Of a DNA stretch of 64,000 nt, positions 1 to 64,000 are shown piece after piece. Positions within the stretch are counted from its first letter, which is position 1. Each line of letters begins with the position of its first letter. The translations under genes were made by a program, and so were the position numbers. This stretch comes from Thermodesulfovibrionia bacterium (GTDB lineage: Bacteria > Nitrospirota > Thermodesulfovibrionia > UBA6902), in the NCBI GenBank assembly GCA_038918635.1, contig JBCKZY010000003.1:6073-70072 (forward strand), written 5' to 3'. A model generated the notes under the pieces. It did not search any database. It was not told the origin of the DNA and saw only the letters and a program-made list of their open reading frames with translations.

Positions 1-137
1 AATAAACTTGAGAACAGTGCCTGTAATGTGACACCTGATTTAAACAGGAACGATTAAGCTATCTTAACTTCCTTGATTATTCAGTTTTAAAGTGGACTAG
101 CCCGAAGCAAAGCTTCGAGAAATTCTTTTCTATTAAA

Positions 138-287
138 ATGCGGGAGAAAATATTCCTCAAAGGAGATCTAAATGAATACAATCTTCCTCAGATCCTTTTA
201 TTCTGTAACCGGTCACAGAAGACCGGGGAGCTTATCTTCCAAAGTGAAAATTCAAAAAATGCATTTATTATAATAATGGAAAGGTAA
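138..287 (+). pseudogene. N-terminal (DUF4388-like) fragment of a frameshifted DUF4388/J-domain protein; continues in the next frame as ORF 413-916
   Basis: ATG at 138 opens MREKIFLKGDLNEYNLPQILLFCNRSQKTGELIFQSENSKNAFIII, a typical DUF4388 start. This frame stops at TAA 285-287, while the neighbouring frame reads on (NGKVIFASSDQVSERLGDILL...) into the 413-916 ORF. Confidence 0.6.
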
Positions 288-412
288 TCTTTGCCTCATC
301 CGACCAGGTTTCTGAACGTCTCGGAGATATACTGCTTAACTCAGGGGAGTTATCTGATGAGCAGTATTCCAAAGAGGCAGAGGTCTCTGCAACTACGGGA
401 AAACGCAAGGGA

Positions 413-916
413 ATGGTCCTCGTTGAGGAAGGATATATCAAACCGGACAAACTTATCCCCGCCATCAATGACCAGGTTAAAGAGATAATCCTCAGTCTTT
501 TTGATTGGGAAGACGGCACATTTATATTTAAGGAATCTCCCCCTTCTGCCGAGGTTATTACAGCAAATACATCTTTAAAAGAGCTTGTCATAGAGGGAAT
601 AGAGAGGAGTAAAAAGAATAAAACAAGCGTTTCAAAAACATTTAGGGAGAGTTTATCCAGACTCTACGAAGAAATAGAGTCTCTGTCTCACTACGAGAGA
701 CTCGGGGTTCATATGGATTCCTCCTATCCCGAGATAAGAAGGGCTTATTTTGAAAAAGTAAAGTCCTATCATCCTGATAAATACAATTACCTGGCCGATC
801 CCATATTGAATGATAAACTTTCTACAGTGATCACTTTACTTAATGATTCTTATAACTTACTTAAGGATAAAGAAAGAAGGTCAAAATATAACAAGTCAAT
901 CTTGATGCACTCGTAA
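413..916 (+). CDS. J-domain (DnaJ-like) protein, C-terminal part of the frameshifted DUF4388/J-domain gene
   Basis: J-domain with HPD motif (YERLGVHMDSSYPEIRRAYFEKVKSYHPDKY). The open frame extends upstream to 248 without a start codon. The last codons and the TAA stop (914-916) lie inside the terminal inverted repeat of a MITE-like element. Confidence 0.75.
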   Translation: MVLVEEGYIKPDKLIPAINDQVKEIILSLFDWEDGTFIFKESPPSAEVITANTSLKELVIEGIERSKKNKTSVSKTFRESLSRLYEEIESLSHYERLGVHMDSSYPEIRRAYFEKVKSYHPDKYNYLADPILNDKLSTVITLLNDSYNLLKDKERRSKYNKSILMHS

Positions 917-1088
917 AAAGTCTTGTTTCCCCTCCCCTGTCGGAGCGACCCTTCGCGGAGACCCGCTTCGGGGTGGGAGGGGATTAAGGGGAGGGGGACA
1001 TAAGCATTTGAAGTAAAACCTTTTTCACCCTCACCCCAACCCTATCCCGTCAAGGGAGAGGGGGGGTTGGACTTTTTACGACGCCATC
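904..1088. mobile_element. MITE-like element, family A copy 1 (G-rich core, about 19-bp terminal inverted repeats)
   Basis: Left end GATGCACTCGTAAAAAGTC. The reverse complement of the right end is GATGGCGTCGTAAAAAGTC (16 of 19 match). The core is shared with 30790-31024 and, inverted, with 33066-33215. Confidence 0.7.
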
Positions 1089-1173
1089 TTTATTAACTAT
1101 AGTTTATCAGTGTCTTAATTTCTTAAGTCTGTGTAAGCTCGCCTCGCTTCGCCGAAGCGGGTCAGTGGCTAAT

Positions 1174-1593
1174 TTAAAGTAGTTCTTCAATTATCGACAC
1201 TGCATCTATAACATACTTTGGACACTGTCTTGAAATAATCTTTCCGGAATCCGGATTAGACCTTATATAAAAGCCCAGAAGATCCCTGCACTTTACTGAA
1301 TTATTGAGGGCCTCAAAGCTGTTGACAAACGCTTTTGCAACCTCATAAGTTTTTGCCTTTGCTGTTTTGTCATTAGCACTTATTACTCCATATTTCAGGC
1401 CTATTATCATTAAGGCGCCTGTCACCACACCACATGTCTCGCCCATCCTTCCTATTCCACCGCCGAATGCACCTGCAATCTTCAGGGCAATATCACGTTC
1501 AATGCCAAGATCTGTTCCGTACGCAGCCAAAATTGACTGCGAACAATTAAAACCTTCTTTAAAGAGTGCCTGTGCCATTTCAGATTTATTCAT
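1174..1593 (-). CDS. C_GCAxxG_C_C family protein
   Basis: The four conserved Cys positions of the family are present (FNCSQS, GETCGVVTGA, VKCRDLLG, QCPKYV). The likely start is MNKSEMAQ at 1593 rather than the ORF-track start at 1689. Confidence 0.75.
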   Translation of the reverse strand: MNKSEMAQALFKEGFNCSQSILAAYGTDLGIERDIALKIAGAFGGGIGRMGETCGVVTGALMIIGLKYGVISANDKTAKAKTYEVAKAFVNSFEALNNSVKCRDLLGFYIRSNPDSGKIISRQCPKYVIDAVSIIEELL

Positions 1594-1729
1594 ATTTTTA
1601 TGATAACCTCTACTGAGATATTTTTTTATAAAAGAGAAGGAAACAGGCAATAGTTTAAGGTAACAAAATAGTAATCCTTTAAATACCAAATAAACACCCG
1701 CCTGTTATCCTGTGCTAATATATCCTGCA

Positions 1730-2980
1730 ATGAAAAGAGTTGTGATTACAGGTATTGGAGCTGTAACCCCCCTCGGCAACAGCATTGAATCATCATGGAA
1801 AAATCTCATAAAGGGTCTCTCCGGGATAGATTTCATAACGCGATTTGACACATCTGATCTGCCATGCAGGATTGCAGGGGAATTGAAAGGCTTTTCTCCT
1901 GAAGATTACATCTCAAAAAAAGATATCCTGCGGCTTGATCCTTTCATACATTACGCTGCTGCTACTGCTATAATGGCTGCGGAAGATGCAGGTCTTATTT
2001 CTTTTCAATCATCAATCGTAGATAGTCAATTGTCACTTGATAGAGCAGGTATTATAATCGGCTCAAGCAGAGGCGGTTTGACAGGCATTGAGAAAGCTCT
2101 GGAGAGATACCTGATTGAAAACAGGCCTTTCTCAGCATACCTGATGCCATCAAGCACAATTAACATGGCAGCCTCATATATCTCCATTCTTCTGAAGACC
2201 AGAGGTCCTGCCATAGGAATTTCAACCGCATGCTCATCAGGAGCAAACGCTATAGGTATAGCATCAAAAATGATCCGTAACGGAGAGATCGATCTTGCAT
2301 TTGCCGGAGGGACTGAAGCCCCTTTATGCAAACTGGCCATTGGTGGCTACAGCGCTTCAGGCGCCCTGTCAGAAATGAATCATAAACCTGCTGAAGCAAG
2401 CAGGCCTTTTGATCGTGACAGGGACGGTTTTGTTATATCAGAAGGCGCTGGGACCCTTGTGCTTGAAGAAATGGAACATGCTGTCAAAAGAGGGGCAAAT
2501 ATTTACGCAGAACTGTCCGGATACGGGACCAGTTCCGATGCGTTTCATCTGACAAGACCCGACAGTGAAGGCGAGGCTATCGCGATAGAGATGGCGTTGA
2601 AAGACGCAAATGTATCCGCAGACGAAGTAGATTACATTAACCCTCATGCAACCTCTACCATTCTCGGGGATAAAGCAGAATCAGACGCTGTCAGGAACGT
2701 ATTTGGCGACAGGACACAGTATATCCAAGTCAGCTCATGCAAATCCATGTTAGGACATATGCTCGGAGCCGCGGGCGCGGTTGAAGCCGCTATTACCGCT
2801 CTGACAATAAAGAAAGGGTTGATAACCCCAACGATAAATCTTGAAAACCCTGATCCGGATTGCGGTCTGAACCATGTCACCTCTTCAACCTCAAAAAAGA
2901 TAAACATTGCCGTTTCAAATTCATTTGGCTTCGGAGGGGTTAACGCGGTCCTTGTCTTCAGGCTGTTTGACCCCTCGTAA
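1730..2980 (+). CDS. fabF: beta-ketoacyl-ACP synthase II
   Basis: KAS-II catalytic motifs ACSSG, NPHATST and GHMLGAAG. The likely start is MKRVVITGIGAVTPLG at 1730. The gene stands alone, not within a fab cluster. Confidence 0.9.
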   Translation: MKRVVITGIGAVTPLGNSIESSWKNLIKGLSGIDFITRFDTSDLPCRIAGELKGFSPEDYISKKDILRLDPFIHYAAATAIMAAEDAGLISFQSSIVDSQLSLDRAGIIIGSSRGGLTGIEKALERYLIENRPFSAYLMPSSTINMAASYISILLKTRGPAIGISTACSSGANAIGIASKMIRNGEIDLAFAGGTEAPLCKLAIGGYSASGALSEMNHKPAEASRPFDRDRDGFVISEGAGTLVLEEMEHAVKRGANIYAELSGYGTSSDAFHLTRPDSEGEAIAIEMALKDANVSADEVDYINPHATSTILGDKAESDAVRNVFGDRTQYIQVSSCKSMLGHMLGAAGAVEAAITALTIKKGLITPTINLENPDPDCGLNHVTSSTSKKINIAVSNSFGFGGVNAVLVFRLFDPS

Positions 2981-3060
2981 TAGTATATATATTAAGCCGC
3001 TCTTTAACCCGCCCCCAATGTAATCACAAAATGTGTTACAGGGCTAGTGACTCATAGCTT

Positions 3061-4266
3061 TCAATCTGAAAAAATCGACACCTTACCATAAACACCGTCA
3101 TAGCCCGGCACTATATCAACTCTGCCCTCCCTGACCTTGATAATCCCCTCCGCGACTCTTCTGTCAGCATATCTGTACAATTCATCTTCGGGAATATCAA
3201 TAAGAAATTCAAATTCTGTGTACATATCAACGAGTCTTTCATATTCCCTCTTTACCTTCAGTGTATTGACTCCCCTACCGTATGCGGCACTGATAATCTC
3301 CACAAGCGGCACCATATGTTTTACAGGTACGGCATCTTCAGGTATAAAACCTTCTTCCCTGTCAGCTAGTTGATTAACCCTGCTCATAACCCCAACGGTA
3401 ACTGGCTTTTTACAGGAAGGGCAAATACTATTATGTTTTATCGTCTCAACAGGTGAGAACAGAATGTTGCAGAGCCTGTGTCCATCATAGTGATACTTTC
3501 CCTCATCGGGGAAAAACTCTATTGTATTAAGGAATCTTCTTTTGTCTTTCTTCCTGATAGTATCCATAATATCAAAGTAGTCCATTTCACAGTCAAATAC
3601 ATTCGCCTCCCTTCCCAGTTTACCCGGAGAATGGGCGTCTGAATTGGATAATAAAGTAATTTTATCCAGCGCTGAAAGCCTCCAGTTCATAGCTGGGTCG
3701 GAAGAGAGCCCTGTCTCAATAGCATGTATATGCTCTGAATATTCCCCGAAGCATTCTTCAATCGAGTCAAACCCTGACTTACTGCCAAATAAAGAGAACC
3801 ACGGCGTCCATACATGAGCCGGCACAAAGAGACAGTCCGGGGACGCGTCAAGAACTATCTTTATCAAATCTTTTGAAGATAAACCAAGAATCGGCCTTCC
3901 ATCGGACTTCAGGTTTCCCAGCCTGCCAAGTACCCTGTTAATCTTTTCAACAGCCTTAAAGCCCGGCGCCATTATCAGATTGTGGACCCTTCTGCCCCTT
4001 CCTCCCTGTGTATAGATACTGCTTATCTCAGCAGTAAGCATAAAATTCACCGACGGCTCTTCCTTAGCGGCAAAGAGTCCATTACCCAGAGGGTTTAATA
4101 CTGACTTCAATTCTTTAAAATAAGCCGGATGGGTGAAGTCCCCTGTTCCCAGAAGATTAATACCCTTCTTCCTTGCACAAACTGACATGGCATGGATATT
4201 CATCTCCCTGCTTGTAGCACGGCTGAAGTGAGAGTGAACGTGAAGATCCGCGATAATTCTACCCAT
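3061..4266 (-). CDS. endonuclease Q-like PHP-domain nuclease
   Basis: Colinear EndoQ hallmarks: DLHVHSHFS, GTGD, RVHNLIM, PAHVWTPW, LSNSDAHSP..LGRE, GKYHYDGH, zinc ribbon CPSCKKP, and C-terminal PGYDGVYG. Confidence 0.8.
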   Translation of the reverse strand: MGRIIADLHVHSHFSRATSREMNIHAMSVCARKKGINLLGTGDFTHPAYFKELKSVLNPLGNGLFAAKEEPSVNFMLTAEISSIYTQGGRGRRVHNLIMAPGFKAVEKINRVLGRLGNLKSDGRPILGLSSKDLIKIVLDASPDCLFVPAHVWTPWFSLFGSKSGFDSIEECFGEYSEHIHAIETGLSSDPAMNWRLSALDKITLLSNSDAHSPGKLGREANVFDCEMDYFDIMDTIRKKDKRRFLNTIEFFPDEGKYHYDGHRLCNILFSPVETIKHNSICPSCKKPVTVGVMSRVNQLADREEGFIPEDAVPVKHMVPLVEIISAAYGRGVNTLKVKREYERLVDMYTEFEFLIDIPEDELYRYADRRVAEGIIKVREGRVDIVPGYDGVYGKVSIFSD

Positions 4267-4353
4267 CTGTTTTAAAGTTTCCCATTGCTATTGCAGATTG
4301 CTGGAGAGGTTTGCAGGAGACCGTTTTAAAGCGGTCCAGGGATTTCGATACAG

Positions 4354-5742
4354 TCAGCTGTCAATCCTGTATTCTTTAATCTTTGTAAGTATAGTCTTGT
4401 AACTTACTTTAAGTAATTCAGCAGCCCTGCTCTTGTTCCCCCCGGTATCTTCAAGAGCCTTCTTGATCCTCCTGGACTCCACTATCCTAAGAGCAGCTTT
4501 TGCAGCCTCATCGAGTGTCCCGTCCAGAGGTATATTCCCTAGTGACGGATCTATATAACCGGCCGGATTCAACCCTAGCCCCTTAAGTGTTATCATATCT
4601 TTTTCACATAAAATTAATGCCCTCTCTATTACATTCTCCAGCTCCCTGACATTTCCCTTCCATGAGTATCTCTTCAGCATTTCCATCGCCTCCGGTTTAA
4701 CCCCTTTCGGAGGCATATTCATCTCCACAGAATATTTATGTATAAAATGATCGACAAGCGCCGGGATATCCTCTCCTCTCTCCCTCAGATTAGGGATGCG
4801 TAAAGGAAAGACATTCAACCTGTAGTATAGGTCCTCTCTGAAAGAACCTTCAGAGACAGCGTTCTCAAGATCCCTGTTGCTTGCAGCGATTATTCTAAGA
4901 TTTGTATTAACAGTCCTGGTGCCGCCTACCCTTTCAATCTCTCCTTCCTGTATCGCCCTCAACACCTTTGACTGCAGGGCTATATCCATTTCACCTATCT
5001 CATCTAAAAATATCGTGCCCCTGCTGGCAAGTTCAAATTTCCCCAGCTTCAGATTAGACGCCCCGGTAAACGCACCTTTTTCATGACCAAAAAGCTCGGA
5101 CTCAAGAAGCTCCTTTGGTATTGCGGCACAATTAATCGGAACAAAGGGTTCATCTTTTCTCGGACTTATAAAGTGTATCGCCCTCGCAAAGAGTTCCTTG
5201 CCTGTACCTGACTCTCCAAGCAGCAGAACCGTTGACTTTGTTGGAGCGACCTTCCGTATTTTCTCCGCAACCTCAAGCATCACGGGGCTCTTGCCTATTA
5301 TCTTAGGCATGCCAAGTTGATGTGATAATTCTCCTTTCAGTAACAGGTTTTCGGTAATAAGTTTCCTGTTTTTGAGAGATCTCTTCAAAATTATGTACAG
5401 TCGGTCTATATCAATAGGTTTTGTAATAAAATCATAGGCCCCCGACTTCATGGCTTTGACCGCGGTCTCAATTGAGCCGAAGGCCGTCATAACAATTACC
5501 GGTACCAACGGGTTCTCCTCTTTTGATGCCTTAAGAACTTCAAGGCCGTTCTTCTTTGGTAACTTGAGATCTGTTAATACCGCGTCTACCTTAAACTGAT
5601 TGATTTTACTTATACCTTCTGCCCCGTCCCCGGCTGTTATGACTTCGTAACCTTCCAGTTCAAGCGTCTCTCTCAGCATCTGAGCCATTGAAGCTTTGTC
5701 TTCAACTACAAGTATAATTCCCTTAGTACCCAATTTATCCAT
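4354..5742 (-). CDS. sigma-54-dependent response regulator (NtrC family), orphan
   Basis: REC domain, an AAA+ sigma-54 interaction module (GESGTGKE, ESELFGHEKGAFTGA) and a C-terminal Fis-type HTH. No cognate kinase is adjacent. Confidence 0.9.
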   Translation of the reverse strand: MDKLGTKGIILVVEDKASMAQMLRETLELEGYEVITAGDGAEGISKINQFKVDAVLTDLKLPKKNGLEVLKASKEENPLVPVIVMTAFGSIETAVKAMKSGAYDFITKPIDIDRLYIILKRSLKNRKLITENLLLKGELSHQLGMPKIIGKSPVMLEVAEKIRKVAPTKSTVLLLGESGTGKELFARAIHFISPRKDEPFVPINCAAIPKELLESELFGHEKGAFTGASNLKLGKFELASRGTIFLDEIGEMDIALQSKVLRAIQEGEIERVGGTRTVNTNLRIIAASNRDLENAVSEGSFREDLYYRLNVFPLRIPNLRERGEDIPALVDHFIHKYSVEMNMPPKGVKPEAMEMLKRYSWKGNVRELENVIERALILCEKDMITLKGLGLNPAGYIDPSLGNIPLDGTLDEAAKAALRIVESRRIKKALEDTGGNKSRAAELLKVSYKTILTKIKEYRIDS

Positions 5743-5776
5743 ATATCCCGATTATCTCCTGATGCTGGACTTTTTA

Positions 5777-5843
5777 GACAGGATTAACAGGATCTTCAGG
5801 AAACTTAAAAAGAAAAAATCTTCTGTATCCTGTTAATCCTGTC
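5777..5843. repeat. perfect 17-bp inverted repeat hairpin (GACAGGATTAACAGGAT / ATCCTGTTAATCCTGTC, 33-nt loop)
   Basis: Read directly from the sequence. It lies in the divergent or leader region upstream of the sigma-54 regulator gene. Confidence 0.8.
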
Positions 5844-5896
5844 AGAGAAGTCTTTATTTTGTTATTCGTGTTAATTCATGGCTCAAAACTAAAAAA

Positions 5897-6045
5897 ATGC
5901 ACTCGTAAAAAATCATGGGATGGCTAAGTAAAAATTTCGATATACAAGGCGTAATGTATTTTTAAAGCCGAGACTATACATATAGTATGTCGAGGTTTTC
6001 AAAATACGCTGCAACGCAGTAGATCGGACTTTTTACGACGCCATC
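5897..6045. mobile_element. MITE-like element, family B copy 1
   Basis: About 135 bp, nearly identical to 23671-23820 and 31483-31631. The ends carry the same CTCGTAAAAA...GGACTTTTTACGACGCCATC motifs as family A. The right end overlaps the gatB stop codon. Confidence 0.8.
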
Positions 6046-7516
6046 AAACAAGTTTTTTCCTCAACAGTTCATTAATAATTTTGGGGTTTGCCTTGCCTTT
6101 TGTAGACTTCATCACCTGCCCTACAAAAAACCCGATCAGTTTCTCTTCTCCAGCCCGAAACTTATCAACTGCTTCAGAGTTCTTCATCAGCACATCATCC
6201 ACAATTGTTTCAATCGCCTCTTCATCACTTATCTGGAGCAGGCCCTTCTCCTCTACGATTGCATAGGCGGTAATTTCCGGCATGGGCATAGTAACATCTA
6301 CTTTAGCTACCATCTCTCTGCTTCTTTTATACATCTCCTCAAAGACGGTCTTTGCCTGTTTTATATTTATAGTTCCTTTCTCTATAGTATTAAGTAAATC
6401 GATCAAATGTGAAGGCTTAAGATTACAATTATCAATGGTAATACCGTCCTCATTAAGAAGCCTCATAAGTTCGCCCATTATCCAGTTGGCAACGGTCTTC
6501 GGATTCCCCCCCAGTTTAACAGACTCCTCAAACCATTCGGCAGTTGATCTATCAGCCACAAGAAAATCGGCGTCGCTCTCAGGGAGTTTATATGTATGGA
6601 TAAACCTTGCCTTCTTCACATCAGGCAACTCAGCTATATTCTCTTTTATTTCGTTAATCCATAACTCATCAACCGTCACAGGCACAAGATCAGGCTCAGG
6701 GAAGTACCTGTAATCATGAGACTCCTCCTTTGATCGCATGGACATGGTAATCCCCTTCTCCGTATTCCACAGCCTTGACTCCTGTATAATCCTCTCGCCC
6801 TCTTTTATAACCTTTATCTGTCGTCTTATCTCGTAATCAAGGGCCTTCTCAACAAATTTAAAAGAATTAAGATTCTTTATCTCGGTCTTTACCCCCAACT
6901 CCTTATCTCCAGCCGGCCTGACAGAGATATTAGCGTCGCATCTTAGAGCGCCCTGCTCCATATTCCCTCCACATACACCTATATAACGGACGATAGCGCG
7001 TAATCTTTTCATGAATTCCACGGCCTCTACCGGGCTTTTTATTTCAGGTTCGGTAACGATCTCCATCAAAGGTATCCCCGCCCTGTTAAGGTCCACCAGG
7101 CTGGTATTTCCAGAACCTTCATGAATATTCTTACCGGCATCTTCCTCAAGGTGTATTCTGGTAAGGCATATCTCTCTTTGATCGCCGTTGACATTTATCT
7201 CAACAAAACCGCCTTCACATAGAGGAAGTTCAAACTGGCTTATCTGGTATCCTTTTGGAAGGTCGGGGTAGAAATAGTTCTTTCTTGCAAACCTGCTGTA
7301 ACGAGAGACCGCGCAATTCAGCGCTATACCGGTCTTTATTACATACTCTATTGCCTTCCTGTTCATAACAGGCAGCACGCCGGGCATACCGGAACATACG
7401 GGACAGATCTGTGTGTTTGGCTCTGAACCAAATCTTGTAGAGCATCCACAGAAAATCTTGGTTTCTGTTAAGAGCTGTGCGTGTATCTCAAGCCCTATTA
7501 CCGCTTCGTATGACAT
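6044..7516 (-). CDS. gatB: Asp/Glu-tRNA amidotransferase subunit B
   Basis: Full-length colinearity with GatB (MSYEAVIGLEIHAQL start, 490 aa, C-terminal YqeY-like tail). Confidence 0.95.
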   Translation of the reverse strand: MSYEAVIGLEIHAQLLTETKIFCGCSTRFGSEPNTQICPVCSGMPGVLPVMNRKAIEYVIKTGIALNCAVSRYSRFARKNYFYPDLPKGYQISQFELPLCEGGFVEINVNGDQREICLTRIHLEEDAGKNIHEGSGNTSLVDLNRAGIPLMEIVTEPEIKSPVEAVEFMKRLRAIVRYIGVCGGNMEQGALRCDANISVRPAGDKELGVKTEIKNLNSFKFVEKALDYEIRRQIKVIKEGERIIQESRLWNTEKGITMSMRSKEESHDYRYFPEPDLVPVTVDELWINEIKENIAELPDVKKARFIHTYKLPESDADFLVADRSTAEWFEESVKLGGNPKTVANWIMGELMRLLNEDGITIDNCNLKPSHLIDLLNTIEKGTINIKQAKTVFEEMYKRSREMVAKVDVTMPMPEITAYAIVEEKGLLQISDEEAIETIVDDVLMKNSEAVDKFRAGEEKLIGFFVGQVMKSTKGKANPKIINELLRKKLV

Positions 7517-7537
7517 TAAATCTCCCCTACTACCTTA

Positions 7538-7599
7538 TTAGCCTCTGACCTGCCGGCCCGCTTCGCCGAATCGATGCGAGCAGGCAGGTCAGTGGCTAT
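7538..7599. repeat. TAGCC...GTGGCTA hairpin element between gatA and gatB
   Basis: TTAGCCTCTGACCTGCCGGCC ... GCAGGCAGGTCAGTGGCTA. The arms are complementary. Its minus-strand TAG (complement of 7596-7598) is the stop of the restored gatA frame. Confidence 0.7.
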
Positions 7600-7775
7600 A
7601 AAACCGGTTTATTCCTGTGCCAGTCAGTGTTCTGCTCATACGCGTAAGCAGCTCTAAGAACTGATCCCTCGTCAAAATGATTACCAATTATCTGAAGCCC
7701 TACCGGAAGGCCGCCTGATGTTAAACCGCAAGGCAGCGAAATAGCCGGCACGCCAGCAAGATTCACAGAAATCGT
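7596..7775 (-). pseudogene. gatA: C-terminal 59 codons of gatA, displaced by a 1-nt frameshift
   Basis: The alternative frame reads [59 protein letters not shown], the canonical GatA C-terminus. A fifth T in the T4 run (A4 at 7776-7779 on the plus strand) would join it to the 7763-9049 ORF. Confidence 0.8.
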
Positions 7776-9049
7776 AAAATATCTGAAAGATACATCTGTA
7801 AAGGGTCTTCTGTCTTCTCCCCTGCCCTGAATGCTGTTGTCGGTGTTGTAGGTGTAACTATAACGTCAACTTTCTCATACGCCTTCTGAAAATCCCGCTT
7901 TATCAGTGTTCTGACCTGTTGAGCCTTCCTGTAGTAAGCATCATAGTATCCTGACGACAGTGCGTAAGTCCCGAGGATTATTCTCCTCTTTACCTCAGCG
8001 CCAAAACCTTCAGCCCTTGTTCTCATATACATATCCAGCAGGTCTGTTCCTTTCGTTCTAAGCCCGTACCTCACCCCGTCATACCTTGCAAGATTAGCTG
8101 ATGCCTCAGAAGTAGCGAGCACATAATAGGTCGCAACCGCGTAACCCGTATGCGGCAGTGATATCTCTACAGGTATGGCGCCCAGTGATTCAAGCATCTT
8201 TATCGCCTCTTTTACAGATTCCTCCACCTCTCTCTCCATGCCTTCGATAAAATATTCCCTGGGGAAACCGACCTTCATCCCTTTTATATCCTGACCCAGA
8301 AGAGACGTGAAGTCCGGGACCTCCTTTGAGACAGATGTTGAATCAAGTTGGTCATGTCCGCAGATTACATTTAAAAGTATCGCGGAATCCTCCACGTTTT
8401 TAGTAATAGTTCCAATCTGATCAAGGGAAGAGGCAAAAGCAACAAGGCCATAGCGGGAAACCATACCGTATGTCGGTTTAAATCCCACCACTCCGCAAAA
8501 CGCCGCGGGCTGTCTGATGGAGCCGCCTGTGTCAGATCCCAGAGCGGCGATACACTCGTCCGCTGCAACAGCTGCGGCTGAACCCCCGCTTGAACCGCCT
8601 GGCACTCTACTTCTGTCCCACGGGTTTTTTGTATGTCCAAAGGCTGAGTTTTCTGTTGAGGATCCCATGGCAAATTCATCAAGGTTTGTTTTGCCTATAA
8701 GAATATATCCCTCATTCTTCAGCCTTTGAGTTGCCGTGCTTTCATATGGGGGGATAAAGTTTTCAAGCATTCTTGATGAACATGTTGTTCTGATCCCCTC
8801 GGTACAGATGTTATCTTTTACCGCTATAGGAATGCCGTTAAATGATCGCTTTACGCCATTTTTTATGCTCTTTTCCGCCTGCTTTGCCTGTTCAACCGCG
8901 TCATCCATGTTAACAGTAATATATGCGCCGACCTCCCCTTCAACAGCATCTATCCTTCCGAGCACAGCTTTTACAAGCTCTACAGGACTGACGTCACCTC
9001 TATCAATAGCTGAGCGGGCTTCCTTTATAGTCTGGCTGTAAATTTCCAA
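7763..9049 (-). CDS. gatA: Asp/Glu-tRNA amidotransferase subunit A (truncated by a frameshift; intact gene would span 7596-9049)
   Basis: Amidase signature [12 protein letters not shown] and colinear GatA sequence up to [10 protein letters not shown], followed by a premature stop after 4 foreign residues. Confidence 0.9.
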
Positions 9050-9164
9050 TCAACCTCCATAATCAGACCGGTAATTATTATTCTCTCTTTCATGTTCTAG
9101 CTGTTTATATTAAACCTCTGTGCCTGTGCAACTTTGTGCCTTTGAATTTTTCTGTATCTCACTG

Positions 9165-9743
9165 TCAGTCATCAACCTGTCTTCTGAACCTTAGAAATAA
9201 ATAAAATCCGATGAGAAAAGGTTCAAATCTTATAACCATATTATCTGTAAAACTCCAGAGAAACTGGGACAGAAAAATCCTTGACCTGCTGAAAGTTTCA
9301 ATGTGTACCTGCATAAATGACTCGGTCAGGACTTTATACTCAAGTGACATCACAAAAAGGTGATGTATACAAATCAGTAATAACAGGGCCTCACTGAATG
9401 CCCTCAATCTCCTTCTAATAAAAAAATACATGGAAGACATTATCCCTAATGTCAGGGGGACATTAAATGTATATTTTGATGTCCTGACATTAATATCGAC
9501 CAGCATATCAGGTCTTATGCTCAATGGAGAATAAAAAGTAGCCCGGACTACATCCTTCATCTTAACCATTTCGTCAATCCTGGCATCCTTGATAACCCCT
9601 ATAACCCTGGAAGATACGAAGGTTACGGCATAACCGTAGTAGTCTTTAACCTGTATCCATATCAATAATGCTACAAAGTAAGCGATAAGGAATACGAGGA
9701 CAGTTTTGATTATGGTCTGTCTGTCAGGAGTTTTTAACTTCAT
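9165..9743 (-). CDS. polytopic membrane protein, likely exosortase-associated partner
   Basis: About 4 predicted TM segments. The start MKLKTPDRQ at 9743 overlaps the exosortase stop by 20 nt, which suggests translational coupling. I recognise no catalytic motif. Confidence 0.5.
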   Translation of the reverse strand: MKLKTPDRQTIIKTVLVFLIAYFVALLIWIQVKDYYGYAVTFVSSRVIGVIKDARIDEMVKMKDVVRATFYSPLSIRPDMLVDINVRTSKYTFNVPLTLGIMSSMYFFIRRRLRAFSEALLLLICIHHLFVMSLEYKVLTESFMQVHIETFSRSRIFLSQFLWSFTDNMVIRFEPFLIGFYLFLRFRRQVDD

Positions 9744-10293
9744 TGTTTGTATAGTTGAGATATATGAAAAAGACGCCCAGCGCAACCGCTATCATTATCC
9801 CCTGGGCCACATAAACATGAATGTATTCAAAAACATTCCTGAAATGAACACCTGAATATGCGAGCCCGGCTATTCTTATAATGTTTACTACCTGTATGAT
9901 TATAAAGCCCGCCAGTATACCGAGCAGTTTCCTCTTCCATGCAGCTGGAAACGCGAGAACGGCAACCGAATATATCATTACCGCTTCAAGGCCGTTACAA
10001 CCGAATTGAACATCAAGAGTTATGGACGGGAGTCGTATTAAAGAACCCTGAAAAGAACCCGGTATGCTGAGTAAACCCAGAACCTTGGAGGTTGCAACCA
10101 CCACCCCCGTTGTGTAGATTCCATTAAGATCAATAACTTCTCTTATCGGATCGAATCCGATAAGGAAAAAAAATGCCCCCATGAGAAGAAAGTAGGTTAA
10201 GATGAACCTCCTGATATTTAATCCGGAAGAGGCGTTCCCTTCTCTTTCTATCCCCTTTTTATGGCTTTTTTTATCTCTCTTCTTCTTTCCCAT
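9724..10293 (-). CDS. short-form exosortase/archaeosortase-family transpeptidase
   Basis: Polytopic, with the family triad in the usual order: GCNGLEA (Cys), NIIRIAG (Arg) and YIHVYVAQG (His). At 189 aa it is much shorter than XrtA or archaeosortase A. Confidence 0.7.
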   Translation of the reverse strand: MGKKKRDKKSHKKGIEREGNASSGLNIRRFILTYFLLMGAFFFLIGFDPIREVIDLNGIYTTGVVVATSKVLGLLSIPGSFQGSLIRLPSITLDVQFGCNGLEAVMIYSVAVLAFPAAWKRKLLGILAGFIIIQVVNIIRIAGLAYSGVHFRNVFEYIHVYVAQGIMIAVALGVFFIYLNYTNNEVKNS

Positions 10294-10406
10294 TGAATTA
10301 TAAGAAACTGAAATATTATATACTGGCAGGATATTTATTAAAACAGGAAGGCCGGGATATCACAAGGTTTAACCCGCATATTACATGAAGAAAATGATAC
10401 AGATTA

Positions 10407-10673
10407 TTACGTTTCTTCTTCTTTTAAGAAAATCTTTTTAGTCAATTTAAGAGTAATATTAATAACAGCAATTACAATCATAATAAAAATCAAATAAGCA
10501 ATAAAATCAATTAGATATGTTACGAACATAGAAGAAAATTTTATATCGAATATTTCATTTGCCACATAACCAAATAATGGGGAGACAACATATGTCATAA
10601 ATGCCCAACTCAACAACAAACCTGCGAATCCCCCCACGATATAAGATAGAGTGAGTACAGCAGTTTTCCACAT
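10407..10673 (-). CDS. small hydrophobic membrane protein, function unknown
   Basis: 88 aa with 3 predicted TM segments and a KK-rich tail. It lies upstream of the exosortase on the same strand. Confidence 0.4.
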   Translation of the reverse strand: MWKTAVLTLSYIVGGFAGLLLSWAFMTYVVSPLFGYVANEIFDIKFSSMFVTYLIDFIAYLIFIMIVIAVINITLKLTKKIFLKEEET

Positions 10674-10932
10674 CTATTTTCCACCTATTTTCATAAATGA
10701 CATATGCTCCTGATATAACACATCCTTCACTCTGATTTCCAATGAGATTTGCAGTCTTGAAAGGGTAAAATATATGTATCTCCATATATTTGGTTTTCTT
10801 CCGATCTAAATTTCACACCATCAGAATTTGCAGAAGACCTTATAAATGCTTTAGAATCATACAGGGTAGACAGGTGCAGTTAAGTAAACGCTATTTAAGT
10901 ATCTGAACTTTTTATATAAAATATGCAATAAC

Positions 10933-11017
10933 GGGCGAGTGGCGGAATTGGCAGACGCGCTGGACTTAGGATCCAGTGAGGTGACTCGTGAAGGTTCAAG
11001 TCCTTTCTCGCCCACCA
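10933..11017 (+). tRNA. tRNA-Leu (anticodon UAG), CCA encoded
   Basis: The acceptor stem GGGCGAG/CTCGCCC pairs. The anticodon arm CTGGA-CTTAGGA-TCCAG gives UAG. It has a long variable arm typical of tRNA-Leu, a GGTTCAAGTCC T-arm and a terminal ACCA. Confidence 0.9.
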
Positions 11018-11097
11018 TTATTTTTGAATTTATATACACCGACTACTGAGGTTCTCCGCCACATTGAAAATTGTAGCGAGATCTCGCCTGCGGCGGA

Positions 11098-11117
11098 AAG
11101 TCCTCTCTCGCCCACCA
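11098..11117 (+). repeat. duplicate of the tRNA-Leu 3-prime end (att-like remnant)
   Basis: AAGTCCTCTCTCGCCCACCA versus AAGTCCTTTCTCGCCCACCA at 10998-11017. That is 19 of 20 identical, exactly 100 bp downstream. Confidence 0.6.
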
Positions 11118-11296
11118 TTTTAAACATATACCAGATTTATTCTTTTCTGGATTTCGCAATTTTTGAATCCACTGGTTGCGGAAAAACCTTAATCGTATCC
11201 TCTCTATGTATTGTTTCCAATAGGATATATATGTATGGTATTATAATGTGATCCAGAACATTGACTTTCGGTAAATTTTATTATACATTTTAGCTT

Positions 11297-13003
11297 ATGA
11301 ATACAAAATTAGGGCAATTACTGATAGAAGGCAATCTGATTACCGAAGAACATTTAAATAATGCCCTTGAAGCACAGGCAAAAAATGGAGGCCGTCTTGG
11401 TACAACACTCATTAATATGGGCGTTATTGATGAGGAGCAACTTATTAATTTTCTCAGTAAACAGTATGATGCCCCTGCCATCAACCTCCATGAATACGAT
11501 ATAGACCCGTCAATTACCAAATTTATTCCTCATGAAGTAGTAATGAAATATCACATATTCCCTGTTGCTAAAGTTGGCGCCACTTTGACAATTGCAATGG
11601 CGGATCCCTCAAACGTCTTTGCTATTGACGATGTAAAATTCATGACAGGTTATAATGTCGAACCTGTTGTTGCCTCAGAGGTTTCCATTAGCGAATCTAT
11701 CGCCGAGCATTACGGAAGTTCTTCCGACTCGCTTCAGACCGTAATGGACAGTCTGGAAGGCAAGGATACTGATACCGTAGATTTCGTATATGAAGAAGAA
11801 GAGAATATTGATATTGCAGATTTAAAGCAGGCTGTTGAGGAAGCGCCTGTCGTTAAACTCGTTAACCTGATACTCAGTGAGGCTATTGACAGAGGCGGAA
11901 GTGATATTCACATTGAACCATATGAAAAAACCTTCAGAGTACGTTATAGGATTGACGGTGTTCTTTATGATGTCATGCAGCCTCCTCCCAGACTGAGGGC
12001 CGCTCTTTCTTCAAGAATCAAGATTATGGCGGAACTTGATATAGCCGAGAGACGCCTTCCTCAGGACGGAAGAATCAAGCTGAAAATAAGAGGAAAACCG
12101 GTTGACCTGCGTGTCTCGACTCTCCCTACGCTTTTCGGTGAAAAGATCGTTATGAGAATTCTTGACAAAAGCAACCTTGAACTTGACCTGACAAAACTCG
12201 GTTTTGAAGAAGGGGCTCTGGAACACTTTACCGAGGCTATAAATTCACCTTATGGCATGGTCCTTGTTACCGGACCTACCGGAAGCGGTAAGACCACTTC
12301 CCTTTATTCAGCTCTTAGCACTATAAATAAGGTTGACGTTAACATAATGACTGTAGAAGACCCTGTTGAATACAATTTATTAGGTATTAACCAGGTACAT
12401 GTTAAAGATGAGATAGGACTTTCCTTTGCTGCCGCGCTCAGGTCATTCCTGAGGCAGGACCCTGATATAGTAATGGTAGGTGAAATAAGAGACTTTGAGA
12501 CAGCTGAAATCGCGGTTAAGGCTGCTCTGACCGGCCACCTTGTCCTCAGTACCCTGCATACAAACGATGCGCCCAGCACTATTTCAAGGCTCCTTAATAT
12601 GGGAGTTGAACCATTCCTTGTATCTGCGTCAGTACTGCTCATCCTGGCCCAGAGACTCTGCAGGAAAATCTGCACTAATTGCATGGAAGAAGAGAACATC
12701 CCTGTACCTGCCCTGGTAAAGATAGGCTTAACGGAAGAGGAGGCGGGTAACACCAAGTGTTTCAAAGGCAAGGGATGTTCTAAATGCAATGATACGGGCT
12801 ACAAGGGAAGAATAGCTCTTTATGAGGTAATGCCTATTTCTGATGAGATAAGAGAGCTGATCCTTGAAGGCGCGTCCTCTTCTGAAATAAAGAGTTCTGC
12901 AGTCAGGCTTGGCATGAAAACACTGCGCATGAGCGGGCTTACAAAGTTAATGGAGGGTGTTACAACCATGGAAGAAGTCTTAAGGGTTACATTTGGAGAT
13001 TAA
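11297..13003 (+). CDS. pilB: type IV pilus assembly ATPase PilB (GspE family) with MshEN-type N-terminus
   Basis: T2SSE_N-type N-terminal motifs, Walker A GPTGSGKT and a tetracysteine cluster (CRKICTNC ... CSKC). It is 568 aa and is followed by pilT and pilC. Confidence 0.9.
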   Translation: MNTKLGQLLIEGNLITEEHLNNALEAQAKNGGRLGTTLINMGVIDEEQLINFLSKQYDAPAINLHEYDIDPSITKFIPHEVVMKYHIFPVAKVGATLTIAMADPSNVFAIDDVKFMTGYNVEPVVASEVSISESIAEHYGSSSDSLQTVMDSLEGKDTDTVDFVYEEEENIDIADLKQAVEEAPVVKLVNLILSEAIDRGGSDIHIEPYEKTFRVRYRIDGVLYDVMQPPPRLRAALSSRIKIMAELDIAERRLPQDGRIKLKIRGKPVDLRVSTLPTLFGEKIVMRILDKSNLELDLTKLGFEEGALEHFTEAINSPYGMVLVTGPTGSGKTTSLYSALSTINKVDVNIMTVEDPVEYNLLGINQVHVKDEIGLSFAAALRSFLRQDPDIVMVGEIRDFETAEIAVKAALTGHLVLSTLHTNDAPSTISRLLNMGVEPFLVSASVLLILAQRLCRKICTNCMEEENIPVPALVKIGLTEEEAGNTKCFKGKGCSKCNDTGYKGRIALYEVMPISDEIRELILEGASSSEIKSSAVRLGMKTLRMSGLTKLMEGVTTMEEVLRVTFGD

Positions 13004-13086
13004 TTCAGTCTGCCGGCTTTTACTTGCATAAAGCAGCAATGTATATTCCAGATTGATTATATCAATAAAATAATATAGAGTTAATA

Positions 13087-14181
13087 ATGGTTTCTTTACA
13101 CGATTTATTAAAATTACTTATTGACAAAGGAGCTTCAGACCTCCACATAAGTACTGGTTCTCCGCCCCGTATCAGAATCGACGGTAAACTGCGTCCGACT
13201 GATGACCCTTCCCTAACTCCCGCGGAAACAAAAGCAATCTGTTACAGCGTTCTTACTGACGCTCAGAAACATCAATTTGAAGAGCAAAATGAACTGGACC
13301 TGTCATTTGGACTGAAGGGGTTAAGCCGGTTCAGGGCCAATATCTTCATGCAGCGTGGAGCCGTCGCTGCGGCATTCAGGACTATCCCCTTTGAGATAAA
13401 ATCTTTTGATGAACTGGGCTTACCTGATATAATAAGGACATTTCCAAAAAAACCAAGAGGGCTGATACTCGTAACCGGACCTACCGGAAGCGGAAAATCT
13501 ACTACCCTCGCAACGATTATCGATACGATCAACAGAGAACGTGATGAACACATAATTACGATAGAGGACCCGGTTGAATACCTGCACACTCACCGGAGAT
13601 GCCTTGTAAACCAGAGAGAGGTTAATTCGGACACAAAATCTTTTAAGGATGCTCTACGTTATGTCCTGAGACAGGATCCTGACATTGTCCTGATAGGTGA
13701 AATGAGAGATCTTGAAACAATGGAAGCCGCTCTTACCGTGTCAGAGACCGGTCATCTTACATTTGCTACTTTACATACTAACACTGCTGTTCAGAGCATT
13801 AATAGAATTATCGACGTCTTCCCTGCATTTCAACAGGAACAGATAAGGGTCCAGCTCTCATTTGTTCTGGAAGGGATCATTTCCCAGCAGCTAATTCCAA
13901 AAAAATCAGGTATTGGCAGAGCCCTGGCCATAGAAATAATGATCCCCACCCCTGCGATCAGAAACCTTATAAGGGAAGAAAAGATCCATCAGTTGTATTC
14001 CAATATGCAGGCAGGTCAGGCAAAGATGGGTATGCAGACCATGAACCAGTCTCTATATGAACTTTACCGTAGAGGAGATTTATCTTACGAGACCGTTATC
14101 AGCAAAACATCCATGCCTGATGAACTTATTAACATGATAGACGCTTCCGATACATCAAAGAAAGGAAGAAGAAATGCCTAA
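13087..14181 (+). CDS. pilT: twitching motility ATPase PilT
   Basis: 364 aa, with Walker A GPTGSGKST and the PilT signature AIRNLIREEK. Confidence 0.9.
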   Translation: MVSLHDLLKLLIDKGASDLHISTGSPPRIRIDGKLRPTDDPSLTPAETKAICYSVLTDAQKHQFEEQNELDLSFGLKGLSRFRANIFMQRGAVAAAFRTIPFEIKSFDELGLPDIIRTFPKKPRGLILVTGPTGSGKSTTLATIIDTINRERDEHIITIEDPVEYLHTHRRCLVNQREVNSDTKSFKDALRYVLRQDPDIVLIGEMRDLETMEAALTVSETGHLTFATLHTNTAVQSINRIIDVFPAFQQEQIRVQLSFVLEGIISQQLIPKKSGIGRALAIEIMIPTPAIRNLIREEKIHQLYSNMQAGQAKMGMQTMNQSLYELYRRGDLSYETVISKTSMPDELINMIDASDTSKKGRRNA

Positions 14182-15385
14182 AGTATTTAAATGGGCAGGG
14201 AAAAGCCCGAAGGGAGCTACTGTAACAGGTGAATTAACCGCCAACACATCGGATGAAGTAAAATCACTATTACGAAAACAGGGCATAACACCCACAACTA
14301 TAAAAGAAAAGGCAAAACCAGCTTTTAGTGGTCTTTTTATCAAGACAAAGGTTACCGATAAGGATCTCGTAATCTTTTCAAAGCAGTTCTCAACCATGAT
14401 CGATGCCGGATTACCGCTTGTCCAGGCATTGGACATTCTTTCCGAACAGAGCGAAAACAAAACGCTCGCAAAAGCCTCCGCGGACATAAAGGCTGACGTT
14501 GAAGGTGGTTCAACCTATGCGGACGCCTTAAGGAAATTCCCCAAGATATTTAACGATCTCTACTGTAACATGGTCTCGGCCGGTGAATCAGGCGGTACCC
14601 TGGATATAATACTTGTCCGTGTAGCGGACTACATTGAAAAGTCCATGAAGCTTAAAAAGAAGATAAAGGGTGCTTTAATCTACCCTTCAGTCATAATTAC
14701 CGTAGCAGTTGCGGTTATAGCCGTTATTATGATATTCGTTATTCCAACCTTTTCCAAGATGTTTGTAGTATTTGGCGGGACTCTCCCTTTGCCAACCAGG
14801 ATAGTTTTAGGGGCCAGTGACTTTTTGACAGGTCTGGGCGGTATTATACTCGGGTTAAGTATAATTGGATTCTTTGTCTTTATTGTCCAGATCAGGAAGA
14901 CGAAAAAAGGCCGGAAAATTACTGACGCAATAACACTCAAACTCCCGGTTGTCGGAATCCTTGTCAGGAAAGTATCCATAGCTAAATTCACAAGAACCCT
15001 TGGCACACTCATAAGCAGCGGTGTCCCCATTCTCGACGGTTTGAATATCACCGCCAAAACCGCCGGCAATGTAATAGTTGAAGAGGCTGTTATGAAAGTG
15101 CGACAGGGGGTATCCGAGGGACAGACCATAGCAGAACCATTGTCTCTGTCAAAAGTCTTCCCTCCCATGGTTACACAGATGATCGCTGTAGGAGAAACAA
15201 CCGGCGCCCTGGATAATATGCTCGGCAAGATCGCTGACTTTTATGATGATGAAGTTGATGACGCTACAAACAACCTTACCGCTATGATGGAGCCTATGCT
15301 TATGGTCTTTCTTGGGATTTCCATAGGTTTTATAGTTATTGCTATGTATATGCCTATATTCAAGCTTATTACCCTTATCAAGTGA
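14174..15385 (+). CDS. pilC: type IV pilus inner-membrane platform protein PilC
   Basis: Two T2SSF repeats in a 403-aa protein. The start overlaps the pilT stop by 8 nt. Confidence 0.9.
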   Translation: MPKVFKWAGKSPKGATVTGELTANTSDEVKSLLRKQGITPTTIKEKAKPAFSGLFIKTKVTDKDLVIFSKQFSTMIDAGLPLVQALDILSEQSENKTLAKASADIKADVEGGSTYADALRKFPKIFNDLYCNMVSAGESGGTLDIILVRVADYIEKSMKLKKKIKGALIYPSVIITVAVAVIAVIMIFVIPTFSKMFVVFGGTLPLPTRIVLGASDFLTGLGGIILGLSIIGFFVFIVQIRKTKKGRKITDAITLKLPVVGILVRKVSIAKFTRTLGTLISSGVPILDGLNITAKTAGNVIVEEAVMKVRQGVSEGQTIAEPLSLSKVFPPMVTQMIAVGETTGALDNMLGKIADFYDDEVDDATNNLTAMMEPMLMVFLGISIGFIVIAMYMPIFKLITLIK

Positions 15386-15454
15386 TCACATTACAGAATA
15401 CGGGCAATACTCTATCGTCTGCAAAAACATCCTTCTTCTCTATTCAGTATTAAT

Positions 15455-16990
15455 ATGCGCGATGTACAATATAACAGACTGCGTGCCTACATATTCATAA
15501 GGACCCTTATTGTCACTATCCTGCTCGGTACGTTCTATATCTTTAAGGTTGAATACAGTAAACTCTTTTACCCTGTTGTTTTCGGTTATTTTGTAGCCTT
15601 TTTATATTTATTAACGATAATATATGCTTTATTACTCAGGTGGATAAAAACTGGGAAACAACTTAATAGCTTTGCGTATATACAGATAATAATAGATATC
15701 ATCGCCGGAACCTGTCTCATCTTCCTGACCGGCGGAATAGCAAGCTGGTTCTCTTTCCTCTTCCTGTTAAATATTATTTCAGGAAGTATTATGCTCAACA
15801 GACGAGCGTGCTTTATTTTCGCGATACTTTCCAGTCTCCTTTACGGATTTCTTTTGAATCTCCAGCTTTACAAAATAATTCCTGTCACAACCATACACAT
15901 CTATTACGAGAATGAGTATTTCTATAATATCTTTGCTAATACTACCGCCTTTTTTGTTGTTTCATTCCTGAGCGGATATCTCTCAAAGAAGTTATATGAA
16001 ACAACTGAAGACCTTAAGGAAAAAAATATAATTTTAAGCGACTTGAGAGTATTAAGCAGAGACATAATTGAAAGTATTCCCAGCGGAATCCTTACATCCA
16101 GCCTTGATTATAGAATTATAACTTTCAATGCCGCAGCCAAGAAAATAATGAAATACAATGCAGCTAACGTTATCGGCAAGACCCCTATGGAGATCTTCCC
16201 TTTCCTTTCTGATTCATTACCCCTGGAGAGAATAGAGGGAGAAGTGTTAAGAAACGGCAAAAATATTATTATAGGCATAAAATTCTCAGACCTTAGGAAC
16301 AGCAAGGGTGAACCAATCGGGATGATCGGGACTTTTCAGGATCTGACCGGGCTAAAAGCCATGGAGGAGAAGGTCAAACAGAAGGAGAAATGGGCATCCA
16401 TCGGCGAGCTCTCCGCCCTTATCGCTCATGAACTTAGAAATCCACTTACCGCCCTTAAGGCCTCAATTGAGATGCTGCATGAAAAAAACTCTTCAGGAGA
16501 GCATGCCGATCAACTTATGAAGATAGCCGTTGCTGAGATGGACAGACTGAACGTAATAGTTACAGACTTTTTATTATACGCAAAACCTGCCCAGCAGAAC
16601 CGAAAGCCATTTGACCTTCACCAGTCTTTAAAAGATATAATATCTCTTCTTCAAAGCTCTTCAGAAGATAATAAGAATATCGAAATAAAATCAAATCTGC
16701 CAGGCAAAGTATTCATAAAGGGTGACGCAAGACAGCTGCAGCAGGTATTCTGGAACCTAGGCATAAATGCTGTTCACGCCATTTCAGGGAGCGGGACAGT
16801 AAGTGTCTATACCGAGAAGAAGGATACTACTGTAAAAATTTTTTTTAATGATACCGGGGTGGGTCTTATAAAAGAAAATATAAAAAATATCTTCTTCCCT
16901 TTTTATACTACAAAGGAGAAAGGAACCGGTCTTGGGCTTTCTATCGCGCAGAGGATCACTGAAGAACACGGGGGGGGTGATTTCTGTTGA
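15455..16990 (+). CDS. pilS: PilS-like sensor histidine kinase; reading frame broken at a G8 tract (an intact gene would end at 17051)
   Basis: Polytopic N-terminus, a PAS region, the H-box IAHELRNPL, and the HATPase_c N and G boxes (GTGLGLSI). After the G run (16970-16977) the frame stops at 16988-16990. The -1 frame continues VISVESNGTGSGTLFSVELPIYNK, the expected kinase C-terminus. Confidence 0.85.
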   Translation: MRDVQYNRLRAYIFIRTLIVTILLGTFYIFKVEYSKLFYPVVFGYFVAFLYLLTIIYALLLRWIKTGKQLNSFAYIQIIIDIIAGTCLIFLTGGIASWFSFLFLLNIISGSIMLNRRACFIFAILSSLLYGFLLNLQLYKIIPVTTIHIYYENEYFYNIFANTTAFFVVSFLSGYLSKKLYETTEDLKEKNIILSDLRVLSRDIIESIPSGILTSSLDYRIITFNAAAKKIMKYNAANVIGKTPMEIFPFLSDSLPLERIEGEVLRNGKNIIIGIKFSDLRNSKGEPIGMIGTFQDLTGLKAMEEKVKQKEKWASIGELSALIAHELRNPLTALKASIEMLHEKNSSGEHADQLMKIAVAEMDRLNVIVTDFLLYAKPAQQNRKPFDLHQSLKDIISLLQSSSEDNKNIEIKSNLPGKVFIKGDARQLQQVFWNLGINAVHAISGSGTVSVYTEKKDTTVKIFFNDTGVGLIKENIKNIFFPFYTTKEKGTGLGLSIAQRITEEHGGGDFC

Positions 16991-17071
16991 ATCCAACGGG
17001 ACGGGAAGCGGCACATTATTTTCTGTAGAATTACCTATTTATAATAAATAATTATTTCCGATCTAAAAGAT

Positions 17072-18445
17072 ATGAAAAAGTCAAAAAGAAAGATACTGGT
17101 TGTTGATGATGAGCAGAACATCAGGAAGCTCCTTAAAATCTTCCTGACAGAAGAAGGCTACAGCGTTGAAGTAGCGGATAATGGAGAGTCGGGACTTGAG
17201 GCTGTCAAAAATCATATATTTGACCTTGTCATAACAGATCTCAAGATGCCGAAATTAAGCGGTTTTGAACTTTTAAAAGGCATTAAGGAAGTGTCCCCGG
17301 ATACCATAGTTGTTATTATTACGGCATTTGGGACTACTGAATCCGCTGTTGAAGCTATGAAACTCGGTGCTTTTGACTACATACAAAAACCTTTCAAGAT
17401 TGACGATATAAGACTAATTGTAAAAAATGCCCTCGATAAACACGCGCTTCAGGAAGAGCTGTCGATATTGAAAGAGCAATTCAAGTCCACATCCCTTGAA
17501 AATATCATTGGTAACAGCCCCGCGATGCTCAATCTCTTCTCTCTTATATCCAAAACAGCATCAAGTAATGCTAACGTCCTTATCACCGGTGAAAGCGGCA
17601 CAGGCAAAGAACTGGTTGCAATGGCAATACATAACATGAGCCCGATAAAAGATAACCGTTTTGTCGCTATAAACTGCGCTGCAATTCCAGAGGGTCTGCT
17701 TGAAAGCGAGCTTTTCGGCCATATGAGGGGCGCCTTTTCAGGTGCTACAGCTAACAAACAGGGTTTATTCGAACATGCTGACGGCGGAACACTCTTTATG
17801 GACGAGATTGGGGATATGCCCTTAAACCTCCAGGCAAAGCTTTTGAGGGTCATCGAAAATAACCTGATTCGAAGAGTAGGAGGCGTTTCGGATATAAAGG
17901 TTGACGTACGACTCATTTCAGCCACTAACACTGAAATAAACAAGCTTATTGAAGAAAAACGTTTCAGGGAGGACTTATTCTTCAGATTAAACGTTCTATC
18001 CATAAAAGTTCCTCCATTAAGAGAACGCCGTAAAGATATCCCTATATTAATCGAACACTTCATGAAAAAATACACTACCGGCAAAACGACCTTCTCTCAG
18101 GACGCAATTGCAATGCTCTCAGATTATTACTGGAAGGGTAACGTCAGGGAGCTCGAAAACATTATAGAAAGGCTTTTACTTATCTGTGACAGGGATGTCA
18201 TTGATGTTGAGGATCTTCCTGAGGAGATCAGGCTTATCTCAACCGCTGAATCTGTTTCCATGCCTTCAGACGGTATTAGCATTGAAAAACTGATTGAAAA
18301 CACAGAAAAGGCATACCTGCTGAAGGCCCTTGAAAATACCAACGGCATTAAAACAGAGGCCGCAAAACTGCTCAAGCTCTCCTTCAGGTCTTTCAGGCAC
18401 AGACTGAAAAAATACGGTATAGACAAAAAAATTATAACAGACTAG
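17072..18445 (+). CDS. pilR: PilR-like sigma-54-dependent response regulator
   Basis: REC domain, AAA+ module (GESGTGKE, ESELFGHMRGAFSGA) and Fis-type HTH, immediately downstream of the pilS-like kinase. Confidence 0.9.
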   Translation: MKKSKRKILVVDDEQNIRKLLKIFLTEEGYSVEVADNGESGLEAVKNHIFDLVITDLKMPKLSGFELLKGIKEVSPDTIVVIITAFGTTESAVEAMKLGAFDYIQKPFKIDDIRLIVKNALDKHALQEELSILKEQFKSTSLENIIGNSPAMLNLFSLISKTASSNANVLITGESGTGKELVAMAIHNMSPIKDNRFVAINCAAIPEGLLESELFGHMRGAFSGATANKQGLFEHADGGTLFMDEIGDMPLNLQAKLLRVIENNLIRRVGGVSDIKVDVRLISATNTEINKLIEEKRFREDLFFRLNVLSIKVPPLRERRKDIPILIEHFMKKYTTGKTTFSQDAIAMLSDYYWKGNVRELENIIERLLLICDRDVIDVEDLPEEIRLISTAESVSMPSDGISIEKLIENTEKAYLLKALENTNGIKTEAAKLLKLSFRSFRHRLKKYGIDKKIITD

Positions 18446-18611
18446 TAAATGCGATAATATTCCTATAAATATTTGCTTAACCGGAAGAAAGTATACTTCG
18501 ATACATCAAGAGATATGAAGATCGCAAGGCGACCAACCGTGGACCTGACAACCTGAGTAGTTTGCTGTTTTGATATATTTTATAAAAATTGCACCCGGGG
18601 GGTAGAAATAC

Positions 18612-19208
18612 ATGTCAAGGTTTAAAGATAGTGAAGAATATGAAGACTGGAAGGCCGAGAGACTGAAAAACCCTCATAAACCTGAAGAGCCCGAGCAGCC
18701 ACCTGAGCCGGACAGTAAGCCTGAGAATATAATAAAAAAATCCATTGCTGTAGGGATATTAATAGTTAGCATTTCTATCGGGTACTACTATCTTATATAC
18801 ATGCCTAAGCTTAATGCTCAGAAAGAGAGAGAACTGAAAGAGCAGAGCGCAAAGACGCTGCAGAAGGCTGAAGCAGAAGATAAGAAGAGAAAACAGGATG
18901 AACTTATAAGAAAGCTCAATGAGGAAGAGAAAAGAAAGCATTCAGAGAGAGAATCAGCATGGATAAAAGAAGAGTTAATGAAATCCCATTTGGAGACTGA
19001 AAGACAGAAGCGGGAAACGCTGAAGGAGGAAACCCTGAAAAAAGAGAGATTGAGCGATTGCATTGATAACGCGTGGGCGTCATATTATGAAAAATGGAAT
19101 ACAAATTGCGAAGAAATAGGTCTGAAAGACTCCTGTTCACTTCCTGCTGATGTTTCACAATCATATTCCGATGAACGCCAGAAGGCCCTGGATAATTGCA
19201 ATAAATAA
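18612..19208 (+). CDS. bitopic coiled-coil protein with a 4-Cys C-terminal domain, function unknown
   Basis: Acidic, proline-rich N-terminus, one TM segment (IAVGILIVSISIGYYYLIY), a K/E-rich predicted coiled coil, and a C-terminal segment with 4 Cys. It matches no family I recognise. Confidence 0.55.
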   Translation: MSRFKDSEEYEDWKAERLKNPHKPEEPEQPPEPDSKPENIIKKSIAVGILIVSISIGYYYLIYMPKLNAQKERELKEQSAKTLQKAEAEDKKRKQDELIRKLNEEEKRKHSERESAWIKEELMKSHLETERQKRETLKEETLKKERLSDCIDNAWASYYEKWNTNCEEIGLKDSCSLPADVSQSYSDERQKALDNCNK

Positions 19209-19359
19209 TATGTGCTTTTGCTACTATAAGTCTCTATAAAAGATGTCAATGCTTTTCCTGACTTGTTCAATAATACTATACAATCTTTTGAATAAGTCAA
19301 ACATCAAGAAGCCTTTTAAACACGCTCTTTCATTGATGCACAAAATATCTTAACCAATA

Positions 19360-19581
19360 ATGACAAACTCGTAATAAATCCTGAAAAGCATTTATTTGTC
19401 ATTCCCCGATACATCCCCGAAGAATCGGGACAGGCGGGACAGGCCCGTGAAGCTTGTCCCAGCAGGTAGTAAGCAGGGAACGGGAATCCAGTATTTTTAA
19501 ATAGTTACATGTTTCCTGGATACCCGCCGGAGTTTATCCCGAACTTTCGGGGCGGGTATGACGATTATTTACGAGTGCATC
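19360..19581. mobile_element. MITE-like element, family C (composite of smaller repeat modules)
   Basis: The ends CTCGTAATAAATC ... GATTATTTACGAGTGCATC are inverted. Internal modules (GTCATTCCCCGAT, CGGGACAGGC, GGATACCCGCCGGAGTTTATCCCGAACTTTCGGGGCGGGTATGACGA) recur at 34993-35231. Confidence 0.65.
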
Positions 19582-19886
19582 AATAATCTGATATGCCAGT
19601 ATTCAGATACCTTCCTGAAATCCTCCAAAATAAAATTTTTCGTTCAGTAATATCAGGCCTCATGTAAATATTTGTAAATTTTATTACATGAAGTCCAATT
19701 CTGCCAATCTTTTGATATACTGGTAGTACAACATATACTTCCACTAATCATTTTGTAAGGAATACATTTCAAAAGAATTGTTATTACCCAAATTGAGCGA
19801 TTAATGATACAAAAACCAGTTAATGTTTTGAAAATAAATATATTCAGAATATCCCAGAAATCACTATTTGGGTGAAGAAATAGTCT

Positions 19887-19956
19887 GTCATTCCGGACCC
19901 CGAAAAGAGACTCGGAACAGGCAAGCCGGTTTATCCCGACGGAGTCGGGGAATGAC
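19887..19956. repeat. GTCATTCC...GGAATGAC palindromic element, basic form
   Basis: A 70-bp unit whose two halves reappear as the outer parts of the 170-bp element at 23855-24024. Confidence 0.7.
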
Positions 19957-20028
19957 AAAATAAAGGAAAGAGTAGTAAGAATCGCTCAATTCAGGTATTA
20001 ATATAAAAACTTCCTGGGATGAAAAAAT

Positions 20029-20042
20029 ATGATTTATATCAT
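20029..20042. promoter_or_regulatory. candidate Crp/Fnr-family operator upstream of napA
   Basis: ATGAT-TTAT-ATCAT has inverted half-sites with a 4-nt spacer and resembles the FNR core TTGAT-N4-ATCAA. It lies about 100 bp upstream of the napA ATG. Confidence 0.25.
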
Positions 20043-20133
20043 ACCCATTTTTCTCTCTTCACAATAAACTTCTTATTAATTCATCATAACCCTTATATAT
20101 TTCAATTCCTATCATAAGCAAAGGAGGTTTACA

Positions 20134-22905
20134 ATGTTATTTTCCAGAAGACAGTTTCTTAAAATCACCGCGGCCGTCAGCGCTGCAACTGCCCTTGGAA
20201 TAAGCGTGCCTGATGAACTGATGGCTGTCGCAAAACAGACTCAGGCAGGATGGAGATGGGATAAATCGGTCTGCAGGTTCTGCGGTACCGGATGCGGCAT
20301 CATGATCGCTACAAAAAACGACATGATCGTCGCTGTCAAAGGAGATCCTCTGGCCCCTGTAAACATGGGCCTGAACTGTATTAAGGGGTATTTCAACGCA
20401 AAGATCATGTACGGTTCTGACAGATTATCGGAACCGCTGATGAGAGTAAACGGAAAAGGTGAGTTTGACAAGAAGGGTAAGTTTAAAGCCGTTACCTGGG
20501 AAAGGGCTTTTGATGAAATGACCGGGCAGTTCAAGAAATATTATGCCGAGCTTGGACCAAAGGGGATATCCATTTTCGGTTCCGGGCAATATACGATCAT
20601 GGAAGGGATTGCCGCTGTTAAACTGATTAAGGCCGGCTTCAGAAGTAATAACATTGATCCGAACGCCCGACACTGCATGGCAAGCGCGGTCGTAGGATTT
20701 ATTCAGACATTCGGCATTGACGAACCTGCCGGCAACTATGATGATATGCACCATGCGGACTCGATAGTCCTATGGGGCGCTAATATGGCTGAGATGCACC
20801 CTGTTCTCTGGTCAAAAATAACCGACAGAAAACTGAGTAAACCTGACCGGATAAAAATAGTGAATCTGTCCACTTTTAACAACAGGTGCTCGAATATCGC
20901 AGATCTTGAAATTATCTTCAAGCCAAATACTGACCTTGCAATCCTTAACTATATTGCCCGTGAAATCGTGTATAACCGTCCTGAAGCGATTGACTGGGAA
21001 TTCGTCAATAATAATTGTGTTTTTGCGACAGGTCCGGTAGATATCGGCTATGGAATGCGAGATGATATCAACCACGGTAAATTCAGTTCGAGTGAGTTGG
21101 ACACTGTAGCCATGCAGGCATCAAAAATTATTTCCCGGGATGAAGCACATGCAATGAGCTCTCTTGGGATCAAGGCAGGTTCAAGGATGCAGATGAAGAA
21201 CGCCAAGAAACCGGGTAAGCACTGGGCGATCAGTTTTGATGACTTCAAGAAAGGGCTTGAACCTTATACCCTGGATTTTGTGGCGAAACTGGCAAAAGGG
21301 GACCCGGATGAACCGCTGGATGAATTCAGGAAAAAACTGACAAAACTCGTTGATTATTACGCCGCAAAGGACAGAAAAGCCGTCAGTTTCTGGACAATGG
21401 GTTTTAACCAGCATGTACGCGGATCATGGGTAAATGAACAGATGTATATGGTCCACCTGCTTCTGGGGAAACAATCCCAACCCGGCAACGGCGCATTCAG
21501 CCTGACAGGACAGCCGAGCGCGTGCGGTACAGCACGAGAGGTCGGCACCTTCGCGCACCGGCTGCCTGCTGACATGGTGGTTGCAAATCCAGGGCACAGG
21601 AAGAAGTCTGAAAAGCTGTGGAAACTTCCCGAAGGCACACTGAATCCTGTCGTGGGATCGCATTACACAAAGATCATGAGAGACCTGGAGGACGGAAAGA
21701 TAAAGTGGACATGGGTACAGGTCAATAACCCCTGGCAGAATACAGCCAATATGAATCACTGGATCAAGGCAGCGAGGGAGATGGATAACTTCATTGTGGT
21801 CTCCGAAGCATACCCCGGCATCTCGGCAAAGGTAGCGGACCTGATACTGCCCAGTGCCATGATATTTGAAAAATGGGGCGCTTATGGCAATGCCGAACGA
21901 AGGACACAGCACTGGAAGCAGCAGGTTACCCCTATCGGTAAATCGATGTCAGATACATGGCAGATAGTGGAATTTGCAAAGAGGTTTACATTAGCCGAGG
22001 TCTGGAAAGCACATAAGATTAATGACAAAGTAACACTCCCTGATGTCCTTGCAAAGGCCAGGGAGATGGGATACAAAGAGACAGATACCCTGTATGACGT
22101 GCTTTATGCAAATAAGGAGGCCAAATCATATAAGTGGCCTGACCCTGTTGGTAAGGGGTTCTTCAACTCTGAAGCCGGTGGAGACAAGAGGGATGTCGAG
22201 GGTTTTAAAGGGTACGGCTTCTTCATTCAGAAATATCTCTGGGAGGAGTACCGGAGATTTGGTCAGGGCAATGGTCATGATCTGGCTGATTTTGATACCT
22301 ATCATAAGGTGAGGGGCCTTAAATGGCCTGTCATTAATGGCAAGGAGACAAGATGGAGATTCAATGCCGAGTATGACCCCTATGCAAAGGCAGCCAACCA
22401 TGGAAAATTCGCTTTTTATGGCAAGGCCTTAAAATCAATCCCAAAGGGAGACCTGTTCGGACCAAAAGGGGAAGAAAAGCTGAATCTCCCCAATAAAGCA
22501 AAAATATTTCTGAGGCATTATGCAGAACCCCCGGAGATGCCCGGAAGTGAGTATCCATTGTGGCTTTGTACCGGAAGGGTACTGGAACACTGGCACAGCG
22601 GGACGATGACGATGCGCGTTCCAGAACTCTACCGGGCAGTCCCTGAGGCTGTCTGTTTCATGAACCCCGGGGATGCAACAACCTATAATGTAAAGAACGG
22701 CCAGCTTATATGGATTGAATCAAGGCGAGGAAGGGTAAAGTCAAGAGTTGAGACAAGGGGAAGAAATAAGCCGCCGAGCGGCCTGATATTCGTTCCCTGG
22801 TTTGACGAACGGGTACTGATCAACAAGGTTACCCTTGACGCGACATGTCCTATGTCAAAGCAGACTGATTTTAAAAAGTGTGCCGTAAAGATATACAAGG
22901 CGTAA
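20134..22905 (+). CDS. napA: periplasmic nitrate reductase catalytic subunit NapA (long form)
   Basis: Tat signal [19 protein letters not shown], an N-terminal 4Fe-4S motif CRFCGTGCG...C, and molybdopterin oxidoreductase colinearity. It is 923 aa and is followed by napB. Confidence 0.9.
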
Positions 22906-22963
22906 AATTGATCTGAATATGACACGTTACAACTTTTCAATAAATAATGGGGGGTGATGTTTT

Positions 22964-23509
22964 ATGTCATTTTATGAAAAAAAATGTCTGATAGTAGTAC
23001 TGGCACTGATTTCCATATTCGCGATCTCATCTGTTTATGCTGAAACAGATGAGATATCAGAGGAGGAGCTTGGGATCAGAAAAGAGACGCTGTACGATGA
23101 AAATAAGACGACCCCGGTTTACGGGGAACCGCTTAAAGAAGAAGCCGGTGACAGCACCAGAATTGAGAGGGCGTTTGAAAACAGTCCTCCCCTTATCCCT
23201 CATGACATTACAGGGATGCTGCCTATCGCGCAGACAGATAATATATGTATGGGGTGCCATATGCCTGAGGAGTCAGCGAGTTCAGGCGCGACACCTATCC
23301 CAAGATCGCATTTATTTGATCTCTCAACAGGGAAAGACCTGAAGGGAAAGCTTGACGGCAACCGTTTTAATTGCCTGCAATGCCATGTCATCCAGACAAC
23401 TGTCAGCCCCGCTGTCGAGAACCTCTTTAAAGGCGAATTCAGGGATGAGGATGACCGTTACAGGTCAAACCTGATAGATATCCTGAACGAAGGAGTAGAG
23501 GAAGATTAA
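22964..23509 (+). CDS. napB: diheme cytochrome c NapB
   Basis: Sec signal, two CxxCH motifs (CMGCH, CLQCH) and the NapB-typical PPLIPH segment. Confidence 0.85.
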   Translation: MSFYEKKCLIVVLALISIFAISSVYAETDEISEEELGIRKETLYDENKTTPVYGEPLKEEAGDSTRIERAFENSPPLIPHDITGMLPIAQTDNICMGCHMPEESASSGATPIPRSHLFDLSTGKDLKGKLDGNRFNCLQCHVIQTTVSPAVENLFKGEFRDEDDRYRSNLIDILNEGVEED

Positions 23510-23670
23510 GATGACATGTTGCAGGGGTTTATGGCATACTGATACCTGAAAAAAGTTGCATGAAAAGCGAGGATAACAAATGAAACCACAGAGGGCACTG
23601 AGAAAAACTCTGTGTTATAAAAAAGAAGTACCTTTAAAGCAATTAATAAGATATACGGTACTCAATTATT

Positions 23671-23820
23671 GATAAGCTCGTAATAAATCATGGGATGGCT
23701 AAGTAAAAATTTTGATATACAAGGCGTAGTGTATTTTTAAAGACGAGACTATACATATAGTATGTCGAGGATTTCAAAATACGCTGCAACGCAGTAGATC
23801 GGACTTTTTACGACGCCATC
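23671..23820. mobile_element. MITE-like element, family B copy 2
   Basis: Differs from 5897-6045 and 31483-31631 at only a handful of positions. Confidence 0.8.
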
Positions 23821-23854
23821 AATTATTAACCTAATGTCATGTCAAGTGTAAAGT

Positions 23855-24024
23855 GTCATTCCGGCTTGTCCGGAATCGTTCCCCTGTCTTTAATAAAGAT
23901 TCCGGACCCCGAAAAGAGACTCGGAACCCCGATAAATCGGGATCTCCGCACAGCTACGACAGGCAAGCCCTGAACCGTATGGTACAGGGCAAGCCGGTTT
24001 ATCCCGACGGAGTCGGGGAATGAC
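23855..24024. repeat. GTCATTCC...GGAATGAC element, expanded form with internal insertions
   Basis: The outer parts match 19887-19956. Extra internal modules are present (CCGGCTTGTCCGGAATCG, CCCCGATAAATCGGGATCTCC, CAGGGCAAGCC). Confidence 0.7.
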
Positions 24025-24062
24025 GAACAGTGGGCCATTATTAATTATATTTAGGAGATACT

Positions 24063-25241
24063 ATGTTTGAGTTCAAGAGAGTGAAACGCCTTCCGCCGTA
24101 TGTATTCTCTATAGTAAACCAGTTGAAAGCCGATGCAAGGCACAGGGGTGAGGATATTGTAGATCTGGGCATGGGCAACCCTGATCTTCCTACACCAAAA
24201 CATATCGTTGACAAGCTTATAGAAGCCGCGCAAAACCCAAAAAACCACAGGTATTCCGCGTCAAAGGGGATAACGCAATTAAGGCTTGCCATTTGCGAAT
24301 GGTATAAGAGGCGGTTTAATGTTGATCTGGATCATGATACCGAGGCGGTAATTACAATAGGTTCAAAGGAAGGGCTATCTCATCTTGCCTATGCAATGGT
24401 TGAACCCGGGGACCTTATTTTAACCCCGGCGCCTGCTTATCCTATTCATCCATACAGTTTTATACTTGCGGGAGGGGATGTGAGGAGTATCCCTATTCAG
24501 AAGGACACCGATTTTTTTGAGGGTGTGGAAGAGGCTTTCAGGTCAGCATGGCCAAAACCAAAAATATTGCTTATCAATTTCCCCCATAATCCTACCACAA
24601 CATGTACCGATATTGAGTTTTTCAGGAAGGTGGTTGATTTTGCTAAGGAGAATAATATTATAGTGCTTCATGATTTTGCATATGCCGACCTTACTTTTGA
24701 TGGTTATAAGCCGCCAAGTTTTCTACAGGTACCGGGGGCAAAAGATGTCGGAGTTGAATTTTTTTCGTTGACAAAAAGCTATTCAATGGCTGGCTGGAGG
24801 GTTGGGTTCTGTGTTGGCAACAGAGAAATTGTGAACGCTCTTACAACAATAAAAAGCTACCTTGATTATGGTATGTTTCAGCCGATACAGATTGCAAGCA
24901 TCATCGCTTTAAGGGGACCTCAGAGCTGTGTTGGAGAGATAGCCAAGACATACGAAAACCGCAGGAATGTATTGATAGAGGGTTTAAAGAACGCAGGGTG
25001 GATAATTGAGCCGCCCAAGGCAACCATGTTTGTATGGTCTGAGATACCTGAACAGTTCCGGAAGATGGGTTCGCTTGAGTTCTCCAAATTCCTTATTAAA
25101 GAAGCTGGGGTTGTTGTATCTCCGGGAATAGGTTTTGGTGAAAGCGGTGAAGGTTTTGTACGATTCGCGCTGGTTGAGAACGAGCACAGGATCAGGCAGG
25201 CAACAAGGGGTATCAAGAAGGCCCTGAATAAAGGTGGTTAA
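24063..25241 (+). CDS. class I/II PLP aminotransferase, AlaC(YfdZ)-like alanine/glutamate-pyruvate transaminase
   Basis: The N-terminus [33 protein letters not shown] and the motifs IGSKEG and [12 protein letters not shown] are colinear with the AlaC subgroup. Confidence 0.8.
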
Positions 25242-25250
25242 GCTTAAAAA

Positions 25251-25361
25251 TTAGCCACGAATTCACACGAATGATCTCTAATATACAGAAAAGAATTATT
25301 TTGTTTTTTATTTTCATTAAAGAATTATTATTTGTGTAAATTCGTGTTGATTCGTGGCTAA
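25251..25361. repeat. TAGCCAC...GTGGCTA hairpin element between convergent genes
   Basis: TTAGCCACGAATTCACACGAAT, an AT-rich spacer, then ATTCGTGTTGATTCGTGGCTAA. The arms are complementary apart from 2 mismatches. Confidence 0.75.
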
Positions 25362-25367
25362 AAAGTG

Positions 25368-26684
25368 CTAAAGACTCCCAGCCTCTTCCATTGCGGATTT
25401 AAAAGCCTTTACTACTTCCGGATCGAATTGAGTGCCTGAGTTTGCCACTATTTCATTCATGGCCGGCTTGAAATCCATCTGTTTCTTGTAAGATGTTTTA
25501 TTGGTCAGTACGTCAAAAACTTCAGCAACACAGAGAATTCTGGCTCCTAAAGGGATATCTTCTGCCTTTTTCTGCATCGGATAACCTGTTCCGTCATATC
25601 GTTCATGATGACTGAGAATGAGTTCAGCGGCATCATCCCATAAACTTATAGACTTGAGCATCTCATGTCCAAAACTGGGATGTGTCTTGAGCTTTTCAAG
25701 GTCAAGTGGAGACGGTTTTATAAGAAGGCTTGGATTGATCTTCAGGAATCCGACATCGTGCAGCAGGCTGGCATTATAAAGAACCTTTAATTTACTTTCG
25801 GTCATGCCGATTTTTTTCCCGATCATGTTTGCATAATTGGCGACACTCCTTGCGTGTCCCTTCTTGCCCTGAAAATTGTCCTGAGCTTCAATAAGTATGG
25901 TGGTTATATTAATTAAATCACTCTTCTGGGTTTCAAGGAATCTGCATTGTGAGATTGATATGGCTGCCTGGTCAGCAAGGCTGTGAAGAAGTTTATCATC
26001 TTCAGCTGTATAATCACCGTCCTTCCTGTTGAACACCTCGATTGCACCTATAACATTCTTGCCGTGAATAAGAGGCGAAACAAGTATGGACTTTGGATCT
26101 ATGCCCGTTTCATTATAAATGAGAGGGTTATATCTCTCATCTTTCCCGGGGTTGTTCGATATAAGTGATTTGCCATTTTCAATAACCCATCCAGAAAACC
26201 CTTCACCTTTTTCCACAATCCTGTCTGTCAGTTCCCTGGACCCTTTACCCTTAACTACATTATATTTTAAATTGCCTGAGTAGTCATATAGTAACAGCGA
26301 ACCTCCCTCTGAGGAGCTGAGACGTATAGCGGCTTTTACAATATTTTCTGAAAGAACGTCCAGGTATGGAGTTGTCCTGAAGAGTTTTGTGATATCAACA
26401 AGACTGTTTAATTTCATATGCAGGTTCTTGATCGATGATATGGATGAGTTGGTGGTTTTTACCGATACGGTGAGGCCAAGGAGTGAGAGAGTTACAGCAA
26501 GAACCAGAAGTATGGGTATGTGAATAGGCACCCCCTCTGAATTTCCTTCTATAACAATCGGATAAATATATTTAACAGCAAAATAAACCAGAAGGGCCAG
26601 CGGTATAATCGAACCTATAAAGTAAGATATCTTGATGGAGCGTTTTACAGAGCTATAGAAATCTTTATCTCCCGAAGGTTTCAT
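25368..26684 (-). CDS. membrane-anchored GAF / HD-GYP domain protein (putative c-di-GMP phosphodiesterase)
   Basis: Two N-terminal TM segments, a GAF-like middle region, and an HD domain with HHERYDGTGYP. Confidence 0.85.
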   Translation of the reverse strand: MKPSGDKDFYSSVKRSIKISYFIGSIIPLALLVYFAVKYIYPIVIEGNSEGVPIHIPILLVLAVTLSLLGLTVSVKTTNSSISSIKNLHMKLNSLVDITKLFRTTPYLDVLSENIVKAAIRLSSSEGGSLLLYDYSGNLKYNVVKGKGSRELTDRIVEKGEGFSGWVIENGKSLISNNPGKDERYNPLIYNETGIDPKSILVSPLIHGKNVIGAIEVFNRKDGDYTAEDDKLLHSLADQAAISISQCRFLETQKSDLINITTILIEAQDNFQGKKGHARSVANYANMIGKKIGMTESKLKVLYNASLLHDVGFLKINPSLLIKPSPLDLEKLKTHPSFGHEMLKSISLWDDAAELILSHHERYDGTGYPMQKKAEDIPLGARILCVAEVFDVLTNKTSYKKQMDFKPAMNEIVANSGTQFDPEVVKAFKSAMEEAGSL

Positions 26685-26958
26685 ATGCTTTGATTTTACA
26701 ACTATTTGGAAAAAGCGTCAATATCTTTTTCATTCTTTCGACTATATTATAATCCCGACTGATAATATCGGACAGAACTTGAAAAGTATAAGTATTTAGA
26801 GCATAATATTTAACTGATTTATTGTAACTTTTTAGGTGCAAAGTGACAAAGGCACATAGGTTAACTGAAATACAAGAAAAGTTTTTTATCTTTTTTTTCA
26901 CTTTGTGCCTTTGCCACTATTTCATGAAACAGTATCCACTGTGATACTGAAATATTAA

Positions 26959-28293
26959 TTGCTGAATTTTACTGAGGTGAATGTGGATCGAACATCAGTT
27001 ACAGTAGGGATTATCGGATTTGGGACAGTCGGGACCGGTGTCGCTAAAATACTCCTTAAGAAGAGAGAGGAGCTTCGCAGGAGACTCGGGTTCAGGATTG
27101 TTCTTAAGAAAATTGCTGACCTCGACATAAAGAGGGACAGAGGAGTAAGGCTTCCAAAGGGATTACTGGTTAACGATGCCGGGGCTGTTTTAAATGACCC
27201 TGATATTGATATTGTTGTAGAACTGATCGGGGGAATAAGACCCGCAAAAGATTTTATGCTGAAGGCTATTAAGAACGGCAAGCATGTTGTTACTGCCAAC
27301 AAAGCGCTTCTGGCAACAGCCGGAAAGGGGATATTCTCAGCCGCGGAGAGAGCCGGAGTGGAGGTCGGTTTTGAGGCATCGGTTGCCGGAAGCATACCGA
27401 TAATCAAGGTCATAAGGGAATCGCTGATAAGTGACAGGGTACAGGCTTTATATGGAATAATTAACGGGACATCAAATTATATTCTAAGCAGGATGACTGA
27501 AGAGGGTGTGGATTTTTCATCCACTCTCATGGAAGCCAAGAAGCTTGGTTATGCTGAGGCGGACCCCACATTTGACATTGATGGTACCGATTCAGCGCAT
27601 AAGCTTGCCATACTTCTTTCACTCTCGTTTGGCGTGCCATTTTCATTCAGGAGTATATATACAGAGGGGATTACAGGGATAACCCCCCTTGATATACAGT
27701 TTGCTTCAGAGTTCGGTTATAAGATAAAGTTACTGGCTATCGCGAAACTCTCTGGCAGGAATATTGAGGCAAGAGTTCATCCTACAATGCTGCCGGATGA
27801 CAATCTGATGTCAAGTGTTAACGGTGTGTATAACGCTATAAATGTGGATTCAGATGACGCAGGCCGTGCTCTTTACTATGGCAGGGGCGCCGGTGAAATG
27901 CCCACCGGAAGCGCTGTGGTAAGTGATATTGCCGATATAGCAAGGAACGTAGTGGCAGGGGTTCCCGGAAGAATACGCGGACTTGGAATGCCCGAGAAGA
28001 GCGGTCTCGACATTATGTCCATGGAGGAAATTAATACCTGCTACTATCTCAGGTTTTCTGTTATTGATAAGCCCGGTGTACTCTCAAGTATATCCGGCAT
28101 CCTTGGGAAGTGTAATATAAGCATAAAATCTGTTATACAGAAAGAGAGGAAGAGAGAAAAGACAGTTCCTCTCGTTATGATGACGCACAGGGCAAAAGAG
28201 AAAGATATCATAAGGGCTCTGAAGGTGATTAACAGACTCTCTGCCGTCAGCGGCAAGACCGCGTTAATCAGGGTTGAGAGTAAGGGTGAATAA
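26959..28293 (+). CDS. hom: homoserine dehydrogenase
   Basis: NAD-binding GFGTVGTG, the homoserine dehydrogenase catalytic core and a C-terminal ACT domain. It has a TTG start, with an alternative GTG at 26977. Confidence 0.9.
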   Translation: MLNFTEVNVDRTSVTVGIIGFGTVGTGVAKILLKKREELRRRLGFRIVLKKIADLDIKRDRGVRLPKGLLVNDAGAVLNDPDIDIVVELIGGIRPAKDFMLKAIKNGKHVVTANKALLATAGKGIFSAAERAGVEVGFEASVAGSIPIIKVIRESLISDRVQALYGIINGTSNYILSRMTEEGVDFSSTLMEAKKLGYAEADPTFDIDGTDSAHKLAILLSLSFGVPFSFRSIYTEGITGITPLDIQFASEFGYKIKLLAIAKLSGRNIEARVHPTMLPDDNLMSSVNGVYNAINVDSDDAGRALYYGRGAGEMPTGSAVVSDIADIARNVVAGVPGRIRGLGMPEKSGLDIMSMEEINTCYYLRFSVIDKPGVLSSISGILGKCNISIKSVIQKERKREKTVPLVMMTHRAKEKDIIRALKVINRLSAVSGKTALIRVESKGE

Positions 28294-28542
28294 GTGAGCG
28301 ACTTTAAGGTGGATAAGAAGCTTGATATAAGGGGTGTGGTATGTCCCTATACCCTCGTGAAGTCGAAACTGGCTGTTGAAGATGTTGAGGTCGGACAGAT
28401 CGTTGAAATATTACTGGACTATCCCGAGGCTGTGACCAGTATCCCAAAGGCTATGGAAAATTACGGTAATAAAGTGCTTAATGTTGAGAAGATAAATTCC
28501 ACCGAATGGAAGATACTTGTAAGAAAAGAGGTTGAAGATTGA
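28294..28542 (+). CDS. TusA/SirA-family sulfurtransferase
   Basis: 82 aa with the conserved Cys in DIRGVVCPYTLVK. The GTG start follows directly after the hom stop. Confidence 0.8.
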   Translation: MSDFKVDKKLDIRGVVCPYTLVKSKLAVEDVEVGQIVEILLDYPEAVTSIPKAMENYGNKVLNVEKINSTEWKILVRKEVED

Positions 28543-29342
28543 TGGAATTTACCGAGGAACAGTTAAAGAGGTACAGCAGACATATTATACTTCCGGAGGT
28601 TGGTGGAAAGGGTCAGAGAAAAATATCCGGGGCAAAGGTGCTTATTGTCGGAGCCGGGGGGCTTGGCTGTCCTGTCGGCTACTTTCTGGCGGCGGCAGGG
28701 GTAGGGACTCTGGCGCTTGTTGACAATGACATTGTTGAACTCAGTAATCTGCAGAGACAGATAGCTCATAACACAAAGACAATCGGAATGAATAAAGCTG
28801 AATCCGCCAAAATAACATTTGAGACTTTAAATCCGGATGTTAACGTCGTCCCGGTTAAGGAGAGGATCAATAGCAGGAATATACTTGATATCTTCAATGG
28901 ATATGATATCATTGTTGACGGGACTGATAATTTCCCCACCAGGTACCTTATAAATGATGCCTGTGTAATGCTTAAAAAACCTCTTGTGAGCGGAGCCATC
29001 CTGAGGTTTGAAGGACAGGTCACAACTATAGTGCCGAATGATGGTCCCTGCTACAGGTGCCTGTTTGAAGAACCCCCGCCGCCGGGTCTCGTCCCATCAT
29101 GTCAGGAGGCAGGGGTGCTAGGGGTTCTACCGGGTATAATAGGGGGGCTGCAGGCAACCGAGGTGCTAAAGCTGATATTGGGGAAAGGGAAACCTCTCAA
29201 GGGTGAACTGCTCATCTATAACGCACTTGAAACAAACTTCAGGAAGGTAAAGATACCAAAAAATCCTGATTGTAATATGTGCGGGAAAAACCCGAAGATC
29301 ACGGAACTGAAGGAATATACAGAAGAGTACTGCGGTATTTAG
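28542..29342 (+). CDS. ThiF/MoeB/HesA-family adenylyltransferase (E1-like)
   Basis: The nucleotide loop GAGGLGCP and the motif VDNDIVELSNLQRQ. Two CxxC pairs are present (CYRC, CNMC), and there is no rhodanese domain. The ATG overlaps the tusA-like TGA (TGATG). Confidence 0.85.
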   Translation: MEFTEEQLKRYSRHIILPEVGGKGQRKISGAKVLIVGAGGLGCPVGYFLAAAGVGTLALVDNDIVELSNLQRQIAHNTKTIGMNKAESAKITFETLNPDVNVVPVKERINSRNILDIFNGYDIIVDGTDNFPTRYLINDACVMLKKPLVSGAILRFEGQVTTIVPNDGPCYRCLFEEPPPPGLVPSCQEAGVLGVLPGIIGGLQATEVLKLILGKGKPLKGELLIYNALETNFRKVKIPKNPDCNMCGKNPKITELKEYTEEYCGI

Positions 29343-29471
29343 CCACAGATTTACGCAGATATAAAAAGTGATAATTTAATAATAGAGAATTAACAAAGAC
29401 TTAATTTCTAACATATTTCTTGTGGTGAATTGGTAAATTGTTGTTATTGAATCAGTGGAAATCCGTGGCTA
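29340..29471. repeat. TAGCCAC...GTGGCTA hairpin element
   Basis: TAGCCACAGATTTACGCAGAT ... GAATCAGTGGAAATCCGTGGCTAA. Its first three bases are the stop codon of the thiF/moeB-like gene. Confidence 0.7.
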
Positions 29472-29493
29472 AAAAAGGTAATAGGAGGATAAG

Positions 29494-30729
29494 GTGTCGT
29501 TTGTAAAAGGACTTAAATGCAGGGAATGCGGCAGGGAATATGATATAGCCCCTGTTTACGTGTGCGAGTTCTGTTTCGGGCCTCTTGAGGTTGTATATGA
29601 TTACGATGGTATAGGAAAATCGCTGACAAGAGAAATTATAGCTTCAAGGCCTGAAAACCTCTGGCGTTACAGGGAACTGCTGCCTGTTGATGGGGAACCG
29701 TCATGCGCGCTGAATGCCGGATTTACTCCTCTGGTAAAAGCAGATAACCTGGCCAGACATCTTGGAATTAAGTCTTTATATATTAAGGATGATACAGTAG
29801 TGCATCCATCTCTCTCTTTCAAGGACAGGGTTGTTGCTGTAGCGTTAACAAAGGCCAGGGAATTCGGCTTTGATACAGTCGCCTGTGCTTCTACAGGCAA
29901 TCTTGCGCATTCGGTCTCTGCAAATGGCGCGGCGGCAGGCTTTAAACGTTTTATTTTTATTCCCGCTTCTCTTGAACAGAGCAAGATAACAGCCTCTCTT
30001 GTATATGAACCTAATCTGATTGCCGTAGATGGCAACTACGATGAAGTTAACAGGCTCTGCAGTGAGGTCGCGAACAAGTACCGCTGGGCATTTGTAAATA
30101 TAAATATCAGGCCGTTCTACGCGGAAGGATCAAAGACTCAGGGGTTTGAGATCGCGGAGCAGCTTGGCTGGCGTCTCCCTGATGCTATTGTAGTACCCTG
30201 TGCAAGCGGTTCATTACTTACAAAGGTCTGGAAGAGTTTCAAGGAGCTGAATCAGATTGGGTTGATCGACGGATTGAAAACGAGGGTCTTTGCGGCGCAG
30301 GCAACCGGCTGTTCACCGATTGTTACCGCTATTAAACAGGGAATAGATGTTATAAAGCCCGTAAAGCCTGATACTATAGCTAAATCACTTGCTATTGGTA
30401 ATCCAGCCGACGGTTATTACGCGACTAAAGTAATAACTGAGAGCGGCGGGTTTGGTGAGGATGCTTCGGATGCCGAGATTATTGAAGGGATAAGGCTTCT
30501 CGCAAGGACTGAGGGGATTTTTGCCGAGACCGCTGGAGGAGTTACACTGGCATCGGCAATTAAGCTTATAGAGAGCGGTCACATTGACAGGGAAGGAACT
30601 ACTGTACTGTGTATAACGGGTAACGGGCTGAAGACACAGGAAGCTCTCAGCGGACATACGGTAAGTCCGCATTACATTAAGCCTAATATGGATTCATTTG
30701 AGGAAGTTTTGAAAAAAATAAATCATTAG
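29494..30729 (+). CDS. threonine-synthase-fold PLP enzyme with N-terminal zinc ribbon (ThrC paralog; candidate sulfur-carrier-dependent homocysteine/cysteine synthase)
   Basis: Zinc ribbon CRECGREY...CEFC. The PLP lysine context is SLSFKDRVVAV. It is 411 aa with a GTG start and an AGGAGG RBS, and a canonical thrC lies 1.2 kb downstream. Confidence 0.8.
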   Translation: MSFVKGLKCRECGREYDIAPVYVCEFCFGPLEVVYDYDGIGKSLTREIIASRPENLWRYRELLPVDGEPSCALNAGFTPLVKADNLARHLGIKSLYIKDDTVVHPSLSFKDRVVAVALTKAREFGFDTVACASTGNLAHSVSANGAAAGFKRFIFIPASLEQSKITASLVYEPNLIAVDGNYDEVNRLCSEVANKYRWAFVNINIRPFYAEGSKTQGFEIAEQLGWRLPDAIVVPCASGSLLTKVWKSFKELNQIGLIDGLKTRVFAAQATGCSPIVTAIKQGIDVIKPVKPDTIAKSLAIGNPADGYYATKVITESGGFGEDASDAEIIEGIRLLARTEGIFAETAGGVTLASAIKLIESGHIDREGTTVLCITGNGLKTQEALSGHTVSPHYIKPNMDSFEEVLKKINH

Positions 30730-31132
30730 CCACTGACTCACACAGACCTGAAAATATATGAATAAGATGACATAAAAACAAAGATTGACAATCTCGTAAA
30801 AAGTCTTGTTTCCCCTCCCCTGTCGGAGCGACCCTTCGCGGAGACCCGCTTCGGGGTGGGAGGGGATTAAGGGGAGGGGATTAAGGGGAGGGGATTAAGG
30901 GGAGGGGGATATAAGTATTTGAAATAAAACCTTTTTCACCCTCACCCCAACCCTCTCCCCGACAAAAGACTCGGGACAGGCCCGTCAAGGGAGAGGGGGT
31001 TGTTGGACTTTTTACGAGTTTATCAAAGATTAATTTTTATCATAATTTTGTTTTAGATTGGTAAATGTCTGTTATTTAGTCAGTGCAAATCTGTGGCTAA
31101 TTTGTTATTGAATCAGTGAAAATCTGTGGCAG
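30727..31132. repeat. TAGCCAC...GTGGCTA hairpin element split by a nested family-A MITE
   Basis: The left arm TAGCCACTGACTCACACAGACCTG begins with the stop codon of the ThrC paralog. The right arms are CAGTGCAAATCTGTGGCTAA and GAATCAGTGAAAATCTGTGGCAG. The TIR-bounded element 30790-31024 sits inside. Confidence 0.65.
30790..31024. mobile_element. MITE-like element, family A copy 2 (with internal tandem expansion)
   Basis: It has the same ends and core as 904-1088, plus three tandem GATTAAGGGGAGGG units and an extra CCGACAAAAGACTCGGGACAGG module. Confidence 0.75.
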
Positions 31133-31160
31133 AAAAACAGTTTTTAAGGAGGATAACCAT

Positions 31161-31433
31161 ATGTCTGTTAAGGTAAAAGTCCCTGTACCTCTTCAGCGCT
31201 TAACTGAGGGCAAAGAAGAAGTGGAGGGTGAAAAAGGCACAATCATAGCGCTTATCGAAGAGCTTGATCAGAAATATCCCGGTCTTGCAGAGAGGATATC
31301 AGAGGGTGGCAAGCTGAGAAGGTTTGTTAACGTTTATGTGAATGAGGAAGATGTGAGGTTTCTTAATAATGAAGCCACATCCGTTGATGACGGAGATGTG
31401 GTCTCTATTGTACCTGCGATTGCAGGAGGTTAA
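31161..31433 (+). CDS. CysO/MoaD/ThiS-family ubiquitin-like sulfur carrier protein ending in Gly-Gly
   Basis: 90 aa. The segment KLRRFVNVYVNEEDVRF...DGDVVSIVPAIAGG-stop follows the pattern I recall for mycobacterial CysO. The likely start is MSVKVKV at 31161, preceded by an AGGAGG RBS. Confidence 0.85.
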   Translation: MSVKVKVPVPLQRLTEGKEEVEGEKGTIIALIEELDQKYPGLAERISEGGKLRRFVNVYVNEEDVRFLNNEATSVDDGDVVSIVPAIAGG

Positions 31434-31482
31434 CGGGTTGATTTTACTTATTCTTAAAAAAAATCTTATAGATGCAAGATCA

Positions 31483-31631
31483 TACACTCGTAAAAAAATC
31501 ATGGGATGGCTAAGTAAAAATTTCGATATACAAGGCGTAGTGTATTATTAAAGCCGAGACTATACATATAGTATGTCGAGGATTTCAAAATGCGCTACAA
31601 CGCAGTAGATCGGACTTTTTACGACGCCATC
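31483..31631. mobile_element. MITE-like element, family B copy 3
   Basis: Near-identical to the other two copies. It is inserted between the sulfur-carrier gene and the NIL-domain gene. Confidence 0.8.
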
Positions 31632-31665
31632 AAAGATTATTAATCAGTATTTCCGGGGGGCAGTA

Positions 31666-31902
31666 ATGAAGAAAAGGGTGAAGCTTACTTTTCCACAGAA
31701 CTTGATCAAGGAGCCGGTTATCTTCAACATGGCCAAAAACTTTGATATCATGCCAAATATTAGAAGGGCCCGTGTGACCGAGACAGTCGGGGAGATGATT
31801 CTTGAGCTTGAGGGTTCTGAAGATAACCTCAATAATGGGGTGGACTTTCTCAAAGAGCAGGGAGTAGTTGTAGAATCTGCTGAAGGCGACATTGTAGAGT
31901 AA
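31666..31902 (+). CDS. stand-alone NIL domain protein
   Basis: 78 aa. The segment [33 protein letters not shown]...GEMILELEG follows the NIL (MetN C-terminal-type) pattern. The stop lies 1 nt before the thrC start. Confidence 0.75.
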
Positions 31903-31903
31903 T

Positions 31904-32971
31904 ATGGATATGTGGCCCGGACTGATCGAGAAATACAGGGACTTACTTCCTGTAACAGATAGAACCCCTATTATTACCCTTTTTGAAGGTAATACCCCTT
32001 TACTGAAGGCAGTTAATACAGACGATCTGTTTCCAGTGGGCTTTGATCTTTACTTCAAATATGATGGCGCTAACCCAACCGGTTCATTTAAAGACAGGGG
32101 GATGACTCTTGCCATCTCAAAGGCGATGGAGTCCGGGTCGGAAGCTGTGATATGTGCTTCAACCGGGAACACCTCAGCGTCCGCGTCTGCCTATGCCGCG
32201 AAAGCCGGCATCTCTACGATCGTTCTGATCCCTGAAGGGAAGATTGCAATGGGCAAGCTAGCTCAGGCGATGATCCATGGGGCCATGGTACTGCAGTTAG
32301 ACGGTAATTTCGATGAAGCGTTAAGAATTGTTAAAGAGATTGTGGAGAAACATCCTATAGAGCTGGTTAATTCATTAAACCCTTTCAGGATAGAGGGGCA
32401 GAAGACAGCAGCTTTTGAGATCTGTGATCAGCTTGGAGATGCCCCTACTTACCATGTTCTTCCGGTTGGAAATGCCGGTAACATAACAGCTTACTGGAAG
32501 GGTTATAAGGAATATCATAATACCGGCAGGACCGCTAAGCTTCCGGTGATGCTTGGTTTTCAGGCATCTGGATCAGCTCCTATCGTTAAAGGACATCCTG
32601 TTGAAAATCCTGAAACAGTAGCAACGGCTATAAGAATAGGAAACCCTGCAAGCTGGCAGGGCGCGGTCAAAGCAAGAGATGAGTCCGGAGGTTTAATAGA
32701 ATCCGTTACTGACGAAGAGATCCTTGACGCGTATAAATTCCTCGCGACAAAGCAGGGGATATTCTGTGAACCTGCATCAGCTGCTTCTCTTGCCGGGGTG
32801 ATAAAACTATCTAAGAATAATTATTTCAAAGACGGAGAGACTGTTGTATGCACCCTGACCGGAAACGGTTTAAAAGACCCTGATAATGCGATTAAGATAT
32901 CGGAGCCGCCGATTAAGGTCAAGGCGAACCTGACGGATGTTGAGGATGTTTTGCGAGGCTGCTGTATATAA
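31904..32971 (+). CDS. thrC: threonine synthase
   Basis: 355 aa of the short bacterial type, with the PLP lysine in [12 protein letters not shown]. Confidence 0.9.
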
Positions 32972-33065
32972 TAGTTTAAATCCCCGCCTTATTCCGCTCG
33001 GAAGTGCAACACTATCTGATTAATCAAGAGAATTCCTCGATGCTCTGCATTGGGGTTAATCCAAT

Positions 33066-33215
33066 TTCCCTCCCCCTTGACGGGCCTGTCCCGAGTCTTT
33101 TATCGGGGGGAGGGTTAGGGTGGGGGTGTTTTATAAATTATTTCATCCCCTTCCCCTTAATCCCCTCCCGTCCCGAAGCGGGTCTCCGCAAAGGGTCGCT
33201 CCGACAAGGGAGGGG
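33066..33215. repeat. family-A MITE core, inverted orientation, lacking recognisable TIRs
   Basis: It matches the reverse complement of the 904-1088 core (CCCTTGACGGG ... CCCCTTAATCCCCTCCC ... CCGAAGCGGGTCTCCGC ... GGTCGCTCCGACA). Confidence 0.65.
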
Positions 33216-33300
33216 AGATACCTCGTCCCGATTCATCGGGACTGCGAGGTAGTTCATTTGAAATTATCCAAATACTTATCATTTTGCTATAATTCGAGAT

Positions 33301-33687
33301 ATGGCGGGGATGAAGGTTAACCTGACAGTTATAGAGGGGCCTGAAAAGGGCAAATCATTTACCTTTGATGAACCTGAGAATTTTCTACTCGGTAGAAGCG
33401 CGCAGGCAAGCAAAGCGCATCTTTGTCTGAGTCCTGATGATACCTATGTCTCCCGGAATCATTTTCTCCTGGAGATAAATCCGCCTGATTGTTTTATCCG
33501 AGATGCCGGAAGCCTTAACGGAACGTTTATTGTGAGGCACTCTGATAAAACAGTCTTTTATATATCCGGTCGCAGTGATGACAAAGAATACTATGGCTTG
33601 ATTGACTTTTCTGTTAATCCCAATACCCCCCTGAAAGCAAAACATATTTTGTCATTCTCGCAAGCTAAGTGTCAGGAATCCTTTTAA
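33301..33687 (+). CDS. FHA-domain protein, probably a truncated remnant
   Basis: An FHA core is present (FLLGRS, SRNHFLLEI, DAGSLNGTFI). The expected C-terminal FHA strands are absent, and the last 12 codons are read from a GTCATTC...GGAATGAC repeat element (33651-33736). Confidence 0.6.
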   Translation: MAGMKVNLTVIEGPEKGKSFTFDEPENFLLGRSAQASKAHLCLSPDDTYVSRNHFLLEINPPDCFIRDAGSLNGTFIVRHSDKTVFYISGRSDDKEYYGLIDFSVNPNTPLKAKHILSFSQAKCQESF

Positions 33688-33882
33688 AGAACGATTCCCC
33701 CGAAACAACGGGGCAGGCTGGACAAGCCGGAATGACGGACAGTTACCACTCGTAACTGAAGGGTTACCCTTCCAGTTATTTTGCGGTTGAAATTCATCCA
33801 CTGAATGTTTAATAATATGGTATGATTTATCTGAATACTGAATATCAGAATTCAGAAAAAGGGACAAATAAGGAGGTTTGGA

Positions 33883-34170
33883 ATGGATACCATGAAAACT
33901 GCCATTGCAGAGATAAAGACTCGCGGCCAGTTGACCATCCCCAAGAAAATAAGAGAATCAAGTCATCTTGAAGAAGGACAGGTAGTCTCTATCATACCTG
34001 TGGGAGACTCTGTCATCATCACCCCGAAAAGGCTTGAGCTCGATGAGGCGCGAAGGCAGATCAGAAAGATAATGAAATCATCGGGGCTTTCAGCAAAAGA
34101 ACTGCTCAAAGGGATTGGAGAGGAGAGAGATCTGCTTTACAGGGAAATCTATGGCAAGAAAAAGCGTTAA
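33883..34170 (+). CDS. AbrB/MazE/SpoVT-family antitoxin
   Basis: SpoVT-AbrB swapped-hairpin motif TRGQLTIPKKIRESSHLEEGQVVSIIPVGDSVIITP. It overlaps the downstream PIN gene. Confidence 0.8.
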   Translation: MDTMKTAIAEIKTRGQLTIPKKIRESSHLEEGQVVSIIPVGDSVIITPKRLELDEARRQIRKIMKSSGLSAKELLKGIGEERDLLYREIYGKKKR

Positions 34171-34612
34171 GATCTTCCTTGATTCGAACGTCATCATATC
34201 GGGTCTTTTCTCTGATAAAGGGGCGCCCCGCATCATTCTCGACCTTTTATCGCTCGGACTTCCTCAGCTTACCGGGGCAACAGGGGAATATAATATCATT
34301 GAAATTGAGCGGAACCTGACAAAAAAGATGCCTGAGGCGCTTCCGGCTTATAGTAAATATCTTCCATTGCTGAACCTTGACATCCTACCTCTTCCCTCGT
34401 CAAGAGATATCGCTAAACTAAGCGGGACCACTTCCCAAAAAGATATCCCTGTCCTTGCTTCAGCCATCAATGGAAATGTTGATTTTCTCGTAACAGGGGA
34501 CAAAAAAGACTTTATCAATTTAAGAGGAAAATATTCATTTAAAATCCTGAGCCCTTCGGAATTCCTTGATATCATTCTTCCTGAGATACTCAAGGCTTTG
34601 GAGTCTGATTGA
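34151..34612 (+). CDS. PIN-domain toxin (PIN_3/TIGR00305-like)
   Basis: N-terminal acidic site IFLDSNVIISG and a C-terminal FLVTGDKKDF. The start MARKSV at 34151 overlaps the antitoxin gene by 20 nt. Confidence 0.75.
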   Translation: MARKSVKIFLDSNVIISGLFSDKGAPRIILDLLSLGLPQLTGATGEYNIIEIERNLTKKMPEALPAYSKYLPLLNLDILPLPSSRDIAKLSGTTSQKDIPVLASAINGNVDFLVTGDKKDFINLRGKYSFKILSPSEFLDIILPEILKALESD

Positions 34613-34724
34613 TGAAAAATCTTTCAATTGCCGCTGAAGTCGTCCGATGGATAGCAACTTCTAAAGCGGTTGATATAGAATATAATAGCGTCACGAAGAT
34701 ATTTGTTTGAGCGAGGGATATCTT

Positions 34725-35231
34725 TCCCCGATAAAACGGGACAGGCCGGCTTGTCCGGTCTCCTCAGGCGACTCGCCGAGGCGAGAATCTTGTTACATGA
34801 TGACTCCCGATAAACGGGAGTGACAATTGTTATGTAATATAGTAGAAAGAAATCCAGCCTTTCTTACTCAGCTAAAATGTCATATAGCCCTTCACTTTTG
34901 CTCATCATAAAAGTTAATATATCATTCATTTTAAAGTATTATTGCATTGAAAAATAATATGTACCCGAGCAAGCTATGGGGTATCAAATATGGTCATTCC
35001 CCGATTCATCCTTCGCAGTGCTACGGAGAATGGATAAACCCCCGAATAATCGGGACAGTCGGGACAGGCCCGAGGTTTGTTGATCGGGCCTGTCCCGACT
35101 TATTCGGGGAATCCAGATAATTATATTCTCTGGTTCCCCGCCGGAGTTTATCCCGTACTACGATACGGGGCGGGGACGACGTCTGGATACCCGCTGAAGT
35201 TTATCCCGAACTTTCGGGGCGGGTATGACGA
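34725..35231. repeat. cluster of short palindromic repeat modules (CCCGATAAAACGGGACAGGCC type; family-C modules)
   Basis: 34725-34824 and 34993-35231 contain the modules GTCATTCCCCGAT, CGGGACAGGCCCG and GGATACCCGC(C/T)G(G/A)AGTTTATCCCGAACTTTCGGGGCGGGTATGACGA, shared with 19360-19581. Confidence 0.65.
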
Positions 35232-35285
35232 ATGTGTCAAGCCATTGGGGTATTGACCCAGAAGATAAAATCAAGAGGGATTTAC

Positions 35286-36497
35286 ATGAAATACATAGTA
35301 CTGGTAGGCGATGGAATGGCGGACAGGCCTCTTAAGAAATTGGGCTATAAGACCTGCCTTCAAAAAGCCAAAACTCCTTATATGGACTGGCTTGCGTCAG
35401 AAGGAGAACCGGGAAAGGTCAGGACTATCCCAAAAGGGCTTGAACCCGGATCAGATGTTGCTAACCTCTCTATCCTTGGATATGATCCGTCGAGGTATTA
35501 TAGCGGAAGGGCCCCATTCGAGGCAGCCTTTCAGGGGATAAATCTTGACCCTGAAGACGTTGCTTTCAGGTGCAATCTTGTCACCCTGGAGTTTAAGAGA
35601 GCTAAAACGATAATGCGGGATTACAGTTCGGGACATATTACGACCGGGGAATCAAAGAAGCTGATACAGGAGATAGAGAGGAAACTGGGAAGCGGCAAGA
35701 TAACTTTCTTCCCCGGTGTAAGTTATCGCCATTTGATGATCTGGAAGAACGGGAAAGAGAAGATACACTGTACGCCTCCGCACGATATTTCCGGCAGGAA
35801 TATCAGTAAATATCTTCCAACGGGGAAGGGCGCTGATGTACTTTTGAACCTTATGACCGGGTCGGTAAAAATCCTTACGTCTCATCCCGTGAACTATAAA
35901 AGAGTAAAAAAAGGCTCTCCCCCCGCAAACAGTCTCTGGTTCTGGGGGCATGGCAGAAAATTGTCTATTCCAAAGTTCAAGGATAAATATAATCTTGAGG
36001 GCGCACTGATATCAGCTGTTGATCTGACAAAGGGTCTCGGTATCTGCGCGGGTTTTGATGTCTTGAACGTGAAAGGCGCGACCGGATATATTGATACTAA
36101 CTATATCGGCAAAGCCAGAGCGGCTTTGAGGGCTCTAAAAAAATATGACATAGTATATGTCCATGTTGAAGCTCCTGATGAGGCAGGTCATAGTGGAGAT
36201 ATCACAAATAAAATAAAGGCGATAGAGGACTTTGACTTAAAGGTTGTCGGGACTGTGCTTAAGGGCATGAAGAGATTTGAAGAGTATAGTATTTTGTTGC
36301 TGCCTGACCACGCAACTCCAATAAGCAAGATGACTCATACTGATGAACCTGTTCCATATGTAATTTACAGAAATACAGCGTCCTCAATAAAAAGAAACAG
36401 TAAAGCTAATGCGTTCACAGAATATATTTGCAGGATGAAGAATATCCCTGTTTTTGAAAAGGGGTATGAATTGATGGACTATTTTATAAGAAAATAG
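35286..36497 (+). CDS. cofactor-independent phosphoglycerate mutase homolog (archaeal apgM type); candidate non-orthologous homoserine kinase
   Basis: Alkaline-phosphatase-superfamily motifs: N-terminal VLVGDGMADRP and C-terminal VHVEAPDEAGHSGD and LLPDHATP. The start MKYIVL is at 35286. It lies between thrC and aspartate kinase. Confidence 0.7.
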   Translation: MKYIVLVGDGMADRPLKKLGYKTCLQKAKTPYMDWLASEGEPGKVRTIPKGLEPGSDVANLSILGYDPSRYYSGRAPFEAAFQGINLDPEDVAFRCNLVTLEFKRAKTIMRDYSSGHITTGESKKLIQEIERKLGSGKITFFPGVSYRHLMIWKNGKEKIHCTPPHDISGRNISKYLPTGKGADVLLNLMTGSVKILTSHPVNYKRVKKGSPPANSLWFWGHGRKLSIPKFKDKYNLEGALISAVDLTKGLGICAGFDVLNVKGATGYIDTNYIGKARAALRALKKYDIVYVHVEAPDEAGHSGDITNKIKAIEDFDLKVVGTVLKGMKRFEEYSILLLPDHATPISKMTHTDEPVPYVIYRNTASSIKRNSKANAFTEYICRMKNIPVFEKGYELMDYFIRK

Positions 36498-36665
36498 GAT
36501 CCAAGGGGTCAAGGATTCAAGGGGTCAAGTGAAAATATAATAACTCCTAAAGACTTAAAGGTTTGCCTAAAGTGAATAAGTAAGGAAGAATGAATACTTG
36601 AGTCAATGATGAAATCATTGATAATAAACACTCGAACCCTAGAACCCTTGAATCCTCGAACCCTT
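36498..36665. repeat. long imperfect palindrome built from reiterated CAAGGGGT/CAAGGATT words
   Basis: The left arm is CCAAGGGGTCAAGGATTCAAGGGGTCAAGTG and the right arm is CACTCGAACCCTAGAACCCTTGAATCCTCGAACCCTT. The AT-rich centre contains a small inner palindrome, CAATGATGAAATCATTG. Confidence 0.7.
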
Positions 36666-36731
36666 ACACCAGTATAATAAATAATAAACTAAATATGTTT
36701 TATGTATATTAAAAGTGGTGTATATTACTAA

Positions 36732-37958
36732 ATGGCTCTAATTGTTCAAAAATACGGAGGCACCTCGGTTGCTGATATCGTCAGGATCAGGGAGGTTGCC
36801 AAAAGGGTTGTCAGGACCGTCAAAAAGGGTAACAGGGTTGTAGTCGTTGTTTCAGCCATGGCTGGGGAGACCGATGAGATGATCAGGTTGTCCTCTGAGG
36901 TGACTGATATGCCGGATGAAAGAGAGATGGATCTTCTGCTTTCGTCCGGAGAGCGGAAGACAAGCGCCCTTACCGCCATGGCTATTCAGAAGCTGGGGAT
37001 TGATTCCATGAGTCTTACAGGCAGGCAGGTAGGGATTATAACCGACAGTTCGCATACCAGGGCTATTATAGAACGAGTAGATGCCAGAAGGCTCAAGAGG
37101 GTTCTGAAAGATAATAAGGTGCCTGTTGTAGCGGGTTTTCAGGGAATCAATGAATTCTCTGATGTTACAACACTTGGAAGGGGAGGTTCGGATACAACGG
37201 CTGTTGCAATAGCAGCAGCGCTGAATGCCGACCTCTGTGAGATTTATACGGATGTCGATGGGGTTTACACCACTGACCCCAGGATCTGTAAAGAAGCCCG
37301 CATGATGCAAAGGATCTCTCATGATGAGATGCTGGAGATGGCTAGTCTTGGCGCAAAGGTGCTTCATAGCCGGGCTGTTGAATTTGCCAAGAAATATAAT
37401 GTAAATCTTGTTGTTCGATCCAGTTTCAATAATACTCCCGGGACGCTTGTTGCAAAGGAGGATGAAGATATGGAGAAATTTGTTGTATCGGGTGTTACAT
37501 CTGACAGGAATCAGACGAGGATTACAATTATGGGTGTGCCGGATAAACCGGGGATAGCGGCCAAGCTCTTTAATTCAATCGCTGATGCTAATATACTGGT
37601 TGATGTGATCGTGCAGAATATAAGCACCGAGACAAAGGCAACAGATATATCGTTTACCGTTCCAGTGTCTGACAATAAAAAGGCACTGAGGATTACAAGG
37701 AAGATATCCGATACACTGGGGGCAAAAGGTGTCAATATGAATACAGATGTTGCAAAGGTCTCAATTGTTGGTGTCGGTATGCGCTCTCATTTTGGTGTTG
37801 CCGCCAAAATGTTCGAGATACTGTCTGAAAAGAAAGTAAATATAATGATGATCAGCACATCTGAGATAAAGATATCATGTATCGTGGATGAAAAGTATAT
37901 GGTAAGGGCGGTAAAGGCGCTTCATAATGCCTTTATACCACTAAAAAAGGTAAAATAA
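36732..37958 (+). CDS. lysC: aspartate kinase (monofunctional, two ACT domains)
   Basis: N-terminal VQKYGGTSV and the kinase core [11 protein letters not shown], with tandem ACT domains in a 408-aa protein. Confidence 0.9.
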
Positions 37959-37961
37959 CCG

Positions 37962-39524
37962 ATGCGAAAGATTGAGATTTATGATACGACCTTAAGGGAC
38001 GGCGCTCAATCAGAGGAGATCTCGTTCTCTATTGAAGATAAGCTCAGGATTGTTGAGAAACTCGATGAACTTGGAATCCACTATATAGAGGGAGGCTGGC
38101 CGGGATCAAGTCCAAGAGATGTTGAGTTCTTCAACAGGGCACGCAAACTAAGGCTGAAGAAATCAACTCTTGTTGCATTCGGGTCAACCAGAAAGGCTGC
38201 AAACAAGGCTCACAGGGACCCAAACCTGCTGGCTTTACTCAAGGCTGACACCCCGGTTATCACTATCTTCGGTAAGACATGGGACTTCCATGTCAGGACA
38301 GCTTTAAGAATTTCACTGTCAGGGAATCTTGATGTTATCCAAAGTTCCGTGGCTTATCTGAAGAAGAGGGTCTCCAGAGTATTTTTTGATGCTGAGCACT
38401 TCTTTGACGGATACAGGGCTAACCCGGACTATGCTATTCAATCACTCCAGGCAGCTGTATCTGGCGGTGCCGACTTTATTGTTCTCTGCGATACAAACGG
38501 AGGGACTCTTCCATATGAGCTTGAGAAGATTGTTAAGGATGTTATTTCAAGGTTCGATGTCCCTGTCAGTATACATGCTCATAATGATTCTGAGTGTGCT
38601 GTCGCCAATTCATTAATTGCAGTCAGGGCAGGCGCCTCGCAGGTGCAGGGGACAATAAACGGTTTAGGTGAAAGATGCGGTAATACCAACCTTGTATCTA
38701 TCATCCCTAATTTAAAGCTAAAACTTAAGTATAATGTTATAACTAACCGTAATTTAAAGAAATTGAAGGATGTGTCAAGATTTGTTACCGAGATCGCGAA
38801 TATAAGACATTCAAAGAATCAACCTTTTGTGGGAGACAGCGCATTCGCTCATAAAGGCGGGATACATGTCAGTGCTGTTATGAGACATTCGAAAACATAT
38901 GAGCATATCAGCCCTGAGCTTGTAGGCAATTATCAGAGGATTCTGGTATCAGATCTCAGCGGAAGAAGTAATATTATGAGCAAGGCCAGGGAGTTTAACC
39001 TTAAAATTGATCCTGCCTCTCCAGAGGTGTCGAATATTATTCATGAGTTGAAAGAGCTTGAGAACCAGGGCTTTCAGTTTGAAGGAGCTGAAGCTTCTTT
39101 TGAGCTTCTAATGAAAAAGACCTTTCAGCTTCACAGGAAGTTTTTCGAGCTTATCGGCTTCAGGGTCATAGTGGAGAAGAGAAAAGAGGGGGAACTCCCT
39201 ATAAGTGAGGCCACAATAATGTTGAGGGTAAAAGGAAAACTTGAGCACACAGCGGCCACTGGTGAGGGGCCTGTTAATGCTATTGATAATGCCCTGAGAA
39301 AGGCGCTTGAGAAGTTTTATCCCCAGTTACGTGATGTCAGGCTCATTGACTATAAGGTCAGGGTTCTTGCAGCTGGCAAAGGGACTGCCGCAAAGGTCAG
39401 GGTACTTGTTGAATCGGGTGATGGTATACATAAATGGGGCACCGTTGGGGTTTCGGAAAATATAATAGAGGCCTCCTGGCAGGCCATTGTTGACAGCATT
39501 GAATACAAACTCCTGCGGGGGTAA
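37962..39524 (+). CDS. cimA: (R)-citramalate synthase (LeuA-related, CimA type)
   Basis: [48 protein letters not shown] is the citramalate-synthase-type N-terminus. The protein is 520 aa with a LeuA dimerisation/regulatory domain. Confidence 0.8.
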
Positions 39525-39547
39525 TATATGCGCGGAGATATGCATAG

Positions 39548-39997
39548 ATGATTGAAGAGACAGGTGTTGTCACCGTGACCGAAGGGATTACCGCAAGGGT
39601 AAAGGTCCAGAAGAGGGGAGCCTGTGATGGCTGTGCTGCCACCGGGACCTGTGAGACTTCTGATGACGGAATGGAGATAAAGGCCTTAAACCCTATCCAG
39701 GCCAGGGCAGGTCAGACCGTTAGGGTATATATTAAACCACAGTCGTATCTGAAGGGTACTATGATGATATATGGTCTTCCCATGACCGCCCTGATAGCAG
39801 GCGCCATAATTGGCAAGAACTTAGGTGAGAAATATTTCAGCGGTCTTGATTCCGATATGATAGCAGCTATGGTTGGTTTTGCAATGCTGGTTATAACTTT
39901 TCTTTTTGCTAAAAACTGGAGCAGGAAAACCGAGACGATGACAGAGTATCAACCGGTCATAGCGGAGATACTTGATAGCGAAACTAATTCAGAATAA
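39548..39997 (+). CDS. rseC: RseC/MucC-family (SoxR-reducing system) membrane protein
   Basis: N-terminal Cys cluster GACDGCAATGTCE followed by two TM helices. Confidence 0.75.
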   Translation: MIEETGVVTVTEGITARVKVQKRGACDGCAATGTCETSDDGMEIKALNPIQARAGQTVRVYIKPQSYLKGTMMIYGLPMTALIAGAIIGKNLGEKYFSGLDSDMIAAMVGFAMLVITFLFAKNWSRKTETMTEYQPVIAEILDSETNSE

Positions 39998-40011
39998 TTG
40001 CTAATTAAATG

Positions 40012-40188
40012 AAAGGGTTCAAGGGGCCGAGGAGTTAAGCCTGCCTCCCGCAGGCAGGGGTTCATGTGTTATGAAATGAAAAATCAAAGATAAAAGATCA
40101 AAATTATGGAAATATTATCTAATATAACCTTCAGCAATTTTGATTTTTGATATTTAATCTTTAATTTAATATCAGGCCACTCGAATCC
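40012..40188. repeat. composite word-palindrome element
   Basis: GGTTCAAGGGGCC, a GCCTGCCTCCCGCAGGCAGG hairpin, and inverted AT-rich arms AAAATCAAAGATAAAAGATCAAAATT / AATTTTGATTTTTGATATTTAATCTTT. Confidence 0.6.
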
Positions 40189-40242
40189 TACTTTTCATGT
40201 GAAACATAAAAGATAAAATAATATAAATACCGGGAGGGATAA

Positions 40243-42333
40243 ATGAGCAATTTTGATATTGAAAAAATCAGGAATATTGCAGTTATCGCGCACGGAGGAG
40301 CCGGCAAGACATCACTTGTTGAAGCGATGCTTGTAGACGCAAAGGCGATCAACAGGGCAGGAACAATAGAGGATGGCAACACTGTAACGGATTTTGAGGA
40401 TGAAGAGATAAACCGGAAGATAACATTATCTTCCGCACTCGCTTTCTGCGAATATAACGGTTACAGATTTAATATTATTGATACTCCAGGGTACATTAAT
40501 TTCATTGAAGACACAAAAGGATGTCTCAGCGTATCAGACGGCGCGATCGTTATAGTAAGCGCCCTTTCCGGTGTCAAGGCCGAAACTGAGAAGATATGGA
40601 AATTTGCCTGCGAATATGAGATACCCCGGATAGTTTTTGTAAATAAAATGGACAGAGAAAATGCCAACTTTGACAGGGCAATTAGTGATATTGAAGAATC
40701 CTATAACTCCACCGCGATTCCGCTTAATATCCCTATGGGGTCAGGTGACGATTTTGTAGGCATTATAGATATTATCAGGATGAAGGCCATTAGATATAAT
40801 AATGGAAGTTCCTCTGAAGAGGAGATACCTGATGATTATAAATCATCTGCTGAAGAGTACCACAAGAAACTTGTGGAAAAGATCGCTGAATCTGACGATG
40901 CCCTGCTTGAACGTTATCTTGAGGGTGGAGAACTCACTAAAGAAGAGATAATAGAAGGAATAGTGGAGAGTTCACTGACAAGGAGGTTTATTCCTGTTGT
41001 GTGCGGTTCCGCGATTCAGGGTATCGGCATTCAACAATTATTTGACGCTGTACAACAGTGTCTGCCGTCACCGGTTAAAAAGGCAGGTATTACCCCTATC
41101 AAAGGCATAAATCCTAAAAATGATGAGGAGGTCAGCAGGGAACCTGTTGATAGTTCCCCTCTCTCCGCAAAGGTCTTCAAGACCATAGCCGACCCCTTTA
41201 CTGGCAAACTTACTTACTTCAGGGTATTTTCAGGTGTTATGAAGGCGGACTCAAACGTCTATAACCCTGCATCAGACACAAAGGAGAAGATTGGAAACAT
41301 GTTTTATCTTCTTGGCAATAAACAGTTTCCGACACAAAGTGCCGGTGCCGGGGAGATCGCGGTTGTTGCCAAGCTGAAGAATACGGTTACCGGGAATACA
41401 TTATGTGACGCCGGAAACCAGATACTATTTGATCCGATTAAATTTTCCGATCCGATGATATCATACGCAATTGAACCAAAAAACAGGGGAGACGAAGAGA
41501 AGGTCAGCACCGGTCTTCATAAGATGCTTGAGGAAGATCCTACTTTGAAGTTTTCAAGAGACAGCGAAACAAAGGAGATGCTGCTTTCCGGTATGGGACA
41601 GGTGCACCTTGAGGTTGTACTTGAGAAACTGAAGAGGAAGTTCGGGGCGGAAGTTATTATGAAGACCCCAAAGATCGCCTACAAAGAGACGATAAAGAAA
41701 TCCGCAGATGCCAGGGGTAAGTACAAAAAACAGTCAGGGGGCAGGGGACAATTCGGTGATTGCACAGTCAAGTTTGAACCACTGCCGAAAGGAAGCGGCT
41801 TTGAATTTGTTAATAATATAGTAGGCGGGGTTATCCCCAGGCAATATATTCCCGCGATTGAAAAGGGCATTGTTGAAGCAATGCGGGAAGGCGTGCTTGC
41901 CGGCTACCCGACAGTTGACATCAAGGCAACAGTGCATGATGGTTCTTACCATTCTGTTGATTCATCAGAAATGGCATTCAAGATTGCGGGCTCCTTTGCG
42001 TTTAAACAGGCTGTTAAGGAAGCCAAACCGGTGCTTCTTGAGCCTATCATTAAAGTTGAAGTTATTATACCCGAGGAGTTCCTTGGTAATGTTTTAGGAG
42101 ATATGAACTCGAGGCGCGGCAGGGTACAGGGGGTAGAGCCCCAGGCCGGTGGGAACCAGAAGATAGACGCTCTTGTGCCGATGGCCGAGATGCTTATTTA
42201 CGCAAACCAGCTGAATGCAATTACAAGCGGCAGGGGCATCTATACAATTGAATTTTCACACCATGAAGAGGTGCCGGCGCATATTACACAGAAGATTATT
42301 GATGAGAAAGAGAAATCAAAGAAGACCGAATAG
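40243..42333 (+). CDS. elongation factor G paralog (EF-G2 type)
   Basis: Five-domain EF-G colinearity (GKYKKQSGGRGQFGD, EFSHHEEVP) but a divergent G1 motif, AHGGAGKTS. It is not in a str-operon context. Confidence 0.85.
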   Translation: MSNFDIEKIRNIAVIAHGGAGKTSLVEAMLVDAKAINRAGTIEDGNTVTDFEDEEINRKITLSSALAFCEYNGYRFNIIDTPGYINFIEDTKGCLSVSDGAIVIVSALSGVKAETEKIWKFACEYEIPRIVFVNKMDRENANFDRAISDIEESYNSTAIPLNIPMGSGDDFVGIIDIIRMKAIRYNNGSSSEEEIPDDYKSSAEEYHKKLVEKIAESDDALLERYLEGGELTKEEIIEGIVESSLTRRFIPVVCGSAIQGIGIQQLFDAVQQCLPSPVKKAGITPIKGINPKNDEEVSREPVDSSPLSAKVFKTIADPFTGKLTYFRVFSGVMKADSNVYNPASDTKEKIGNMFYLLGNKQFPTQSAGAGEIAVVAKLKNTVTGNTLCDAGNQILFDPIKFSDPMISYAIEPKNRGDEEKVSTGLHKMLEEDPTLKFSRDSETKEMLLSGMGQVHLEVVLEKLKRKFGAEVIMKTPKIAYKETIKKSADARGKYKKQSGGRGQFGDCTVKFEPLPKGSGFEFVNNIVGGVIPRQYIPAIEKGIVEAMREGVLAGYPTVDIKATVHDGSYHSVDSSEMAFKIAGSFAFKQAVKEAKPVLLEPIIKVEVIIPEEFLGNVLGDMNSRRGRVQGVEPQAGGNQKIDALVPMAEMLIYANQLNAITSGRGIYTIEFSHHEEVPAHITQKIIDEKEKSKKTE

Positions 42334-42354
42334 CTTTAAGATATGAGGTTATGA

Positions 42355-42810
42355 ATGAAGCGGCCCTGGTTTTCTGTTCTGGTGTTTCTCATAATAATTA
42401 TTATATGTATAGTAATATTTTCCCCGACTGATAAAAAGAGGATATGGAAAGTGATTGTTGCTTCTGAAAAGGCGATAATTGATGAAGATATTGACGGGCT
42501 TATGGAGGGCATCTCATTCAATTACAGAGATGAGTATGGAGGAACCTACCTGCTTATCAAAAGACGCATGGAGACTGTTTTTAAAAGACTCGATAATATA
42601 GATACTGAGATTCAGCTTGTTAAGATATCTGTCGATAAAAAACAGGCCGAAGCAGATATTAATGTCAGGGTGACTGCTTCACACGGTGAAGGCAGGTCTT
42701 ATATAGCTGGAGACCCGGCCAACTGGCAGAACATGAAAATATATCTTGAGAAATTAAGGTATAAATGGGAAGTTATCAGCGTTAAAGGCCTGTTTGATTA
42801 TGATCTGTAA
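42355..42810 (+). CDS. membrane-anchored small protein, function unknown (possibly NTF2-like fold)
   Basis: One N-terminal TM segment followed by a soluble domain of about 120 aa. It ends 11 nt before the giant activase gene. Confidence 0.5.
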   Translation: MKRPWFSVLVFLIIIIICIVIFSPTDKKRIWKVIVASEKAIIDEDIDGLMEGISFNYRDEYGGTYLLIKRRMETVFKRLDNIDTEIQLVKISVDKKQAEADINVRVTASHGEGRSYIAGDPANWQNMKIYLEKLRYKWEVISVKGLFDYDL

Positions 42811-42821
42811 CACATAATATT

Positions 42822-45800
42822 ATGTCATCAAATATGAAGAAACATATCGGTCTTGACGCCGGCTCGGTAAGTGTTAAGTTGGCTGTTCTGGATTCTTCCG
42901 GAAATATTCTAAAGACTGAGTATAAACGTCACAAGGGGAATCCACTAAAGGTCTCTTATGAGTTTCTCAGTGATAACATCGATGCGTCTTCTCTTAGCAT
43001 TACCGGCTCCGCCGGCAAGATTATTTCACAGGCTATGGGTGTCAGGCATATTAACGAGGTGGTTGCTCTCAGCTATTCAACTAACAGGCTCTATCCGGAG
43101 ATCCGGACTGTAATAGAGATTGGAGGGGAGGACTCGAAACTTATCCTTCTTGAAAACGGAATTATTAAAGAGTTCTCCATGAACTCAGTCTGTGCCGCGG
43201 GGACAGGATCATTCCTCGACCAGCAGGCTGAGAGGCTCAATCTCAGCATTGAAGACGCGGGTGAGCTGGCACTTAAATCAAAGACCCCCCCTCGTATAGC
43301 CGGAAGATGCAGTGTATTTGCCAAGTCGGACATGATCCATCTTCAACAGATAGCCACTCCTGTTGAGGATATTATCGCGGGCCTCTGCTTTGCTGTGGCG
43401 AGAAACTTTAAGGGGAGTATCTGCAGGAACATGGAATTGCCTGAACCTGTAAGCCTTCAGGGCGGCGTTGCCGCAAACAACGGTGTCAGGAGAGCTTTTA
43501 AGGAGATCCTCGGGATAGAAGAGATAATCATACCTGAGCATTTTGCCATTATGCCCGCTATAGGCGCTGCCCTCAGGGATATTGATGACGGGATTGAGTC
43601 TTCTTATGATATTGGAAAACTTGAAGCTTTTATGAACACCCGTGAAGAAGAAGAGAGTGGCTGTAAGCCGTTATGTGAAGACAGGGAAATATTCGAAAGC
43701 AGACACAGTGTTTCATACTATATACACAGACCTGAAGCAGACGGTAAGGTAGACGCTTATCTGGGAATTGATATTGGTTCTATAAGTACAAACCTGGCTG
43801 TTATTGATGATAAAGGCAGGCTTCTTGCGAAGAGGTACCTGATGACCGCCGGAAGACCTATAGAGGCTGTGAGACACGGTCTTGACGAGATAGGACGTGA
43901 AGTCGGCGATTCGGTTAATATCCGTGGGGTAGGAACGACCGGGTCAGGCAGATATATGATAGCCGATTTTGTAGGGGCGGATATAGTCAAGAACGAGATT
44001 ACCGCTCAGGCAAGGGCAGCGATAGAGATAGATCATGAGGTAGATACGATATTTGAGATCGGCGGGCAGGACTCAAAGTATATATCCATAAGGGATGGTG
44101 TTATAGTTGATTTTGAGATGAACAAGGCCTGTGCCGCCGGTACAGGCTCGTTTCTTGAAGAGCAGGCAGAGAAGCTTGACATATCCATTAAGAAGGAGTT
44201 TGCAGAGCTTGCTTTTGATTCAACAATGCCCTGTTCTCTGGGTGAGAGATGTACCGTATTTATGGATAGTTCGCTCCTGTCAAAACAGCAGCAGGGTAAT
44301 CAGAAGAAAGACCTTGTTGCAGGACTGGCCTATTCCATCGTACGGAACTATTTAAACAGGGTTGTGGGAAGAAGAGCTATAGGAAAGAAGGTGTTTTTTC
44401 AGGGAGGGGTTGCCTTTAATAAATCTGTTGTAGCCGCCTTCGAAAAACATATGGACAGAGAGGTTGTCATACCTCCGCATCATGACGTAACCGGGGCTAT
44501 CGGTATGGCTATTATTGTAAAGGAGCATATGAAAGACAGTAACGCGTTAAGCGTTATGAGTAATCAGTTAAAAGAAGAAACGCCATCACCCTGTACCGGA
44601 CGGTACAGGGCATCACCCATCACTACTTTCAAGGGTTTTGATCTCTCAAAAAGAGGGTATAAGATAAAGTCTTTTGAGTGCAGCAGCTGCGACAATATGT
44701 GCGAGATCAACAGGGTCCAGATTGAAGGGGAAAAGGAACCTCTATTTTACGGGAGCAGGTGCGAGAAGTACGATGTCGGGAAAAAGAAGAGTAAATCATC
44801 AGTTGCCGACATGCCTGACCTGTTTGCTGAAAGAGAGCTTCTCATCAAAAAGTCTCATATGGAATACGTAGACAGATTTGGCGGAAACGGTGTTAATAAC
44901 GCGTATCGACTGAATAAGCGAATCGGGATTCCCTGGACATTCTTTTTCCATGATTATCTTCCTTTCTGGAGCACGCTCATGTGGGAGATTGGTTTTGATG
45001 TTGAACTCTCCGGCAGCACAAGCAGGCAGGTTATAAATAAGGGGGTTGAGAGCATACTTTCCGAGAGCTGTTTTCCTGTTAAGGTCGCGCATGGACACAT
45101 AAAAAGCCTGATTGAGCAGGAGGTCGACGCTATCCTCCTGCCGAGTTTTATAAATTATAATGAACTTGAGAACTCGACCCGCGGGTTTGCCTGCCCTTAT
45201 GTACAGAGTTTGCCATATGTTGCTGAAGTTGCTTTCGGGAAGAATGGCTTCATTGTTCCTCTTGTTGACATGCAGCGGGGAAGGGACTTTCTCCTTAAAG
45301 AGATATACAGGACGCTGAGACCATTCAATATACCTATGGCTGTAATTAAAAAGGCTTATATTAAAGCAAATGAGGCGCAGGCTCAATTTAAGACTGCCAT
45401 CAGAAAAAGGGGAGATGAGATATTAAGAGATCTGCCGGAGCGTACTATTGTGATAATTGGACGTTCCTATAACGCGTATGATCCGGGAATAAACATCGAG
45501 ATACCGAAGAAACTTCATAACCTCGGCGTATTTTCAATCCCAATGGATTATATGCCACTTGAAGAAGTAAATATTAACAGCATATGGTCAAACATGTACT
45601 GGAGATCGGGACAGAGGATTCTTCAGGCCGCGGAGTTTGTAAGGAACAATACAAAGCTCTTCCCCTTGTATATAGGGAATTTTTCCTGCGGACCTGATTC
45701 GTTCATACTCAGGTTTTTCCAAGAAGCCATGTCTGAGAAGCCCTTTCTTCATATCGAGATAGATGAGCACAGCGCTGATGCTGGTGTTATCACAAGATGC

Positions 45801-47105
45801 GAGGCGTTTCTGGACAGCATCAGCGGCAGAAAAGAGATTCACGCCGGGGAACCAAGACGGGTCAGGCCGTTCTCTATTAATAAGGGAGGAAACAAAAGGA
45901 CCGTTTATATTCCAAGAATGTCCGATCATACTTTGGCCCTTGCAGCGGCATTTGAGACCTGCGGCCTTGATGCCGAGGTTATGGAAAGGACAGATATGGA
46001 GGCTGTAAAACTTGGAAGACAGTATGTCTCCGGTAAAGAATGTTATCCATGCGCTGTAACAACCGGTGACATGGTAAAGAAGACACTCCAGAGTGATTTT
46101 GACCCGGAAAGGGCAGCGTTCTTTATGCCTTCCGGTGCGGGTCCATGCAGGTTTGGACAGTACAATATAATGCACAGACTAATCCTTGATGAGATAGGTT
46201 TCCCACAGGTGCCTATCTTCGCTCCGAACCAGGACGAATCCTTCTACAGGGAACTCGGTATTGTTGGAAAGGACTTCTCCAGAAATTCATGGAAAGGCAT
46301 TATATCAACAGACCTTCTGATAAAGGCCCTTCACGAAACCAGGCCTTATGAGGTCAACTCAGGAGAGTCAGACGAAGTTTATAATGAATACCTTACAAGG
46401 ATCAGCCGTACGATCAGCAGCCGTAACGGCGGAATGCCAAGCCTTCTGGACAGTATGCGAAGCGATTTTCAGGCAATAAAAAAGGAAGGCCCGTTAAAAC
46501 CATTAATAGGTATCATAGGTGAAATATTTGTAAGGCATAACTCTTTTTCCAATGAAGACTTAATCAGGAAGATCGAAGCTCTGGGAGGCGAAGTATGGCT
46601 TGCGCCTATCGATGAGTGGATATATTATGTCAATCTTATGGCGCTTCGCAAATCAATAGTAAAACTTCGCGGGAACCCCTTCTCAAGAGATAACATAAGT
46701 GAAATGCTGACTATTATTATAACGAGGTTTCTACAGAGCAGGACAGAGCGGGCTTATTCTGACCGCTTTAAGGGTTTCCTGAGGACTCTGCACGAGCCTT
46801 CGACAGCAGAACTGCTAAGTAACGCAAGACCATACCTTGATGATTCATTTGAAGGAGAGACCGTTTTAAGTATGGGTAAGTCGGTAGACTTTGTAAAAAA
46901 CGGCGCTTCAGGTATAATAAGCGCTATGCCTTTCGGCTGTATGCCGGGTACGGTTGTAAGCGCGCTACTGAAGGGGCTTAAACAGGATGCAGGAATTCCA
47001 TGCCTCAGTATAGCCTATGACGGTTCGGAGATAACCTGTTCAGGGATACAGCTTGAGGCCTTTATGTATCAGGCTTTTGAATATAAAACGAACAAAAGAT
47101 TGTAA
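42822..47105 (+). CDS. fused tandem BcrAD/BadFG-type activase ATPases plus 2-hydroxyacyl-CoA-dehydratase-like (DUF2229-type) region
   Basis: Two ASKHA ATPase modules (GLDAGSVSVKLAV...IGGEDSK...CAAGTGSFLDQQAE and GIDIGSISTNLAV...IGGQDSK...CAAGTGSFLEEQAE), each with the cluster-ligand Cys context. A Cys-rich linker follows (CSSCDNMCE...CEKYD), then about 750 aa of dehydratase-like sequence. Confidence 0.8.
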   Translation: MSSNMKKHIGLDAGSVSVKLAVLDSSGNILKTEYKRHKGNPLKVSYEFLSDNIDASSLSITGSAGKIISQAMGVRHINEVVALSYSTNRLYPEIRTVIEIGGEDSKLILLENGIIKEFSMNSVCAAGTGSFLDQQAERLNLSIEDAGELALKSKTPPRIAGRCSVFAKSDMIHLQQIATPVEDIIAGLCFAVARNFKGSICRNMELPEPVSLQGGVAANNGVRRAFKEILGIEEIIIPEHFAIMPAIGAALRDIDDGIESSYDIGKLEAFMNTREEEESGCKPLCEDREIFESRHSVSYYIHRPEADGKVDAYLGIDIGSISTNLAVIDDKGRLLAKRYLMTAGRPIEAVRHGLDEIGREVGDSVNIRGVGTTGSGRYMIADFVGADIVKNEITAQARAAIEIDHEVDTIFEIGGQDSKYISIRDGVIVDFEMNKACAAGTGSFLEEQAEKLDISIKKEFAELAFDSTMPCSLGERCTVFMDSSLLSKQQQGNQKKDLVAGLAYSIVRNYLNRVVGRRAIGKKVFFQGGVAFNKSVVAAFEKHMDREVVIPPHHDVTGAIGMAIIVKEHMKDSNALSVMSNQLKEETPSPCTGRYRASPITTFKGFDLSKRGYKIKSFECSSCDNMCEINRVQIEGEKEPLFYGSRCEKYDVGKKKSKSSVADMPDLFAERELLIKKSHMEYVDRFGGNGVNNAYRLNKRIGIPWTFFFHDYLPFWSTLMWEIGFDVELSGSTSRQVINKGVESILSESCFPVKVAHGHIKSLIEQEVDAILLPSFINYNELENSTRGFACPYVQSLPYVAEVAFGKNGFIVPLVDMQRGRDFLLKEIYRTLRPFNIPMAVIKKAYIKANEAQAQFKTAIRKRGDEILRDLPERTIVIIGRSYNAYDPGINIEIPKKLHNLGVFSIPMDYMPLEEVNINSIWSNMYWRSGQRILQAAEFVRNNTKLFPLYIGNFSCGPDSFILRFFQEAMSEKPFLHIEIDEHSADAGVITRCEAFLDSISGRKEIHAGEPRRVRPFSINKGGNKRTVYIPRMSDHTLALAAAFETCGLDAEVMERTDMEAVKLGRQYVSGKECYPCAVTTGDMVKKTLQSDFDPERAAFFMPSGAGPCRFGQYNIMHRLILDEIGFPQVPIFAPNQDESFYRELGIVGKDFSRNSWKGIISTDLLIKALHETRPYEVNSGESDEVYNEYLTRISRTISSRNGGMPSLLDSMRSDFQAIKKEGPLKPLIGIIGEIFVRHNSFSNEDLIRKIEALGGEVWLAPIDEWIYYVNLMALRKSIVKLRGNPFSRDNISEMLTIIITRFLQSRTERAYSDRFKGFLRTLHEPSTAELLSNARPYLDDSFEGETVLSMGKSVDFVKNGASGIISAMPFGCMPGTVVSALLKGLKQDAGIPCLSIAYDGSEITCSGIQLEAFMYQAFEYKTNKRL

Positions 47106-47206
47106 ATATTGGATTATCGGCAGTTAAATGGAAAGTGAGTGTATACCCCGAGGTATAACGAGCGAATGTAATAATAAAAAGTCATTGCATTAGATTCTCT
47201 GTGGTC

Positions 47207-47236
47207 TTGCCACAGGGAAGATCAATAGGGTATAAT
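47207..47236 (+). promoter_or_regulatory. candidate sigma-70 promoter for the bS22-like gene
   Basis: TTGCCA - 18 nt - TATAAT, located 47 nt upstream of the ATG at 47283. An AAGGAGG RBS lies at 47271-47277. Confidence 0.35.
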
Positions 47237-47282
47237 TTATACCGCTTTAACTGAAGATATGTCATTAATAAAGGAGGTATGT

Positions 47283-47378
47283 ATGGGTAACGTCACCAAG
47301 TGGCGCAAAAAGAAGATGAGCAAGCACAAGCATAGAAAGCTGCTCAAACGGACCAAGCATCAGAGAAGGAATAAATAA
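47283..47378 (+). CDS. small basic ribosomal protein bS22-like (AURKAIP1/COX24-domain), 31 aa
   Basis: Not in the ORF track because it is under 60 aa. The sequence MGNVTKWRKKKMSKHKHRKLLKRTKHQRRNK matches the conserved pattern MG.V.K.R.K.MSK.KHRKLL.RT..QRR of actinobacterial bS22. There is a strong RBS 5 nt upstream. Confidence 0.8.
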   Translation: MGNVTKWRKKKMSKHKHRKLLKRTKHQRRNK

Positions 47379-47506
47379 AGTTTCCCCTCCTTTTTTGTAT
47401 ATAAACAGTAATCTCCTATCATCTGGCTTCCAGATAATAATGATATTAAATATCTTTTCATTCCGGTTTTATTTTAGGTTAAGCCGGAAAATAAACGGCT
47501 TTAGTC

Positions 47507-50500
47507 ATGCGTCTTGAGAGAATTGAGATAATAGGCTTTAAATCCTTTGCTGAAAAGACCATATTTAACTTCCATCCCGGTATAACCGCCATTGTCGGCC
47601 CTAACGGCTGCGGAAAAAGCAATGTTGTTGATGCCTTCAAATGGGTCCTTGGCGAACAAAGCGCAAAGAGCCTCAGGGGTGACAGCATGGAGGATGTGAT
47701 ATTTTTTGGTTCCACTACCAAAAAAACCAAGGGTATGGCAGAGGTTACTCTTGTGCTTTCAGATGTGGTCGGGGAAGGGACCGAAAATAAATCCGCTACA
47801 TCCTCTTCAGGCGGGCTATCTGTAACACGCCGTCTTTTCAGGTCCGGCGAGAGTGAATATCTGATGAACAAGACACTCTGCAGGCTTAAGGACATCAAGA
47901 ACATGTTCCTTGATACCGGTCTTGAACTCAAGGCATACTCTATACTCGAACAGGGAAAGATGAACAGTATTCTTAACTCCAAACCGCAAGAACGCCGGTT
48001 TATTATAGAGGAAGCCGCGGGTGTTATGAAGTACAAGGCAAGAAAGGCCGAGGCTTTACAGAAACTCGAATCTTCGAAATCCAACCTGCAGAGACTCCAG
48101 GATATTATCAATGAAGTGAAGAGGCAGATCAATTCAATTGACAGGTATGCCAAAAAGGCGGAGAAATACAAGAAGCTCTTTGATGAAATCAAGGATATCG
48201 ATGTAAGGCTCTCTAACAGGAACACAAAAAGGCTGAAAGTTGAAATTGACAGACTAACAGCACATGAGAACACACTCAAAAACAGGGAGGCCGAAATCTC
48301 TGCAAACCTTCACTCTGCTGAGGCGCTGATTGAGGAGAAGAAAAGAGGTTATGTCGGGAGTGAAAAGGCCCATGAAGAGATAAGAACGAAACTCTATTCT
48401 ACCGAGAAGATCGTTGCAGAAGGTGAAGGCAGGAAAGAACTTCTCAAGAGAGACTGCCAGAACATGCGTGAGAGGATAATCAGACTGTCTGAACGTGACG
48501 GCGAACTTGAGGGTGAAAAAGAGACCGCTGTAACTGGTCTTAATAATATCAAGGGCGAGCTGTTAAGGATGGAGAAATCAATTAATGAACTTGAGTCCGG
48601 TCTTGAGAATAAGAACGCCGCATTTTCTGTAATTGAGTCAGACATGGAAGTTCTTGAGGAGAAGATTGAGGTTGAGAAGAGTAAGCTTTTTAACAGGGCC
48701 GAGGAGATCAGCGTTCTTAAAAATGAGATCAAGCATCTCTCCGCAACAGCCGAAAATATCACCAGAAAGACTGAAAAGAGTTTTGAAGACATAAATACTA
48801 TAAAAAACGAGCTGTCCCAACTTGAGAACGTTATAACTGAAACAGGTAATGAGTTCATCAATTCTGAATCAGAACTGTCTCAAGAAACCTTGAGCAGAAA
48901 CGAGACTTCAGCGGCGCTGGAAATAAAGAAGGGAGAGCTTATCGCAAAAGAGGAAACCCTTTACCGCGACAGGGAGAATATTGCCGCGTTGAATTCCAAG
49001 CTTGACTCCCTGAAAGAGATCGAATTTGAGCAGAGGAACAAGGCGGGTAAAGAGATAAAGACGCTGTGCCAGGTGGCGGATATTTTCGAGACGAGTCCTG
49101 AATATGAAAATGCAATTGAGGCGGTGTTGGGAGAGAAACTTAGCGTATCGGTTGTCAGAAACAAAGATGAAGTAACAGAGGCGATAAACCTTATTAAGAA
49201 GCAGAATAAAGGCAGGAGCGGGTTTATATCCATAAACCATATTGAGCAGAATATTGCTTCTCAACCCCCGGCCGGCAATGTTTCGTCGACAAACGGTGTT
49301 ATCGGCAAGGCTATTGACCTCGTAAAAGTTAAAGAAGGTCATGATAGGGTTGCATCATCTCTTTTGACCGATATTCTGATAGTTGATAATCTTGATACAG
49401 CGTTTTCAGAGTGGGAAAGGTCGCTTAAGGAGACTGGTTCTAATTCAGTACATTTTGTTACTACCGACGGTGAAGTTCTTGAACCATCCGGTATCGTGTT
49501 TGGCGGTGTTATGAGAGGCGTCCTGAAGGTCAGGCGTCAGATCAAGGAGATTGAAAGGGACATCTCCGCAAAGAAGGAAGAGGTTATATCCTCCGAAATT
49601 TCTGTAAACAAACTGAAAAGCGGCATAATTGCCATTGAGGAAAGTATCGCGAAGATCGAAGTTGACATATCAAATAAAGAGAAGTATTGTCATGAACTGA
49701 AGGTCAGGATATCCAGTCTGGATGAAGAGAAAGCCAGACTTCAAAAGAATATCGATTACCTGACAATAGAGAAGGATAGTGAGGAGAAGGAGAAGGAGAG
49801 AATGAGCAGCCTTATGCAGCAGAAGGAGGCTGACTGCCGTAATCTGGAAGGCGAAAGGGACAAGGCTGAGCAGATCATAAGCGGTATGAGGGATGAGATA
49901 TCAGAGAAGAAGAGATCTCTGGAGAGCGCCCGCCTTCAGCTAACCGAAATAAAGCTTGATCTTACCGCGGTAAGGGAGAAGATGACAGCGCTTACAAACG
50001 AGAGCAGGAGGCTGAATTCTGCCATATCAGAAATAGATAGTAAAAAGGCAGATATTTCTAAAGAAAGCCTTGTTATCGAAAATGAGATTCTTGGCAGGGA
50101 GAATGAGATAACGAGAAAGGAAGAAGAACTCAAGTCAAGTATCCTGTTGATTGATGAACTCAAGGGCAGGGTGTCAGTTTTGAGAGAGGCTCTTGATGCA
50201 GAGAACGCGGAACTCTCTGTGCTGGAAGAACGTCAGAAGGGGTCGTTTTCAGAATTGGACGCACTGCGAAAAGAATTAAGCCAGGTGGAGGTGAAGAATA
50301 AAGAATCCTCTCTGGAGTTAAAGTATATAATTGATGAGATCAGGAGGATTTATTCTGTTGATATAGAGACCGTTGAAATCACTGATGATGTATCACAGGA
50401 GGAAGAGGAGAGACTTCCACAGCTTAAAGAAAAACTGCAGTCGATAGGACCTGTAAGTCTCGGCACTCTGGAGGAGTTTGAGGAGCTTAAGACAAGGTTC

Positions 50501-51040
50501 GACTTCCTTAAAAAACAGCAGGATGACCTGCTCACCGCGATATCCTCTCTTGAAGATACTATCCAGAAGATAAACAACAGCACAAAACAGAGACTTACTG
50601 AAGCGTTTGAGGCGCTCAATATTAAGTTCAAGGAAGTCTTTAACACACTATTTGGAGAGGGAAAGGCAGAACTTATTCTCACTGAAGGGGACATCCTCGA
50701 ATCGGGCATCGAGATAATTGCCCAGCCTCCGGGGAAGAAGCTTAAGAATCTGACACTGCTCTCAGGCGGCGAGCAGGCGCTCATCGCGCTTTCACTGCTG
50801 TTTGCCGGATTCATGGTTAAACCAACGCCTATGTGTCTTCTCGATGAAGTAGACGCGCCTCTTGATGAATCCAATACCGAGAGGTTCTCGGCCTTACTGA
50901 TGGAACTGTCCAAAAAGATACAGTTCATCACCATCACCCATAACAGAAGGACGATGGAGGCCGCCGAATATATTTACGGGATCACCATGGAAGAACCCGG
51001 GGTCTCAAACGTCGTCTCCATGCACCTCGCAGAAGCTTAG
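47507..51040 (+). CDS. smc: chromosome segregation protein SMC
   Basis: Walker A GPNGCGKSN, long coiled coils, a central hinge, the signature LSGGEQAL and Walker B LLDEVDAPLD. It is 1177 aa. Confidence 0.95.
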   Translation: MRLERIEIIGFKSFAEKTIFNFHPGITAIVGPNGCGKSNVVDAFKWVLGEQSAKSLRGDSMEDVIFFGSTTKKTKGMAEVTLVLSDVVGEGTENKSATSSSGGLSVTRRLFRSGESEYLMNKTLCRLKDIKNMFLDTGLELKAYSILEQGKMNSILNSKPQERRFIIEEAAGVMKYKARKAEALQKLESSKSNLQRLQDIINEVKRQINSIDRYAKKAEKYKKLFDEIKDIDVRLSNRNTKRLKVEIDRLTAHENTLKNREAEISANLHSAEALIEEKKRGYVGSEKAHEEIRTKLYSTEKIVAEGEGRKELLKRDCQNMRERIIRLSERDGELEGEKETAVTGLNNIKGELLRMEKSINELESGLENKNAAFSVIESDMEVLEEKIEVEKSKLFNRAEEISVLKNEIKHLSATAENITRKTEKSFEDINTIKNELSQLENVITETGNEFINSESELSQETLSRNETSAALEIKKGELIAKEETLYRDRENIAALNSKLDSLKEIEFEQRNKAGKEIKTLCQVADIFETSPEYENAIEAVLGEKLSVSVVRNKDEVTEAINLIKKQNKGRSGFISINHIEQNIASQPPAGNVSSTNGVIGKAIDLVKVKEGHDRVASSLLTDILIVDNLDTAFSEWERSLKETGSNSVHFVTTDGEVLEPSGIVFGGVMRGVLKVRRQIKEIERDISAKKEEVISSEISVNKLKSGIIAIEESIAKIEVDISNKEKYCHELKVRISSLDEEKARLQKNIDYLTIEKDSEEKEKERMSSLMQQKEADCRNLEGERDKAEQIISGMRDEISEKKRSLESARLQLTEIKLDLTAVREKMTALTNESRRLNSAISEIDSKKADISKESLVIENEILGRENEITRKEEELKSSILLIDELKGRVSVLREALDAENAELSVLEERQKGSFSELDALRKELSQVEVKNKESSLELKYIIDEIRRIYSVDIETVEITDDVSQEEEERLPQLKEKLQSIGPVSLGTLEEFEELKTRFDFLKKQQDDLLTAISSLEDTIQKINNSTKQRLTEAFEALNIKFKEVFNTLFGEGKAELILTEGDILESGIEIIAQPPGKKLKNLTLLSGGEQALIALSLLFAGFMVKPTPMCLLDEVDAPLDESNTERFSALLMELSKKIQFITITHNRRTMEAAEYIYGITMEEPGVSNVVSMHLAEA

Positions 51041-51165
51041 ATTTACCAGTCTTTCTTAAATCAGGAGCAGTATATCTTATCACCTTCTACAACAACGTAC
51101 TAATCAGAAGGGATATTCACAATAATACTCATCTTTCAATATTTTTTTACATTCTGTAAGATTAT

Positions 51166-51405
51166 ATGATGAAACTATCGAGGCATATCAAAAATAACAT
51201 GAGGTTGTATAATATAACTGTAGAAGATATTCTGAAAGTGTTGGAATTGCCTGACTCCACAGGATCAGAAGGAGGCAAATTAACTGCTATCAGAAAATAT
51301 TCGAAGAAATTCAGGGGACTTCCTCTGAAAGTAGTATATGAGAAAACAGAGAAAGATATGGTAATTATTACGGTGTATCCTTTGAAAAAGAAGAGTTGGA
51401 GGTAA
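51166..51405 (+). CDS. DUF4258-family protein (putative toxin)
   Basis: 79 aa with a C-terminal LKVVYEKTEKDMVIITVYP pattern. It is paired with a DUF2283 gene 1 nt downstream. Confidence 0.6.
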   Translation: MMKLSRHIKNNMRLYNITVEDILKVLELPDSTGSEGGKLTAIRKYSKKFRGLPLKVVYEKTEKDMVIITVYPLKKKSWR

Positions 51406-51406
51406 T

Positions 51407-51613
51407 ATGAAGATAAAGTACGATAAAGAAGTAGACGCCGCTTACATTCAGATGTCTTCTAAAAAACCGGATGGCGGGGTTGAGTTGGCTGAAGGTGTCA
51501 TCCTTCATACAACAAAAAATGATGAGATTGTAGCGATTGAGATACTTGAAGCTACAAAGAGAATCCCGATCAAGACACTGTATAAATTAGAGCTAACACC
51601 AGCCAGTGTATAA
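51407..51613 (+). CDS. DUF2283-family protein (putative antitoxin)
   Basis: KYDKEVDAAYIQM...DEIVAIEILEATKR is the typical DUF2283 pattern. Confidence 0.65.
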   Translation: MKIKYDKEVDAAYIQMSSKKPDGGVELAEGVILHTTKNDEIVAIEILEATKRIPIKTLYKLELTPASV

Positions 51614-51999
51614 TTTATCGGGGAATGACGGCAAAAGGAGTAGATCATTAACCCCGAAGCAAAGATTCGAGGAATTCTTTTGATTAAAGCAAAACAGAGA
51701 GAAATACTATGAGCCTGAATAAAAAGGGTTTTTGATTACAATCCCTTTTATCCTTTGTCCTTCAGATAAATCTTCTGACAGGAGGAGATTAACCCCTCTT
51801 TGGCCTAAATTAATTAGGGACACATCCCTATTTATTTTTATTATTCTCCCCACATAATTCACACTCTTCTACAATTAACCTGCCCTGGTTTTACTTTAAT
51901 TATTGCGCAACTATACATATAACTCATTGTTATAGTTATCTAATATTAATTTAATTGACTTGCAGGATTATTATAGTAAACTGCTATTAAGAGGTAGTA

Positions 52000-52380
52000 A
52001 TGGCAGCTTATGAAGAAGAAGATAGAGTAAATTGCAGGGAAATATCATCAAAGATTAGCGCAAGATATTTAGGCAATAAAATCAATCTAGGTAAGGCCGC
52101 TAACATCTCAGAATCCTGTATCTGTATTGATACAAAGTACTGTTTCCCCATTGATTCGGAGCTTAAACTGCTCATACCCTTTGAAAGAGATGTTTTATCC
52201 GTTCATGGCAGGGTGAGCAGCAGTACACATAGGAATAATATTAGTGAAACAGTCTCTTTTAGTATTTTAAACCCCTCCATAGAGTACATGAAATATCTAG
52301 AGAGTTTCAGTCAGACCGGGAGATATTGTAAGCAGGACGATAATGGATTAAAGCGTGATAATTCTGAACACCGAAAATAG
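52000..52380 (+). CDS. possible degenerate PilZ-domain protein
   Basis: It has RVNCR (RxxxR) followed about 25 aa later by NISESC, where a canonical PilZ has (D/N)xSxxG. The size is right for a single PilZ barrel, but the assignment is weak. Confidence 0.35.
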   Translation: MAAYEEEDRVNCREISSKISARYLGNKINLGKAANISESCICIDTKYCFPIDSELKLLIPFERDVLSVHGRVSSSTHRNNISETVSFSILNPSIEYMKYLESFSQTGRYCKQDDNGLKRDNSEHRK

Positions 52381-52620
52381 ATGCGGCAGACAGACCTGCC
52401 TGCTCGCTCGCCTCGGGGCGGAGCAACTGGCCTCGGGGTATGTCTCGCCAAGAGCGGACGAAGCAACGGGCCTCGGCGAAGCGGGCCGGCTCACTTGAAA
52501 ATCTCAAATTTAGATGCACCTGATTGTCAGAAAATCCCTCCTAACCTCCCTTTGCCAAAGGGAGGAATATTACCCTATTTTGTAAAGATGGGTGAGGGGA
52601 GATTTTCAGGCTAATGAGTA
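52381..52620. repeat. GC-rich repeat modules (CTCGCCTCGGGGCGGAGC / GGCCTCGGCGAAGCGGGCC; CCCTTTGCCAAAGGGAGG hairpin)
   Basis: The word content is shared with 1120-1172 and 7538-7599 (CGCTTCGCCGAAGCGGG) and with 63530-63700. The ORFs predicted here are low-complexity read-through of repeats. Confidence 0.55.
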
Positions 52621-53025
52621 TTCAATTATGAGTCCTTTAATAGCTATCGAAGAGAAAAAGAACGTCAGAAAAAGGACGTGAACATTGTATTGTTGTTTGC
52701 CGGACAGTACACTATGAACCCTTAATAGTTTTCCCTATGTGTGATTCAGTGTAAGATCTTTCTTTGAGAAATTTGAAAAAGGTCTTTTTATCATGCCATG
52801 ACTTTTTACGAGTGCATCATTATTAAATAATCCATTATTGTCTGGTCAAATAGCTGCATTCCCTAAGCCTTGCCCATCTGTATAACAGAGGGGATCTGAT
52901 GGATTTTCCCTTCCTTGATTAAATTGGAGATAGCTACAAGGGCAAAAACATGAAGTTATTTTTCTTTAGACCTGATATAAATCAGATCCTTAATAAAATG
53001 ATATAATACCCGAAAGGTTCAAGGG

Positions 53026-53275
53026 CATAAAGACAGTTCACGGTTCACGGTTCACGGTTCACGGTTAACATAAAAATAAAGCACAAGGCATAAAGACAGT
53101 TCACAGCCACGAGCCTCGCCAAAGGCGGGTTCACGGTTCACAGCCATAAGCCTCGCCAAAGGCGGGTTGACACAAAAATATAATACAAGGCATAAAAACA
53201 GTTCACAGTTCACGGTTTACGGTTTACGGTTCACAGTTAACATAAAAATAAAAAACAAGGGGCAAAGGGAAAGAA
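53026..53275. repeat. heptamer (GGTTCAC-type) tandem arrays organised in three direct modules
   Basis: Runs of CAGTTCAC-GGTTCAC-GGTTCAC-GGTTCAC-GGTTAAC followed by ATAAAAATAAA, repeated with variants (GGTTTAC, CAGTTCAC). Two copies of AGCCA(C/T)(G/A)AGCCTCGCCAAAGGCGGGTT lie between them. Confidence 0.8.
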
Positions 53276-53336
53276 AGGATAAAACCTGTGATTATATTTA
53301 CTTTGTACCTATTTTGTTGCTACTTTTAACTAATTC

Positions 53337-54695
53337 ATGAAAAACATTAAGGACATACTGCCGGGCAAGGTATCTACATCACCTGAAGAACTGTACTGCT
53401 ATGGCTTTGACGCGTCTTCAACACAGGGCATGCCCTCCGCGGTCGTAAGGCCTGTTACCACGGAAGATGTGTCGAAGATAGCGTCGTTTGCCTCTGAGCA
53501 TAAGGTATCACTTGTCCCGAGGGGGGCAGGCTCGGGTATGACAGGAGGCGCGGTGCCTTTAAATGGTTCGGTAGTTATGTCGTTTGAGGGCATGAACAGG
53601 ATCATCGATATAGATGAAAGGAGTATGATAGCGACTGTTGAACCCGGCGTTATCAATGGACAGTTTCAGGACATGCTTGTACCCTTAAACCTCTTTTATC
53701 CCCCTGATCCCTCCAGCATGGCCTTCTGCACGATAGGAGGGAACGTTGCTGAGAACGCCGGAGGGCCGAGGGCGGTAAAGTACGGGGTAACAAGGGACTA
53801 TGTGCTCGGCCTTGAGGTTGTGCTTCCTGATGGCAGGGTCATCAACACTGGGAGCAGGACCTTTAAGGGTGTTGTCGGGTATGACATTACCAGTCTTATG
53901 GTGGGCTCTGAGGGTACCCTTGGTATAATAACAAAGGTGTTCCTTAAGCTCCTTCCCCTGCCGGAGGATACCGTGACGCTCCTCTGTTCGTTCCCTGATC
54001 TGGATAAGGCGGCGCTCGCGGTGCCAGAGATAACATCCTCCGGGATAATTCCAAGTGTGCTCGAGTTTATGGACCGCGAGGCTATCCTTGCCGTTGAACA
54101 GTATAAACCTGTAGGTATGCCGCTTGATGCCGAGGCTGTATTATTGATAGAATCCGACGGTACTCGCAGACATGTACTGGAGGAGGCTGAAAAGATTGCT
54201 TCGGTCTGTAAATCCCTTGGGGCTGATGTCAGGATTGCGGATGACGTATTTTCCAGAAAACGCCTGTGGGAGTCCAGAAGGGCGCTCTCTCCAGCCCTTT
54301 ATCACATAAGTCCTACAAAGATAAATGAGGACATTGTTGTCCCCCGGGCGAGGATACCGGATATGCTCAAGATTTTAAAGAGCATTGCAATCAGACATGA
54401 CCTGAGGATTGTAAACTTCGGCCATGCTGGAGACGGTAACATACATGTGAATATCATGACCGATAAAAATGATACAGAAGAATTCAGGAGAGCTACCGAA
54501 GCTGTTAAGGATGTATTTGAGGCAGCGCTGAGTCTAGACGGCACCATCTCCGGAGAGCACGGCATTGGGCTGACCAAGGCCCCGTATCTGGATATGGAAC
54601 TGTCCGGAGCGAGTATCAGCCTGATGAAGGCTATCAAGAATGTATTTGACCCTGATGGTATTTTGAACCCCGGAAAGATATTCCCGTCTAATTGA
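53337..54695 (+). CDS. glcD: FAD-linked oxidase, GlcD/D-lactate dehydrogenase family
   Basis: An FAD_binding_4 N-terminal domain (PRGAGSGMTGGAVP) and a C-terminal GTISGEHGIGLTK motif. It is 452 aa. Confidence 0.85.
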   Translation: MKNIKDILPGKVSTSPEELYCYGFDASSTQGMPSAVVRPVTTEDVSKIASFASEHKVSLVPRGAGSGMTGGAVPLNGSVVMSFEGMNRIIDIDERSMIATVEPGVINGQFQDMLVPLNLFYPPDPSSMAFCTIGGNVAENAGGPRAVKYGVTRDYVLGLEVVLPDGRVINTGSRTFKGVVGYDITSLMVGSEGTLGIITKVFLKLLPLPEDTVTLLCSFPDLDKAALAVPEITSSGIIPSVLEFMDREAILAVEQYKPVGMPLDAEAVLLIESDGTRRHVLEEAEKIASVCKSLGADVRIADDVFSRKRLWESRRALSPALYHISPTKINEDIVVPRARIPDMLKILKSIAIRHDLRIVNFGHAGDGNIHVNIMTDKNDTEEFRRATEAVKDVFEAALSLDGTISGEHGIGLTKAPYLDMELSGASISLMKAIKNVFDPDGILNPGKIFPSN

Positions 54696-54885
54696 CAACG
54701 ATCAGGAAATCCTGTTACAATTCTTAACTGATTCAGCCTTAAGAACCATTAATAACTCATTTGGAACTGGTCAATAATACGCGATATTCGGCTAAACAGT
54801 CACCATTGACCATGTTTTTTTAGATAGTATATATACCTTTAATTTTTTAACAGTTATAAAATAAATAATACAGCAGGAGAGTGCA

Positions 54886-55344
54886 ATGAAGGTAATACTG
54901 AAAGAAGACGTTAAGAACCTCGGAGAGGTCGGAAATATTGTGGTTGTTGCCAACGGCTACGGCAGAAATTATCTTATACCAAAAAACTTCGCCATTGAAG
55001 CAAGCCCGAAGAATCTAAAGCTTTTTGAACACGAGAAGAAGAAGATACTTGTTAAGGCAGATAATATCAAGAAATCATCTGAAGACCTTGCGACAAGGAT
55101 CTCAGCCCTTAAGATTGAGATAGAAGCAAAGGCTGGAGAAGAGGACAAACTCTTCGGCTCCGTGACCTCAACCCATATTGCTGAAGCAATATTAAAACAG
55201 GGAATAGAAGTGGACAAACGCAAGATCATCCTTGAAGAACCGATCAAACGCCTGGGAAATTTCAGCGCAATGATAAAGCTGAACCAGGGCGTTACCGCTA
55301 ACGTCTCACTGGAGGTTAAGAAGCTGGAGACGCCGCCAGAGTAA
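54886..55344 (+). CDS. rplI: 50S ribosomal protein L9
   Basis: MKVILKEDVKNLGEVGNIVVVANGYGRNYLIPKNFA is the canonical bL9 N-domain. Confidence 0.95.
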   Translation: MKVILKEDVKNLGEVGNIVVVANGYGRNYLIPKNFAIEASPKNLKLFEHEKKKILVKADNIKKSSEDLATRISALKIEIEAKAGEEDKLFGSVTSTHIAEAILKQGIEVDKRKIILEEPIKRLGNFSAMIKLNQGVTANVSLEVKKLETPPE

Positions 55345-55487
55345 AAGATCATATTTTTTATTCAGCTCCTGTGGTTCTAATAATCAGGATAACATCACTT
55401 TCCCTGTTTTAAACGTATCGAGATACCCAATGTATCATCGGAAAGTTTTTCATATCACACCAAATACCTTTAGAGGTCCCTTATTTA

Positions 55488-56873
55488 ATGCTTGAACGCA
55501 TCCGTAAAGAACACTATTCAGAAAATGCCCTGGACCGTCTGCCGCCGCAGAATATTGAAGCTGAACAGGCCGTCCTTGGAGCAATACTCCTTGAGAATGA
55601 ATCTCTATCCTCTGCAATGGAGATCATGACCCCTAATGATTTCTACAGGGAATCGCACAGGAAGATCTTCAGCGCAATGCTTGACCTGTATGAAAAGAAT
55701 GAGCCTATTGATCTCATAACACTGACAGAGCAGTTGAACAGTAAAGAACATCTCGAAAGCATAGGCGGCGCAAGCTACCTGAGCTCCATTGTGAATCTTG
55801 TCCCGACATCTGCCAACGTGAAGTATCACTCAAAGATAGTTAAGGATAAGTCTATCGTGAGGAACCTTATCACAACCGCTACAGAGATTATCAGGATGGG
55901 ATATGACCCTGACGCCTCAGGTAGTAATGTCGGTGAGCTTCTTGATCTTGCAGAGACAAAGATCTTCGGCATAACCGAGAAGATGGTAAAGAGCTCATAT
56001 GTCCATGTCAGGGAAGTTCTGAAAGATACTATCGAACTGGTGGATAAACTCTTCAACAAGAAGGAGCTTATAACCGGCCTTCCAACAGGTTTCACGGACC
56101 TTGATATTGAAACTACCGGTTTCCATCCCGGTGACCTGGTGATCGTAGGGGCAAGGCCCGGAATGGGGAAGACCGCTTTTGCACTTAATATCGCTGCACA
56201 CGTCGGGATAGAGAAGTCGCCTGTCGCGATCTTCAGTCTTGAGATGACAAAGGAACAGCTGGCGCTAAGGATGATATGCTCAGAGGCAGAGGTTGATTCA
56301 AAGAGTGTGCGCTCGGGTTATCACAGCAAGGAAGATTACAGAAAACTTGTCAATGCCGCCGGCAGGCTTGCTGAAGCATCAATATATATAGATGATTCTT
56401 TCAACTCCGTCCTTGATATAAGGGCAAAGTCAAGGAGGCTCAAGGCTGAGCACGGCCTGAAATTAATTATTATCGACTACCTGCAGCTTATGAGCGGTGT
56501 AGGCAATTATACCCAGAGAGAACAGGTTATATCCGATATATCCCGTTCTCTGAAAGCTCTTGCAAAGGACCTCTCTGTCCCTGTTATAGTCATAAGTCAG
56601 CTTAACAGGAGCTGTGAGTTGAGAGGGGAGGATAAAAGGCCCATGATCGCGGATCTCAGGGAATCAGGGGCCATTGAGCAGGACGCGGACACGATTCTTT
56701 TCCTCTACAGGGGAGAATACTATAATGCCAAGAACGCCGAGCCGGGAGTTGCGGAGCTTAATATCGCAAAACAGAGGAACGGCCCCACAAAAAGGATCAA
56801 GCTCTCCTTTATTGACAAGTACACAAAATTCAAGGACCATGAAAAAGTTTACTCCGACAGTGATGCCTTCTAA
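55488..56873 (+). CDS. dnaB: replicative DNA helicase DnaB
   Basis: N-terminal PPQNIEAEQAVLGAILL, Walker A GARPGMGKTAF and the motif IIDYLQLM. It is 461 aa with no intein. Confidence 0.95.
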   Translation: MLERIRKEHYSENALDRLPPQNIEAEQAVLGAILLENESLSSAMEIMTPNDFYRESHRKIFSAMLDLYEKNEPIDLITLTEQLNSKEHLESIGGASYLSSIVNLVPTSANVKYHSKIVKDKSIVRNLITTATEIIRMGYDPDASGSNVGELLDLAETKIFGITEKMVKSSYVHVREVLKDTIELVDKLFNKKELITGLPTGFTDLDIETTGFHPGDLVIVGARPGMGKTAFALNIAAHVGIEKSPVAIFSLEMTKEQLALRMICSEAEVDSKSVRSGYHSKEDYRKLVNAAGRLAEASIYIDDSFNSVLDIRAKSRRLKAEHGLKLIIIDYLQLMSGVGNYTQREQVISDISRSLKALAKDLSVPVIVISQLNRSCELRGEDKRPMIADLRESGAIEQDADTILFLYRGEYYNAKNAEPGVAELNIAKQRNGPTKRIKLSFIDKYTKFKDHEKVYSDSDAF

Positions 56874-56882
56874 TATTTCAGG

Positions 56883-57686
56883 ATGAAACGCAAGCCGGCG
56901 GTTGCGGGACAGTTTTACTCATCAAACCCCTCCCATCTTTCTGATGAAGTGACAGGTTATCTTGAAAAGATCGATGTTAAGCAAAGGGCAATAGGTGTGA
57001 TCTCACCTCACGCCGGGCTGATGTATTCAGGATCTGTTGCCGGCGCTGTTTTCTCAAGGATAGAGATTCCCCGGACTTTTATCGTACTGAGCCCTAACCA
57101 TACAGGGCTTGGAAGCCCCATATCGATAATGTCTCAGGGTGTGTGGGAGGTTCCTACCGGCAAGCTGGAGATTGACGAGAAGATATCTTCTGAACTGCTT
57201 AAGAAATGCAGGCTCATTGAAGATGACAGTCTGGCGCATCAGAGGGAACATTCTATCGAGGTCCAGCTTCCCTTTATCATCGAGCTATCTCCGGACGCCA
57301 GGATTGTTCCTGTCACGATGATGACCGACTCACTGGAGACCTGCAGGATACTGGGAGAATCATTGGCAGACGTCATTGACTCCTCCGGATATGACGTGAC
57401 TATAGTCGCAAGTTCAGATATGACGCATTATGAGGAGGACTCTTATGCACGTTCCCTCGACAGGATAGCTATTGACAGAATTCTCGCCCTGGATCCTGAA
57501 GGACTTTTCAATGTTGTCATAAATAAAAATATAAGCATGTGCGGGTTCGGCCCTGCTACGACCATGCTCTTTGCGGCGAAAAAACTCGGCGCACAAAGGG
57601 CCGAACTGGTCAAATATATGACTTCAGGTGATATAAGCGGAGATTACGGTCATGTGGTCGGATACGCCGGTATGATAATCAATTAA
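56883..57686 (+). CDS. AmmeMemoRadiSam system protein B (Memo-like)
   Basis: PAVAGQFYSSNP ... ISPHAGLMYSG ... HSIEVQLPF ... SDMTHY is the Memo family pattern. No AMMECR1 or radical-SAM partner is adjacent. Confidence 0.85.
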   Translation: MKRKPAVAGQFYSSNPSHLSDEVTGYLEKIDVKQRAIGVISPHAGLMYSGSVAGAVFSRIEIPRTFIVLSPNHTGLGSPISIMSQGVWEVPTGKLEIDEKISSELLKKCRLIEDDSLAHQREHSIEVQLPFIIELSPDARIVPVTMMTDSLETCRILGESLADVIDSSGYDVTIVASSDMTHYEEDSYARSLDRIAIDRILALDPEGLFNVVINKNISMCGFGPATTMLFAAKKLGAQRAELVKYMTSGDISGDYGHVVGYAGMIIN

Positions 57687-58472
57687 ATGTTATTTATTCG
57701 TATGAGTTTAATCAAACCCCTTTCCAGAACAACTAAAGGCAATATAGAGGTACTAGTATTTAAAGATATCGATGAGATATCGGAGTACGCCGCAGAAGAA
57801 TGGCTTCATGTATCCGAAAAATTCATAAACAGACAGGGGTACTTTACGGCCGCTCTCTCTGGCGGGAAGACGCCTATCGGTCTCTACCGCAGACTTGCTG
57901 TTTCTGAAAGGGACGACTTGTGGTTCAGGACGCATATATTTCTGGTTGATGAAAGATTTGTTTCCTTTGAGGAGATAGAAAGCAATTACCGTATGATCAG
58001 TCATACACTTCTCAGCCGCGTAAATATCCCTGATAATAATATTCATCCGATCCCTACTGATACCAAATCTCCTGAATCCGCCGCCGCTAAATACGAAGAG
58101 AATTTAATATCCTTCTTCAAGACAGAAAATGGTATTCCGCCCAGTTTTAATCTCGTGATTCTTGGGATTGGTAATGACGGCCACACCGCCTCGCTATTCC
58201 CGGGTACCCGGGCCGTATCTGAGGCTGTCCGACTTTCTGTTGCAGTGACTCCTCCTGATATGTCAAAGAAGGATAGGGTAAGCATTACCCTGCCGGTAAT
58301 AAACAATGCTGACCATATAATCTTCCTTGCGACCGGAGATGAGAAGGCCGGTGTATTACGTGATGTTCTGGAGAGGCCTGACAGCGTGTTACCCGCGTCT
58401 CAGGTAAAACCCATTAAGGGAACTGTGAAGTTTCTTATTGATGAGCCTGCTTCACGATTGCTTTCAAGGTAG
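57687..58472 (+). CDS. pgl: 6-phosphogluconolactonase
   Basis: ALSGGKTP, LVDERFV and LGIGNDGHTASLFPG motifs. Confidence 0.85.
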   Translation: MLFIRMSLIKPLSRTTKGNIEVLVFKDIDEISEYAAEEWLHVSEKFINRQGYFTAALSGGKTPIGLYRRLAVSERDDLWFRTHIFLVDERFVSFEEIESNYRMISHTLLSRVNIPDNNIHPIPTDTKSPESAAAKYEENLISFFKTENGIPPSFNLVILGIGNDGHTASLFPGTRAVSEAVRLSVAVTPPDMSKKDRVSITLPVINNADHIIFLATGDEKAGVLRDVLERPDSVLPASQVKPIKGTVKFLIDEPASRLLSR

Positions 58473-58667
58473 CATTACTTAATGTAATATATAATATAAT
58501 GTATTGTAATATATTGAATTAACAGCATAATAAATTCATCTAACTCTGTTATGTAATCTGGAGTAACGGTATGAAACGTTTGACAAAATATGCGGTTTCT
58601 GATATTTTTCACACTTGGATTTAATCATTCAGATAATAATTATTAATAAATTTAAGGAGGACTTAAA

Positions 58668-59462
58668 ATGGATTGGGGTATGAAGAACCGCCTTGCGCAA
58701 ATTATCAAACCTGATGGTCGCTGTTTCTTTCTTCCGATTGACCACGGATATTTTCAGGGACCTACGTCATGTCTGGAGAAGCCCGGTGAGACGATAAAGC
58801 CGCTTCTCTCTTATTGTGACGCGCTTTTTGTTACCAGAGGCGTCTTGCGTGCCGTGGTTGATCCTGAAAAGACCAAGCCTATTATTCTCCGTGTTTCAGG
58901 GGGGACCAGTATGGTTGGTGATGACCTCTCAAATGAGGGTCTTACTACTTCTGTTCAGGAGGCGATTCGTCTGAATGTCTCTGCTGTAGGGATGTCTGTC
59001 TTTATCGGCAGTAAGCATGAAAAAGAGACGCTCCTGAACCTTGCCAAGCTCGTGAATGAATGCGAGAACTACGGTATCCCGGTAATGGCCGTAACAGCAG
59101 TAGGCAGGGAACTGAAAAAACGGGATGCCCGTTATCTTGGCTTATGCAGCCGTATAGCGGCAGAACTTGGTGCCAGGGTTGTCAAGACCTACTGGTGTGA
59201 GGACTTTGATAAGGTTGTTAACGGCTGTCCTGTTCCCGTTGTTATGGCCGGCGGACCGAGGTGTGAGACTGAGCTGGAGGTTATGGAATTTGTATACGAC
59301 GGCATCCAGAAAGGCGCTATAGGGATTAACCTCGGCAGGAATGTCTGGCAGAACAAAAATCCCGTCGCGATGATGAAGGCATTGCGGTCGATAGTACACA
59401 AGAAGGCGAAACCTAAAGAGGCATTTGAGCTTTTTAATGATCAGAAAAGCAGAGATAAATAA
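58668..59462 (+). CDS. class I aldolase of the DhnA/FbaB/LsrF family
   Basis: IDHGYFQGPT, a Schiff-base lysine context VVKTYW, and GINLGRNVWQ. It has a strong AAGGAGG RBS. Confidence 0.8.
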   Translation: MDWGMKNRLAQIIKPDGRCFFLPIDHGYFQGPTSCLEKPGETIKPLLSYCDALFVTRGVLRAVVDPEKTKPIILRVSGGTSMVGDDLSNEGLTTSVQEAIRLNVSAVGMSVFIGSKHEKETLLNLAKLVNECENYGIPVMAVTAVGRELKKRDARYLGLCSRIAAELGARVVKTYWCEDFDKVVNGCPVPVVMAGGPRCETELEVMEFVYDGIQKGAIGINLGRNVWQNKNPVAMMKALRSIVHKKAKPKEAFELFNDQKSRDK

Positions 59463-59468
59463 TTGAAT

Positions 59469-60497
59469 ATGCGTGTAGCAATGTACTACAGCAACAGTGA
59501 TGTCAGAATAGAGGAGATTCCTGTTCCGGGTATCGGCCCTGATGAACTCCTTGTCAAGACAATAGCAAGCGGGATATGTGGAAGTGATGTTATGGAGTGG
59601 TATCGTCTAAAAAAGGCCCCAAAAGTTCTGGGACATGAGATAACAGGCGAAATCGTTGAAGCCGGCTGTGATGTAAAGAACTTCAGGAAAGGGGACAGGG
59701 TCTTTGTCTCTCACCACGTGCCGTGTAATACCTGTCATTACTGCCTGCACGGATATCATACAGCATGTAAAACCCTGCATAATACAAATTACGATCCCGG
59801 GGGGTTTTCTGAATATATAAGGATCCCCGGAATAAACGTCAAGAGCGGGGTCTACCTTCTTCCTGATGAGATATCCTATGAGGTGGGAACCTTCATCGAA
59901 CCCCTTGCGTGTGTAATAAGAGGACAGGGACTTGCCGGCCTTAAGCCCGGGCAGAGCGTTCTTGTTATGGGCAGCGGGATCTCAGGTCTCCTGCATATTA
60001 TGCTTGCCCGCGCTCTCGGGGCAGGAAAGATTATAGCTACAGATATTAACGATTACCGTCTCAAACAGGCTGAGAGGTTTGGCGCTGATTTTTCGATCAA
60101 TGCAAAAGAGGATGTAAAGGGTTCGTTATTAAAACATAACAACGGAAGGCCTGCTGACCTTGTTATCGTTTGTGCCGGCGCGCTGCAGGCCGCGGTTGAT
60201 GCGCTGACGTGTGTTGACAAGGGAGGTACCGTGCTCTATTTTGCGGTGCCTGAACCTGATATTATGGTACCTGTCCCGATGAACGACATGTGGCGAAATG
60301 AGATAACACTGATGACATCATACGGTGCCGGCCCTATTGATATTGACGTGGCTATCAGGCTAATTCAAAGCATGAGGATTACTCCTGAAGATATGATTAC
60401 CCACAGACTACCGCTCAGTGAGGCAGGCTATGGGTTCAGTCTTGTAGCAGACGCAAAGGAGTCTGTAAAGGTTATAATAGAACCACACGGAAAATAA
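59469..60497 (+). CDS. zinc-dependent medium-chain dehydrogenase (threonine/sorbitol dehydrogenase-like)
   Basis: Catalytic zinc site GICGSDV...GHEITGE, structural zinc site CNTCHYCLHGYHTAC, and a Rossmann motif GSGISG. Confidence 0.85.
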   Translation: MRVAMYYSNSDVRIEEIPVPGIGPDELLVKTIASGICGSDVMEWYRLKKAPKVLGHEITGEIVEAGCDVKNFRKGDRVFVSHHVPCNTCHYCLHGYHTACKTLHNTNYDPGGFSEYIRIPGINVKSGVYLLPDEISYEVGTFIEPLACVIRGQGLAGLKPGQSVLVMGSGISGLLHIMLARALGAGKIIATDINDYRLKQAERFGADFSINAKEDVKGSLLKHNNGRPADLVIVCAGALQAAVDALTCVDKGGTVLYFAVPEPDIMVPVPMNDMWRNEITLMTSYGAGPIDIDVAIRLIQSMRITPEDMITHRLPLSEAGYGFSLVADAKESVKVIIEPHGK

Positions 60498-60571
60498 ATT
60501 GAAAATTGGTGATAGGTAATAACTAACAGGTTATAGGTGATTGGTTGTTATATGTTAAGGGGGTTTTAATA

Positions 60572-61483
60572 ATGTCTTTATTAGTTGTAGGTTCAGTTGC
60601 TTTTGATTCAGTCAAGACGCCTTTCGGTGAGGTTGATGAAGTTCTAGGAGGTTCAGCAACGTACTTCTCCACGGCAGCCAGTTACTTTGCCGATGTAGCT
60701 GTCGTAGCGGTTGTGGGAGATGATTTTCCGGATAAGCACCTGAAGTTCCTTAAGAGCCGCAGTATTGACATAGAGGGCATTGAGAAGAGAGAGGGTAAGA
60801 CGTTCAGGTGGAAGGGAGAGTACGGGTATGAGCTGAATGAAGCGAAAACGCTTGATACCCAGCTCAATGTATTTCAGTCCTTCAAGCCTAATCTTCCTGA
60901 ATCATATAAGGAAAAGAAGATCGTCTTTCTCGCGAATATAGACCCCGACCTTCAGAGGGATGTTCTGGAGCAGGTGAATAGTCCATCCCTCATCGCGTGT
61001 GACACAATGAATTTCTGGATCGAGGGCAAGAGGGAATCACTTCTCAAGACGCTCAGTCTTGTTGATATATTGCTCATAAATGACGGTGAGGCACGAGAGC
61101 TTTCTAACGAACCGAACCTCGTCAGGGCCGCCAGAAAGATTCACTCATACGGGCCAAAGACACTGATCATCAAGAGGGGTGAGTATGGCGCACTGATGTT
61201 TAAAGATAATAAAATCTTTTCCGCACCTGCCTATCCTCTTGAGACTATCTTTGATCCAACAGGCGCAGGCGACAGTTTTGCCGGAGGCTTTATGGGTTAT
61301 CTGGCAAATACCATGAACTTTGATGAGTCCAATATACGCAGGGCGATAATATTCGGTAGTGTGATGGCCTCTTTTAATGTTGAATCTTTCAGCCTTGACA
61401 GGCTGAGGAGTCTCGACTATGAAGAGGTTAAGAACAGGTTCACTGAGTTCAAGGGACTGACTCATTTTGAAGACCTTTCATAA
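60572..61483 (+). CDS. PfkB-family carbohydrate/nucleoside kinase
   Basis: N-terminal VVGSVAFD and the C-terminal PfkB signature DPTGAGDSFAGGF. The likely start is MSLLVV at 60572, preceded by AAGGGGG. Confidence 0.85.
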   Translation: MSLLVVGSVAFDSVKTPFGEVDEVLGGSATYFSTAASYFADVAVVAVVGDDFPDKHLKFLKSRSIDIEGIEKREGKTFRWKGEYGYELNEAKTLDTQLNVFQSFKPNLPESYKEKKIVFLANIDPDLQRDVLEQVNSPSLIACDTMNFWIEGKRESLLKTLSLVDILLINDGEARELSNEPNLVRAARKIHSYGPKTLIIKRGEYGALMFKDNKIFSAPAYPLETIFDPTGAGDSFAGGFMGYLANTMNFDESNIRRAIIFGSVMASFNVESFSLDRLRSLDYEEVKNRFTEFKGLTHFEDLS

Positions 61484-61544
61484 TACAATCTGAATAATCT
61501 TTTGTTCAATCCAGTATAATACGTTTTGATGAGAAAGGATAATA

Positions 61545-61910
61545 ATGGTCAATAACCGTTTTGGTAAGTTCCTGGTCAATAACGGCGTTCTTGATGAAAA
61601 GGCTGTCTATGATGCAATGAATATGCAGATGAAGAAGAAGGTGCCTATCGGACAGATAGCTGTCAAGGAGAGGGTGCTTACGATAAACCAGGTTTTCAAT
61701 ATCCTGAATAAACAGGCAGACACTCCAAAACTCTTTGGAGAAATTGCTATTGACATGGGTTATCTTGTTAAAGATGGAGTTGAAAAACTCCTTGCCTTTC
61801 AGCGAGAAGACATGCCCGGAATCGAAGAAATTCTCGTTATGATGAAGAAAATTGACAAAAAGACCTGTACCGACATGCTTGAGAAATATCAGAAGTCCAC
61901 TTCACAGTAA
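61545..61910 (+). CDS. small protein composed of three tandem MshEN-like 24-residue motifs
   Basis: Residues 5-28 are RFGKFLVNNGVLDEKAVYDAMNMQ, residues 34-57 are PIGQIAVKERVLTINQVFNILNKQ, and residues 63-86 are LFGEIAIDMGYLVKDGVEKLLAFQ. Each pair is separated by exactly 5 residues. Confidence 0.7.
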   Translation: MVNNRFGKFLVNNGVLDEKAVYDAMNMQMKKKVPIGQIAVKERVLTINQVFNILNKQADTPKLFGEIAIDMGYLVKDGVEKLLAFQREDMPGIEEILVMMKKIDKKTCTDMLEKYQKSTSQ

Positions 61911-61968
61911 GCAATCTGTTCGGAGTTCCGCAAAAAGTCTGTGATACGGTCTTCAGATCCCACACACG

Positions 61969-63477
61969 TTACAGGCTGACCCACTGTCCTACGGTTTTGA
62001 CTGCCTGTGACGAACTGAAGTGTTCCCTGAAGATATTAAAATAATAGCACTCTTCCTTGCTGCGGATTATGGGGAACTTACTCTGCACAGCAGCTAGATC
62101 CTCGTCGCCTACTATTTTTTCAAAATGTGATGGGAGGACATCGGCTGATCCGGAGCCCTGAGAAAATTCCTGCTTCAGCCGCCAGACTACTGATTCGGGC
62201 AGGTCCTTTTCGAAAGACTTCCTGAAAATCCATTTTTCGACTTTTTCTTTCCCGTTGTCTTTTATCTTGTATTCAGGAGGTAACGAAAGAGAATAATTTA
62301 ATAGTTCACCGGATATCAGGGGAGTTACCACTCTTACTGAATGACAGGCATTCATGCGGTCTAGCCTCAGTGACGCGTTGCTGTGCAAATAGCCCAGGCA
62401 TTTTATCTGGTTTTCAAAAAGCAGTTCAGGGGACAGTTTCTTGAAAAACTTATATCCGCAGAAGACTTCGTCTCCGCCTTCACCTGACAACAGGAGCTCT
62501 ATGCCCGAGTCTGCGGCGAACTTCGATATCAGATAGTTTGCAATTGAGCTCCGTACCAGAGAAGGGTCAAAAGATTCAAGGTGATAAATGACCTGCGGCA
62601 GGACATCAAGCAGATCCTGAAGACCCACTATGAGCTCATGGTGTTCCGTGTCAAGAGCTTCTGCTACCTTGCGAGCATTTATAATATCACCGCTTTCACC
62701 TACACCAAAGGCGAACGTCTTCAACCGGGCATCATCCCCGAATTTTTTTTTGTATGTCCTGCTTGCAATGCCCGCTATCACACTGCTGTCAATCCCGCCG
62801 CTCAAAAGACTGCCGGTAGGGACACTGAAATCAATCCTGCTGTGAAAGCTCCTGTGTATGATGTCCCTTATATTCTCAACTGCAGTCTCAACTCCAGGGT
62901 CGTTCACCTCCGGGGGTGAAGCAGGCAGACTTGCAAAGGGGGTAAAGCTCCCTGAACCGTCCATGTAGTGTCCTGCCGGGAACTCATACACATCCTCGGT
63001 GATCCCGACAAGGCCCTTCAGTTCCGAGGACAGATATATGATATTGTCTTTTTTGCCATAAAAGAGGGTCTTGATTCCAAGTACATCCCTTGCTGCAATA
63101 CATTTCTCACCATCTGAGATAAGAAAGGTAAATATTGCGTCATCGAGATATTTGAACATGCCTGTGCCATGTTCGCGATACATGGCAAGAAGCAGCCGTT
63201 CGTCTTTCAATGGACCGTCTGTGATATTTCTGTCGCCGGCAAGGTCGCTCCAGTTCCCGATCTCTCCGTCATAGCATATGGCTTTACCTTCGTTTACCAT
63301 AGGAATCCCTTTATCTATGTCACCTGCATTATCTGCCCGGAGATAGTTCTGGGCCATTGTGATATTACCTGTGGAATGTATACCCTGGGCATGCGGCCCC
63401 CTGTGTGCAATAGTTTTCATCATTGACTCAACCCCGCTGCCGCCGGACTGCCCGATTTCTGCAACAAAACCGCTCAT
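61969..63477 (-). CDS. asparagine synthase (AsnB)-like protein lacking the N-terminal Cys nucleophile
   Basis: Ntn-glutaminase-like N-domain plus a PP-loop synthetase domain (LLSGGIDSS). The protein starts MSGF (AGC Ser) where glutamine-dependent AsnB has MCG. Confidence 0.8.
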   Translation of the reverse strand: MSGFVAEIGQSGGSGVESMMKTIAHRGPHAQGIHSTGNITMAQNYLRADNAGDIDKGIPMVNEGKAICYDGEIGNWSDLAGDRNITDGPLKDERLLLAMYREHGTGMFKYLDDAIFTFLISDGEKCIAARDVLGIKTLFYGKKDNIIYLSSELKGLVGITEDVYEFPAGHYMDGSGSFTPFASLPASPPEVNDPGVETAVENIRDIIHRSFHSRIDFSVPTGSLLSGGIDSSVIAGIASRTYKKKFGDDARLKTFAFGVGESGDIINARKVAEALDTEHHELIVGLQDLLDVLPQVIYHLESFDPSLVRSSIANYLISKFAADSGIELLLSGEGGDEVFCGYKFFKKLSPELLFENQIKCLGYLHSNASLRLDRMNACHSVRVVTPLISGELLNYSLSLPPEYKIKDNGKEKVEKWIFRKSFEKDLPESVVWRLKQEFSQGSGSADVLPSHFEKIVGDEDLAAVQSKFPIIRSKEECYYFNIFREHFSSSQAVKTVGQWVSL

Positions 63478-63720
63478 ATATTATGCCTCCTTTAAGTGAA
63501 GCTTCCAGCCTATAAGGCGGGGCTTCAAAATAATATTTTATTAATGATAATTCAATCTGTATTCCCCTCTTTGAAAAAAAGGGGCTAGGGTCCCCCTTCT
63601 TTGTTTTCACAAAGAAAACAGGGGGACAGCGGAGATTATTAAAAAAATTATTTGTAAAATCCCCCTCGAGATCGAGCCTACTCGGCTTTTCCAAAGTGGG
63701 AGACAAGTTGAACCGTTTAA

Positions 63721-64000
63721 TTATGTTTCATCAGGCCGTTCGCTCCAGCGTCCTACGTTCTTCAGTAACGGTTCAGGATTTTCGAATACTTCCATGAAGA
63801 GTTTATGGTAATGGCATTCCTCTGGCGAACGCAGAGGAGTAGCCGGCCACTTATTGATATACAGACGGGCCTCACTTTCGGACATCACTGATGAAAGTGT
63901 GTCTTCGAGGAGGTCTACGGAACCGCTCCCTTCGTCAAACTGCTCCTTTTTTCTCCATACGATTTCATGCGGCAGGAGGTCCTCAAAGGCCTTTCTGAGT
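63721..64000 (-). CDS. asparagine synthase-like protein, C-terminal part (gene continues beyond the window)
   Basis: My own translation of the minus strand gives ...LRKAFEDLLPHEIVWRKKEQFDEGSGSVDLLEDTLSS...HYHKLFMEVFENPEPLLKNVGRWSERPDET-stop, an AsnB C-terminal pattern. It is absent from the ORF track because no start lies in the window. Confidence 0.7.
   Translation of the reverse strand, partial: LRKAFEDLLPHEIVWRKKEQFDEGSGSVDLLEDTLSSVMSESEARLYINKWPATPLRSPEECHYHKLFMEVFENPEPLLKNVGRWSERPDET

Follow-up and report, generated by a model that had tools for sequence, protein, structure and literature searches.

An O-phosphohomoserine pathway to homocysteine, MetM/MetO, has been reported for Streptomyces albulus (Hasebe et al. 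2024, Appl Environ Microbiol 90:e01247-24), in which a SAM riboswitch lies ahead of metM and a carrier protein, MetO, takes part (PMC12172450; 10.1101/2024.10.14.618325). GapMind 2026 enters MetO, Mec, MoeZ and MetM as the steps of the pathway, where MetM is said to be homologous to ThrC and frequently misannotated. For cyanobacteria, a homologue with 51.6% identity to MetM has been reported, encoded next to a protein that shares 47% identity with MetO (PMC12172450). In the CysO/CysM/Mec/MoeZ system of Mycobacterium tuberculosis, the carrier, as a thiocarboxylate, attacks an intermediate that is bound to PLP and comes from a phosphorylated hydroxy amino acid. The HcyS/HcyF/HcyD/MetY system of Wolinella succinogenes, which Krishnamoorthy and Begley are said to have described in 2011, reportedly uses O-acetylhomoserine, the fold-type I enzyme MetY and the JAMM protease HcyD. 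The NIL domain of L-aspartate semialdehyde sulfurtransferase is tied to homocysteine formation and is described as binding methionine and regulating activity (PMC12068725; PMC5764234).

The part of the genome read here is a 64-kb window, the whole stretch of DNA that was analysed, and another route to homocysteine may be encoded elsewhere in the genome. The block at 28294–31902 most likely encodes a MetM/MetO-type homocysteine module inside an aspartate-family operon, and the core of this reading, the MetM/MetO pathway, is already published (Hasebe 2024; GapMind 2026). The tie to S. albulus MetM and MetO is a putative, transitive one that runs through other homologues rather than through direct alignment. 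As in S. albulus, a ThrC-homologous PLP enzyme is encoded beside a CysO-like carrier ending in GG, the genomic context points to O-phosphohomoserine as the substrate, and a SAM riboswitch accompanies orthologues from actinomycetes and from many further phyla. Unlike in S. albulus, the E1-like protein of the window has no rhodanese domain (Pfam scan) and stands, with a translationally coupled TusA beside it, where S. albulus has MoeZ. The carrier terminates in GG with no Mec/JAMM gene in the window, neither a SAM riboswitch nor another Rfam element was found near the module, a NIL protein is added, and a hom–thrC–HomK–aspartate kinase operon surrounds the module. The thiocarboxylate attack would be shared with M. 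tuberculosis, whereas the acceptor has a ThrC fold (γ-replacement, O-phosphohomoserine) instead of a CysK/CysM fold (β-replacement, O-phosphoserine), no Mec gene lies near the module, and TusA replaces the rhodanese domain. With W. succinogenes it would share protein-thiocarboxylate-dependent homocysteine synthesis and an E1-like activator, but O-acetylhomoserine use, a fold-type I MetY and the JAMM protease HcyD are all absent from the window.

Features of the homocysteine module and its neighbourhood in the window
Feature	Coordinates	Strand	Assignment and evidence
hom, homoserine dehydrogenase with C-terminal ACT domain	26959..28293	+	PF00742, PF03447, PF01842
TusA-family sulfurtransferase, 82 aa	28294..28542	+	Pfam TusA 71 bits
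ThiF/MoeB-type E1-like adenylyltransferase, 266–267 aa	28542..29342	+	PF00899 293 bits
ThiF-to-enzyme spacer between inverted arms (29338–29367 / 29444–29473)	29338..29473	+	lineage-specific palindromic repeat unit
MetM-like ThrC-fold PLP enzyme, 411 aa	29494..30729	+	PALP domain, N-terminal 4-Cys ribbon
Nested repeat insertion, arms 30774–30805 / 31006–31037	30774..31037	.	enlarges enzyme-to-carrier spacer
MetO/CysO-type sulfur carrier, 90 aa, β-grasp (ThiS/MoaD fold)	31161..31433	+	PF02597; ends AIAGG-stop
Stand-alone NIL-domain protein, 78 aa, no cysteine	31666..31902	+	Pfam NIL 68 bits
Canonical threonine synthase thrC, 355 aa	31904..32971	+	TIGR00260 320 bits
HomK (apgM-like homoserine phosphotransferase)	35286..36497	+	TIGR02535 526 bits, cutoff 446
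Aspartate kinase with ACT domains	36732..37958	+	PRK06635 596 bits

The seven ORFs from hom to thrC all lie on the + strand, and the gene block given by the sequence-only reading was confirmed with matching coordinates. The hom product consists of Homoserine_dh, NAD_binding_3 and ACT domains (PRK06349, 537 bits); its family alignment begins at residue 12, and translation probably begins a few codons after 26959. The GTG start of TusA immediately follows the TAA stop of hom (junction 'gaaTAAGTGagc'), the TusA stop and the ATG of ThiF (28542) overlap in TGATG (the longest ThiF ORF begins at TTG 28539), and the ATG of thrC lies one base past the NIL stop. HomK, whose longest ORF spans 35232–36497, and aspartate kinase follow thrC, placing the module inside a hom–thrC–HomK–aspartate kinase supercluster. 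The apgM-like kinase candidate of the sequence-only reading falls within the TIGR02535 family, now named HomK, of which BT2402 and DET_RS08350 complement E. coli thrB (GapMind 2026 preprint). We infer from this family function, and from the HMM score of the protein, that HomK supplies O-phosphohomoserine. Genes for the molybdoenzyme NapAB lie 4 kb upstream. The order hom–TusA–ThiF–enzyme–carrier–NIL–thrC is repeated in relatives whose enzymes are 83–99% identical (L001, L084–L087), and the arrangement is thus not due to chance.

To place the 411-aa enzyme, we compared the window with 83 fetched loci from more than 12 phyla, with enzymes 56–83% identical (n = 84 with the window). Proteins 56–77% identical occur in 80 genomes of Nitrospirota, Verrucomicrobiota, Planctomycetota, Chloroflexota, Acidobacteriota, Cyanobacteria, Actinomycetota and others, the cyanobacterial homologues being 58–59% identical. 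The ribbon cysteines are C9, C12, C24 and C27; such a zinc ribbon is usual in the enzyme family and does not set this locus apart. The MetM-like clade retains the PLP lysine (K110 in the window) and the SFKDR motif, and it differs at positions that do not vary among the six canonical ThrC sequences compared (T88L, S89A, S155N, N157R, R160Y, Q164S, R241A, S247D and W248G in B. subtilis numbering). In window numbering the signature reads L137/A138/N204/R206/Y209/S213, and this LANRYS pattern recurs in 77 of the 83 homologues; representative sequences with as little as ~41% identity have it too. The canonical thrC of the window matches B. subtilis ThrC at those signature sites that were compared.

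The 411-aa protein passes the curated thrC model TIGR00260 (276 bits versus a cutoff of 167), and databases call the whole family 'threonine synthase'. Its Microcystis homologue had threonine synthase and deaminase activity in vitro, converting O-phosphohomoserine weakly to threonine and deaminating threonine, and did not raise methionine in vivo (PMC12172450). These observations favour an additional threonine synthase, or one that is also a deaminase, with TusA, ThiF and the carrier as coincidental neighbours that serve the molybdenum cofactor or tRNA thiolation. We consider this highly unlikely, given that a canonical thrC, only 37% identical, is already encoded 1.2 kb downstream and that residues invariant in canonical ThrC are replaced clade-wide.

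The distribution of the carrier also speaks against coincidence, because its gene adjoins the enzyme gene in 72 of the 84 loci across phyla, which chance would hardly explain. In most loci the carrier ends in AIAGG or AVAGG directly before the stop. Over its full length the window carrier shares 47% identity with M. tuberculosis CysO (PDB 3DWG chain C), its best PDB match, which bears out the CysO-like pattern given for this protein in the sequence-only reading. The window carrier is 51% identical to a Nonomuraea carrier encoded beside a riboswitch-controlled enzyme gene (locus L083: riboswitch, enzyme with 56% identity, carrier). Overall, 34 of the 83 fetched loci have a SAM-I riboswitch (RF00162) that shares the strand of the enzyme gene and precedes it by 10–250 nt, a count obtained with a purpose-built model of our own, with 16 of these confirmed by Rfam itself. 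A Micromonosporaceae MAG (L082) is among the riboswitch-bearing actinomycete loci, and no riboswitch was found in the Nitrospirota and cyanobacterial loci scanned. Such control is not threonine-related, which again argues against a second threonine synthase. Carrier adjacency and riboswitches together support the earlier proposal of thiocarboxylate-dependent homocysteine synthesis from O-phosphohomoserine by a ThrC paralog.

The resemblance to CysO raises the question of whether the module makes cysteine from O-phosphoserine, as CysO/CysM do, or another thiol. A CysK/CysM-type gene is present in the cluster in 18 related loci and a JAMM hydrolase gene in 15 or 16, depending on the scan window; because of these genes, the carrier may serve cysteine synthesis in those lineages. 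However, the CysK/CysM-type gene stands there besides the MetM-like gene and not instead of it. The window itself encodes no CysK/CysM-fold enzyme, the partner enzyme has the ThrC fold, the module lies between hom and thrC/HomK, the makers and users of O-phosphohomoserine, and the riboswitches of relatives point to methionine metabolism. A product other than homocysteine thus appears very improbable.

TusA keeps the conserved Cys of its 'VVCPYT' motif and adjoins ThiF in 7 of the 84 loci. The ThiF domain covers residues 12–246 of 267 (Pfam), with CxxC pairs close to the C-terminus, and the protein scores as the MoeB subfamily PRK05690 (314 bits, cutoff 266). ThiF could be the MoeB of this genome for the molybdenum cofactor of NapA, and both this score and the nearby NapAB genes favour a cofactor role for the coincidental neighbours considered above. 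Against that role, the carrier scores under the MoaD and ThiS HMM cutoffs and matches CysO best, and no moaE lies nearby.

The 78-aa NIL protein accompanies the enzyme–carrier pair in 44 of the 84 loci; in 8 loci, it and the carrier form a single fused ORF. The sequence-only reading had noted a link of NIL-domain proteins to homocysteine formation in methanogens; the presence of this one in the block stands, but it goes with the enzyme–carrier pair and not with thrC or the methanogen route. An AF2 model (pLDDT 88) has as its best match the C2 domain of MetNI in the selenomethionine-soaked crystal form (3TUZ; TM 0.84, rmsd 1.0 Å), and N31 aligns with E. coli MetN N295, which we take to be the residue needed for methionine trans-inhibition. 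The predicted fold is nearly superimposable on the MetN C2 (NIL) domain (PDB 3DHW, 3TUZ), whereas here it is free-standing, or a C-terminal extension of the carrier in relatives, and belongs to no transporter. The protein is a putative methionine-sensing partner of the enzyme–carrier pair.

NIL domains also occur in the ferredoxin subunit of L-aspartate semialdehyde sulfurtransferase, a name that JGI gives to one close NIL homologue, so the domain might instead mark the DUF39 plus NIL-ferredoxin route of Methanosarcina (MA1821/MA1822) and Desulfovibrio, which starts from aspartate semialdehyde, with the ThrC paralog unrelated to sulfur incorporation. Against this, no DUF39/COG1900 protein, ferredoxin domain or COG2122 was detected among the Pfam-scanned ORFs, the NIL protein has no cysteine, and it tracks the enzyme–carrier pair. 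Homoserine is moreover not an intermediate of the DUF39 route, whereas hom and HomK are central to this locus. This explanation is extremely improbable.

Two spacers of the module contain repeats. The motif of the ThiF-to-enzyme unit occurs in 4 copies in the 64 kb versus 0.14 expected, and its hairpin has a folding energy of −30.3 kcal/mol (z = −2.05). The enzyme-to-carrier gap is 430 bp in the window versus 45–240 bp in relatives; it is a strain-specific repeat insertion, within which GGGGAGGGGATTAAG is repeated in tandem at 30858–30907.

Under the MetM/MetO-type reading, aspartate kinase, asd (encoded elsewhere) and hom would yield homoserine, which HomK would phosphorylate to O-phosphohomoserine. 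ThiF, judging from its family, would adenylate the C-terminal Gly-Gly of the carrier, and TusA would hold a persulfide, its sulfur coming either from a cysteine desulfurase or from sulfide. Gene coupling suggests that TusA sulfur may pass to the activated carrier to give its thiocarboxylate, replacing the MoeZ rhodanese domain. The orthologues of the 411-aa enzyme, their conserved synteny and the SAM riboswitches of relatives suggest that it would eliminate phosphate from O-phosphohomoserine and add the carrier thiocarboxylate at Cγ, after which homocysteine would be set free, possibly via a carrier–homocysteine adduct. Since no JAMM/Mec hydrolase gene lies within the 64 kb, release from such an adduct has no explanation in the window. 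Canonical ThrC would compete for the same substrate to make threonine. In the weakest step, the NIL protein would most likely bind methionine like MetN C2 and provide feedback at this branch point. The behaviour of the Microcystis homologue, the passing of the thrC cutoff and the missing riboswitch and JAMM/Mec gene count against this reading.

In the searchable literature, we found no mention of a NIL protein alongside the MetM/MetO route, and this protein is the new element with respect to the published pathway. If the reading is true, the locus would be a version of the route reported from Streptomyces in 2024, with an added TusA sulfur-relay protein and a small NIL protein resembling a methionine sensor.

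Seven co-oriented ORFs make up the block from hom to a canonical thrC, and all of them lie at exactly the positions proposed in the sequence-only reading, with unambiguous family assignments. The junctions described there also hold, with the TAA of hom followed directly by the GTG of the TusA gene and the TusA and ThiF genes overlapping in TGATG, and the NIL stop codon lies one base from the ATG of thrC. Downstream of the block are an aspartate kinase and a protein of TIGR02535 (526 bits, cutoff 446), the HomK family, whose members BT2402 and DET_RS08350 complement an E. coli thrB mutant (GapMind 2026 preprint, 10.1101/2024.10.14.618325). The source names of close homologues point to Nitrospirota/Thermodesulfovibrionia as the group of the organism. 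The gene order is kept in the related loci L001 and L084–L087 (enzyme 83–99% identical), and in L084 and L085 HomK, aspartate kinase and a citramalate-synthase-like gene come immediately after thrC. A citramalate/isopropylmalate-synthase-like gene (37962–39524; HMGL-like and LeuA_dimer domains) directly follows aspartate kinase in the window as well, and the supercluster may thus also cover a threonine-independent isoleucine route. The ~2.2 kb that separate thrC from HomK in the window (33000–35230) contain an FHA-domain ORF (33301–33687) and a MazE/PIN toxin-antitoxin pair (33883–34612); the distance is only ~190 bp in L085 and ~670 bp in L084, and the segment looks like a strain-specific insertion splitting the operon.

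Genes of the hom–thrC block in the window and carrier–NIL fusion ORFs in related loci
Feature	Position	Orientation	Remarks
hom	26959–28293	same strand as the other six	
TusA protein	28294–28542	co-oriented	
ThiF/MoeB E1-like enzyme, rhodanese-less	28542–29342	co-oriented	ThiF domain only, 267 aa
PLP enzyme, threonine-synthase fold	29494–30729	co-oriented	411 aa; N-terminal ribbon C9/C12/C24/C27
ThiS/MoaD-fold protein (carrier)	31161–31433	co-oriented	90 aa; C-terminus AIAGG, then stop
NIL-domain protein	31666–31902	co-oriented	78 aa
canonical thrC	31904–32971	co-oriented	
carrier–NIL fusion, L005	3032–3472		
carrier–NIL fusion, L007	6331–6903		
carrier–NIL fusion, L008	8158–8787		
carrier–NIL fusion, L009	8279–8800		
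carrier–NIL fusion, L019	8276–8788		
carrier–NIL fusion, L020	6324–6848		
carrier–NIL fusion, L022	3008–3532		
carrier–NIL fusion, L050	3206–3853		

The 411-aa enzyme contains a PALP domain with the catalytic K110 within SFKDR, common to every ThrC compared, and is 37% identical to the neighbouring thrC product. By curated HMM it would pass as a bona fide threonine synthase, scoring above the TIGR00260 cutoff (276 bits vs 167) and just under that of PRK08197 (294 bits vs 303), and every database name returned for its family is 'threonine synthase'. The active-site residues disagree. Six canonical ThrC sequences (the window, L001–L004 and B. subtilis 6CGQ) were aligned with 84 members of the clade. 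Both groups have the PLP lysine and most of the motifs for cofactor binding in common, and positions identical in all six ThrC sequences are replaced across the clade. In B. subtilis numbering, with window enzyme positions in brackets, these are T88 to L (137), S89 to A (138), S155 to N (204), N157 to R (206), R160 to Y (209), Q164 to S (213), R241 to A (300), S247 to D (306) and W248 to G (307). The first six clade residues, LANRYS, are present in the window enzyme, in 77 of the 83 homologues from fetched loci and in representative proteins down to ~41% identity, actinobacterial ones included; the neighbouring thrC retains the ThrC residues at the signature sites. Below ~41% lie other zinc-ribbon ThrC-like subfamilies with different residues, such as proteins P0163–P0270 (35–41% identical to the enzyme, many with an N-terminal zinc ribbon), which have neither the ThrC nor the MetM-like signature and of which one example reads A-A-T-N-T-K at the six positions. 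ThrC keeps the substrate phosphate to direct water addition, and we take it from the Thermus ThrC structures that T88, S155 and R160 contact this phosphate. The remodelled phosphate site would fit an enzyme that has to let the C-terminus of a protein reach C-gamma. Of the ribbon cysteines, C9, C12 and C24 are kept in at least 99% of the clade, which makes the zinc ribbon the family norm and not a local oddity. The enzyme scores 58 bits with the cysteate synthase model TIGR03844 (cutoff 325) and only 37–40 bits with the models for CysK and cysteine synthase A (cutoffs about 350–390).

A scan limited to one genome per species yielded 80 loci with proteins 56–77% identical to the enzyme, from Nitrospirota, Verrucomicrobiota, Planctomycetota, Chloroflexota, Acidobacteriota, Cyanobacteria, Actinomycetota, Nitrospinota, Desulfobacterota-like groups, Aquificaceae and others. 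The matches listed in the first homologue search with the enzyme were all at least 79% identical and, where named, apparently all from Nitrospirota, and a search seeded with the Nonomuraea protein gave only Streptosporangiales among the matches listed. The Nonomuraea locus itself was reached by plasmid tblastn because the chromosome of this species is deposited under plasmids. Neighbours were counted by searching all ORFs of 84 loci (the 80 plus the window, L001, L082 and L083) with the window proteins; these query-based counts were used because unbiased single-linkage clustering merged small ORFs. A carrier homologue adjoins the enzyme gene in 72 of the 84 loci, and the adjacency is thus a trait of the enzyme family and not of the window operon. 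ThiF lies near the enzyme gene in 22 loci, a CysK/CysM-type enzyme in 18, a JAMM/desampylase-like hydrolase in 15–16, TusA in 7 and canonical thrC in 5, the last being Nitrospirota with the window included.

In 6 of the 14 loci tested first, Rfam placed a SAM-I riboswitch immediately before the enzyme gene. A covariance model built from these six detected it in 34 of all 83 fetched loci, in all cases on the same strand as the gene and no more than about 250 nt from its start. Ten of the new matches were rechecked by Rfam, and all ten passed with the same coordinates. At the Nonomuraea gerenzanensis locus (L083) the riboswitch (7816–7957) precedes the start of the enzyme gene (7971; product 56% identical to the window protein) and a carrier ending AVAGG (9207–9503); a Micromonosporaceae MAG (L082) is the second actinomycete among the riboswitch loci. 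No SAM riboswitch was found in the window by Rfam, either at the gathering threshold or at E ≤ 10, and the only Rfam matches there were microRNA-type noise on repeat hairpins. The conserved carrier adjacency, the SAM riboswitches, the active-site switches and the canonical thrC already present all contradict the view that the enzyme is a redundant threonine synthase beside an unrelated sulfur relay for Moco or tRNA. The Microcystis homologue is reported to have weak threonine synthase and deaminase activity (PMC12172450), which indicates that such enzymes can process O-phosphohomoserine without a carrier.

The two spacers flanking the MetM-like gene (29338–29473 and 30717–31130) contain all four copies of the 18-nt motif TCAGTGnAAATCyGTGGC found in the 64 kb, against 0.14 expected. 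The enzyme and carrier genes are each preceded by a copy of a 53-nt direct repeat, and each spacer is bracketed by inverted arms reaching from the upstream stop codon to ~20 nt before the ribosome-binding site. Analogous GCCAC.../...GTGGC arms occur in variable copy number in relatives. A hairpin-forming repeat insertion at 30774–31037, with GGGGAGGGGATTAAG in tandem at 30858–30907 and terminal inverted arms, accounts for the unusually long 430-bp enzyme–carrier spacer; a similar G-rich hairpin follows thrC (33098–33181), and both give spurious microRNA matches in Rfam. We considered the spacer inverted repeats as a regulatory RNA replacing the SAM riboswitch and rejected this, as their inner sequence and copy number vary even at 96–99% protein identity, L001 and L002 lack the elements, and there is almost no covariation energy in the fold of the alignment. 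They are treated here as lineage-specific palindromic repeats, with mRNA processing or stability, or a REP/MITE-like nature, as candidate roles.

The best solved-structure match of the carrier is M. tuberculosis CysO (3DWG_C; E = 3e-20, 47% identity), followed by a ThiS/MoaD family protein (PDB 4N6E chain B), and the carrier is 51% identical to that of Nonomuraea. A cysteine-making CysO/CysM system would lack its enzyme here, since the window holds no CysK/CysM-fold O-phosphoserine sulfhydrylase; in other lineages CysK/CysM and JAMM occur in the same cluster, where the carrier may be used for making both amino acids. The Nitrospira-type loci L035, L040, L045, L052 and L059 have such extended clusters (CysK-like, ThiF, MetM-like, carrier, NIL, second ThiF, JAMM), in which two E1 paralogues flank the module with a cysteine synthase included, suggesting one carrier system for both cysteine and homocysteine synthesis. 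The sequence-only reading had also weighed a MoaD with a MoaE partner. The carrier falls under the ThiS cutoffs and under those of MoaD (TIGR01682, 19.6 bits vs 66; TIGR01687, 47.6 vs 49.5), and MoaE was not found among the neighbouring genes scanned. A NapA-like periplasmic nitrate reductase (923 aa, TAT signal) and NapB are encoded 4 kb upstream (20134–23509); the genome must therefore provide for making molybdenum cofactor, and MoaD might be a further substrate of the module's ThiF/MoeB. Gly-Gly is the C-terminus of at least 48 of the 72 carriers, that of the window included, and some others have 1–3 extra residues; the window carrier is mature as translated and C-terminal trimming is unneeded.

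Core features of the Streptomyces albulus MetM/MetO route are present in the window: a ThrC-homologous PLP enzyme with its catalytic lysine and an adjoining ThiS/MoaD/CysO-type carrier with a C-terminal Gly-Gly. In S. albulus, metM is a threonine-synthase homologue with a SAM riboswitch upstream and MetO is the sulfur carrier; MetM shares 51.6% identity with a Microcystis homologue, whose neighbour is 47% identical to MetO (PMC12172450). GapMind 2026 lists the steps as MetO, Mec, MoeZ and MetM, and states that MetM 'is often misannotated' as threonine synthase (10.1101/2024.10.14.618325). The order of riboswitch, enzyme and carrier in Nonomuraea matches the S. albulus arrangement in the literature, and the window enzyme is 58–59% identical to cyanobacterial homologues. 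Membership of the window module in the MetM/MetO group would thus follow from a transitive chain through the Nonomuraea and cyanobacterial homologues. The window differs from the published system in several respects. It lacks the riboswitch, a regulatory and not a catalytic feature of metM. Its E1 has the usual zinc-binding CxxC pairs without the fused rhodanese domain of the MoeZ type, and a separate TusA is translationally coupled to it, an adjacency also seen in six other loci; TusA could reasonably supply the sulfur, replacing the rhodanese domain of MoeZ. No motif or homologue of the Mec/JAMM hydrolase was detected in the 64 kb, and such a gene may lie elsewhere in the genome. Unlike the published module, that of the window sits within a hom–thrC–HomK–aspartate kinase supercluster. 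The chief departure is a conserved, sometimes fused NIL partner. On sequence grounds, the mechanism proposed earlier, homocysteine synthesis from O-phosphohomoserine via a carrier thiocarboxylate, appears essentially right, and since its core had been described in 2024 as the MetM/MetO pathway, it is not categorically new.

A NIL domain lies beside the enzyme–carrier pair in 44 of the 84 loci (domain-level count) and carrier and NIL form one ORF in eight, of the form ...IPAIAGG-linker-NIL, which points to an accessory or regulatory component. By best-hit count NIL is present in 10/10 Nitrospirota, 12/17 Verrucomicrobiota, several Chloroflexota and Planctomycetota and 0/16 cyanobacterial loci; it co-occurs with thrC in Nitrospirota only and therefore belongs with the enzyme–carrier pair, not with thrC. 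A Nitrospinaceae locus (L023) encodes a 164-aa protein of two tandem NIL domains (11424–12029), with the MetM-like, carrier and ThiF genes ~3 kb upstream of it. Each of the seven fusion loci that are not truncated encodes a JAMM/desampylase-like protein, against 9 of the 76 other loci, implying cleavage after Gly-Gly as in ubiquitin precursors. The DUF39/NIL-ferredoxin route to homocysteine lacks its defining proteins here, as DUF39 (COG1900) and a NIL-fused ferredoxin domain were not found among the window ORFs scanned and the NIL protein has no cysteine in its 78 aa, which also rules it out as a persulfide carrier. Its AlphaFold model (pLDDT 88) has a beta-alpha-beta-beta-alpha-beta order, and its best superposition is with the E. 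coli MetN C2 domain of selenomethionine-soaked MetNI (3TUZ; TM 0.84, rmsd 1.0 Å). The invariant N31 aligns with MetN N295, which we take to be required for methionine trans-inhibition. The most economical reading is that NIL would be a pathway partner responding to methionine. It occurs together with the SAM riboswitch in 16 loci, and the two are thus not simple alternatives. We found no mention of NIL alongside MetM/MetO in the searchable literature, outside which the original 2024 paper lies.

Taken jointly, the data allow a reading that we put forward tentatively and consider somewhat doubtful as a whole. NIL would be a genuine third MetM/MetO component in most lineages outside Cyanobacteria and Streptomyces. 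As a methionine sensor and homologue of MetN C2, it would bind the enzyme, the E1 or the carrier and throttle the formation of homocysteine where the pathway branches at O-phosphohomoserine; some lineages would make a carrier–GG–NIL precursor that the co-encoded JAMM peptidase has to cut, like ubiquitin precursors. If true, NIL would be a protein-level feedback device working beside the SAM riboswitch or in its place. One operon here holds the supply of O-phosphohomoserine (hom, HomK) and both its fates, threonine and homocysteine. L137/A138/N204/R206/Y209 offer a simple residue signature that tells the enzyme family from ThrC, and naming the family homocysteine synthase would fill what look like gaps in the methionine pathway of Nitrospirota, Verrucomicrobiota, Planctomycetota, Chloroflexota, Acidobacteriota and Cyanobacteria.
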